This document shows positions 1 to 64,000 of a stretch of 64,000 nt of DNA, piece by piece. The notes beneath the pieces were generated by a model, which was not told the origin of the DNA, ran no database searches, and saw nothing but the letters and a program-made list of their open reading frames with translations. This DNA comes from Eledone cirrhosa (taxonomy: Eukaryota), in contig OZ024742.1 of NCBI GenBank assembly GCA_964016885.1, positions 355,508,001 through 355,572,000 of the forward strand. The letters run 5' to 3'. A program made the position numbers and the translations under genes. The stretch's first letter is position 1, and each line of letters begins with the position of its first letter.

Positions 1-351
1 GGGGTAGAAGAAGGCAGATTTCAGTTTTGAATGGAAGGAGTATGAAGAATGAAAAGTTTAATTTAGGGGTGAAAATAGGTCAGGTCAGTAAAAGGTAACA
101 CGAAAAGTTGTTGTTATAAAAGAATAATGCCAATGTAAATATCTAAGGAGACTAACATTTTACGATAAAAGTGTTAGTGAAAAAAATATATATGGAATTT
201 ACATCTATGAAAATAAAACAAATTAATTTAATTGATGGGTATATTTATATTGATAAAATTATATTAATGCATATAGATATGATAAATAAGAGTTAGATGT
301 AATTGAAGAGTGCTGTTAAAGACGAGGGGAAATTTAAAAAATATAAAAAGA

Positions 352-382
<31 letters not shown>

Positions 383-1950
383 TTGGGGGGGGGGGGTAAT
401 TTATTAGTGAGAAATAATAAATATATAGAGATTTCAAGGAACATAGAATCATAACCTGAAATTAGAACATTATATATGTTTACTTAATGGTATCAATTTT
501 AGGAAAAGATAGTTGTAAGAAGGAAAGTAAAATTATGTAGTTCATCAATAGTAGAATATTAATTATAGGTTAACTAAATTAAAAATAGTTTTTATATTAA
601 TTTCTAAAATGTATATTAATTAGGTTTATAATATTTAAAGGTTTTCCTCAGTTTATGATTACACGATATTATTAATTCCTGTCGCTTATTTAATAGGATA
701 TCCTTAGATTTCATTATTTCAAAAAGTTCTTGGGAACATAATCTACATTCATATCTATTATTTTGATAAGGGGTGGCCCTTTTGAGCACACTCCAGGTCA
801 GGTCATAATCTATATTCCTCTTTCTATAATTATTAATTATTTCAGCTAGAGATGTTGTATTAGCTAATGCGGCATTTTTAAAACTCTGTTTGTGGGTATT
901 AAATCGTACCTTAAATTGGTTAGAGGTAGCTCCTATATATGAATAAATTGAGTCCTTAGTGTTAACTTTACATTTATATACTATGTTATTAACAAGGCAA
1001 TTTCCTTTTAATGGGCAGTTTGCTTTGTTTCTACAGTTACAACTTTTCGTGAATCCTGTATCAGAGGAGATATTATGGTTAGTTTGATGTACTGGTGGTA
1101 TACTCGTGGGTTTTTTACATTTATATGCATTGTAGGCACTTATATTTTGTTTTATGTTTTTGGTTGTTGAGTAGGAGAATTTAACCGTTGATCTATTTAA
1201 AATGTGATGGTATTTGTGGTTTGGCGGGAAGTTCTTCTCTAGGATATTAAAAATTTGTTTAGGTATATTATCCTTAATTTGTAAATTAAATGGAGCATTA
1301 TACCAAGTAACTCGTCTATTACGGTTTCGATGTTGTTTATTGTTTTTATAGGATGTATCCTGATGTTTATTAAGAGAATTATTGTTAATGACTTCACCAC
1401 ACACATTTTTAGTTAGATTTATTGATTTAGGTGTTTTAGCTTGTTTATTAGGAGTTTTATTATTAACATTTATTAGAGTAGTATAATGAGTAGTTTGTTG
1501 AGAGTTACTATATTGTATATTAGAAGAGTTAGAGAAATTTGGTTGTATGTTGGTATTTTGTGGTATAGTGTGAGTGGCATTTAGGTGTGTATGTTTCATT
1601 TGGTGTTTGTTGGTAATATTAGGTTGTATGTCTGTAGTGTTATTGGTACAAGGTATATATACTAATTTATTTTTGTGGCCACTTCTAGCTAAAGCTTCGT
1701 TATAGAAGGTCGCATTTTTATCAAATACATCCTGGTTAGACGAAAGGTTAGAAATTCTAAGTGAGATATTATATGCAAGGTTTTTAAGGATAGATTTAGG
1801 GTGATTAGATTGTGAGTGTATGCAATGTAAATTTTGGTTAGGTTTATGGTAAGGTTGGTAGATACCCGTAGACAAGTCTAATGTTGTATCAAGAAAATTA
1901 ACTACTGTACTTGTGTTTTCAAATGTAATATCTAGACTATAATAGTCCGA
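1..1950 (-). mobile_element. Penelope-like retroelement, Naiad-like clade, 5'-truncated; 3' UTR runs off the window start
   Basis: Encodes RT thumb plus C-terminal GIY-YIG (see CDS). 1-615 resembles the 3' UTR of the copy at 18.5-21.1 kb. 5' break lies next to (GAA)n. Confidence 0.88.
616..1875 (-). CDS. C-terminal part of PLE polyprotein: RT thumb, CxC-x5-C-x5-C linker, GIY-YIG endonuclease (frame continues to about 1945: VNFLDTTLDL)
   Basis: Motifs YQPYHKPN, SNHP, VTWYNAPF, VKFSYS, CNCRNKANCPLKGNC, IVY...YIGAT..FKVRFNTH, CRLC, LNKRQE, CNH; uninterrupted for 419 codons; lacks the RT core. Confidence 0.85.
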   Translation of the reverse strand: MSTGIYQPYHKPNQNLHCIHSQSNHPKSILKNLAYNISLRISNLSSNQDVFDKNATFYNEALARSGHKNKLVYIPCTNNTTDIQPNITNKHQMKHTHLNATHTIPQNTNIQPNFSNSSNIQYSNSQQTTHYTTLINVNNKTPNKQAKTPKSINLTKNVCGEVINNNSLNKHQDTSYKNNKQHRNRNRRVTWYNAPFNLQIKDNIPKQIFNILEKNFPPNHKYHHILNRSTVKFSYSTTKNIKQNISAYNAYKCKKPTSIPPVHQTNHNISSDTGFTKSCNCRNKANCPLKGNCLVNNIVYKCKVNTKDSIYSYIGATSNQFKVRFNTHKQSFKNAALANTTSLAEIINNYRKRNIDYDLTWSVLKRATPYQNNRYECRLCSQELFEIMKSKDILLNKRQELIISCNHKLRKTFKYYKPN

Positions 1951-1958
1951 GAGTAGGG

Positions 1959-2081
1959 GAAGAAGAAGAAGAAGAAGAAGAAGAAGAAGAAGAAGAAGAA
2001 GAAGAAGAAGAAGAAGAAGAAGAAGAAGAAGAAGAAGAAGAAGAAGAAGAAGAAGAAGAAGAAGAAGAAGAAGAAGAAGAA
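1959..2081. repeat. (GAA)n microsatellite
   Basis: About 41 perfect units; source of the poly-Ser ORF 1937-2239. Confidence 0.99.
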
Positions 2082-2347
2082 GGTAGTAATACCATGGCTA
2101 TGGCAAAGAAGGAAGGGATATTTCCTTGGGATTGACGTAAAAGGTTGAATGACCTTAGAGTTGACTCGGGGGTAATTATTTCTAAAAATATATATCTGAA
2201 TATTTCTGTCTGTAATACTGGTATGCTTAGTGTGTTCATTGGTTTTAAAAATTGACCAGCAGCGTGACTGTTATTTCTTCTTCTACTACAACTTCCCTCA
2301 ATATCAATACCTAAAACAGATCGAACTAATTATCACTTGCTAATTCC

Positions 2348-2435
2348 ATTATTAATAGTGATACATTATTAATAGTGATACATTATTAATAGTGATACAT
2401 TATTAATAGTAACATAGATACATTATTAATAGTAA
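2348..2435. repeat. 17-bp tandem repeat (ATTATTAATAGTGATAC)
   Basis: Four to five copies visible. Confidence 0.9.
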
Positions 2436-2540
2436 CACCAAACAAAATGTGAACTTACTCTATATATATGTATGTAAACTCTGTTATTTTTCCCCATATT
2501 CTTATTAATATACTATGTTATTTAATTCTACACTTTCGTC

Positions 2541-2573
2541 GCATGAAGAAGCCCATAAGGTGAAACCGGTAAG
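2541..2573 (+). ncRNA. Degenerate minimal type-I hammerhead ribozyme
   Basis: aTGAAGA-A-GCC-cataa-GGT-GAAAC-CG-GTA; palindromic stem III (ACCGGT); first core C is A; sits in a short unit between TA tracts. Confidence 0.6.
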
Positions 2574-2694
2574 AAAAATACGGAAACCACTACTTTTTTT
2601 TTTTAAATAAATATGTTGCTATTATTCAGAGAGAATATCTCTTCTACTGTATATATATATTGAGCCAGATAGATAGAGAGAGAGAGAGAGAGAG

Positions 2695-2761
<67 letters not shown>

Positions 2762-4375
2762 TATTTATAATTTATATGTAAGTATGTGTACGTGTATATT
2801 AATAACAAGTGAATGTTTTTGTTGGATATTTAGTTTCCCTACTAACATGGGAATAACTTAAATATAACATCAGCTATGTGATAGGTTCCACGTAAATGTG
2901 GCTTACAGTGAAATGATCGTTGTTTAACAATATGTTTTCAATGGTTAAACATCAAAATGAAATCTACTCTGAATCAACTTTAAGAGAATGAAACCCACAG
3001 AGGAATACACTCTTGTACTTTCCGCTAACGAAATGTGCACTGCCTATTTTCAAATTATCAGAGTGGACTGTTGGAGAGAAAAATGTCTAGTATTAAATCC
3101 AAAACAGTGACAGGCACTATTGAACTTTAGAATGTTTGTAATATACGCTGATGCGTCTCTCCTATTATCATGTAATACTATAATATATTATTATATATTC
3201 AACCAGTTTCTCTTAAATGACGTACATTTTGTCTGAGATATATTGCACAATATTCTGATGCTATTAGTTTTTCATTTCTTTGTATATCTTCAAATAATCA
3301 ATATTAAGTTTTTTAACGTTAACCACGTTCTTCTTCTTCCAGGTGAAATGGTCTGAAAATTAGTTGCTTATTGCTTGAATGGAATTTCCTTAGATATCGA
3401 TTCCTGTTGTGATCTTTGTGAAACTATTTGTAGATAGCACTAAATCATTTTCACTCTTGTAAAGCGTTTCTTTTTCTTTATTTGTCTATCGGGCTTTTGC
3501 TATCGCGTTTGCTTCCTTATGAATCTAAAATGAATATATTTTAAAACACATTTGGCTAACAATTTGGCTTTTGATTTATTTCATTTTCTTAATGTTTTTA
3601 CCTCCTTCTAATGTTTATTTTCATTTTCTATTTCAGTATCTGATAGTATTATATGAAAATATATACTATGTAAATGCTGTTTTTGTATTACTTCACTGTT
3701 CGTCTACTTTCGATTTCGCGCCAACATCCTTAAACAACGATTTACAGTTTGACAGGAAAATTAACGAAAAACATCGATGGTATGAAACAGTGTGCATGGG
3801 GAAAGCGGATTATTTGAAGATTACTAGAAACATAACCTAAATATCTGCCAATAAGGGGAGACACAACAGTATATGAAATATAAATCATTCGGGGAAGCTA
3901 CTTAAAATGTAGTTTATGAAGTGAGAACATGGATAATGGGCTACAGCCTAACGAAAATATCAACATCCACGTGAAGGACAGATTTTCCATCTCAGAAATT
4001 TAAACCTACATCATGCTCTGCCCTGCCAGTTATCTACAGCAATCATATGCCTCACCAGTAATTGTTGTCACGTCTTTGATACCTTGAATAGCACCAGATG
4101 TTTGAAACCTCTACATTGCACCAACGACATTATATGCTTCTGGTCATTAACAACTGGGTTTTTTTTGTTTTGTTTTTTCCTTTTACGAATTATATGAGGA
4201 AAGTGGGGAGAGGAAAGGTAGGAATGGAAAAGAAGGGAGAGAGGATTACTTCACACTCATGTTGATATAATTGATTAATATGTGAACACCCGTCTTAGGC
4301 ATTTTGAAAGAACAAACATGAATATATAGAGGGATCTAGAATGTAGTTATACGAAAATCTGATTAAACCTAATAG

Positions 4376-4710
4376 TATGATGTCTGATGTCTGATGTATG
4401 ATGTATGATGTCTGATGTTTGATATCAGATGTCTGATGTTTGATGTATGATGTTTGATGTCTGATGTTTGACATCTGATGCATGATGGCTGATGTCTGAT
4501 GTTTGATGTCGATGCCTGATATATGATGTGTGATGTCTGATGTATGATGTCTGATGTATGATGTATGATATATGATGTCTGATGTCTGATATATGATGCC
4601 TGATATATGTTGTCTGATATATGATGTCTGATGTTTCATATCTGATGTCTGATGTCTGATGTCTCATGTTTGATACCTGATGTATGATGTATGATGTATG
4701 ATGTTTGACA
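4376..4710. repeat. 7-bp minisatellite (TCTGATG/TATGATG variants)
   Basis: Visible 7-nt period; explains the HQTSDI ORFs. Confidence 0.95.
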
Positions 4711-5429
4711 TCCAGTACGGTTGACTAGAGGTGAGGAGGTAGCTTCATTGAAAGAGTGATATATTAGATATATCCACGTAGAGCTAGAGAGGATTAGAGT
4801 ATGCCAGTTTGTTATATTCTTTAATGTCTATATTTGAAAACATGTATTCCCATTTGTATAAATAACATTTAATATATTGATGGAAATATGAACAGAAAGA
4901 TAAAAACAAAACCAATCAGCGAACAGAGGGAGGAATGGGAAGAGAAGCGCAGATCTGGCTGTATAGAAAAGTAGAGGAAAGGGCTATAAATGGCTTAAAT
5001 GAGAGAATAAGAGAAGAATGAGGGGAAAAAGCAAGGACTATTAGGTCATGGAAGATAGGGAAGGGGTTGAGAGGATGGTAGGTTCTATGCCTACGGAGTG
5101 TCAATTTTTTCTGATAAGCCCCGCAGACAAAAATGCAAAGGCAGGTTGCAGCAGATCAGTTTTGAATGCAGTATTGATAGTATATGTAGAAACTACATGG
5201 TCACAACTCATTTAACTTTGATGTGTGGTGCCATTTTGGTTTGTTACAAGTTTTATTTGGATGTCATCAGCTGGTTATTTTCTGGCTATGTAGAAAATAG
5301 ATATTCCATTTGATACAGTCTGGGCAATGTTACAGATGCATATTCTACATATCATATTTGTATTTCATACATTATTACAGAGTGGTAGATAGTATATCAA
5401 ACTAGATATAAATACATAGTTTAATATCA

Positions 5430-5530
5430 TTGTTTCTACATTTGGCACAAGGCCAACAAATACCCAGTACATTACTGGTACTTTATTTTATCGACCCGGT
5501 AAAGATGAAAGGCAAAATTGCCGTCGACAA
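5430..5530 (-). mobile_element. SINE fragment (3' half), octopod-type
   Basis: Reverse complement of the 3' half of 5572-5757. Confidence 0.8.
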
Positions 5531-5571
5531 TGACCATACTTATATACTATTTTTATTATTATATCATTAAT

Positions 5572-5757
5572 GGGCGGTGAATTGGCAGTATCGGTAGAGG
5601 GTCGGACGCCATGCTTTCCAGCATAGTTACGTCCCTTTACGATCTGAGGTCAAATCCGGCCGAGGTTGACTTTGCCTTTCCTTACGGGGTCGATAAAATA
5701 AAGTACCAGTAATGAACTGGGTAATTACTGGCGTTGTGCCTAAAGTAGAAAAAATTA
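5572..5757 (+). mobile_element. Full-length tRNA-derived SINE with 18-bp target site duplication
   Basis: A-box-like TGGCAGTATCGG and B-box-like GGTCAAATCC; TSD ATTATTATATCATTAATG at 5555-5572 and 5754-5771; related copies at about 25.4, 48.2 and 50.4 kb. Confidence 0.88.
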
Positions 5758-6144
5758 TTATATCATTAATGCATTCCCTATTTTCATAATTTGACCGGAT
5801 ATCTTTCCTAACAATTTAAAGTAGAAAGGAGGATCTTTTTTTTTTATAAAAAAAATTATTTATTACTCTCAGTGGGACACACTTGTGTAACTGGTATCTA
5901 GTGTACGTGCTCTAGGGCCACAGAAGAAAAGGGGGAGAATAGGAAAGGTTGATAAACTCTAGGCCTAGGGCTTGTTGGTGTTGGGGCTGCGCCCCTGGGA
6001 CAAAACTGCAAAAGCATTTCCGTGGGCAATGCGATAGCCATCCACACCTCGTAGGGATCCTTCCTTATACGGGCTGCTGACGGTCCCACCATGCGGAAGA
6101 TCACAGCATTCCGGGGTCCTAGTACACCTATTTATCTATCTAGT

Positions 6145-6492
6145 ACGGGTAAAATTCCCGAGATCAATGGAAGAGTTCTGTCCAGCGGTCTCTGTCCCTG
6201 ATTATCGCTGCCATGTCCTGCGTCGCAAAGAGAGCAGTGTCTGTCCTTAGGGCATCAAGATATGTTAACCTCGGTCTTCCTCTTCCAGTGTGTCTATGCA
6301 GGGTCTCCCACAGGAGAACTGTGTGCAATGTCAACTCTGGATGTCGGTGAGCATGTCCAGCTAACCTCACTCTCCTCTATATCACTTTCAAGCTGACTTT
6401 TGGGAAGATGCCGTACAGCTCTGAGTTATTCATCCTCAGTCAATACTGATTAATGTTCAGAGCCATCCTCAGCATTCTCGTGTAGCACCCAT
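6145..6492 (-). mobile_element. RTE-clade LINE, 3' fragment
   Basis: RLAGHAHRH...RGRPRLTYLD; same family as 12746-13197 and 53225-53773. Confidence 0.85.
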
Positions 6493-7393
6493 ACACACCT
6501 GTAGAGCTATATTATTGTGTGAAAACTATAACTGAAAAATATTCTAAATATTTGCGTACTGTGATGGATATGGTTTTACAAGGTTCTTGCCATCACTGGC
6601 AGCTCACCAAACCGAAGTAACTGGCGAAGCTCATGAAACCGCTTGGCTGTTCCAGCTCATCAACCTCGCTTTCACCAGGAGTAACGCTAAAAGCGTGCTG
6701 GCTTTGCTCACAAATTATTAGGGAGGTTCCAGTGCTCCTCGCAATAACGTTATCTTTTATTCTGCCAATGGTTCGGTTGTCCACTATTTTCGCTTGCCTT
6801 TTGATGTTTGTGGTTCAAGATGTGTGTATTATTTTCTGGTGCTGTGTTTCTTTATTTTCATTTTCTTTTTCATTTGTAATATTATTCATTAAATTAGAAA
6901 TATCTCATCTCACGTTTTACTGCCTATTTCTGTACATTGCTTCTTAGATAAAATATCATCAACGCCTCGATATAAAGAGCAAACGTATAACTAGTCAACT
7001 CATCCTCTCTATAAGACGCCCCATGGTTTTGTATATTTGGAAGAGGAACATAGTTGTAGAATATATTTATAATTAGATTAAAAACCTTTTACAACATAAG
7101 AGAAATATGTTCACATTTTTACAATTCCATTATTAAAACATTTCACGATTATGCATTTAAATATGTTACAAATCTAGATTAAGGCGAAAAAATTATAATT
7201 GTTTTGTTCCACAACTACAGAAAATGACGAAACAAAATTTACATAGTTTAAACTATAATTCCGTTCACAGACAAAACAATAATTGAATCGACATAAATCC
7301 CGAAATCTCAAATAGAAAACACGACAAATAATAAAGATTTTAATTGAATTTTGTAGCGTTTTGTTACTAAACAGACGTATGTATGTGTATGTT

Positions 7394-7545
<152 letters not shown>

Positions 7546-8019
7546 TATATTCATGAATACGCAGTTGTAATGTATGAATAGAATTACCGAAAGTAACAAA
7601 AGTCTCGTGAATACAGGCTGATCAATAGACAATCGATATATGCATTGATGTTTCCAGTAAACAAAAAGGTTTACTATTTAATATAACTTTAATGCTTCCA
7701 CTATCCCTACCCACCTCCCACATACGTCACCCACAAAATTAAAGAGAGGACTGGGTTCCATTGTTTCTATGAAATTCTAAATAAACATAGCATAGTAAGA
7801 ACACCACTTTCGTAATGGAGACCAAATAAAACACTATACACTATTTCCTTTGAGAAGAACAGACCAAACATGTCGGCGTGTACTTGTTTGTACATGCGTT
7901 CGTATTCTCTTGTTAAACCAGTTTGTGTCTTGTCCGACAAAATGATATATTGTTATAAAGGAACTACACGTAATTACAGACATCGTAGAGACACATGTTG
8001 TCCTTTACCATTGGACCAC

Positions 8020-8200
8020 CTCCTTACGCACCGCCGCACGGAATTAGCTACTTGTAGTTGTGAGCCTCGCGAGTTGGAAAGGCTCTTCCAACACGTCTCT
8101 CTCACCATCTATCGGGGAAACGCCTTCTCTGTTCTGTCCGCCGGGGCCGCGGGGTGGCCGGCGCATAGGCCACAATTTGCTCATAATAGGGAGAGATTGG
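8020..8200 (+). mobile_element. 3' end of a CRE-like (RLE) non-LTR retrotransposon
   Basis: EPRELERLFQHVSLTIYRGNAFSVL matches the C-terminal LFQRLSxAIxRGNA motif. Confidence 0.6.
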
Positions 8201-8584
8201 GAGAGTGAGACTATACCAGCATCACTGAAGTATTATGTAGAGTTAAACTCAATTGATTTTAGTAATCCTTATTTCATTATTAATTTATTGGTAGATTTTT
8301 ACAGCTCCATGACTCTCGGAAACTCAAAGTTGCTGAAGTATAGAACAAACTACCTGCATGGGTTGTTAGCTGTTATACAGTGCATCCTTTAAAACCTCCA
8401 TGCTTCCTGAGATTCAACACTACACCTGATGTCCCCGCTCCATACACGTGTACACATGTAGATCATGAATCGTACACTGTTCATCTTCCTGACATTTGTA
8501 CATTATACTATGTACTAAACATGCACCTTTGACGGGTTGTAATGCACCTGAGCACTGTACACAATGATTTCATTATATATTATA

Positions 8585-9172
8585 CTAGCAGTGGTACCCG
8601 GCGTTGCACGGGTTAAGGTATTGTGAAATATATAACCGCCTTAGCTAAGCTTAGTATTGCCACAACCACGGCTGGCAAAGAAGTAAGGGTCTGGTGGTAC
8701 GTTAGTAAGCAACACTGTGGCTTAAAACGTGATGAAGAAGTTGTGTGCACATACCAACTGTTTGGGGAATGAGTGTCAGATTTGTCTTGAGCAAGGGTGG
8801 TTGAATAACCGGAGGCAGCAGACAGCTAGTCATACAGACAGATATGATAAGGGCGCGTTCTGGACGCAGAGATAATTGTAGGAAGTGACGTAATGCAGAC
8901 AGCCAGATATACATACATATATTATAAGGGCCCGACGTTATATGTATCTATCTAAAAAGAGAAAGACCACGACTTATATAGAGAGATCGCTAAATCGCCT
9001 AATGCGGTCCTTAGGGCATGGGAAATTTGAAATTGATTTTGCTTTGAACACTCCCTGAAACATAAGTATTACATGTGTAAAGTTTGAAAACAGTCGGTTG
9101 GGTGCTTCTCTAGTGTTATGGATTCAAACTCACACACACACACACACAGACATCCTCAGTTTTATATATATA
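8585..9172 (-). mobile_element. Non-autonomous Helitron
   Basis: Minus-strand 3' hairpin CCCG-TGCAACGC-CGGG then CTAG|T; 5' part TATATAAAACTGAGGATGTCTGTG resembles the Helitron at 11426; 5' boundary approximate. Confidence 0.78.
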
Positions 9173-9635
9173 TTATGACTTCTCTCTGTACCCTTCTATT
9201 TGGATTATATAAAGGAATAGATACACATGTTAGCCTCAACTTGGGCACATTGATTTTACCTCCAAACGAATGAAATAACAACAAATGTGAATATATCTAT
9301 ACCAAATGACGACCCTGAATGCCATAATCAATCGGTCCATTGTCCTTGAATAGACTCAGTTTCTGGACGACGCCACTTCACGGATACACACATCTAACAA
9401 ACAAATTACACATCCTGGTTTTTCTCTAACAGACAAAACCCTGGACCTTAACTAAAGCCTATCTCTACGTTTCTGCTCTCTATATGCTTTCCACTTCCGC
9501 CAAATTCTGGACTATATCTGATCCTGTGTCGGGAACATACATATTATTTCATATTTCAATGTCGTCAGGTTCAGTTATAAATCTATTAAAACAATTAGTT
9601 CCATAGCCTACATAGAGACTTGAGCTGAGGCAGAC

Positions 9636-10110
9636 TAACACACACATATTTCACACAGGTTTAGTCACATGACACACTGATACACACATATTTCACACAG
9701 ACCTGGTCAGGTAACACACTAACACACACATATTTCACACAGACCTGGTCAGCTGACACACTAATACACACATATTTCACACAGACCTGGTCATATGACA
9801 CACTAACACAGACATATTTCACACAGACCTGGTCACATGACACACTAATACACACATATTTCACAAAGACCTGGTCAGGTGACACACTGACACACATATT
9901 TCACACAGACCTGGTCAGATGACACACTGATACACACATATTTCACACAGGCTTAGTCACATGACACACTGACACACACATATTTCACACAGACCTGGTC
10001 AGATGACACACTAACACACAAATATCCTACATAACCTTGGTCACATGACATACTGATACACCTATTCCACATAGACTTGATCACATAACAGAATAACACA
10101 AACATGTTTC
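9636..10110. repeat. About 39-bp minisatellite (CACACATATTTCACACAGACCTGGTCA...)
   Basis: About 12 units decaying rightwards; explains the Cys/Val ORF 9661-9897. Confidence 0.93.
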
Positions 10111-10244
10111 ACGTAGACTTGATTCATCGACAGGCTGTGTGTTTGTGTGTGTGACAGCTCACACCTATGCAGGTGTAGGTGGCCTCCTCCAAGGTATATC
10201 TCATTGGAGGTGTCATGGGTGATTTAATGGTAGGGACCCCAGTC

Positions 10245-10395
10245 CTATCATCTCATTTCTACAGCTGAGTAGAGTGAGCAACGTGAAATAAAGTGTCTTG
10301 CTAAAGGAAACAACACATCACCCGGTCCGAGAATTGAACTCACAACCTCTCGATTGCAAGCCCAATACTCTAACCACTAAGCCATGCGCCTTCAA
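10245..10395 (-). mobile_element. tRNA-derived SINE, second family
   Basis: Minus-strand head GGCGCATGGCTTAGTGGTTAGAG...GTGAGTTCAATTCTCGG with A/B boxes. Confidence 0.72.
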
Positions 10396-10695
10396 CGTCA
10401 GAGTAAACTACATTTATTCCACAGAGAATTGATCTCACACTCACAGTTAAACCACTCCTTACTCTGAAATTAATTTATCTGAACATAACAGATCCTGTCT
10501 TCCCGTCTTGCTTCCTCTCGTTTATTTAACGTACAGAATCTTAAACTAATATATAAAATCATAGTTCTGTTTTTTTAGGCTTCACATTTATATATATATC
10601 TATATTTTGAGGTTTCACATTTATATATCTCTATATTTTGCAGTTTCACATTTATATATATATATATTTTGAGGTTTCACATTTATATCTATATC

Positions 10696-10729
<34 letters not shown>

Positions 10730-11243
10730 GAGGTTTCACATATTTATATTTTGAGGTTTCACATATATATTTTGAGGTTTCACATCTATATATATCTATA
10801 TTTTGACGTTTCACATTTTTATATATCTATATATTGAGGTTTCACTTTATATATATATATGTTGTGGTTTCACATTTATATACATTTATATTCTGAGGTT
10901 TCACATTTATATATATTTATATTTTGAGGTTTCACTTTTACATATCTATATTCGGAGGTTTCACATTTATATATATATAAGACTATACAGAGCATTTGAT
11001 GTTATTCCAAATTGAAGGATAAGTGTTTCAAACTTTATTTTATCATGAGTTAAAGATCTATAGATTTTTCCCTGGATTTTACTAAATTCTGTGGACGAAT
11101 TTATATCCTGATTCTCTTTTGAGATGAGTTTGAGTTATTTTTCCTAAATCTTTCGTTAACTACTTTTCCCATCTTGACGTTATAGTCGCATATATGTTAT
11201 AGAATGCCGTTAGCTTCTTGCTAAAACAATCTCTATACCTCTC

Positions 11244-11289
<46 letters not shown>

Positions 11290-11425
11290 AGGTTTCACAG
11301 TTATATATCTATATTTTGAGGTGTCACATTTATATATCTATATTTTGAGGTTTCACATTTATATATCTCTATTTTGAGGTCTTACATCTATATATATATA
11401 TCTATATTTTGAGTTTTCACATTTA

Positions 11426-12330
11426 TCTATATATATAAAACTGTGGTTGTCTGTCTGTCTATCGATTTTTGGCACACATCTCCTCTTAGAATCTCTGACG
11501 GAATTGCACCGAAATTGCTATACTTGTACATTGAGCCCTAGCGAAGACATCGGAAAAAAAATATTTCAAATTGACCCACCCTATGTGACGAAATCGAATA
11601 TAATGTATCAATTTTTGAGCGTAAGATATTTCCCTTTGTTCTGTTTACATTGAGCGTCTTACGTAAAAAATTACGCTGGCTTTCTCAGCGTTTAAAATGA
11701 CATTAAACACAATACACGAACAGTTGTCGAGCCAGCAAAATATTGACCTGCAAAATTCATCAGTTCGAACACTAAGCTTCCGTTTTGCTTCATTTCCATT
11801 TAAAAGCATTTTAAAACAATATTTTTACTTGAAAACAAGTCTATTTAAAGACTACGTAAAACAAGCAAATATTTTGTCGTTAGGCGTGCAGACAGACAGT
11901 CGTGCAGACAGACGGTCGTGCAGAGAGGTGATATACGCGTGCAGACAGATAGTCGTGCAGAGAGGTGATATAGGCGTGCAGACAGACAGTCGTGCAGAGA
12001 GGTGATATAGGCGTGCAGACAGACATAACTGATAATTTGGTTACGCTAATGTTTTTCTCTGCGTTGCAGTGTTTACATTTTCGATCTTTGTTAATAAATA
12101 ACCAGTGCAGTTTCTATCCCCAGCATCCTCTTTTGTTATAACATTCGGGTTATCGTTATGTTTTCTTAACTTCATAAGGCATATTGTTGGTTGAGGGAAT
12201 ATTAATCAAAAACACCACATGCAAGTCTGCACAGTAGACACTACAGTTTTTAAGCCAAGAAAGAAACTTAACATTGTAACTTTAACACAGCTACTGAGCG
12301 ACCCCGAGCAACGCCGGGCTTTACTGCTAG
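11426..12330 (+). mobile_element. Non-autonomous Helitron
   Basis: A|TC 5' end; hairpin CCCG-AGCAACGC-CGGG at 12303-12318; CTAG|T 3' end; no TSD; internal ~30-bp repeat at 11880-12025. Confidence 0.88.
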
Positions 12331-12745
12331 TATATTTATATTTTGAAGCTTCCCATTTATATATCTATATTTTGAGGTTTCACATTTATATATCTATATT
12401 TTGAGGTCTCACATCTATATATATCTATATTTTGAGGTTTCACATTTATATATCTATATTTTGAGGTTTCACATTTATATATCTATATGTTGAGGTTTCA
12501 CATTATATATCTATATGTTGAGGTTTCACATTTATATATATATATTTTGAGGTTTCACATTTACATAACTATATTTTGACGTTTCACATTTATATATCTA
12601 TATATTGAGGTTTCGCATTTACATATCCTTATTTTGAGGTTTCACATTTATATATCTATATTTTGATGTTTCACATTTATATATCTATATTTTCAGGTTT
12701 CACATTTATATATATCTCTATATTTTTAGGTTTCACATTTATATT

Positions 12746-13197
12746 TTCGTGAAGACCTGAAAATCCGCCTCTTCATTGCTGTAGTGGAGTATGTGCTGCT
12801 GTATGGCTCTGAGACTTGGACACTGACTAAGAAACTCACTCAGATGGTGGATAGGTGCTACACGAGAATGCTGAGGATGGCTTTGAACATTAATCAGTAT
12901 ACACTGAGGATGAAAAACTCAGAGCTGTATGGGAGCATCCCAAAAGTCAGCTCAAAAGTGACAGAGAGGAGACTGACGTTAGCTGGACATGCTCACCGAC
13001 ATCCAGAGTTGACATTGCACTCAGTGCTCCTTCGGGAGCCCCTACATGGACACACTAGAAGAGGAAGACCAAGGTTAACGTATGTTGATGCCTTAAGGAC
13101 AGACACTGGACAGACGCAGGACATGGCAGCGATAATGGGGGACAGAGACCGCTGGAGAGAAGTCGTTCATGGATCTCGGGAATTATTACCCAACTTA
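12746..13197 (+). mobile_element. RTE-clade LINE, 3' fragment
   Basis: [22 protein letters not shown]...RRLTLAGH...RGRPRLTY...DRDRWR. Confidence 0.9.
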
Positions 13198-13267
13198 GAA
13201 ATGTATATATATCTATATTTTCAGGTTTCCCATTTACAAATCTATATTTTGAGGTTTCACATTTATT

Positions 13268-15183
13268 CTGCTCCTTCGATCCCTTCCTCCACTTCACCAC
13301 CTCAATCTCCACCACCCACGTCCACTTCTTAGACATCTCCGTCGCCTTCGACCCCATCTACCACTCCCTCGTCACCTCCGCCTTCTTCAAACCCACCGAC
13401 TCCCACTCTTACCTCGATTTCACCCCTTCCCACCCCACCCACACTAAACACTCCATTCCCTACTCCCAACTTCTCAGGATCCGCCGCCTCTGTAGCCGTG
13501 ATGCTGACTTTGAGACCCAGGCCCTTTCCCTAGTCAGCCATTTCATCCGCAGAGGTTACCCCCCCCCCCCTCTCTCGTGTACACCGCTCTCACCCGCGCC
13601 CGTGCTGTCCCCCGCTCCACCACCCTCACCCCACGCCACCGCACACCCACCCACCGTCTCCCCTTCTCCATCACCTACCACCCCTCCACCTTACCCCACC
13701 ACCGCACCCTCCACCGCCTCTTCCGACGCCTCCAGTCCGACCCCTCCACCTCCCACATCTTCCCAACCCCACCACTCCCCCCTCCTTATCACACGCACGC
13801 ACCCACTGGCACATATATACACGCGCTCACACTAAACACACACCCTACTACCACCACTAACCCTCACCCACACACCTCCATCCCACCACCCCGCAACCAA
13901 CCTCACTAACACCCCCTAACACAAAGCACACGAACACACGCACCCACTTACACCACCCACCCCACAAGCAACTAACATCACTAACACCCCCCAACCCCAC
14001 CCACACGTACCCACACACCCTCGTACACCACCAACTTTACACACCCTACCACCACTAACCCCCACTCACACCTGCATTCAACCCCTCCCCATCTCCCGTA
14101 TACTAACACCCACTAACACCTCTTCATCAAACTACACACACACCAGTACAACACACTCCCTCCATAGAACCACACACACCCTTCTCTCCCCGCTCCACCC
14201 ACACCCTCGCTCCACACTCACTCATCCCACTAACACCCCTACTAATACACACACACACACACACACACACACCCTCCTCAATCCAACTTTCACACCTACC
14301 CATCCTCGCCCCCTTACCTTTCCACCGACTGCTGCTATGCCCTCTGACCACCTCCAAGCACTAACAGACCACAGCACTCCCACTGCTGACCACTTCCTGT
14401 TGCACGCGCACCCCACATCTCTCCTCATCTGACCACCGCTTCATGGATTACCCACACGCACAAATTGACTTACAACCAATCCACTAAACATCCTTGGAAC
14501 TTACCAACCTTTCAACCATCATCTTACGTAATCACCTATATAACTCACCCACACACACACCCCAAAAAACATTTTTTATCCACGCGCCACCCACACCCAC
14601 AACACGCTTAAACGCCACACACGTGCTTGCCACCACATATTTACACACTCAGCCTCCTGATTCATCTCCCCCCACACACACCTCTTCCTGAACATGCAAC
14701 CCCGTTCTTCCCCCAACCCTTACTTTCACATACACACACACACACACACACGCGCACACATACACACACACACCACCTTCAGCCCTCCCCGCTCGGACAA
14801 CTCCCCTCCCTCCCCCCACTCCACCCGCCACTACCCCTACTCACCCCACACCTTTCCACCACCTGTTTACCCCCCTTTTAATTTCAGTTTATTTTGATCA
14901 TGCCTTTATTTTTAAATTTTCACATTCCTTGTATTTTGATCATGCTTTATTTTTATTTTTTATCTTTATTTGTTATTTTTTCATTCGCACCGTTTCATTC
15001 ATCTATATGTCTCTCCACCACTCCCCTACACACCTTTTGAACTCTGTTCCCACACACTTCTCACCTGAGGAAGGGATTATGCCCGAAACGTCGTCCCCCA
15101 CCTACCCCCACTCTCCTGAGCGTGAAATTAATAAACATTTATTGTACTGCCTCTCTGTTTTGTCCCTGTTCAAATGATTCCAT
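13268..15183 (+). mobile_element. Penelope-like element, Neptune-like, 5'-truncated
   Basis: A frame not in the ORF track reads HFLDISV...FFKPTDSHSYLDF..SHP...KHSIPYSQLLRIRRLCS...RRGYP, then PFSITYHP; 3' region has an HHR and AATAAA (about 15130), then (TA)n. Confidence 0.85.
15062..15096 (+). ncRNA. Minimal type-I hammerhead ribozyme in the PLE pseudo-LTR
   Basis: CAC-CTGAGGA-A-GGG-attatg-CCC-GAAAC-GTC-GT; typical PLE HHR core. Confidence 0.8.
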
Positions 15184-15202
15184 TATATATATATATATAT
15201 AT

Positions 15203-16633
15203 AGAAGTGGTTACACAACAATTAGTTCACCATGCAGAGAACAATTGTTTCACCTTCGCGGATCTTCATCTTGGGATGTGTATGTTTATAGGAACAGGAA
15301 GTACAACCGTACGAACGTGCTTGTGCAGAAACTCGGTCACTTCACACAGGCAATACTGTAAGAGAGATGTAAGGGAGATAACTGCGAAAGTCCGGAAAGT
15401 GTTTAGGTTGAAAATAAAATTTAAAAAAATTAAAAATAAAGTTACAAAGAATCAGTCCGGAGCCTTGTAGTTATGCAATAGATGTTTGGTGACGTGTGGA
15501 CAACTTGTGAAAAATTCACTTCTCGTCTTTAGGCAATCACTATTGCGTAAGCTCTTTAGGATAGCTATTCGTTCGTCGATACATAAGCGACACGTCGGAT
15601 TCCCCCTTGGACTAAGTGATAGCTTTCCATTGAATGGAGTGGCCTATACTTGAGTCCTTGACGGACTATACGTTGCTCGCGAGTTTCGGGGATGAACATC
15701 TGCCCGGGTATCTGAAGGTAGACTGGTAGTTCAGGAAACGCTCCTTGAATCGGCCCTCCGCCATGCCCCCATCGGGTTTGACCTCCTGCGCTAATATATT
15801 TGATATTCCCGCGCTAAGAAAAGGAAGGCCCACATCACCAGCAGCCCTAGGAGCAACACCCTACAGGGTGCTCCTGCCGTAAGCCTGAAGCTTGCCTCCT
15901 TCAACAGCAATGCAATACACCAGCTGTAATCTTTGAACCTGTGGTCACCTCCTACCGACCAGACGAACCACAAGAGGTCAAATGCTATGTGGCCATGGCG
16001 GAGGGCCGATTCAAGGAGCGTTTCTTGAACCACCCGTCTACCTTCATATAACCGGACAGACGTTCATCCACGCAACTTGCCTGCAACGTATGGTCCCTCA
16101 AGGACTCAAGTATAGGCTACTCCATTCAATCGAAAGCCATCACTATGTCCAAGCCATACGCAAGGGGAAATCAGACGTGTGGCTTATGTATCGACGAACG
16201 AATAGCTATCCTAAAGAGCTTACGCAATAGTGATTGCCTAAACACGAGAAGTGAATTTTTCACACGTTGTCCACACGTCACCAAACATCTATTGCATAAC
16301 TAGAAGGCTCCGGACTGATTTTTGTAATTTTATTTTTAATTTTTTTTTATTTTATTTTAAACCTAAAAGCTTTCCGGACTTTCGCAGTTATCCCCCTTAC
16401 ACCCCCGCACGCGCTCTAGTATTGCCTGTGTGAAGTGACTGAGTTTCTGCGCATGCCCGTTCGTACGGTTCTCCTTCCTGTTCCTATAAACATACACATC
16501 CGGAGCTGAAGATCCGCGAAAGTGAAACAATTGTTCTCGGTATGGTGAACTAACAGTTGTGTAACCATTTCTACTAACTCGTCCCTTGGACTGAGTGCTC
16601 TACCACTACGGATATTACCTTCCAGTGTTCCAC

Positions 16634-16638
<5 letters not shown>
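15203..16638 (+). mobile_element. Naiad-like PLE 3' end with a ~590-bp inverted duplicate (fold-back), between (TA)n tracts
   Basis: From about 15865: GCSCRKPEACLLQQQC...KCYVAMAEGRFKERFLNH (linker plus GIY-YIG). 15203-15788 is the diverged reverse complement of about 15968-16573. Confidence 0.88.
16501..16540 (+). ncRNA. Type-I hammerhead ribozyme (mirror copy on the minus strand at about 15236-15272)
   Basis: GAG-CTGAAGA-T-CC-gcgaa-(A/G)G-T-GAAA-C-AATT-G-TT-CTC; stem I GAG/CTC; palindromic stem III ACAATTGT. Confidence 0.78.
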
Positions 16639-16667
<29 letters not shown>

Positions 16668-16673
16668 ATGTTT

Positions 16674-16749
<76 letters not shown>

Positions 16750-16840
16750 ATAGTATTAATAATACATTTGAAGACTAAAATCTAGATTGGGCTCGATAAG
16801 GATAAATATATATCACATGTATAAGAACCGTTGAGCAAAT

Positions 16841-16985
16841 ATTTATTAAAATAACATATTAAGATTTAAGCAAAGAATCGCTGCTTTCACCCTTAACGAG
16901 ATCTTCTGAAACTGTTTCCGAACATCCCGTTAAGGGTAAAAGCAGCGATTATTTGCTTAAACTGTAATCTGTTATTTTAATAAAC
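16841..16985. repeat. Fold-back with two head-to-head degenerate HHR cores
   Basis: Arms of about 65 bp; the two arms give consensus CNGAAGA-T-CCC-gttaa-GGG-T-GAAA. Confidence 0.75.
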
Positions 16986-17136
16986 ATATATATCTATATA
17001 TATTGAGGTTTCATATTTATATATATATCTTTATTTTGAGTTTCCTCATTTATATCTATATATGTTGAGGTTTCACATATCTATATTATGAGGTTTCACA
17101 TTTATAGATCTATATTTTGAGGTTTCACGTTTATAT

Positions 17137-17175
<39 letters not shown>

Positions 17176-17293
17176 GGTTTCACATTTGTATATTTGAAGT
17201 TTCACATTCTTATATCTATATTTTGAGGTTTCACATCTATAAATATCTATAATTTGAGGTTTAACATTTATACATCTGTATCTGAGGTTTCAC

Positions 17294-17342
<49 letters not shown>

Positions 17343-17559
17343 GAGGTTTCAAATTTATATATCTAATCTATATTTTGGGCTTTCGCATGTATATATGTAT
17401 ATTTTGAGGTATCATATTTATGTACATTTATATTTTGAGGTTTCACATTTATATATCTATATTTTGAGGTTTCACATTTATATATATTTATATTTTGAGG
17501 TGTCACATTCATATAATCTATATCTTGTATTTCTGAAGTCCTTCTCAAGTGAGGAGGCT

Positions 17560-17760
17560 CTTCAACCCGGTGCTTACTCCGGTTTCGTGGTGATGAGTCT
17601 ACGAGTATACGACTGTTTCCTGAATTGGACACCAGTCCAACGCAGGATTACATCCGCTGCAAAGCTTGAAACTCAAGAACACAACACAAACCTAGACCCA
17701 GGAATCGAAATCTCGACATCATCATCATACCTTCATCATATTTTACACTAAGCCATGCAC
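17560..17760 (-). mobile_element. Degenerate SINE-like element
   Basis: Minus-strand head GTGCATGGCTTAGTG...TTCGATTCCTGG, similar to 10245-10395. Confidence 0.55.
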
Positions 17761-17790
17761 TTAAACGACACAGACACACACACACACACA

Positions 17791-17834
<44 letters not shown>

Positions 17835-18081
17835 CACAAACATACACACATATACAGAGACACACACAACAACACATATATATATATATATAAATGTGTA
17901 TGCATATGTACGTGTATATGCTTTATCAGCCGACGTTTATAGCCTCCAAGAGGAGTAATCCCCTCAGAGGCCGGTTCCTAAGAATATTACTTGCACAATA
18001 ACTGCTTTTGAAATCTGTCAAGTTTCGAAAAGTCTTAATTTACATGAAAGTTTCGAATATAACTCAATGTATAATACCGGT

Positions 18082-18115
<34 letters not shown>

Positions 18116-18241
18116 AGTGGTATATAAACCGGTGGTATATTTGTATATGAAAGTATGTATAGTATATTTGGCAATATACCGTTTGAATTCTATAAGAATG
18201 CAGCTGCTATAATTTTCGATGGAAGCAAGGTTTACGTGGCT

Positions 18242-18282
18242 CTGATGAACGCCAACCACCGTGAAACAGACTGACTGCTTCT
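18242..18282 (+). ncRNA. HHR-like core inside a diverged fold-back (about 18135-18400)
   Basis: CTGATGA-ACG-ccaaccac-CGT-GAAA-CAG-a-CTG; cleavage triplet non-canonical. Confidence 0.5.
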
Positions 18283-18427
18283 CTCGCTTCTTTCGCCTAA
18301 AAGAAGTGGCATAATCACTACTTTAATACTGATAGCGTATGGCCTTCTAATTAATTAAATATACGGTATATTGCCAATTATACTATACATATATTCATGC
18401 ATACATCGGTATTTCGGACCACTAATC

Positions 18428-21962
<3,535 letters not shown>

Positions 21963-22091
21963 TAGAAGTTATATTTAATGTGTTGGGATACAACAAGCAA
22001 ATATTTTTATAACTGATATAAAGCACTCAACATAGAAACAAATTATGGTGTGCTTTCATCTATAGATATAGTGCGCTTTGATCTATATTAT

Positions 22092-22155
22092 ATTTTATCT
22101 GATGAAAGCGCACCATAATTTGCTTTGGTGTCCTTGAAATATGTATAATGAAATA
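22092..22155 (+). ncRNA. Type-I hammerhead ribozyme with canonical core
   Basis: ATTTTAT-CTGATGA-AAGcgCACCA-loop-TGGTGtcCTT-GAAA-TATGTA-TA-ATGAAAT; a partial inverted copy lies at about 22030-22062. Confidence 0.72.
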
Positions 22156-22193
22156 AATATGGTTTTATAAATATAGTTTCCATTTGTTAATAT

Positions 22194-22245
<52 letters not shown>

Positions 22246-22250
<5 letters not shown>

Positions 22251-22569
22251 CACAGAAAAAAGAAAATCAATGTTGCGAAGAAATTAATTTATTGGACATA
22301 TTACAAATGTTTCTCGGGCGACCAGCTCGAGACACGATCGATATGGTGATAACACCTGACTCTGAAATCAAAACGGTCGTCAGATACGTCTCGATTCTAC
22401 GAAGAAGATTTTCCCATAGAATCGAGACGTATCTGACGACCGTGTTGATTTCACAGTCAGTTGGGATCACCATAACGATCGTGCCTCGAGCCGGTTGCCC
22501 GAGAAACATTTGTAATATGTCCAATAAATTTCTTTCGTCGCAACACTGATTACCTTTGTTCTGTGATAT
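22246..22569. repeat. Fold-back element with ~150-bp arms
   Basis: ORFs 22184(+) and 22267(-) translate almost identically; axis at about 22408; CTGACGA core at 22433 and its mirror. Confidence 0.95.
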
Positions 22570-23562
22570 CATACTCCGACCTACGAGGGCATTAGGTACT
22601 CATACGGCCTACCGCATACGGACGCTTTCAGCACCCAACACGAATTATATATATATATATATATATATGCGTACGAGCAATTCAAGTAAATTAAATGGAC
22701 AAATTATAGCAAATAATTTATTCTGCATCTAATGCGGATATTTTATCGAAGTAACGAATCCAACACATATCGTAATACTTTAAGTTCTAGCAAATGAAAA
22801 GTAGTTGTTGTCAAAATAAATTAAGAGAGAAATTAGACAGATGAAGATTAATTGTCATGTAAAAGGAAAAAGCGCAAATAGAGTTAGAAGTTCCTGACAG
22901 ACTGGAAGCAAGACAATATAAAAGAAATATAGTTTTGGAAGAACAATATCTTTCACAGTTGGAATTGTGTGCATGACTTTAATGAGAAATTGTCTCACAC
23001 ATAAAAATTCTAAGACTATGTTAATAGATATTTCTTACTTTCTAGCAGCAGGAAACAAAACACGTGAATACCATTCCAACATTAGTAAAGAATAAACATC
23101 TGGAACGCACGAAAGGGAAATAAATATCAAATATGTAGCAAAGTATATATTACAAAATAAAGGCAACAAAGTAAAATGAAATAATACAATGAAAATGATT
23201 ATTGCATATTATATATGCTCTTCTATATTTATCAATTCTTTATTTCCCATTTTCTTTGAGAAACTTAATGCCAATGTCGCTATCAGTTGGAGCACCATAC
23301 ACTTATTCTTCAACATGTCACAAATAAACGTCACTGAGATGTTTCCAATAGAAAAATGGCGGCATTAATATTATCTGGAAAAATGTGCAACTACACATTA
23401 AAGAAAACTAAACTTGGTGATATTAAATTTTAATCTTTGTAATATTGGACACGACTAATATATGCATGAACACGTTTGTGTATGCATTTGTATCTATGCA
23501 TGTCCTGATGTCTACATACACACACAGACACACACACAGACACACACACAGACACACACACA

Positions 23563-23671
<109 letters not shown>

Positions 23672-23680
23672 CTATATATA

Positions 23681-23716
<36 letters not shown>

Positions 23717-23919
23717 GGAGGTGGGTTTTATTGTAGCACTGCATATATCGGATGAGTAGCACTCTACAGTTTGTAGGACTGGAGTATAAATAATATAAGA
23801 TCAAAAGATGGTTAAAAGAGTTCCAGGTATTTTATTATGCGCATTTCAAAAACAAATATTATCATGGGTTGATATCTGCGTTCTCATTTGACAAAATAGG
23901 GAGACATGATATGAAGCTT

Positions 23920-23996
23920 AAAAAACAGCTGTGAGCAGTGAAGTTATAAATCAACATATGTTGATTTAAAACTTCACTGCTCACAAGGGTTTTTTA
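23920..23996. repeat. Spacerless palindrome centred on TCAACATATGTTGA
   Basis: GTGAGCAGTGAAGTT...AACTTCACTGCTCAC; next to (TA)n. Confidence 0.9.
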
Positions 23997-24127
23997 TATA
24001 TATATATATATACATATACATTTGTGTTTATATATATATATGCGTCGAATATAAGAAAATGATTTTTTTTTTCATGAAAAAAAAACAAAAAACAGATGTC
24101 TACATGAGTAAAGGTATAAGGGAAAAA

Positions 24128-24357
24128 TATGAAATCGAAAATGTAATTGGAGTCTTTTTAAGAATATGTATTTGTTTCTTTTACCGGTTTCACAGTTCTT
24201 ATACTTTTCTATTGAGATGGAGGGTTTGTGGTTTTCATGCGAGAAAATCACAAACCCTCCATCTCAATTCTACTTTTGAAAAGCATAAGAACTGTGAAAC
24301 CGGTAAAGGAAACAAATAAGTATTCTTAAAAAGACTCCAATTGCATTTTCGATTTCA
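24128..24357. repeat. Fold-back with head-to-head minimal HHR-like cores
   Basis: Arms of about 105 bp; right arm tTGAAAA-G-CA-taagaac-TG-T-GAAAC-CG-GTA at about 24276-24305. Confidence 0.88.
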
Positions 24358-24391
24358 GCTGTTTACATTATATATATGTGTGTGTGTGTGT

Positions 24392-24453
<62 letters not shown>

Positions 24454-24454
24454 G

Positions 24455-24510
24455 TATAACTTAATGCACAGATACGCTCAGATACGCTCACACACGCTCA
24501 CACACACTCC

Positions 24511-24558
<48 letters not shown>

Positions 24559-24634
24559 GGAGTGTGTGTGATCGTGTGTGAGCGTGTCTGAGCGTGTCTG
24601 AGCGTGTCTGAGCGTGTCTGTGCATTAAGTTATA
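24455..24634. repeat. Inverted repeat whose axis is a (TA)n tract
   Basis: TATAACTTAATGCACAGA...CTCCCTCA-(TA)n-TGAGGGAG...TCTGTGCATTAAGTTATA. Confidence 0.92.
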
Positions 24635-25359
24635 TAAAAGCAAGTGTTAGGCAGGGGCTAATCTTCATTTGTACAAAGTGAGGCAATTTAACTCGCCAAT
24701 ACTGCTACATGAAATATTTAACGATGACTACGATATATATGATAGAATTTCCACCGCATTTTGCAATAAGATATATTCCATTCAGAGTGCTGGACTACTT
24801 ATAACTTAGACATATATGTTGGATGACCGACCAATGGTAGATTTGGCCAGCTACTTAGCTAGCCCCATGTAGAAAGTGATCCATATCTGCCAAACAATCT
24901 TTGATGAATGAAATGATTGGAGGATGTGACGCAGGCACAAATATTTTACATTAAGATGTGGCTAAATTATTTAGTAATAAAAGACCGAAGAGCGTATGTA
25001 TTGACTTAGTTCTACATATATGTCCCTACGGATTAGATCTTATTTCTTACGAAACTGGGGCAAATTTAATCGTAAGTGTCCACTAAATCATTGAATGAAT
25101 TAAGATCTTTGGCTATGTTTTGCAAATATCTGCGGACCTCTAACATATGGCAGATTCGTAGGAGTGCCGTTTTGATATACACCGTTCTGCGGAAGTTTTT
25201 AATCTGTCAGAAATTATCCCTCTTCTTGCGGAACGTATACAGAAACTGTGATAGAAAAAATAAGGGCAAACAAGAGCCAGGGAGATATATCAAGCTAGAG
25301 GGAGTAAGCGATGGATGAAAACAATAGACATTGATATATATTTCTATATTTGCTACAAG

Positions 25360-25550
25360 GCTTAGGTTTCTACTGTTGGCACAAGGCCAGCGATTACCCC
25401 TGTGCATCACTGGCACTTTATTTTATCGACACACGTAAGGATGAAAGGCAACGTTAACCTCGGCGGAGTTGTACTCAGAACGCAAAGAGCCATATCTATG
25501 CTGCAAGGCATGGTGTCTGCCGCTCTACCAATACTTCCAAACCACCGCCC
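25360..25550 (-). mobile_element. SINE (family of 5572-5757)
   Basis: Shared core CTTTATTTTATCGAC...GGATGAAAGGCAA...CCTCGGCGG. Confidence 0.82.
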
Positions 25551-26135
25551 TAGACACAATAGACAGTGATATAAGCAAGCGGCTCTGTCCGAAATCGTTC
25601 CATGAATATCGCCAAACGTATTAAGAACCATGGATGTCACTTTACATAACTTTTGACAGTACAATTGTATTACGGAATTCATCACAAATACAACTTTGCA
25701 GTCTTATTAGTGTCTATCCTGTGTGAAAAGTATAACAAGTCAATGTATGAGGTGGTAGACGTTTATCTGGAAATAGTAAAATTAAGTGAGAGAGGAAGTT
25801 GGAAAGATGAAAAACAAAAATGAATGGTTTGTCAGGATCCGTGAGGTGGGTAGAAAAGTAATGCAGCACTGTTTCATGAATGATCCACACATATATGTGC
25901 GACTGAGGAAATTGAATATATTAACATATCCAGTATATTTAATTACATATCATAATATCATATTTCTTTAGTAAACGTGTTTACATTGTTGTGTGAAAAC
26001 CAATTTTTGACACAAAACAACAATAACCCCCCCCACCCCACGTTTACCCTCCTTCTTCTACACATATGTTTGATGGACAGATTCTCTCTTATAACATAGA
26101 TAGATAGATAGGAAGATAGATAAATAATCCGATAG

Positions 26136-26212
<77 letters not shown>

Positions 26213-26213
<1 letters not shown>

Positions 26214-26346
26214 CAGAAATAGCCGTCGAAACGGCTTGAGCTCTTCCGTCGGGGTTAAACATTTTCCTATCACCCACTCTACTACCCTAAGTATTGCGTA
26301 CTCTGGTGCGTTATGGTCCATCTGGTTCCTTACCACACATCCTTCG

Positions 26347-26350
<4 letters not shown>
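26213..26350 (+). mobile_element. Solo 3' tip of a PLE pseudo-LTR (3' half of an HHR)
   Basis: Similar to 32299-32433; GAAA-CGGCT...CCG-TC-GGGG; flanked by (GA)n and (TA)n. Confidence 0.8.
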
Positions 26351-26382
<32 letters not shown>

Positions 26383-26385
<3 letters not shown>

Positions 26386-26566
26386 TTATTCTGGGTTGAG
26401 TCGGAGGTAACCACAGTAAGTAAGGTACTCATTACATAGCAGAGTATAAAACTTTTAATATAGAAGATCTTCTACAGGGATAGAACTGTTTTATTCGTGA
26501 GAAACCATCAGGAAGCTTCCTGATGGTTTCTCACGAATGAAACAGTTCTAGTCCTGTAGAAGCTCT

Positions 26567-26574
<8 letters not shown>
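26383..26574 (-). mobile_element. About 190-bp HHR fold-back element (family also at 50045-50238; degenerate at 45228-45392)
   Basis: Axis GGAAGCTTCC at 26511-26520; arm CTGATGG-TTTC-tcac-GAAT-GAAACAGTTCTAGTC; (TA)n on both sides. Confidence 0.82.
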
Positions 26575-26604
<30 letters not shown>

Positions 26605-26605
<1 letters not shown>

Positions 26606-27543
26606 CCTCTTTTTACTCCCTCTGCCAGTCACACTCTCTCTCAGCTGGCCTCTTCTCACACTTCCACTCACTAATTCTCTGCGTCTCACCCTCTTTCACT
26701 TCCTCCCGTTTGACCTGTGTCAAATCCTTTTCTCGCTCACATCGCACTCATGTAGGATGGTCTGTATCTCTCGTCCATGATTTCACCAAGCTTAAGCTTA
26801 CATATAGCATGTACTTGTCTCTTCCTATCTTTCCGTTGCAATACCATCTTTGTTTGTTTACATGTCTCGCTCGTTTCACCCTATTTTACTTGTCCCAATA
26901 ACTTTATTTAGTTAATGCTCGCACCAACCAGAGGTATATGATTTTTAAAGCGATAAAATACCAATGCAGGTTGGAAGATCAGTGATGAAGGACTCATTTT
27001 ATTCATATGTAACCCATGTGCAACCACGCAGCACTTCATTTTTTGAATATTTATATTTTTTTCTCAGCTGCGATTGTCTGTTTCTTCCTTACTGATTCCC
27101 CTCTCTCTGTATCTCTCAACTTCTTTTTACCCCCTCTGCCATTCACACTCTCTCTCAGCTGGCCTCTTCCTCACACTTCCACTTATCACTCTCTGCTTCT
27201 CCCCTCTCTCACTTCCTCCTGTTTAACCTATGCGAAATCCTTTTCTCGCTCACATCTCACACATGTCGGATGATCTGTATCTCTCGTCCATGATTTCACC
27301 AAGCTTAAGCTTACAGATATCATGTATTTGTCTCTTCCTACATTTCGGTTGCAATACTATCTTTGTTTGTTTACATGTCTCGCTTGTTTCACCCTATTTT
27401 ACTTGTCCCAATAACTTTATTTAGTTATTGCTCGCACCAACCAGAGGTATATGATTTTTAAAGCGATGAAATACCAATGAAGTTTGGAAGATCACTGATG
27501 AAAGACTAATTCTATTCATATGTAACCCATGTGCAACCCCGCA
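26605..27543 (+). repeat. Tandem ~1.8-mer of a ~513-bp non-coding unit between (TA)n tracts
   Basis: Matching text at offset 513 ((G/C)TGATGA at 26982 and 27495); HHR 3' half decayed or absent. Confidence 0.9.
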
Positions 27544-27556
27544 ATATATATATATA

Positions 27557-27881
27557 TATATTGTTATATTTTGGGAGGGTCATGTTGCCAATAAGAAACA
27601 CATGCACCAGTTGCTTTCACTTCAATTTATTATAATAAATTTAGGAATTTAGGAATTTATAAATTTCCGATTGGTTGGTTGGTTCCACAACCAGATGGTT
27701 GTTTATATATAGTCCAAGTCCTTTCGTCACACATTCTGTGACCATCTGGTTGTTTTACCAACCAACCAACCGGAAATTTATAAATTCCTAAATTTATAAA
27801 TATATTATAATAAATTGAAGTGAAAGCAGCTGGTGCGTGTGTTTTTATTGGCAACATGACCCTCCCAAAGTATAACAATAT
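27557..27881. repeat. Fold-back element with ~140-bp arms and ~40-bp spacer
   Basis: ATATTGTTATATTTTGGGAGGGTCATGTTGCC...GGCAACATGACCCTCCCAAAGTATAACAATAT; related end at about 49965-49992. Confidence 0.93.
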
Positions 27882-27956
27882 CCGTTTCAACAGACGTTTT
27901 CATATAAAGAATCTTGCTAAACAAATTCAGAAACGAAATATATATATATATATATA

Positions 27957-29094
27957 TGTATTCGCTAGGATTAGCGTACATCTGTACGCGTATGGTAGTA
28001 GATATACTAAATTCTCTATATTTATCTCCAAATTACTTATTTGTTGAGCAAACCTGCCAAAACCACTACTAATTTATTGGTGTGCTAGTAGGCTTCTGTC
28101 ATCTTACCATCCCACTCTAACGACTAGCCTCAGTGTCACGTGATTGATTCTTTAGAATCTGCCATTTGACCAGCGACAGCGAGCTTTTCAGTGCATGGAA
28201 TCCAGTCCCCGCTAGCTGTTCCATCTACCGAATTATTATTATTTTTATATGAGTCCCCAGTGTCCGCGCATTGCCTGGAGACTTAGCTGAGAATAGACTC
28301 CCTGATTACACAATGAATTCTGGACAGTTTATTACGTAACTGTCTTTATCCCATTGCAGAAACAAATTAGTTGGAGTGAAAACTTTAGTAAGTTAATTTT
28401 TAAATTTTTTTTTCAAATTTTCTTATTTTACGTCTTTTATATTATTGTTCTGCATCCTCCTGCATTGAACCACCTAGGTACTATTACATAACCTGTGTAT
28501 TTGTTAGCATTAGCGTACATCTGTACGCGTATGTTAGTAGATATACTAAATTCTCTATATTTATCTCCAAATTACTTATTTGTTGAGCAATCCTGCCAAA
28601 AGCACTACAAATTTATTGGTGTGCTAGTAGGCTTCTGTCATCTTACCATCCCACTCCTAACGACTAGCCTCAGTGTCACGTGATTGATTCTTTAGAATCT
28701 GCCATTTGACCAGCGACAGCGAGCTTTTCAGTGCATGGAATCCAGTCCCCGCTAGCTGTTCCATCTACCGAATTATTATTATTTTTATATTAGTCCCCAG
28801 TGTCCGCGCATTGCCTGGAGACTTAGCTGAGAATAGACTCCCTGATGACGCAATGAATTCTCGACAGTTTATTACGTAACTGTCTTTATCCCATTGCAGA
28901 AACTAATTAGTTGGAGTGAACATTTTAGTAAGTAAGTTAATTTTTTTTAATTTTTTTTTAATTTTCTTATGTTACGTCTTTTATATTATTGTTCTGCATC
29001 CTCCTGCATTGAACCACCTAGGTACTATGACATAACCTGTTGTATTTGCTAGCATTAGCGCACATCTGTACGTGTATGGTAGTAGATATACTAA

Positions 29095-29100
<6 letters not shown>
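27957..29100 (+). mobile_element. Retrozyme-like tandem array: ~2.1 copies of a 540-bp non-coding unit, one HHR per unit, inside (TA)n
   Basis: Sequence at 28261 recurs at 28801; third partial unit from about 29041; HHRs at 28297-28377 and 28837-28917. Confidence 0.88.
28837..28917 (+). ncRNA. Type-I hammerhead ribozyme with extended stem II
   Basis: ACTCC-CTGATGA-c-GCAATG-[GACAGTT/AACTGTC hairpin]-CATTGC-a-GAAA-CTAATTAG-TT-GGAGT; all three stems pair; predicted GUU cleavage after 28912. Confidence 0.88.
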
Positions 29101-29126
<26 letters not shown>

Positions 29127-29834
29127 GGAACGAGTAGGACCCCGACGGCTGAGCTCAAGCCGTTTAGACGGCTAATTCTGGACTGAATAAAAAATATAAT
29201 CCTGATATTTGAATAGCCGAGCTTCCCAGGGGATAATTCCCTATATGGTAAAAGTGATTTTCACAAGGATTGGTCAAACGTTTGTTGTTGAGACATAATA
29301 ATTCTATCATGGCAATTTGTGGTGGGTAGAGATAGTTGAACCTGCCAGTAGAAGAAAGAGGGAGAGGGGGTGGAGGAAACACAGTCGTGGTGCGTCGATA
29401 GTGCCAACTACAGCTGGGCATGAGGTCAAAGAAGATACCATGGGGGAGGGGGAGGATGCCGAAACAATAAGTAAAACAATATGGGGTAAATACATAGAGA
29501 AATACCGAGAGAGTTAAAAAACAATTAAATGTAAACAAAAAAAAAAACAATTTCTGGTTACTATAACCTAAGGACAGCTATCAAGTCTCTCACTGGTACT
29601 GCTAGACTAAAGAAAGGTTTACTAGGTGGGACGGAATTATAATGAGGCCCTTTTAAGAGGTATAAGTAAACAACCGAATATATCTTACGGTGACGGGTCA
29701 ACAATTGGGGGGCCAACAAATTAAAGAAACTACCACGAAATAATAGTTCAGAATCCCGACACCAGTACGAAATAAAGGTTTTTACCCCAGGCACAAGGCC
29801 AGCAACCACCCAGTGCAAAAAAAAAAAAAACTCC

Positions 29835-31070
29835 AGATGGATGAAGAGAGCTCCCGACTCACCCTTCGACGTCAGGATGGGCGCGACGGATTCGGCTGAG
29901 GTCACAGATCTTATAGGATTATTCCTAATAACCAAACTCACCGATTTGTTTCCTGCATTCGGCGGTGGATTGTACCGTGATGATGGGCTCCTTACCCTTA
30001 AAGGGTACAACCCCAGTAGTAGAGATCGGGACCGTAAACAATTAATCAGCTTCTTCCGCGACTGGGGATTTAAAATAACCCTACAAACGTACCTGACCCG
30101 AGTAAACTTCCTGGATGTTACCCTTGACCTCGATAATGATCTGTACAACCCATACAGGAAACCTAACGACAACCTGCACTACATCCACCGCCGGTCAAAC
30201 CATCCTAGGATCATCACTAATATCCTGGTTAAAAACATCTCCCTCCGCATATCTGGTTTGTCAGCTAATGAGCAGATATTCGAGGAACATGCGCCTTATT
30301 ACAACCAGGCACTCAAGCGGAGTGATTTTCGGGGGGAAATATCCTACTGTCCAGCTTCCATTATGGGAACCAGCAGGCGACACCGCCGCTCACGCAACGT
30401 AACATGGTTTAATACTCTCCACCACGCCGAGGTGACAACTCCTATCGGGAAAATCTTCTTTAGACTCATTGAAAAACTCTTCCCACTACAACACCGCTAC
30501 CACAACATAATTTACAAAAATACCATCAAACTCTCCTACAGTACCACACCAAACTTTGCACAAAATATCCTCTCCTCTAACAACAAAAAACTCAACCCCT
30601 ATGGAAGAAATAACCTAAATACCAGTGGATAGCCGACCAGGAGGTGCAACTGTCCTGATGGATCCATTTGCCCCTCGACAACAGATGCATAGATCGTAAT
30701 GTGATCTACCAGTGCAACGTGAGGACGGACACCTTCAACAAAGCTTATATAGGATTAACCGCATGTGACTTCAAGATCCGGCTATACCAACACAGACTAC
30801 CTTCCGAAACCCGGCCCGGCGTCACGCCACTACACTTTCGGGCCACATATGGGACCTCAAGGATAACAATATTACCTAATATCTCACTTGGAGCTTACTA
30901 TCCAAAGCCAACTCTTACACGGGAGGACGCCGTCCGTGCAATTTATGCTCGGAGGAAACTTTACAAATGCTGTTTTCGACGGACCAACTCCTAAACAAGA
31001 AAGATGAACTGGTAACTGCATGTAAACACTGATTGCGTAGGACTTACCTCGCCCTTAAATCCCATAATGA
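29835..31070 (+). pseudogene. Naiad-like RT (motifs B and C, thumb) plus GIY-YIG, with stops and frameshifts
   Basis: FDVRMGATDSAEVTDLIG; GLYRDDGL; NFLDVTLDL; PYRKPN; SNHP; CNCPDGSICP; VIY...YIGLT; CNLC; LNKKDE. Confidence 0.9.
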
Positions 31071-32245
31071 CCCGGAGGGGGGGGGGGGGGGTGGACTAGG
31101 GTTATAACACCCGACTTACCGATTTTGTAATGGGTAACGCCTACTTGCAAAGGTAGACCTAACATCTTCTTTTATATCTTTTTATCACTTCCTCTATATT
31201 TCCTTCTTCACCCCATCCCTCCCTAGTCCTTCCACCCCAGTCCTCTTTCTTTGTCGTCGTCCTTTTACTTTCTCGCCCACCCGAGGCAGCCCCTCGGTCC
31301 TTTGTAGCCTGAGTACCCCCAACCCCTTCCCCTATTCTATGATAGATTTGGCCGACGCCGCTTTTTATAGCAGATGTGTTAGACCCGGGATACTTGCCTT
31401 CTTATCCGATGGCTGCCCCTTTTCCGTGCTTTCTATATTTCTTAGTGGTATCTTTGCTTTAATTTCTCGTATATCAGTATTTTTTTGGGGGGGGGGGGGG
31501 GGGGATTCTGAATTAATTCTCCGTATCAAATTTTGCATATTATCGTACGAGCATTTATGTAGTTTGCACTAGAATTTTTGTATCGTGGCGGCACCCTTAG
31601 AGATAGTATTAGTTATCTTTTTCGGGATACTGAATTATTATTTCGTGTTAGTTTTTTTATTTTTCTTATTTTGCACTGGGTTATTGCTGGCCTTGTGCCT
31701 GGGGTAGAAACCTTTATTTCGTACTGGTCTCGGGAATCTGAATTATTATTTCGTGGTAGTTTCTTTAATATTGTGTACCCCCACTTGTTGACCCGTCACC
31801 GTAAGACATATTTGGTTGTTTACTTATACCTCTTAAAAGGGTTTCATTATAATTCCGTCCCACCTAGTAAACCTTTCTTTAGTCTAGCAGTACCAGTGAG
31901 AGACTTGATAGCTGTCCTTAGGTTATAGTAACCAGAAATTGTTTTTTTTTGTTTACATTTAATTGTTTTTTAACACTCTCTGTATTTCTCTATATATTTA
32001 CCCCATATTGTTTTACTTATTGTTTCGACTTCCTCCCCCTAGTATCTTCTTTGACCTCATGCCCAGCTGTAGTTGGCACTATCAACGCACCACGACTGGG
32101 TTTCCTCCACCCCTTCTCCCTCTTTTTTCTACTGGCACTTCAGCTACCCCTTCCCTCCACAAATTGCCATGATAGAATTATTATGTCTCAACAACAAACT
32201 TTTGACCAATCCTTGTGACAATCACTTTTACCATATATGGAATTA

Positions 32246-32340
32246 CCCCCTGAGAAGCTCGGCTATTCAAATATCAGGATACACATTTATATTTAGTCCA
32301 GAATTAGCCGTAGAAACGGCTTGAGTTCAGCCGTCTTGTT
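32246..32340 (+). ncRNA. Degenerate long-stem type-I HHR (mirror copy at about 29139-29235, minus strand)
   Basis: Three-copy consensus CCCC-CTGAGAA-..CGGCTATTC-loop-GAATTAGCCG..-GAAA-CGGCT-tgagctc-AGCCG-TC-GGGG. Confidence 0.6.
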
Positions 32341-32432
32341 CCTACTCGCTCCTATTACCCACTCTACTACCCTAAGTATTGAGTACTTTGGTGAGTTATG
32401 GTCCACCTGGTTCCTTACCATATTCCCTTCGT

Positions 32433-32472
<40 letters not shown>

Positions 32473-32489
32473 GACGGAGAGAGAAATAA

Positions 32490-32500
32490 ATAGATAGATG

Positions 32501-32580
<80 letters not shown>
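32490..32580. repeat. (GATA)n microsatellite; continues at about 38302-38324 on the other side of the LINE
   Basis: Direct observation. Confidence 0.97.
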
Positions 32581-32812
32581 CATTTCTATTTATTTGCCAC
32601 GAGGGCACAAAAGAAGGGGACATTTACACAGTGGGGGAGTTTACATAAATCGAGTAAAGAAAAAAGGAATAACAATAATAATATAACAAGAAAAAGTCCT
32701 CAAAAGGGAGGGGGCGTGTTGGGGATTGCACATACCCCCGAAAAGTGTGCAACTCTTTTCGCGGGGGAAGCCCAGAGAGGAGGCGCTCCCCCTTTCCTCT
32801 TCACTTCTTCAC

Positions 32813-35800
32813 CTACAGAACAATGTAGAGAGAAGGCCCATTTACACGGGCCATTCTCGCTTCTTTCACCCACCTTTCATAAAACTGTCTGGGACCAAGC
32901 ACTTCTCTCTCCATCCTGATTCTTCTTCCGAAGTGGTATCGGAAGAAGTAAACCAGGTGATGCCCGGAGAGAAAGTCACCCGACCTCAGACCTTTCAGGC
33001 GCGTCCACCACACAACCTCTTTCATCATGGCTATTACGCACAGAAAGACCGCCTCTGCTTCATTTCTGAAGGGAGGAGGCGGCTTGATGTTCACCACAGA
33101 CTCGGCGGTTAATCGAATCGGAGCCACACGCGACAGCAGTCGTTCGACGTAGCCCCACAGATCGGCAACGCCCGGGCAGTGTACCAGTGCATGCGCAACG
33201 GTTTCCTCGTCGCGCACGCATCTGGGACAGATCTTTTTCGCGGGATCCCTGCCCGGGCGCCCGTGTCTGTAGAGCTTTTCTCGAACGGGCAGAGCCCCCC
33301 GGTAACACTGCCAGGCTAGGGACCTCTGGAAGTTGTCCATGGGTCCCGGGCCGAAAGTTCTACCGAACAGGCTGGCCAGTTCGTCCTCCTCCATGCCTAG
33401 CGACTCTCCAAGGGTGTCGTCGCCCCTGCTAGCCACCAACCCTCTATAGAATGTCGAGGTGGATTCTCCACTGACAGTCGGGTCCGCTTGCCAGATAGCC
33501 GTGAGCGCCTGGGCACACTCGGTGTGCCAGTTGCCCAGTTTTCTCGGTCTTTGCTTCACCCAGGATTGCAGTTCGGTGAGCGAGACGAGCTGTGGGAAGG
33601 CTCGCCTCACAAACGGGGCCCACACCGTCTGACCGTTGAGGAATACCTGTAGATGCCGTAGCCTCAATGCGTGCCTACGCATCAACAGCCACGGCATACC
33701 CAGCCCTCCTTTCGAAGGGTGCTGGCAGCAGATGGATCTCCTCACCATGGGAGGCCGCTTCTTCCAGAGGAACTGGAAGAGCATGCGTTCCATGATGGTG
33801 AGCTTTTCCTTGGGGCAAGGCACGACGGTCAGGCGGTAGTAGATGACGGACGCTATGTAAGCGTTCGTCACCTCCGCCCGACCTTTCAGTGATAGTTTGC
33901 ACTTGGCCCACTTCTGGGTCAGCGCAAACACCCTGCTCGTCACCTCGCCCCAATTCTTCTCCACCTGGAGGTCCGGTCCGAACCAGACCCCGAGCAGCTT
34001 CACCGGGCCCTCCGTCCACCGCCCGACGACACCGTCTAACGGCATCGGTTTGCCCCTCCACGTTCCGAGTTGCAAACCGACTGACTTGTCCTGGTTCAGC
34101 TTAGCCCCCGTCAGCCTTTCGTATTCCTCCAGTAGGGTGGCGATCGCCCCGATTTCCGAGGCGTCCGCCACCATTACTGTTACGTCGTCGGCATAGGCCG
34201 AGACCGCTTTGTGCAATCCCGGTTCCAGGGGTATGCCCCGCAGCAACTCCAACTTCCGCAGCAGTGGCTCGAGAGTCAATACGTACAGAAGGAAGGAGAG
34301 GGGGCACCCCTGTCTGATGGATCGGGTGATTTGAAACGGCTCCGAGAGGTAGCCGTTTACTTTAATCCTAGAGTAGATGTTGCCACTGTGCATGGCAGAA
34401 ATCCAGCCCCTGAAAACGGGTCCGAAGCCCGCCGCCGCTAGCACCGCATCCAGGTAACCATGGTCGACCCTATCGAACGCCTTAGATTGATCCAAGTTGA
34501 TCAGGGCCCCACCAAAGCCGGGTTCGTAGCCAACCCTCTCTATGATGTATCGCATGAGGTGGAGGTTGTCGTGAATGGACCTGGACGGGATAGCGCATGT
34601 CTGCGCGTCTCCCACCAAACCACCCACCACACCACCCACCACAAGCGCCAACCTCTTCGCCAACACCTTGGCCAAAATCTGTAACTCTGCATTCAGCAGA
34701 GTTATGGGCCTAAAGTTACTTAAGTCGTCCCCCTTGCTCTCGTCCTTCCTCACTAGCGTGACCACGCCCTTGGTCACAGAACAGGGAATTCTCCCGTTCT
34801 GTTGCCAGTTGCAATAGACAGCCTCGAGGAGTTCGGAGAACAAGACCGGCATAGCTAAATAAAGTTCGTATGGTAGACCATCGAGACCCGGGGATTTGCG
34901 TCTGCTGCATTGGCTGAGCGCTTCCCCGATTTCAGTGGCTGTGATTGGCCTTTCGCAGCACTCCGCTTCGCCGCTCGAAAGACGCGGTAGACCGTCGAGG
35001 TATGGACCGAAGTCCACATCCCCGTCCGGCCCCCCGCCACCTCCGAACAGTCGAGCAAAGTGCCTTTGAAAGGTCTCGCACATTCGCTCAGGTTCAAGGA
35101 TCACCCGTCCATCCTGGTCTCGCAAAGACCGAATGGTGGATTTAATCCCACTCTTGGCTTCTGTCACGCGGGCCCAGCTAACAGCTTTGGTCCCCTCGTT
35201 TCCTAAAGCACGTATTTTACTTCGGACAACGCAGCCTTCGTGCTTCGCGTCAAAGAACTGGCTCAATGCCATTCTCGTCGCTAACACTCTGGCTACGTCT
35301 CCGCTCCTAATCGCCTCTTCTAGTTTATCTGTTAACTCCCTTTCCCTCCTATTTCTATTCGCCGCTAGTTCCTTACTGTAACCTATCGAACTTACTCTAA
35401 TCTCTCTCTTTAGAGATATCCACCACCTACTGTTGACGATCGCTCCCGTCAACCGCATCTTAACTAAGCTACTAATCCGGTTTCTGTAATCTTTCTTTGT
35501 CGGTAAGGACAAGTTCATCTTCCAGTAACCGGGACCCTGTCTATGCGTTCTATCAAGGTTGACCACGCAGGTCACTAATTTGTGATCTGAATAGCCAACC
35601 ATGATCAGTTCTGGACAACTAAATACGTCCCTATCCTTACTCCTAACCAAAAACCTATCTAGGTACGATCTAGATTGTCCACTGCGGTTTGCCCAGGTCC
35701 AGGTTGGCGCAGTTGGACAATCTAGTCGAAATCTATCGACCAGGTCGAATCGATCGAGTAACCCCTTGAGGCTGCTACACCCCCCTCTATCGGGACATGC

Positions 35801-36266
35801 CCCTGCATAGTCCCAACGCGCATCTAGGATTCCATTCCAGTCCCCCACTAAAAGCAGGGAACGCGACGTTACTAGAAAAGTCTCCAGACGCTGGAAGAAG
35901 TCGGCTCTTCCCCCCCCGAAGGGAGCATAAAGACCGACCAGTCTGAAAGCCCCGCCTTCACCGCCTCCGACGTCCAGCACCAGTAATCGACCCCCCGGGT
36001 CCGAGTGAACAAGCTGTACGTCGAGAGTCAGACGTTTATCCAGCAGTACGGCAACTCCCCCCCCCCCCGCCTCCGGGTTGACAGAGAGATGGGTGCATCT
36101 CAAAGTCATCGAAGGCGGGCGCCAGCTGTCTCACGCTGCTGATCCGACTCTCGCAAACAACCATCACATCTATACTTTGTGACCTGAGGTCACTTAGAAG
36201 CTTTGCTTGCTTCCAAGCTGAGCCCAGGCCACGCGCGTTCAAACAGCCAACTCTCAATTGATCTAT
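32813..36266 (-). CDS. ORF2: APE endonuclease, reverse transcriptase and C-terminal CCHC finger; one frameshift in a homopolymer at about 36057-36068; expected ATG reads ATA
   Basis: LNARGL, CE, GGVAVL, LYAP, GDWN, YLDR, SDH (APE); KSPGLDG, RPITLLN, LDQSKAFDRV, RQGCPLS, YADD (RT); CPRC..ETVAHALVHC; joins ORFs 36036-36257 and 32813-36109. Confidence 0.93.
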
Positions 36267-38099
36267 TTTGGTGTTGAAAGTGAAGAAAGAAAAGCACTTA
36301 CCTCTCCGGGTTGCGTAATTTCCATGGCATCAGGTGTGTTGGGTGGAGGGATGTTTTGTGGTGGTGTGGGGGTACACGTGTGTGGTGGGGTTGGGGTATT
36401 TGGAGTTGTGTCAGGGAGAGGGGCGGTTATGGGGAAATCTTTCAAGAGGACGCGATTCAACGGTTTTAAACAGGGGGGGGGCTCACGTCCCGTCTAAATT
36501 GTTCTTTTAAGGAACGATAAAGGTCCAGAGGGACCTTTATCATTTTTAAATGGGTGAAGTTCTCTGTTGAGATAAAGTTTGGCCCTTCGGTCTGCACCAT
36601 AGGGTTATTGTTTATTAATTTAACCAGTTTTTTGTTTTCTTTATTTATATATGTGTATTGCAACGTCTTTTTTTGTGATGCTGTCAATGTTTCGGAGAGG
36701 GGAGGCGCAGATTTATTTTTGTTTGTTGAGGGTGGGGTGTTTTTGATTGGAGTTGGTGTTTGTGTGTGGGTTATTTGTGGTGTGCTGGGTGTGTGTTTTC
36801 TTTTTTTTCTTTTAACTTGTCTGAAGGCTTCTCCTCCTTCTTCTTCAGAAGTTGGGGGAAACTCTTCAGCGCTAGGTAGGAGGGACGTGTTGTGTGGTTG
36901 TTTTTTTTTGCGGGAGGGGTAGATTTGTTACTGTTTTTTTTATTATTTGTTTGGAATGGGTTTTGTGGTGGTGGTGGTAATGTTTGTGTCGTGCTTGTGG
37001 TTGGTGATGGTGGTGGTGATGTTTGTGTTGTGGTTGGTGGTGGTGATTTTTGTGTCGTGCTTGTGTTTGGTGCTGGTGGTGGTGATGTTTGTGTTGTGTT
37101 TGTGGTTGGTGGTGTCTGTATTTTGTTTGCTGTGTGTGGTATTAGTGTATTTTTGGAGGTGGGTGGTGTTGGTGTACTGTTGGTGGTGGGTGTGGGCAAT
37201 AGTCCTTTTTGGGGGATACGTTTCGGGCAGTTAGCCTTAACGTGTCCCCTTTCCATGCATAAATAGCATGCTGGTCTTCTCCCCTCTACAATTATGTCTA
37301 TTGGGGTAAGGTCATCCAGCCAGATGCGATCCGGGATTTGTGCTATTCTTTCGGGCCTCATTTGGACTAGTATGTCGAGGCCCATTCCCAGGAACGCATC
37401 TCCAGTTGCCTTCCCCATTGACAGCATTGTGTCTTCGCCCATATCAATGAAGCCAGCAATAGCCCACCAGAAGTCCATTGTGGGCAGCATTGTTTTTACT
37501 TTTACTCTCTGTGTTCTTCTACCCATGTAGGAGGGATAGAAGCTATATGTTGTCGACGAGAGTGGGCTTAGGGAAAGCTTCTCCGCCGTTTCTTTGTCTC
37601 TTGTTAGGACCGAAATGCTGCCATAGAGTCGGTCCTTTCGTATGAAGAGAATATTCTTCATATAGTCTTTTAGGACTAACTCTATTTCCATTTTGCTGGG
37701 CTGTGCTGGCTTTCTTGTCTGGTTCAGTATAGTTCTGTAGAGAACTGTGTTTTCTGCTCTGGCTTTCTTGAATTCTGGGGGGGGGGAGTTAATGGAAAAC
37801 ATTCCGTTCTCCCCCAAAACAATGTGTTTCTTTGCTTCGGCCAGTTTTTCTCTGGCGGCAGTTAGGTCAATTGGTGTGTATGTAATGGATTGTTTTGTTT
37901 TCTGGGCGAAAGTTGCCCTGTCGTTATTTGTATTATTTTCTGTTTGTTTGTTTTCTGTTTGCTCATTTTCCTTAACATTTGTTTTTTCATTTTGTTTGTT
38001 TGTTTCAATGTCTAATTTTGTTGTAATTATTTTTTGTTCTTCAGACTTGGGGGGCGTGGCAGAGCTAATGGCAGACATCTCTGCTATCTTTTCCGCCAT
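36263..38099 (-). CDS. ORF1 (gag-like): CX2CX4HX4C zinc knuckle, Thr/Pro-rich linker, basic C-terminus; two homopolymer frameshifts
   Basis: TFAQK, PSYMGRR, IIVEGRRPACYLCMERGHVKANC; pieces 36771-38126, 36466-36687 and 36263-36460 join at runs near 36901-36909 and 36473-36482. Confidence 0.88.
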
Positions 38100-39239
38100 G
38101 CTGCCAAGAAAGAAATTTTTCGGCAAAAATAGATATTTATTTTACCCCCTAAAAAGGGGGTAAATGCAAAAATGTTTCCCTAAATAACAGGGGTTAGTGT
38201 TCCAAATGTGTTGCACTAAAAAATGTATCCGGTACTTACAATAGTAAGGGTAAATCCCGATGGAATAGCGGAGCCGATGCGAAGCGTGTCTTACTCTATC
38301 AAGATAGATAGATAGATAGATAGATTGCTGAACAGTATTCAAACTGTCATTAATATTTAACAAGAAAGTCAATCTAAACATTATTTGAATAATTTTTGAA
38401 GGTACGTACATGATTATCAAATATTTTCCCCGGTAGCATAGAGATGAGTAACGACCTACTATATATAATTTCATAGAGAACAATATGAAACATTTTGTAT
38501 TTTAATGATTAGCAAGCTTTCCCTAAAAGTAATACATTCCTGGTATCACAAGTTTAACGCATTGCATTAGAAATTGACAGTTAAATATTTAACGACTTGG
38601 GAAATTATCGAGTTTAATGTGATAATTAGTGAACAAATTAATTAATTGTAATCTTGTTTCTGCTGTGTTTCGTCGAAATATAGAGGATGATGAACGTACC
38701 TTACTCTTCACAAGAAAACGTGAAAGCATGTTTACTATATAAGCAACAACATATAGACTTGTCTCATGTCCCATGGGAATTCCTGTAAATTAGGCAGCTA
38801 TTTAAACCAAATCGGGAATGTCTATAACAATTAGCAAAATGCCGAAGGGTATATACCACAATGCCGAAGGGTATATACCACAATGGAGCATCCTGCATAA
38901 TAAATACAAATACAATAGGCTTTCACATATGAAATCTGAAATCTACTACAATGAATAATTTTGATTGTAACATATGAGTGAATAATTTTGTAGAGCAGAT
39001 TTCTCATTTGGGATGATTAAAATCTAAGCATATTACACGAGAGAAATAAGTTAATGAAGTTGAATTGATTCATCGGTTTTTTTTTTGTTTTGTTTTTTTT
39101 TTCTGTGGAGACGTTATACAAAGTATGCAGACATAACCTTATCTTATTTTCGAAGCGAAAGATACAATAGCAAACGCTGAACGCCGTTGATGCCATGTAA
39201 TTTCTTCAGCAGGATTAAGAGTGATTGATGTATATAAAA

Positions 39240-39560
39240 ATATAGCGATTTTCTCCAAAGGGTCTTTGGAGTAACATTATTCGATAGAGTGCGTAGCTCA
39301 GAGATCAGAATGTCACTTAACGTAGAGCCACTACATCTCCGAATTAAGAAATTACAGCTCTCATAATATAAAGCATGTGATTAGAATGTCTCAGGAATCG
39401 CTGGACAGATTTTACGGGCAAAACCAATGGGCAGGAGACGCCGTGTTTAGACCCCTAGCAAGATGGTTAAATAACATCCATGAGCTTGAATGGTCTTGCT
39501 TCTGACAGTCCCGCTGGAATCTACCCCCTTCACCCGCTCAGGAATAAGTGGGTGAATAAG
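39240..39560 (+). mobile_element. Degenerate RTE-like LINE 3' fragment (different family)
   Basis: DRVRSSEIRMSLNVEPLHLRIKKLQL...HVIRM...KPMGRRR. Confidence 0.6.
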
Positions 39561-39564
39561 AAGT

Positions 39565-39690
39565 GCAAGAAAAGGAGAGAGAGAAAATTAACCGATACTA
39601 GGACTTAAAGTGGGAGTTGAAAAGGATTTGGAACTGCCATGAAATCAATGTCGTCCCGATTGTCATAGACTTACAAGGTACTATCTCAAA
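39565..39690 (+). mobile_element. R4/Dong-like RLE C-terminal fragment
   Basis: KEREKINRY*DLKWELKRIWNCHEINVVPIVIDLQG resembles KLSKYKDLEIEIGKMW...IPVVVGAL at 61.5 kb. Confidence 0.65.
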
Positions 39691-42616
39691 GAGATACGAT
39701 CTGGATGACCCGATGCGATTTGTCCATGTCCACATTGGCACATTCGGGTGATGCAGTCGATACCTGTCAGAGAGTTCAAAACGTCTAAGCTGGTTGGTGA
39801 GGCTCTTGCACTCTCCTCCCCTATCCACTAGCCCCACACAATCCCAGCGTGCATCCAATATACCGCTCCAGTCGCCCACTAACACTAAAGAACGGGACGT
39901 TCCAATAAAGGTCTCTAGACGTCTGAAGAAATCTGGCCGTCCTGCCCCAGTTGGGACGTACTAGCCTAAAAGCGTTGCCTTCGCTGCCGGTCACTTCCAG
40001 CAGCACCGACTTACCTTCTGGGTCCAGGAAGATGGCTGTAGTGCGAGATGCAAGCCTCTCCGAAAAAGCATGGCAACACCTCCACCAATCCTGGACGGCT
40101 GGGAGATGCTTATATATCGTAGCCGCCGAAGATCGGTGCGAAGGCTTGTTCTTCGGAGATTCTGGTCTCGCTGATGGCCACCACATCTATGTTTAGTAAC
40201 CTGAGGTCCTTGAGCAGGTGACCCTGCTTCCAAGATGAGCCCCAGATCACGTGCATTTATACTGCCTATTTTAAGTACGGCCATGTTGGATGAGAAACGG
40301 AGCAAGTGAGAAAGGGTCACTTACCTTGATCGTGTGGTGAAGGGACAGTAGAACCGTCCCTTTGGCTGGTGATGGGTGTTTCCAAGAGAATGTCAGTGTA
40401 TATCCTCTTGGTAACCGAGACTCTAAAGTCGCCAACTGCGTTGGGGAATCTTTGTTTCAAAAGTGTGTACTGTTCTATTTTGAAATCAAAGATGCTTATG
40501 TTTATCGGGAGAGTTATTGATGTTGGTGGGGTGTAGTAGTTTTGTTTCTGTGATATCTGTGTGCTGCTTTATATGTTATATGAGTTCTTTATGTGCCATG
40601 TTTATGGCTGTGTGCTTTTGGGGGGAGGGGTGATTTTGTTGCTGTTTTCTTCTTGTTGCTGTTGAGTGTGTGTTTTGTTGTGTTTGCGTTGTTGGTGTTT
40701 TTGGTGTTGCTGGTAGTGGTGTGGTTGTTGGTGTTGGTGGTGCTTGTGGTGCTGATGGTGATGGTAGCGGTGTTGCTGAAAGTCTCCTTGCAGCCTTTTC
40801 CCCTCTTTGTGTTCCTTCGCTTTTGAAGGGTGAAGCTAAGGGTTTTTTTCTTTTTTTCTTTTTTGTGGCAGACCGATTGCCACTTCACTCCCGCCTCAGA
40901 CTCCATGTCGGATTCCGTGGCGTCTGGGAGGGGTGTGTGCTCTACGGCTGTTGGTGGTGGTAGTGGAGCCCACTCAGGCGATTTTCTTGCTGGTGTAGCT
41001 ACTGCAAATGTAGCTACTGGTGTTGCCGCCACTGATGCTGCTGCCTAGTTGTCCGTGGCCTTGGTACGGGTGCCACGGACGTTGCCCCCCTACTAACTGT
41101 GGAAGGGGCTTCTGCGTTTGTTTACCTGCCCTGCTCTTGGCAGCAGATGACCAGGTAATGGAAGGAGAGGGGCTTTCTTCTTCGCTGTCTTCTGCGCACA
41201 AAAGGCCCTGAGGTGACCCTTTGACCCACATAGATAACATTTTGGCCCTCTTTCTTCCACGCTTATAGGAAGTTGGAGTCCTTCCTCGATGTCTATGATA
41301 TCGGGTATAGCGTCTATACATTCCTGGTCAGTTTGTATAAGCATTAGCATGCCTATAGCTGACCAATTCTCTCTCCCTATTTTCTCTACTTGCAGCATGG
41401 TCGTCCTGTTCTCGATTCCAGTTCCAGCAAAGACAGACGCGGCCAGCCAAGGTATGGGCACGTCTGGTGGGACCTGGGTCACTTTGACCCTCACAATTTT
41501 CTTCCCGCAGTAGGAGGGCACCAATACTATATCCTTACTCTTTATGGTTTGCCAAGAGCGAGACGTCACTTCTTGGGGGTGGCGAAATGTACGTCTACAG
41601 TGGCGTACTTTTTGCCTCGGATGATGTGGGGTTTGCGCGCCCAGACGCACCCCAAAGCATTTTGGATTTGAGACTCCGTGGCTCTCTCCACCCGATGTGA
41701 CATTTTACTTACGGTGCGGTAAATAACCGTCCGTAGCTGTTGGTCCTTGAAAAATTCCGGATGGAGGTTTCAGGGAAACTCTATTGGCGTTTCTTGTAAC
41801 CATGGCCCTTGCGACTGCCATCTCCTCCTCTGTGACTAACACTGTTTCTATATTCCGGGCGACACCTGAAAAAGAAGTGGTCCCTTTTTTAGAGGCACCA
41901 CTATTGCTGCCAATACTGGTCTTGTTGGTGGTGCTGAGATCGCTGTTACAGGTATCGATCTCATTATTGATATTTTCGTTGGTACTGTTGTTAGTGTTGT
42001 TGTTGTTGTTTTCGTTGATACTGTTGCTGTTGTTACTGTTATTGTGGCTGTTGTTATTATTGTTGTTTTTGTTGATAGTGTTCCAACTATTATTGTTGTT
42101 GTGGCCGTTGTTATTGTCATTGTTATTGTCATTCTCGACCTTTCTGCTCTTATTTTTGTTGTTGCTGTTGTTATTGGAGGTGTTGTTGTTGATGCTATTG
42201 TTGGTGTTGTTTGTGTTAGAAATATTTGGTAATTTTAAATCTGTAACAATATCATTAAAAATGCTATTGTTCCTCTTTTCCTTCGTAATATTTTCTTTTA
42301 TATTTACCTTCGCTAGAACGCTGTTTTTTTTATATGTAGAGAAACTCTCCCTCACTCTGTATTGTCTGACAAAGCTCTCTCTCTTTTTTGTGTTATCCAT
42401 GTTGAAAGAAACTTTTTTTTTTAAATATTATTTTTACACAATACGACACCCCGTAAAGGGGTGCCGTATTATTTACGAGTGAACCACTGTATTAGGTGAG
42501 TCACTTCTTCTAAACTTTTATCAAGTTTAAAACTTTAATAAAAGGTTTAGAACGGTTGAAAATGAGGTAGACCGTTGAAAAAAACAGGAGGCGATAAGAA
42601 GTGTGGCTTCACCTTC
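39690..42616 (-). mobile_element. Tx1-like element, 5' half (ORF1 plus APE domain), degenerate
   Basis: Asn-rich ORF1 with VPSYCGKK and CYLCGSKGHLRAFC; ORF2 start MAVLKIGSINAR (40284); GDWS; 5' end abuts (TAA)n. Confidence 0.9.
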
Positions 42617-42642
42617 AATAATAATAATAATTATAATAATAA

Positions 42643-45012
42643 TGTTTTCTTTATTAACCACAAGGGTTCACATAAAGTAGACATTAAGGACAGTACAGGA
42701 CAATACAGGACGGTACAAATGGGCATTTCTGCGTGTAAAAAAACAGAGGTTGAAATAAAATAACAAAGAAAAATTCCCCAATAGGGGGGAGACTTCCGAG
42801 GGACATTTGTGGAGAAAGCCCATTAAAAGACCACAGTGGCCCTGACCACCAGGGCAAGTGCCCTCTCCCAGTTGTCCACCTTTAATTTACAGACACATAC
42901 TCAGAGAAGGCCCATTCATTCGGGCCATACTTGCTTCTCTCACCGATCTTTCAACAAAATGCTGGGAAGAGAGCAATTCCATCTCTACCCTCATTTTCCT
43001 TTTCAAATGAAATTTGTAAAAGTTAATCAGGGCATCACCGAAGATGTAAGTGCTCGTCTTCAGCCCTTTCAAACGTGTCCACCATACTATCTCTTTCGCC
43101 ATGGCCACCAGACAGATAAAAACTGTCTGCCCTTCCCGGCTAAAGAAAGGGGGCGGGGCAATCCTCACGATGGACTCAGCTGATAGCCGGATCCGTCCTA
43201 CACGTGACAGCAGGTGTTCGACATAAACCCACAAGTCAGCAATGCTCGGACACTGGACGAGTGCGTGCAGGACGGTTTCGTCGCTCTGCGCGCATCTCGG
43301 ACATGCCCGGCTGACGGCACCTCCTTGCCTGTAGAGTTTATCTCGAACTGGCAAAGCTCCTCGGTAGCACTGCCAGGCCAGGGATTTCTGGAAGTTGTCC
43401 ATAGGCCCCGGCCCGAAAGTCCTTCCGAAGAGATTGGCTAGTTGATTTTCGTCGACGCCTAGAATTTCTCCAAGTACATCGTCGCTCTTCCCCTCCACTA
43501 ATCCCATATAGAACGCCAAGGTGGAGTTTCCACCGATCACATTGCCCGATTGGTCGAGGGCTGTGAGCACCTGAAGACATTCCAGTCTCTAAGCGCTCCC
43601 TCTCGGTCTTCGCTTGACCCAGGACTGCAGCTCTGTCAAGGAGACGAGCTGGGGAAAAACGTGTCTAGCAAACGGCGACCACACCTGATCACCGTCGAGG
43701 AAGAGGTGGAGATGTCGTAGCCTGAGCGCGTGTCTGCGCATCATCAGCCACGGCATGCCCAGCCCTCCACGTAGCGGGTGTTGACAGCAGATGGACTGCC
43801 TGACCATCGGAGCGCGTCCCTTCTACAAGAAGCGAAAGAGCAAACGCTCCAGCGCAGTCAGGCGGGGCTTAGGACAAGATACGACGGTTAGGCGGTAGTA
43901 GATGACGGACGCGATGTACGCGTTAGCCACCTCCGCTCGACCTTTCAGGGATAGCTTCCTCTCGGCCCATTTCTGGGTGAGAGAAGCCACCCTGCTCGTC
44001 ACCTCGTCCCAGTTTTTGTCCGTCGGGAGGTCTGGACCGAACCAGACCCCTAGCAATTTAACCGGTCCGTCCGTCCAGCGCCCGACGACGCTGTTGGACG
44101 GCATGGACCTGCCTCTCCAGGTGCCGAGCTGCAGGCCCACTGACTTTTCCTGGTTGATCATTGCTCCTGTCACCGCTTCGTATTCTCTTAGTGTAGTGCC
44201 GATCGCCTCGATGTGTTTGGCGTTCGACACCACTACGGTGACATCGTCGGCATATGCTGACACGGATCTTCCGCATCCTAGTTCGCGTGGGACCCCCTCA
44301 ACGTCTCCAGTTTGTGCAGTAATGGCTCGAGAGTCAATACGTACAATAGGGACGAGAGGGGACATCCTTGACGGACCTAGCGCATGATGTTGAACGGTTC
44401 CGAAAGGTGACCGTTCACTCTCACTTCAGAGCAGATGTCGCTGTGCATGGCAGCGATCCAGCCTCTGAAGACGGGCCCAAAGCCAGCCGCCCTCAGGACT
44501 GCCGCTAGGTAACGATGGTCGACCCTATCGAAGGTTTTGGACTGATCTAAATTGATCAAAGACCCACCCGTGCCAGGTTCCCTAGCTACCCTCTCTACGA
44601 TGTATCGCATGAGGTGGAGGTTGTCGTGAATGGATCTGTTGGGGATGGCGCATGTCTGTGCCTCTCCCACCAGACCAGCAACGACAAGCGCCAACCTCTT
44701 TGCTAGCACCTTGGCCAAAATCTTGAACTCTGTGTTTAGCAGAGTTATGGGCCTAAAATTATCTATGTTATCCCCCTTGTTCGGATCCTTTCTCAGCAGC
44801 GCCACCGCTCCTCGGCTCACAGAGCTGGGAATTCTCACGTTCTGTTGCCAGTTGCAGTAGACGTCCGTCAAGAGGCCTCCGAACAAGTTTGGCATTTGTA
44901 CGTAAAGTTCATAGGGCAGACCATCTAAACCAGGCGATTTACCCCTTGTGCAACTAGTCATTGCTACCCGTACTTCAGCGGTTGTTATCGGCTTTTCGCA
45001 ACACTCCGCCTC
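42643..45012 (-). mobile_element. Tx1-like element, 3' half (RT, CCHC finger, 3' UTR), degenerate
   Basis: KSPGLDG, LDQSKTFDRV, YADD, CPRC..ETVLHALVQC; stop at 42887; AATAAA then (TTA)n. Confidence 0.92.
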
Positions 45013-45411
45013 AGATTCTGAAACGGAAATACTAATTCAGTGCTATCGTTGTGACGAACCCTCACAACAACAAACAGAATGGTGGGTTGTTTCCACATCA
45101 AGTCTATACTCTGTTTATGTTTACTGTAATCCTGTTACCAATAGCTTAATTATTGCAATCTACACCTGATGATTTCGCCAAAGTCTTACATCATCTAATG
45201 ATGTAAACAGACCAGAGAATTATAATTAATATAGAAATGGCTTCTACATGACTAGAACTGTTTCCTTCGAAGTCGAATGAATATTTTAAAGCCTGTAGAA
45301 GTCATTTATATGTTAAATCTGTTGTTTTTACTCTACTAATGTATTGAGTACCGTACTTACTGTTGCTAACCATGATTGAACACGGGACTCACTCACATAC
45401 ACACACGGGCA

Positions 45412-45556
45412 CACACACACTAATATTTCTGGGTATCACCGATCAGTCACTGTGTATTTTTGAAAATGCCATATATTTTCACTAGCTCTGACAGTTTGGC
45501 AGGTGAACAGTGAGCTATACTGATGAAGGGTGATACCCATAAACATTAGTGTCTGC
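45412..45556. repeat. Diverged fold-back with two head-to-head HHR cores
   Basis: Plus strand CTGATGA-A-GGG-tgata-CCC-A-TAAA at 45520; minus strand CTGATCG-GTGATACCC-A-GAAA at about 45425-45448. Confidence 0.65.
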
Positions 45557-45690
45557 AGTTCTGTTTGCATGCTAACACAAGAGCAAGAATGAAGTGTTCA
45601 TTCTACTGACATGGTTATAAAATCGAGGGTTGTTAGCATAATTGCAAAGGAATCAAATGTTATTATTAATATTATAAAAACTCAGATTGC

Positions 45691-46436
<746 letters not shown>

Positions 46437-46999
46437 TTGTATATATATTGGCCGACTAAAGTAGTGCCTATATCAGTAAGTCATGTATATATGAATGTAT
46501 ATATACGTTTAGGATGTATTTACATATGCATATGCATAAGCAACAATTGCCCCCAAAGTATTTCAATATATAAAGAATATGCTGAGTGTGCATCGTATAA
46601 TGCATTAACTTTGATATCAATCGATCTCTGAAACTAATTTCAATTTCCAAACTTACATTTATGTCGCCAGTAGACTTGCTGAACGAAACGACTTTTAGAC
46701 ACAAGTTAAATTCTCTCGCAATAAACTTAAGCATTAATGCTGATGTCATGTAAAAATTGTATATTGAATTAATTTTTGATAGAATTATATTTGTTAGGGC
46801 AATTTTATTGCCATAAAATCCACTGAAATCAAGAACAGTATTATAGAATAAGAAAACTATGAAAAGATTAATCGTTAGATAGATTAGATTGGATAGTTTG
46901 TAAGAGAAATCCGATATTTCTGCCACGATTGTCGAGTAATTATATTATAACAGCACAATTCACCATTTGACTTTTAGACTTACTTTTCGTTTACGTTTC

Positions 47000-47935
47000 A
47001 CATACAGTCTTAAATGTGACATATCTTCCATGATTGTTAAGTTCATCCAACTCTTAACTAAACATCGCTGCCAACATTAACGCTGAAACATGCATGATTG
47101 TTACACATTCCTATCACTATACTGACCCTCCTCGCCTACATTAATATTAAAATATCCAATAATGTTCTAACCATCACAACCAACATCATTGATTGTTAAA
47201 CATATATCACTGTACTAACTATTACCACCAATATTAACACTAAATTATTATTGATTGCTAAAGACATGTCACGGTACTAAACATCATCACTAACATTAAC
47301 ACATCCAATACTGCACTAACAATCATCATCAACTTTAACATTAACTTATAGATCAGTTTACTAACAATCCTCACATTAAAACTAAAAGATCCTTCATTTC
47401 TAAACACATCCAACACTGTACTTACCATCACCGCTAACGTTAACATTAAACTATTTTTGATTGTCAAACATATCTAACCAACATAACCATCATAATCATC
47501 ATCACCAACATAAACATAAAATCGTCTAGCATTTTACTTTCCCTCATCACCAATATTAACACTAAATCTTCCTTGATTGTTAAACACATATCACTGTACT
47601 AACAATAACATTAAAAGTTCCTTGATTATAAAGTATGTATACCACCATATTCTAACCCTCATCTCCAACATTAACACGAAAAATTCATTGATTGTTTAAC
47701 ACATCTATCACTTTACTAGCCATCATTAGTAACAATGACGAAATGCTCCCTGATGGTTAAGCACATATATCACTTCATTAGCCATCATTAATAACAATTA
47801 CTAGACGTTCCTTGGTTGTTAAGCCCATCTATCACTTTACTAGCCATCATTACTTACAATAAATCTAAAAGTTCCTTGATTGCTAAGCACACGTCATAAT
47901 GTTCTAACAATCACTTAAAAATACTAACACTAAAC
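47000..47935. repeat. Old, degenerate minisatellite, about 60-70-bp period (TTGATTGTTAAACA...CATCA...ACATTAAC)
   Basis: Motif recurs more than 10 times. Confidence 0.75.
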
Positions 47936-48179
47936 GCATCAATTTAAATGACCCCCTACTGGCGATCTGCTTGTGCTGGCACATGGATGTATTTAAGCCT
48001 GTCACTATCATTCCCGAGGGAGTCGTAGATTCACTGTTGGCAGCTTTTAGAGCATGTTACAACCTGTCGGAGGCAATCCCCTATCCATACTTGAATACAC
48101 CAAATGTATTCAAAAGAAGGCGAGAGTGAGTGAGAGAATGGAAATGAGAAAGAGATATAGAGTAAGAACTGAGCACAGC

Positions 48180-48325
48180 GCTTGAATAGTACTTATTATC
48201 GACCTCGAATGGAAGAAACGCAAAGGTGACCTCGGCGGGAGTTGAATTCAGAAAAGAGAGAACCAAATCGAACAGCACAAATTATTACTATTCGATGTTC
48301 TAGCGACTCTGCCAATTCGCCGACT
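48180..48325 (-). mobile_element. Degenerate SINE
   Basis: TTATCGACC...GACCTCGGCGGGAGTTGAATTCAGA...GACTCTGCCAATTCGCC. Confidence 0.7.
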
Positions 48326-48556
48326 ACAATGTGATATAGTATTTTATTAAATGAAGAATTACTGTAGTTTATATAGAATTAATGTTGAATTGGATTAATT
48401 AGCAGTTTTGAAGCTTCATTTGATATCGACTGGAAGCGGAAATATGTTATAACATAAAACATTGAATTATATAACAGTGAAAACACCAGTTACTGGAAAT
48501 GCTGTTTCTTCCTTTTCATTCAGGGTACGATTTCATGAGTGTATATACTTGTATAT

Positions 48557-48629
48557 CTTCTTCTTCTTCTTCTTCTTCTTCTTCTTCTTCTTCTTCTTCT
48601 TCTTCTTCTTCTTCTTCTTCTTCTTCTTC
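48557..48629. repeat. (TTC)n microsatellite
   Basis: Direct observation. Confidence 0.98.
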
Positions 48630-49252
48630 ATTATCCTCATTTTCTTGGGAGCCATGAGTTGTCTTTGCTAAGGTGCGGCACTCTTTGGCAGGAGAAAGCC
48701 CCGCTTTAATCAGTAGGTTAAACGTATCATTCGAGAAAAGATGTTGGCTTAAAATTCTTTAGTTGGAAATATGTCTTCCTTCTTGCACTCGAAGTGTGAT
48801 TCCTTTTGATGTACACGTGGTCATTTGCAACTGCGTTCACCAGAGCAATTAAATAGTTCAAGACATGTAAGGTGAATGAATTTCGGACGCGAGGTAAGGT
48901 ATAATACGAATATACTTATGGTCATATGCACTAAGACGTGCATAGAGATGCACACACATATGCACACATATATCTATATAATAAATATCCATTACTAAAA
49001 CGAAGAATGTTATATGACGTTAGGGAGAGTCATGAATCAAACAAAGAAACATATGGGAAAGAAAGAAAAAAAGGAAGAAAAGGGAAAGAAAGAAAAAAAG
49101 AAGAAAAGGTAAAGAAAAAAAAGGAAGAAAAGGAAAAGAAAGAAGAAATGCAAGAAGAGAATGGAAGATATCGTGTTAAAAAAAGTAAGCCACTTCAACA
49201 TATGTGGGGGTGAAGAGATAACATGTACGTCACACACACTGATATGTATACA

Positions 49253-49333
<81 letters not shown>

Positions 49334-49988
49334 GTATATATATATATATATATATAATTTGAAAAGGAATTTCATTAGAAACCCAATGACATGTCATATG
49401 CCTCAGAAAGCAGGGACAGTAAAGCTTATTAATTTGTATGTGAAATTACATGCAGATGACATAACCTGCTGAGAGACTGTATTGTGAACATTTTACTAAG
49501 AGAGAAAGGTGGCTGTGTGAAGGAAAGAGAGTAAAACTAAAATACATGTGTATATATAGCAATTAGATTAACGAAATAAGGCCTCTAGTAAATATTGTCA
49601 CGTAGGTGTATTTATGTATGAACAAATATATGTTTGCATGTATATATATATATGTGTGTGTGTGTGTGTATATATGTATAAATAAATAAATAGAGCAAAT
49701 CAAATAAAAATGGCGTAGACATACAATACAACAGGAGGAACATAATAGTACCACTGATGATGTTGCAGATGTGCAACGAAAGAACTTGGTTAGACTATAT
49801 GTATGTGTTTATATCTATATTATATCTGTATTTTTGATCGTTGGTCAGTCAATGATAAAGATTGAGGACCAAATGAATTAACTGTGTACATATAAAAGAT
49901 AAAGAAGCGAAAACCAACCAAACAGTGAGTGTGTTCTGTTATTATTTCTGGCAATATCATTACAACAATATGACCCTCCCCTAGTATA

Positions 49989-50040
<52 letters not shown>

Positions 50041-50044
50041 TAGA

Positions 50045-50236
50045 TAGATAGATGAGATTCTACAGGACTATAACTGTTTCTTTCTTTAGAAATCATCAGG
50101 GAAAATTCCTGATGATTTCTAAAGAATGAAACAGTTCTAGTCCTGTAGAATCTCATCTATATTAACACTGTTATACTCTGCTATGTATTAAGTACCTTAC
50201 TTACTGTGGTTACCTCCGATTCACCCCGGAATAACT

Positions 50237-50238
<2 letters not shown>
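50045..50238 (+). mobile_element. About 190-bp HHR fold-back element
   Basis: CTGATGA-T-TTCT-aa-AGAA-T-GAAAC-AGTTCTA-GTC at 50109-50142 with a mirror at about 50067-50098; tail matches the reverse complement of 26383-26460. Confidence 0.85.
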
Positions 50239-50278
<40 letters not shown>

Positions 50279-50344
50279 GAGAGAGAGAGAGAGAGAGAAT
50301 AAGGAAAAGCGAAGTAGTTTCAGATGGTCAAGTCAATTAATAAT

Positions 50345-50522
50345 AATTGTTTCTACTTTAGGCACAAGGCCAGCAATTACCCAGTACATTACTGGTACTT
50401 TATTTTATCGACCCCGTAAGGATGAAAGGCAAAGTCAACCTCGGCGGGATTTGAACTCAGATCGTAAAGGGACGTAATTATGCTGGAAAGCATGGCGTCC
50501 GACCCTCCACCGATACTGCCAA
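50345..50522 (-). mobile_element. SINE (family of 5572-5757), well preserved
   Basis: Close to the reverse complement of 5582-5757. Confidence 0.88.
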
Positions 50523-50647
50523 AATGCTCTGATATATATTTAAAAGGGCGATAGTGGCCACACTATTCTGTGCGCCAGTGTCGCGACATCGTCAGATAGC
50601 TTGTTACTTAATAAGGTTATGTTTCCTAGGCAATCCAAATTGAATCG

Positions 50648-51885
50648 ACTTTGCTTTTCCTTATTCGATATTTACTCCGTCACTCCTGTGTGGAATAAGT
50701 ACGTTGATTGCTTGAATTGAATTACATCAATGTTTACCCTAAGAATTTAGCTCCAATTAGTTGAGCGCCCTATGATGTAAGCGATATGGTGGAGAAGTGC
50801 GGAACCAGCCACGAGCTACACCCGGAAATTCCCTCTACCGTTGGGATGGAAATCTCTGATGCTGGACGGACATAATAATAACTTTTGGCAGGATACATAC
50901 GCGGAATCAAAAACAAAGATAAACCCCTATTTTCCTACACCAAATCGCATTTGGAAAGAAGCCCTCTCAATTCAATCTATACATGGACAAATTGACAATC
51001 ATCTATCTCATTTTGCATATATGTACTCTATGTGCATTTGTATTTATTCATTTATTATTTTTTTTCTATTTTGTGTACTCTATATCGTTTTTTTTTTGTT
51101 CTGTTCCATGTGATGGAAATTCTAACTATGTACCCGACTAACTACTACCTTTAATACTGCAATTTACCCTCCGTTCTACTGTACGGTACTATCGTTCAGT
51201 ATGTAGATAATATAACTGTAACATTAATACCCCTTTCAAAACTTCTTACTTAAACATCTATCTGCATATATTTTTACTCACCTCAATCCAGATTCTCACT
51301 AGAAATTTTTTTTAAATTTTTAATTGTTAATTTTTAATTTCTAATTTTTAATATTTGATTCCTGATTTTCGATTTAAAATTTTAATTGTTAGTTCTAATT
51401 TCCAACTCTCCTTCATAACTTCCACTGTGAAACCATGATACCTAGAATTAAGTATATTTTCTCTTAGAGGTTTATGGTCAATTATACTGTCCATGCTTAA
51501 TGAGAGGTAGTATTGATACCTATAGATATTCACACTCTCCCATCCCTACTGGCTTTCGACTGAATGCCACAGACGGGGTAGGTAGCAGTAAGCTATATTA
51601 CAGGCCTGAATGGGTCAATGTTTGGCTGAGAGGGGGGAACAGACTAAGCAAAATTCGTTGAAATATGTGGTAGCTAATGGTCAACTTTCTGCGCAGACCG
51701 ATGGGCTTGAATTGGTACTCACATGTGAATGGATGAAGAACCCAAGAGCACACACTTCGTCCATTCCCATGTCGATTCTTGAACCTCTGAAACTACTTCG
51801 CTTTTCCTTATTCGATATTTACTCCATCACTCCTATGTGGAATAAGTACGTTCCTTGAATTGAATTGCATCAAGGTTTACCCTAA

Positions 51886-51886
<1 letters not shown>
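50648..51886 (+). repeat. About 1.15-kb non-coding unit with a ~95-bp terminal direct repeat, ending in (TA)n
   Basis: GCTTTTCCTTATTCGATATTTACTCC...GTTTACCCTAAG at about 50650-50743 and 51795-51886. Confidence 0.8.
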
Positions 51887-51936
<50 letters not shown>

Positions 51937-52004
51937 CACGTGTGTATATTATCAATCGAAAACTGTACATCCCAATGTCTGTATATATACATTATCTAAT
52001 CTAA

Positions 52005-52202
52005 TTGTCACATATGCTTCCATAACTAATTGTCACACATATCTTTCCATAACTGTCACATATCCTTCCATAACTAACTGTCACATATCCATCCATAACT
52101 AACTATAACATATCTTTCCATAACTATTTCGTCACATGTCCTTCCATAACTAACAGTCACATATCCTTCCATAACTAACTGTCACACATATCCTTCCATA
52201 AC
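52005..52202. repeat. About 25-27-bp minisatellite (TGTCACATATCCTTCCATAACTAAC)
   Basis: About 8 units. Confidence 0.92.
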
Positions 52203-52520
52203 AACAACCTATCTGAACACTTACTTTCTACTACTGTATAATTCTAGACTTATTTTCATCTAATAATATTCACAGGACCTACAATATAGTCCATCATGCT
52301 AGATGCTAGTGTCTTCATCACATATGTAGTAACTGGTTGTAGGTATTTTATAAACACTTACCTGATCACACGTGGAACCTTCTTGGCCCTAGTTTATTTG
52401 TTTAGAAGCTAGCTGCCTCTGAACCATTCATTACATTATATATATATATAAGTATGTAAACGTACATACATATATGTATACAGACGTACAGTAGTATGTA
52501 TATATATATATACATACATG

Positions 52521-52569
<49 letters not shown>

Positions 52570-52687
52570 GTATGGATTCACCGAACATTTATTATAATGC
52601 TCGGTGTGTTTGTAAACAAACATCCCGAATTAAGCCGTACAGTGTCTAGCAACCGTTGTGGCTCATTTGTTCAACTCTGACAAAGGA

Positions 52688-52730
52688 ACGCTGTAATAGT
52701 TTCTAGCTTATTAGCTATCGTCAGCAACGT
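52688..52730 (-). ncRNA. Minimal type-I HHR in a ~460-bp terminally redundant unit (52445-52962)
   Basis: ACGTTG-CTGACGA-TAGCT-aata-AGCTA-GAAA-CTAT-TA-CAGCGT; ~50-bp direct repeat at about 52450-52500 and 52910-52960. Confidence 0.8.
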
Positions 52731-52958
52731 ATACCGTCTTGCCAGATGGTTGAACATCTGAAAGTATATACTTTCCTTATGCATATTAAAGGCTGAGCAG
52801 CCTAATATGCATATCGCGTGCGTCAATCGGCCGGGGTACCGAAATGATAAACGGTAAAAAGGAAACGAAATTTCATTTTTCACTTTTAGTACGGCTGTTA
52901 CTTAAATATAAGTATATATACGTACATACATATATGTATACAGACGTACAGTAGTATG

Positions 52959-53026
<68 letters not shown>

Positions 53027-53078
53027 TATATACATATATAGATATAGATATATATATATATATGTATATATATGTATA

Positions 53079-53219
<141 letters not shown>

Positions 53220-53224
53220 ATATC

Positions 53225-53773
53225 TCTAAGGTGGGTAAAATTCCCGAGATCCATGGACGAGTTCTCTCCAGCGGTCTCTGTCCCTCATTATCGCTGCCAT
53301 GTCCTGCGTCTCCAACAGACCAGTGTCTGTCCTTAGGGCAGCAACATACGTTAAATCTTGGTCTTCCTCTTCTACTGTGTCCATGTAGGGGCTGGCAAAG
53401 GAGCACTGAGTGCAATGTCAAATCTGGATGTCGGTGAGCATGTCCAGCTAACCTCAGTCTCCTCTGTGTCACTTTTGAGCTGATTTTTGGGATGCTCCCA
53501 TACAGCTCTGAGTTTTTCATCCTCAGTGTATACTGATTAATGTTCAGAGCTATACTCAGCATTCTCGTGTAGCACCCATCCACCATCTGAGTGAGTTTCT
53601 TGATCTGTGTCCAAGTCTCAGACCCATACAGCAGCACAGATCCACTACAGCAATGAAGAGGCGGATTTTCATGTCTCTACGAAGGTCCGACCTCGAGTAC
53701 CGATCTCAAGTTGGGGCACGCCGCCCAGGCCTTGCTCTTCCTCTCAACCACATCATCTTCCGTATTCCCAATC
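53225..53773 (-). mobile_element. RTE-clade LINE, 3' fragment
   Basis: RKSKAWAAC...MKIRLF...LLYGSETW...RLRLAGH...RGRPR; ends in TA/TG microsatellite. Confidence 0.9.
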
Positions 53774-55122
53774 TTTGGGCAGTTGAGTGCCGTTATCGAA
53801 GTCTATCACATCCGGGATAGCTTCGATGCACTCCTGGTTGGTTTGGATTAACATCTCAATGGAGGTGCCGAACCAATCTTCTCGTACCTTTTTCCGTACT
53901 TGCAGTACAGTTGTTTTGTCCTCGGTTCCGAAGAGGACAGACGCGGCCAGCCAAGAAGGGGCCAACCCGGGAGGGACGTGGGTCAGTTTGACCCTCACAA
54001 TTTTTCCTCCGCAGTAGGAGGGCACCAACACCATTTCCTCGCTACTTAGGGTCACTAAGGATTAGGTCTTTCCGTCTGGGGTGTGGCCAAAAGCACGTCC
54101 ACGGTGGCATATTTCTTGCCTCGGGTGATATGCGTTTTCCGCTGCCACACAGACCCTGAGGCTTTTTGTATTTGAGCCTCTGTCGCCCTTTCAACCCTAC
54201 GTGATTGTGTGCTTACTGTACGGTACGTGACCATACAGTGCGGCTGGGTTTCGAAAAAGTTTTCGGCTGCCTTGCAGATTGCTCGGTGTCCAGTTTTCGT
54301 CACCATCTTCTTTGCTTCCTGTAATTCCTCATTTGTTATAAGGATGGTTTCCAGGTACTTTGCGATACCTGCAAACGAAATTGTTTTTTCTTTGTTGTTG
54401 TTGATGTCGTCAGAGCTGCTGTTACTTTTGTTGTTGCGGCTGGTACTACGACTGCCGCCGCCGCTGTTGCTGTGGTTGTTGTTGTTGTTGCTGCTGGTAC
54501 TGTTGTTGTTGCTGTTGGTGCTAATGCTGTTGTTGTTTATGATGCTGCTGATGCTGCTGCGGCTGCTTCTGCGGCTTCTACTGTCGTTTTCCTTGTCACT
54601 GTTGCTGCTGCTGCTGTTATTACGGCTGCTAATGCTATTATTCATGACGTCAGACGAATGAAATGGGTTTTCGTATTTATCGTACACATTTTTCGTCGTT
54701 GTCGTCGTCGTGGAGAAATGATCCACGTTTTGCACGTGATTTTGGAAACTATTTTTCTTTACTGGCGTCGCTTGCGAAAAAGAAGGGAGGGAGAGAGACA
54801 CATTTAGAGAATGGAGGGAGAGAGACAATCTTCTCTCTGGTGTAGTGACGATTGAGGAAGAAGAAGACGGAATGAGTGGGAGTGACTTGTGAAAATTATT
54901 TTTGTAGCCATATTTTTTTGGTTTAAAATAAATATTGGGCACAAAAACCCAATAAGTGTTTATTTAGCACCGAAGGACCAAATAACGGGCAGAAAGACCC
55001 CTTCACGGTGAGGAGTGTGTTTTAGTCTACAATTTGGTTAAAGTTTAAAACAATTTACAATTGTTATAGCGGTTGAAATTTACAATACCTTACAGACCGA
55101 GCCTCCGTCATCCATGGCATTC
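53774..55122 (-). mobile_element. Tx1-like element, 5' UTR plus ORF1 N-terminal part
   Basis: Asn/Ser-rich region, SFAGIAK, RRVERATEAQIQKA, VPSYCGGKIVRV; 5' end abuts (TAA)n. Confidence 0.88.
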
Positions 55123-55143
55123 AATAATAACAATAATAATAAT

Positions 55144-58100
55144 GCTTTCTTTATTAATCACAAGGGTTTACATAAAGTAGACATTAAGGACAGCACAGGA
55201 CAATACAGGACGGTACAAATGGGCATTTTTGCGTGTAAAAAAAAACAGGATGTAATAAAAATAACAATGAAAAATTCCCCAATAGGAGGGAGACTCCCGA
55301 GGGACATTCGTGGGGAAAACCCATTAAAAAAACCTCAGTGACCCTGACCACCAGGGCACGTGCCCTCTCCCAGTTTTCCACCTTTAATTTACAGACACAT
55401 ACTCAGAGTAGGCCCATACACTAAGGCCATTCTTGCTTCTCTCACCCATCTTTCAACAGAACGCTTGGAAGAGAGCACTTCCTTCTCTACCCTGATTTTC
55501 CTTTACAAATTAAATTTGAAAAAGTTAATCAGGGCATCACCGAAGAGGTAAGTGCTCGTCTTCAGCCCTTTCAACGTGTCCACCATACTATCTCTTTCGC
55601 CAGGTCCACCGGACAGATAATAACTGACTGACCTTCCCGGCTAAGGGAATAGGGCGGGGCAATCCTCACGATGGACTCAGCTGATAGCTGGATCCGTACT
55701 ACATGCGACAGCAGGTGTTCGACATAAACCCATAAGTCAGCAATGCTCGGAGACTGGACGAGTGCGTGCAGGACGGTTTCGTCGCCCTGCGCGCATCTCG
55801 GACATGCCCGACGGAATGCACCTCTATGCCTGTAGAGTTTGTCCCGAACTGGCAAAGCTCCTCGATAGCACTGGCAGGGCAAGGATTTCTGGAAGTTGTC
55901 CATAGGCCGCGGCCCGAAAGTTCTTCCGAAGAGTTTGGCTAGTTGATTTTCGTCAACGCCTAGAATTTCCACAAGTACGTCGTCACCTCGTCCCAGATTT
56001 TGTCCGTCTGGAGGTCCGGACCGAACTAGACCTCTAGCAATTTGACCGGCCCGTCCGTCCATCGCCCCAGGTGCCGAGCTGCAGGCCCACTGACTTTTCC
56101 TCGTTGAGCATTGCTCCTGTCACCGCTTCGTATTCTCTTAGTGTAGTGCCGATCGCCTCGATGTGTTTGGCGTTCGACACCACTACGGTGATATCGTCCG
56201 CATATGCTGACACGGACTTCCGCATCCTAGTTCGCGCGGGACACCCCTCAACGTCTCCAGTTTGTGCAGTAATGGCTCGAGAATCAATACGTACAAGAGG
56301 GACGAGAGAGGATATCCTTGGTGGACAGAGCGCATGATGTTGAACGGTTCCGAAAGGTGACCGTTCACTCTCAACACAGAGCAGTTCGCTGTGCATGGCA
56401 GTGATCCAGCCTCAAAAGACGGGCCCAAAGCCAGCCTCCCTCAGAACAGCCGCAAGGTAACGATGGTCGACCATATCGAAAGCTTTCGACTGATCTAAAT
56501 TGATCAAGGACCCACCCGTGCCAGGTTCCCTAGCTACCCTCTCTACGATGTATCGCATGAGGTGGAGGTTGTCGTGGCTGTATCTGTCGGGAATAGCATA
56601 TGTCTGCACCTCTCCCACCAGACCACCGACGACAAACGCCAACCTCTTTGCTAGCACCTTGGCCAAAAGCTTGAACTCTGTGTTTAGCAGAGTTATGGGT
56701 CTAAAATTATCTGTTATCCCCCTGGTTCGGATCCTTTCTCAGCAGCACGGCCGCTCCTCGGCTCACAGAGCTGAGAATTCTCCCGTTCCGTTGCCAGTTG
56801 CAGTAGACGTCCGCCAAGAACCCTCCGAACAAGTCTGGCATCTGTACGTAAAATTCATAGTGCAGACCATCCAAACCAGGCGATTTACCCCTCTGTGCAG
56901 GCTTTCATTGCCTCCCGTACTTTAGTGGCTGTTATCGGCTTTTCGCAACACTCCGCCTCAGTGGGCGAGAAGCGGGGCAGTGCGTCGAGGTAGACACGAA
57001 AGTCCATCCTTCGATCCGGCCGAGCGCTGCACCCGAACATCTGAGTGATGTGTCGCTGAAAAGCTTCACACATTTTCCCCGGAGGAGTAGCATGCGCCAG
57101 TCTTGGTCCACCAAAGAGCGGATCGTGGCTTTGTTGCCACGACGCCCCGCCGCCACTCGAGCCCATTGATCGGCTTTCGTTCCTCCTGCCTGAGAGCACT
57201 CAACCTAGCTCTGACACGGCAGCCTTCGTGCTTTGCATTGAAGAATTGGGCAAGGGCCAATTTCGCCGCAAGTACTTCTGTTGCGATGCATTTGCTAAGC
57301 GCCTCGTCTAATTTTCTAACTAGTTCTCCCTCTGCTCTATTTTTCTCTAAGGCTAAAGCCTGACTAAACCTAATGGACTCTATTCTAATCGCTCTTTTCA
57401 GAGCAGACCACCACTTGTTGTTGACGATGACCCCCGTCAACGCCCGCTTAGCTAGTTCGGTCTCTGTAGGCTTTGCGCGCTGGAAAGGACGCGTTTAGCT
57501 TCCAGTAGCCGGGTCCTCGTCTATGAAGCCTATCTAAGTCAAACACACAGATCACTAATTTGTGGTCCGTGTAGCTGAATATCTTGAATTGTGGACAGCC
57601 TATGCTAGACCTATATATTTCCCTAGAAAATACTCTATCTAGATGTGATCTGAATGATCCTATACGATTTGTCCAAGTCCACATTGGCACATTCGGGAAA
57701 TCCAATCGGTACCTGTCAGACAGTTCAAAACGCCTGAGCGGTTGGGGAGGCTCTTGCACCCTCCTCCCCTATCCGCTAATCCCACACAGTCCCAGCGTGC
57801 ATCTAAGATCCCGTTCCTGTCGTCCACTATCACTAAAGGGCGGGACGTTCCGAGTAAGGTCTCCAGACGCCGGAAGAAATCAGGCCGCCCTGCTCCTGTC
57901 GGGGCATAGACGGCCACTAGCCTCAAAGCTTGCCCGTCTCCGCTGGTCACGTCCAGCACTACCAACTTGCCTTCTGGGTCCAGGAAGATGGCCCGTATGG
58001 CGAAATCCAAACCTTTCCGAAAAAGCACAGCAACTCCTCCTCCCGATCCAGGACAGCTGGGTGATACATACACACGTAGCCGCCGAAGATCGGTGCGAAG

Positions 58101-60236
58101 GCCTGTGCCTCTGAGATTCTGATCTCGCTGATGGCCACCACATCTATGTTTAGCGACCTGAGATCGTTCAGCAGGTGCCCCTGTTTCCAAGACGATCCCA
58201 GGCCACATACATTTATGCTACCTATTCTGAGAGTAGCCATGTTGGCTAGGATAGGAGGAAAACAAGTGAGAGGGGAGAGGTAAAAAAAACATTACCTGTG
58301 GCTCTTCTTTAGGAAGGGGGTGGGTGATCCATCCCTCCGACCATTGGTGGGTTTCTCCACGAGAATATCCGTGAATATTTTGTTGGTGTTGTTCCCTCGG
58401 TAGTCTCCAATTGATGTGGGGAACATTTTTTTTATGTTATGTATGTTTGTGTGTGTGGGGGGTGCATTTTGGTGGTTTGTACGTAGTTTGTTTCTGTGAT
58501 GTTGGTGTGGTGGTGAATGTAATTAAAAAGCTTTATGTTGTCTGTGTCTATGGCTGTGTATTTTGTCTGCTGTTTCGGTGTTGGTGTTTTCTGTGTTTGC
58601 TGTTGTGTTGTTGGAGGTGACGATGGGGTAGATGGTAAGGTTGGTGGTGGTGATGGTGTAGGTGGTTGTAGGTGTGTGGCTGTTTATGGTGGGGTAATTT
58701 TCATTTTATTTTCTCTTAAGATTCTTTCTTCCTCTTTTTTTGAGGGTAGGGAGTTCTTCCTTTTTTTTCGATGGAATAGTCCTCCACACTTCGGCCTCAT
58801 CGCACTCCTTGCCCGATTTGACTATATCAGGAAGGAGTATGCTTTCCATTGGTTTTGTGGGTGGTGGAAGAGATGGTGTTTTTGTTGTTGGGGATGGTGA
58901 TTTCTCTTCTGCCACTGTGTTCTTTGTTTGTTTGTCTGCACCAGTTGCGGGGCACGGCCTGGGGAGAAGGTGTAGGCGCGTGCCTGTTTTGGTAATTTTG
59001 GGGCAGACTGTCTTAAGGTGCGTCTTGTCACCGCATCCATGGCACCTTGGACGCCTACCTTCGACAGGCACGCGTAGATGGCTGCAGTCGTCCAGGTCTA
59101 TTATATCGGGGATGGCCTCAACGCTTACGTGGTTTGCTTGGATGATTAGCTCAATCTCCGACCCTGTTCAATTTTCCTGTCTTATTCGTATGACGTTGAG
59201 TATAGTAGTTGAATCTTCAACGACAGCGAGGTCGGCTGCCGTCAACCACGCCATCTCCACTGAGGGTGGAACCTGTCCTACGCGAGCCCTCGCGACTCTC
59301 TGGCCGCAATGTGTGGGCATCATTGTGATTTCGTCGCTTCGGAATGGTGCGATGGAGCGTGCTCTGGCTTCCAATGGTGTATCGAAGAGCACAGCCACAG
59401 TCACATATCTCGATCCTATGGCTATATATGTTTTCTGTGCCCAGACGGCACCCATAGCTCTTTGGATCTGTGACTCCGTTGCCCGTTCGACTCGCCTAGA
59501 TTTTGATTTGATCCGATCGTGCGATAACTGACCGAACACAAAAGCTTGTTTCATATTATCTCAGCTAGGCGGATGAGACTTACTCTGTGTCCGGTTTTTT
59601 TAACCAAGACCTTTGCTTGTTTTATCACTTCGTTAGTGATGTTTATTTGCTGAAACTTGTTGGTCGCTTTAGCGAAAGACGTGTTTGTTTTGATTTGTGT
59701 TGACTCATCACTAGTTTTGTCTTTGTTGCCGTCGTTGGTGTTTTTGTTGTTTTTTGTTCCTCTGTCTTGCTGCTGTTATATATGTTATTATTTGGGTCCT
59801 CTGTGGTTGTTGCTGTTGTTATTGTTGTTATTGGGGTGGTAGTGATGTTTGATTTCTGTAACGCATGACATTTTTCGATATAATTTTCGCTACTGCTACT
59901 ACAGTTCCAATAGCTGCTGCTGCTGTTGTCATTACCACTGTCACTGTCGCTGCTGTCGCTATTTCTCTTGTTTTTTACTTTACCTTGTGATTGGGTGGAA
60001 ATGGCTGTTCTACCCTCTGAACAACTCTGTTGTTCTTCTCTGTGGACAATTTTGTTTGTCCGCCATGTTTAATTTTTTTTGTTATGGGATTATGATTGTA
60101 AATAAAAGCAAACTTAGCCCTCAAGGGCGCGAGATACAGTTAACAAAAAAACAACCTTCTTTGAAAGAGGGGATCTTTAATTACACACCGATGTAAACAT
60201 TCAACGAACTTACTCCGCCGTAGTTATCGCCGTTTT

Positions 60237-60237
<1 letters not shown>
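55144..60237 (-). mobile_element. Full-span degenerate Tx1-like element between two (TAA)n tracts
   Basis: ORF1 (VEGRRPRCHGCGDKTHLKTVC); ORF2 from 58240 (MATLRIGSIN...TDH...LDQSKAFD...YADD...CPRC); internal deletion near 55983. Confidence 0.92.

Positions 60238-60295
<58 letters not shown>
60238..60295. repeat. (TAA)n microsatellite; others at 61883-61932, 55123-55143 and 42617-42643
   Basis: Direct observation; every tract is a junction between two elements. Confidence 0.97.
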
Positions 60296-61881
60296 TAGAT
60301 AAATGCGCCAAAGCAACGTTCACCAGAAGAAAGCTGCTGAAAATTTCAGACATTAATCTTGATCGAGGGAATGTGTTAAGAGAACTTGATCAAGAGGAAA
60401 CTTACAAATATCAAGGTGTTTGTGAAGGAGACGGAATCAAGCACTCGACAATGAGGGAAAGGATAAGGATGGAATGTTAACGCAGAATAAGAGCAATCTT
60501 AAGAACGGAATTGAATGCAAGGAATAGGATCGATGCCATAAACACGCTTGCCATACCAGTAGTACCCTACAGTTACAATGTCATCAACTGGTCAAGCACA
60601 GAGATCCGTAGGCTCGATACAAAAAATCGAAAATTCTTAACCATGCACGGAATGCATCACCCTGAGGCAGATACAGATAGAATATATCTCCCTAGGAAAG
60701 AAGGAGGACGTGGGTTAATCCAGTTAGACATTGCGTTGAAAACTGCAACAATTGGATTATCTACATATCTAAGGGAATCACATGATTGGATGATCAAACT
60801 CATTTTGTAACACGAAAGCATCAAAAGATGATACTCCATTACGAAAGATGCACAAAGATACAGTAATGGACTACACATTTCAGAAGTCCCATTTACTGCT
60901 GAAATGGAAAACACAGAAAAAGCAAAGCAGGTAAAAGTAACTGCAAAGAAAGAACTGCTACAGAAGCTGGCTAAGAAATGGCAAGAAAAGACTCTGTATG
61001 GAAAATACCCAGAACGAGCTAAAAATCCTGATGTTGACAAAACATTAACCCATCAGTGGTTAGCATCCTCTGTACTGAAATCGGAGACTGAAGGACTGAT
61101 TATATCAGCACAAGATCGGTGTCTGCCAACAAAAAATTACCAAGCCAACATAATATAACATGGATGCAGCCCATTATGCCGTGTATGTAAAAAACAACCA
61201 GAGACCATTGACCATATAATTTCAATGTGGAGTCCTATAGCTCCAACCGAATACCTAAACAGGCATGACAGAGCTGCACAATACATACATTGGATAATGT
61301 GTAAGCATGTTGATCTGCCCCCTCAAAAGAATTGGTGGGAGCATCAACCACCTCCCATACTTGAAAAAGGTCACATCTCAATCTTGTGGAACTTTAGCAT
61401 CCAAACAGACCGAAAAATAGATGCAAATGGACCTGATATAATATTGAAGAACTTTAAAAAGAGGGTATGCCTGCTAATTGATATGTCTGTTCCAATAGAC
61501 AAGAATGTATCTATAAAAACATGTGAAAAATTGAGCAAGTATAAGGACCTGGAGATAGAAATTGGAAAAATGTGGAAATTGAGAACTAAAACAATACCAG
61601 TGGTTGTAGGCGCTCTATGAATGATAACTGAGGGGTCTAATGATTACTTATCGCAAATCCCAGGAAAACGGCGTATAGGAGAAATACAAAAGATAGTACT
61701 AATGGGAACTGCCTATATACTAAGGAAGATTCTGTCAATATAAGTACATCACAAGTCTAAACACTAAAAATGCATATGTGGGTATGTTCTTTCTTGAACA
61801 TGCCGACATTGTTGTCTCTTGAGGTCACTCGTTGTGTCTTGGTGATAACTCGTATGAACATAAAGCAAGATAAATGCAACT

Positions 61882-61882
<1 letters not shown>
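60296..61882 (+). mobile_element. R4-clade (Dong/Rex6-like) RLE retrotransposon, 5'-truncated pseudocopy
   Basis: LDKCAK, AINTLAIPV, IYLPRKEGGRGL, LKSETEGLIISAQD, CRVC..ETIDHI, RHD, PDII..LIDMSVP..KYKDL; (TAA)n tail. Confidence 0.88.
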
Positions 61883-61932
<50 letters not shown>

Positions 61933-64000
61933 TACATTCGCCAATCCTCGATAAGAGTGTTTAAATGTAGAACCTAAACAGTTCGAATAACGGTGAAATG
62001 GAGACTAGAATGTCATGTGACAGACTCTCACCCAACAGGTGCTCCCTGGCTCAGCAGCAGGGACCTGGCTGTCAACCAAATACTGCTGGTGTCGGAGGAA
62101 GAAGAAGAAGGAAAGAGACCAGAACCAACTGGACGAAAGAATTGAATAGAACTGTTATGCAATGTTACCTGAATAGTAACCCCAAGGAGAGGGGCTATAG
62201 GAAACGGATGCACAACATCTGGAACGAGATTGGTCTATTTAAATTAGATGAACAAAAATTGGCCTATTTAAATTAGATGAACAAAAATTGGCCTGGCAGG
62301 CTCGTGTATAATAACTAATGGGTGGATAAGCGAGCTGGAACTGGAGGAACTGAGCAGAGAGATTAGCATGGAAATGGAGAGTGGAGTATGCCAGGCAAAC
62401 GAGCCAGCGGGAAATGAAGGTGAGGAGGTCGAGAAAACGGAGGAACCACCCGAAGCAGACAATGCTGAGATAAATAATACCTGGAACAGAGATACGGCCA
62501 CTGAGGAGATGAATGCTGACGGGCTAGGACAAGATTTGGTTGATATCCTAAACTTAGTGGTAGATGAATTGAACAATGATAGTGGGAAATCTATGAACCT
62601 AAGATTTGTAGACATGAAAAAGTTAAAAGAAACAACAGCTAAGGTAAACAAAGTCATCCCATACCTTGAGTCGAGGAGCCTTCACCAGTGCAACACTATC
62701 CTCAAAGCAACAGCAAATACGGTGAGGAAACTACTTGGTATAAAAGCGAGAGGAAACAACAAACAAGAAAGATCAGAGCCATGGTGGAAGAAACGACTGA
62801 GTGGTCAAATCGGGGAAATGAGAAATGACATTGGAAAGCTTGAGTCCCTACTGAATGGAACACTAAAAAACATAGACACTAAAAATAGACTGGAAATAAA
62901 GTACAAAACTAGGAGCAAAAACTAAATATTATCATAGAGGAACTGAAGCAACGCATTGTTGCAAAGAGAGCAAAAATCAGGCGATACGAGAACAGAGTCA
63001 GTCAGTATAGACAGAACTGCATGTTCGACAACAACCAGAAGATGCTGTTTGGACAGCTTGAAGGGAAATAAAGAGGCAACGACCTGATCCCTGAAGCGGA
63101 ACAAACTAAAACATTCTGGAGACGAATATGGGAGCAGGATATTAAACATAATGACCAGGCAGTGTGGATTGAGACAGTACAGAAGGAAATTAGTGACCAG
63201 GCACACCAACAAATTGATTTGAGTATCACAGTTGAAACTCTTAAGGGGTATTGGATTACAAATATAACATCCCTCCACCCAAAACTGACAACCATGTTCA
63301 ATTACTGCTTGATGTCAGGTGAGGTACGAGAGTGGTTGACAAAAGGTACCACAGTTCTGATAATGAAAGATCGAATCAAGAGTAATGATGTTACCAACTA
63401 TAGACCTATCACATGTCTGTCCGTAATGTGGAAACTGTTGACAAGCATTATGTCTGAGGAAATCTACCATCACTTCCATATAAACAACTTGTTACCGTAC
63501 GAACAGAAAGGATGCCGAAAGAAGTCACGTGGTACAAAGGACCAGTTACTTATTGCTAAGATGGTAATGAGGAATTGCAAGAGGAGACACACTGGTCTTG
63601 CCATGGGATGGATAGACTACAAAAAGGCATTTGACATGGTGCCTCATTCTTGGATCACCAAAAGCCTGGAGATCTTCAAGGTGGCAAATAACATCAGACA
63701 GTTGTTGGGCAAAAGTATGAATTCCTGGGAAACAGAATAAAACTGGAGAATCCTTGGGAAGCGTGAAGATGAAGAGAGGTATCTTCCAGGGAGATATTCT
63801 GTCCCCTCTGTTGTTTGTACTTGCCCTGATGCCCCTGACCAGTGTACTGCGAAAAGTGAGAGCAGGATACAGGTTGGGAAATGGAGGGCTTACCATCAAT
63901 CACCTCGTCTTCATGGACAATCTTAAGCTCTTCGGGAAGAGAGAGAAGGAGTTGGATGTGCTTGTTGACACTGTCCGTATTTTCAGCAATGATATATGTA
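61933..64000 (+). mobile_element. Second R4/Dong-like element, 5' part to the RT core, degenerate; runs off the window
   Basis: WTKELN..GYRKRMHNIW, PWWKKRL, NYRPITCL, QKGC, WIDYKKAFDMVPHSW, RGIFQGD.LSPLLF, FMDN (catalytic D to N); 29-bp duplication near 62235-62292. Confidence 0.88.

What the first reader, a model, noticed from the sequence alone, without database searches (positions are those of the whole stretch)
32813..36301. Tx1 LINE ORF2 appears to lie wholly inside a GT-AG intron
Seen (minus strand): a consensus donor GAG|GTAAGT at 36301, at the end of ORF1 and 35 nt before the ORF2 start position; the ORF2 stop is itself an acceptor, CCTTCTCTCTACATTGTTCTGTAG|GTG (32813). Removing 3489 nt gives ORF1 ending ...QPGE|VKK* followed by the normal 3' UTR and AATAAA. 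Established: L1 needs far more ORF1p than ORF2p and is normally translated from unspliced bicistronic RNA; Copia elements splice to make gag-only mRNA. Inference: splicing sets ORF1:ORF2 stoichiometry or gives tissue-specific control, and only intron-retained RNA makes ORF2p. I know of no description of this in Tx1/L1 but cannot search the literature.
Basis: partly seen in the sequence, partly recalled or inferred. Interest (0 to 1): 0.85.

Follow-up and report, generated by a model that had tools for sequence, protein, structure and literature searches.

The report
RNA clamp around a LINE's ORF2
A young jumping-gene family keeps a strong splice-donor signal at the end of its first gene, and the sequences at the two ends of its enzyme gene are complementary and change together across sister families, so the RNA is predicted to fold that gene out as a loop that likely decides whether it is spliced away or kept; no spliced RNA has been seen.

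Summary
The GT-AG bracket is real: donor at 36301, acceptor equal to the ORF2 stop at 32813, 3489 nt. The element is a young (TATC)n-targeting Tx1-type LINE with 360 exact donor copies. The donor is not chance: 58 of 67 ORF2 starts from about eight sister families carry it (control windows 2%), in three different ORF1 phases. The acceptor is weaker evidence: best in the element here, mediocre in four sister families, absent in the commonest, although a stop follows it in the donor's phase in 22 of 24 elements. No spliced retrocopy was found and no RNA run was available. New here: this family has no AUG for ORF2, yet ORF2 is under purifying selection. Best reading (0.45): copia-like partial splicing to an ORF1-only mRNA, gated by the clamp. 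Rival (0.33): the clamp serves translation or decay control, with U1 binding but no splicing. The scan noted donor and clamp before on other copies in this genome; ten literature searches found no description.

The parts
32581..38302 (-). Full-length Tx1-type LINE (my family D), about 5.7 kb
   Evidence: same 5' end in 20 of 20 fetched copies, same 3' end in 19 of 20; 360 exact donor 28-mers in the genome
36263..38099 (-). ORF1 (611 aa in intact copies; CCHC-like knuckle read from the sequence; two homopolymer frame breaks in this copy); stop TAG at 36265-36263
   Evidence: no Pfam family at E 0.001
36296..36304 (-). 5' splice-site consensus GAG|GTAAGT, G at 36301, phase 0 in ORF1, 36 nt before the ORF1 stop
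36257..36310 (-). 5' arm of the predicted long-range helix: last ORF1 codons, donor, pyrimidine spacer, first ORF2 codons
36263..36266 (-). Overlapping ORF2 start position and ORF1 stop (ATA and TAG sharing ATAG); no ATG in this family
   Evidence: purifying selection on ORF2
32813..36266 (-). ORF2: endonuclease, reverse transcriptase, zinc-binding domain (frame break at the G run 36068-36057 in this copy)
32813..32836 (-). Candidate 3' splice site; its TAG is the ORF2 stop (32815-32813)
32771..32824 (-). 3' arm of the predicted helix: last ORF2 codons, stop, first 42 nt of the 3' UTR, including the stretch complementary to the donor
33066..33088 (-). Second candidate acceptor about 252 nt before the ORF2 stop, in Pro/Phe codons; top-ranked in families A, C, F1
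32589..32594 (-). AATAAA poly(A) signal
32486..32580 (.). (TATC)n target microsatellite at the 3' end; a short run of the same repeat lies at the 5' end near 38303-38325

Best explanation
This LINE carries a conserved splice donor at the end of ORF1 and complementary arms at both ends of ORF2, which are predicted to pair into a clamp over the donor, the ORF2 start, the ORF2 stop and the acceptor; the element likely splices ORF2 out of part of its RNA to make an ORF1-only message, while clamped molecules would escape splicing and stay full length. Shown from sequence: donor conservation in three phases, complementarity and co-variation of the arms, missing AUG with selection on ORF2. Inferred: U1 binds the donor during transcription; when the 3' arm is made 3.5 kb later it competes with spliceosome assembly, and the race sets the share of spliced RNA; the spliced RNA gets a new stop just past the junction, so no junction lies downstream of its stop; full-length RNA makes ORF2p by termination-reinitiation at the overlapping stop and AUA start. 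Untested: any junction read.
For: Donor before 58 of 67 ORF2 starts, controls 118 of 6018. It sits in phase 2 (A, B, E, H), phase 1 (C, F1, G) and phase 0 (D) of ORF1, and ranks first (ties allowed) among GT sites in 24 of 33 elements, so neither the stop codon nor protein coding explains it. In families C and F1 its TAA core is unpaired in the predicted helix yet kept. Helix in this copy: 48 pairs, -61.1 kcal/mol; core arms -50.6, 0 of 300 shuffles as low, best of 354 other windows -37.4; cognate arm assignment first of 5040 permutations for seven families. ORF2 stop is TAG in B, C, D, E, F, G. First stop within 11 nt after that AG in the family's own donor phase in 22 of 24 elements (7 of 8 lineages) against 14 of 48 other-phase cells (4 of 16); a near stop in phase 1 occurs in 8 of 8 phase-1 elements and 0 of 16 others. 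Family A, which lacks the TAG, has a top-three acceptor about 160 nt further on. Precedent: Drosophila copia removes a 3 kb pol intron, and EVD uses U1 for both splicing and protection (PMC5580714, passages).
Against: No processed copy: family D 0 against 360 unspliced donors, family A 0, family B 8 hits that were all point changes or small indels; this is weak because an RNA without ORF2 needs help in trans. Stop-AG rank is 12-15 in F, 24 in C, 23-27 in G, 51-75 in B of about 260, and there is no AG in A or H. The pyrimidines and the G after the stop are also explained by helix pairing and by ORF2 codons. Family A keeps a TAA/TGA two bases after its stop without any acceptor, so near stops can arise from pairing; subfamily B2 has no near stop; the families are related, so the phase test rests on about two or three independent switches. 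The clamp is absent from the global minimum-energy fold of the 3.8 kb region, and with 100 nt of flank it does not beat the best of 9 control windows in C and D (6 of 8 do); family E fails the window test. The helix masks both splice sites, the opposite of a splicing-promoting bridge.
Confidence: 0.45

Rival explanations
1. The clamp acts on the unspliced RNA and the donor is only a U1 landing site. Pairing would bring the poly(A) tail next to the ORF1 stop and so shield the bicistronic RNA from nonsense-mediated decay, and would hide the ORF2 start until a ribosome ending ORF1 melts it; U1 would protect the nascent RNA and be displaced once the 3' UTR is made.
For: The helix encloses exactly the ORF2 reading frame and pairs its first codons with its last codons in a family-specific way. 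It is present in family A, which lacks the stop acceptor. No spliced retrocopy. Folding the poly(A) tail back to a stop suppresses decay in human cells (PMC2689704, abstract). RNA structure affects ORF2 initiation in SART1 (PMC3894237, passages). U1 protects full-length EVD RNA (PMC5580714, passages).
Against: ORF2 holds 0 or 1 AATAAA in seven families, and the AATAAA about 320 nt before the donor falls at non-homologous codons and is missing in G, so there is little for U1 to suppress. It does not explain the phase-matched stops.
Confidence: 0.33
2. The donor is used, but mainly with another acceptor: the site about 252 nt before the ORF2 stop, the site about 160 nt after it in family A, or acceptors downstream of the element in read-through RNA.
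For: The -252 site ranks first in A, C and F1 and third in D; the +160 site is top three in A.
Against: The -252 pyrimidines are Pro/Phe codons. A motif search for the family D exon end followed by anything without A at +3 found nothing, and the family A junction probe found nothing.
Confidence: 0.12
3. The donor is a leftover or an accident of an Arg codon plus stop, and the bracket has no function.
For: In phase-2 families the motif reads Arg-stop. All families examined descend from one clade, about 55-80% identical in ORF2 protein. A distant L1-like element from a metagenome has neither donor nor helix.
Against: The motif persists in phases 0 and 1 where it encodes no stop, while flanking ORF1 sequence is unalignable. 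A consensus donor that only destroyed ORF2 RNA should be lost.
Confidence: 0.1

Closest known systems
Drosophila copia 3 kb pol intron and Arabidopsis Ty1/Copia shGAG splicing (PMC5580714, passages)
   Same: A donor at the end of the structural gene; predicted removal of the enzyme gene to give a structural-protein mRNA; unspliced RNA as genome; a possible double role for U1.
   Different: Those are LTR elements with one gag-pol frame and RNA proof. Here a two-ORF LINE, the whole of ORF2 bracketed, a co-varying helix over both sites, and no RNA proof.
Microsatellite-targeting Tx1 LINEs Kibi (TC)n and Koshi (TTC)n (PMC4494074, passages)
   Same: ORF1 plus endonuclease-RT-zinc finger ORF2; insertion into a simple repeat.
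   Different: Target is (TATC)n here and (ATT)n in sister families. The passages seen mention no splice site or helix in Tx1 RNA.
Human L1 splicing and SpIREs (PMC5860796, abstract and outline)
   Same: Splice sites inside a LINE RNA.
   Different: SpIRE splicing is in the 5' UTR or ORF1, keeps ORF2, leaves retrocopies and is a dead end. Here the donor is conserved across families and no retrocopy was found.
SART1 UAAUG stop-start coupling (PMC3894237, passages); AUG-independent L1 ORF2 initiation (recalled)
   Same: ORF1 stop overlaps the ORF2 start; RNA structure near the start.
   Different: Start is AUA overlapping UAG, and the structure is formed with the far end of ORF2, not locally.
Poly(A) fold-back suppression of nonsense-mediated decay (PMC2689704, abstract); Ty1 5'-3' long-range pairing (recalled)
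   Same: Long-range pairing that brings the 3' end close to an upstream site.
   Different: The first is an engineered reporter, the second acts in LTR reverse transcription. Neither involves a splice donor or a LINE.

Membership tests
Tx1-clade LINE | ORF2 with AP endonuclease, RT and C-terminal zinc-binding domain | tested here: met
   PF03372 and PF00078 above cut-off, PF13966 at E 4e-4 below cut-off
Tx1-clade LINE | Two ORFs, AATAAA, no LTRs | tested here: met
Tx1-clade LINE | Target-sequence preference | tested here: met
   (TATC)n at the 5' end of 20 of 20 and the 3' end of 19 of 20 copies
Tx1-clade LINE | RT phylogeny groups with reference Tx1 elements | not testable with these tools
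No named Tx1 reference among 120 listed homologues; nearest named one is an Argonauta hians hypothetical protein at 68%.
Copia-type subgenomic splicing | GT-AG pair around the enzyme gene | tested here: met
   Family D; acceptor not met in families A and H
Copia-type subgenomic splicing | Spliced mRNA detected | not testable with these tools
   No run on record as RNA
Copia-type subgenomic splicing | LTR element with gag-pol | tested here: not met
   LINE architecture; works like it at most, not a member
SpIRE-type spliced retrocopies | Genomic copies with precise intron loss | tested here: not met
Coupled termination-reinitiation (SART1 type) | Overlapping stop and start | tested here: met
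   ATAG overlap in 30 of 30 copies, start codon AUA
Coupled termination-reinitiation (SART1 type) | ORF2 output depends on ORF1 termination | not testable with these tools
   needs a reporter assay

The most novel reading that the evidence does not exclude
A LINE lineage whose whole ORF2 is a regulated intron: one co-evolving RNA clamp hides both splice sites and both ends of ORF2, decides between an ORF1-only mRNA and the genomic RNA, and gates an AUG-less restart of ORF2.
Probability: 0.3. Interest if true: 0.85.

Novelty: new variant of a known kind. Interest (0 to 1): 0.62.

Why it matters
LINEs are thought to express both proteins from one unspliced RNA, and splicing is seen as a dead end for them. 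A donor kept by selection, together with a helix that encloses exactly ORF2, implies an RNA-level switch not found in my searches for any LINE. It makes two open questions testable with a few compensatory mutations: how ORF2p is kept scarce, and how a bicistronic RNA with 3.7 kb behind its first stop avoids decay. The family with an AUA start is a natural test of non-AUG reinitiation.

Tried and rejected
RNA evidence: no RNA holder listed. Four runs of unrecorded kind were laid as contigs; in run X4 single contigs bridge the acceptor (32590-33181) and the donor (36081-36427) unspliced, and none of the 15 joints shown (83 more hidden) is the predicted one. The kind of X4 is not on record and contig depth cannot rank parts, so I use this neither way. 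In-frame ORF1-ORF2 fusion by a short intron in family D: the AGs 39, 49 and 51 nt after the donor do not give the ORF2 frame (read); rejected. Spliced ORF1 proteins in the protein database: no homologue of residues 300-611. Relatives outside this genome: 4 distant metagenome loci, one with a whole ORF2, without donor or helix; none in viral contigs. More distant Tx1 families in the genome: the 30 loci from the zinc-finger search were all the same clade. The net-energy column was wrongly indexed and dropped; one search replaces it. A conserved upstream poly(A) signal for U1 to suppress: positions are not homologous. Splice-site scores are my own simple scores, not trained on this genome. Family labels A-H are my own, from diagnostic motifs, not from a tree; two unclassified rows and chimeric copies were left out of the helix tests. 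Literature: searches listed nothing on ORF2 as an intron or on such a helix in a LINE; the library lacks most subscription papers, and I did not open supplements (the repeat library of PMC13282606 may bear on family identity).
Full report
Observation. The finding's coordinates are right. On the minus strand the donor GAG|GTAAGT starts at 36301 and the ORF2 stop TAG ends at 32813, 3489 nt apart. The element runs from about 38302 to 32581 between (TATC)n repeats. It is young and numerous: the 40 best matches are 98-100% identical and 360 places carry the exact donor 28-mer. Of 20 copies fetched whole, 5 have an open ORF1, 5 an open ORF2 and 2 both; the window copy has homopolymer frame breaks. 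ORF2 has endonuclease, RT and zinc-binding domains. The nearest named homologue is from Argonauta hians (68% over the RT region), so the host is probably an octopod; this is inference.

The donor is selected. I collected ORF2 starts without regard to the donor, using a degenerate endonuclease pattern (8804 matches; 40 stretches fetched), 200 kb beside the window and 20 more stretches, two of which came from the family B motif search. They fall into about eight families by my own labels (A-H; the window element is D). A donor motif lies 24-61 nt before 58 of 67 distinct ORF2 starts, against 118 of 6018 control windows; eight of the nine misses keep a recognisable damaged donor and one is unalignable. 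It ranks first among GT sites in 24 of 33 elements, ties allowed. It sits in phase 2 of ORF1 in A, B, E and H, where the ORF1 stop is inside it, in phase 1 in C, F1 and G, and in phase 0 in D. Coding therefore cannot explain it.

A long-range helix encloses ORF2. In the window copy 36310-36257 pairs with 32771-32824: 48 pairs in all, -61.1 kcal/mol. The core arms beat 300 of 300 shuffles and all 354 other windows. Eight of nine representatives beat their best other window; E does not. The arms change together: pairing each 5' arm with its own 3' arm ranks first of 5040 permutations for seven families, and cognate energies average -44.0 against -35.5 for eleven lineages, although the cognate arm is the best partner in only 5 of 11 rows. 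The helix covers the exon side of the donor and bases +5 onward in B, C, D and F1, and the whole GTAAGTG in A and G. It also pairs the first ORF2 codons with the last ones. Against it: it is absent from the global fold of the 3.8 kb region, and with wide flanks it beats the best control in 6 of 8 families, not in C or D. It is a prediction with co-variation support, not a probed structure.

The acceptor is the weak end. The stop AG ranks 1-2 of about 260 AGs in D, 2-5 in E, 12-15 in F, 24 in C, 23-27 in G and 51-75 in B. A, the commonest type among the first 100 listed, and H end in TAA; A has high-ranking AGs at -252 and about +160. One test favours real use: the first stop after the AG lies within 11 nt in the family's own donor phase in 22 of 24 elements, against 14 of 48 in the other phases, and a near phase-1 stop occurs only in phase-1 families (the phase of F2 is assigned by homology). 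The families are related, so this is about two or three independent events, and A shows a similar stop without an acceptor.

No product was seen. No genomic copy shows the junction in D, A or B. No RNA run could be used (see Tried and rejected).

ORF2 without AUG. All 30 best-matching family D copies have ATA at the ORF2 start, as do the older D copies, and no copy with another third base matches that context in the genome. Sister families have ATG. D differs from B by a short deletion before the donor, which moves the ORF1 stop onto the start position (ATAG). The next in-frame ATG lies after the first conserved endonuclease motif. Among 24 D copies, ORF2 changes shared by two or more are 36 silent to 21 replacement, private ones 65 to 136, expected silent share 0.28 (Fisher p 5e-5). 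ORF2 was thus translated in lineages that lack the AUG, most likely by reinitiation at AUA; AUG-independent ORF2 initiation in human L1 is recalled, not read here.

Mechanism. I commit to partial splicing gated by the clamp (0.45). A strong donor, a weak acceptor and a late-made inhibitor would give a minority or stage-specific ORF1-only mRNA with its stop in the last exon, and would keep a pool of full-length RNA. The main rival (0.33) gives the clamp a role in decay protection and ORF2 reinitiation and the donor a U1-binding role only; the two can coexist. Use of another acceptor (0.12) and no function (0.10) remain.

Comparison and novelty. It would work like copia and EVD subgenomic splicing (PMC5580714, passages) but is not an LTR element. 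It is unlike SpIREs (PMC5860796, abstract and outline). Architecture and targeting fit Kibi/Koshi-type Tx1 (PMC4494074, passages); the clade was not tested by tree. The O. vulgaris repeat paper lists L1-Tx1 families and has no occurrence of 'splic' or 'ORF' in its main text (PMC13282606, passages). Ten searches listed no description of this arrangement. The scan itself has noted the donor and the helix several times on other copies in this genome; those notes are not independent evidence. What this family adds is the phase-0 donor freed from the stop codon, the best acceptor of the clade, and the AUG-less but selected ORF2.

Verdict. Observation confirmed, interpretation partly supported, new variant of a known kind, interest 0.62.

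Noticed in passing
window 39690-45030 and 53780-60140 (-): Four more Tx1-type pieces in head-to-tail pairs joined by (ATT)n: ORF1 plus truncated ORF2 (about 42400-39690), 5'-truncated ORF2 (45030-42640), a degenerate full copy (60100-55140) and an ORF1 fragment (54910-53780). Both ORF1-ORF2 borders carry the donor.
   Followed up: partly
window 58295-58246 (-): In family H a 50-nt GT-AG stretch ends 5 nt before the ORF2 ATG; this AG ranks first in that element.
   Followed up: no
L119; window 60100-55140: Chimeric copies: a C-type or H-type 5' half with an A-type 3' end, which would mismatch the helix arms.
   Followed up: no
L106:6600-6700: A family B copy 5'-truncated about 8 nt before the donor, inserted in the (TATC)n tail of a family D copy.
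   Followed up: no
L045/L046, L054/L055, L027/L028, L083: Family D copies in tandem about 5.7 kb apart; each insertion recreates the target repeat.
   Followed up: partly
L100: Family D copy with an internal deletion of about 380 nt in ORF2 that keeps the frame.
   Followed up: no
window 36505-37040, run X4: Contig depth in run X4 is higher over part of ORF1 than over ORF2, and the excess ends more than 120 nt before the donor; the kind of run is unknown and one divergent copy seems to dominate.
   Followed up: partly
window 616-2097, 19519-20804, 29694-30632: ORFs that look like Penelope-type RT and GIY-YIG fragments (label recalled, not tested).
   Followed up: no
window 12730-13332, 52873-53676, 61159-63740: Fragments of other LINE-like RT genes (labels not tested).
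   Followed up: no
3' UTRs of all families, window about 32655: A shared TTTAC(A/T)CG motif 60-90 nt before AATAAA; only in family A does it end in CAG and form an acceptor.
   Followed up: partly
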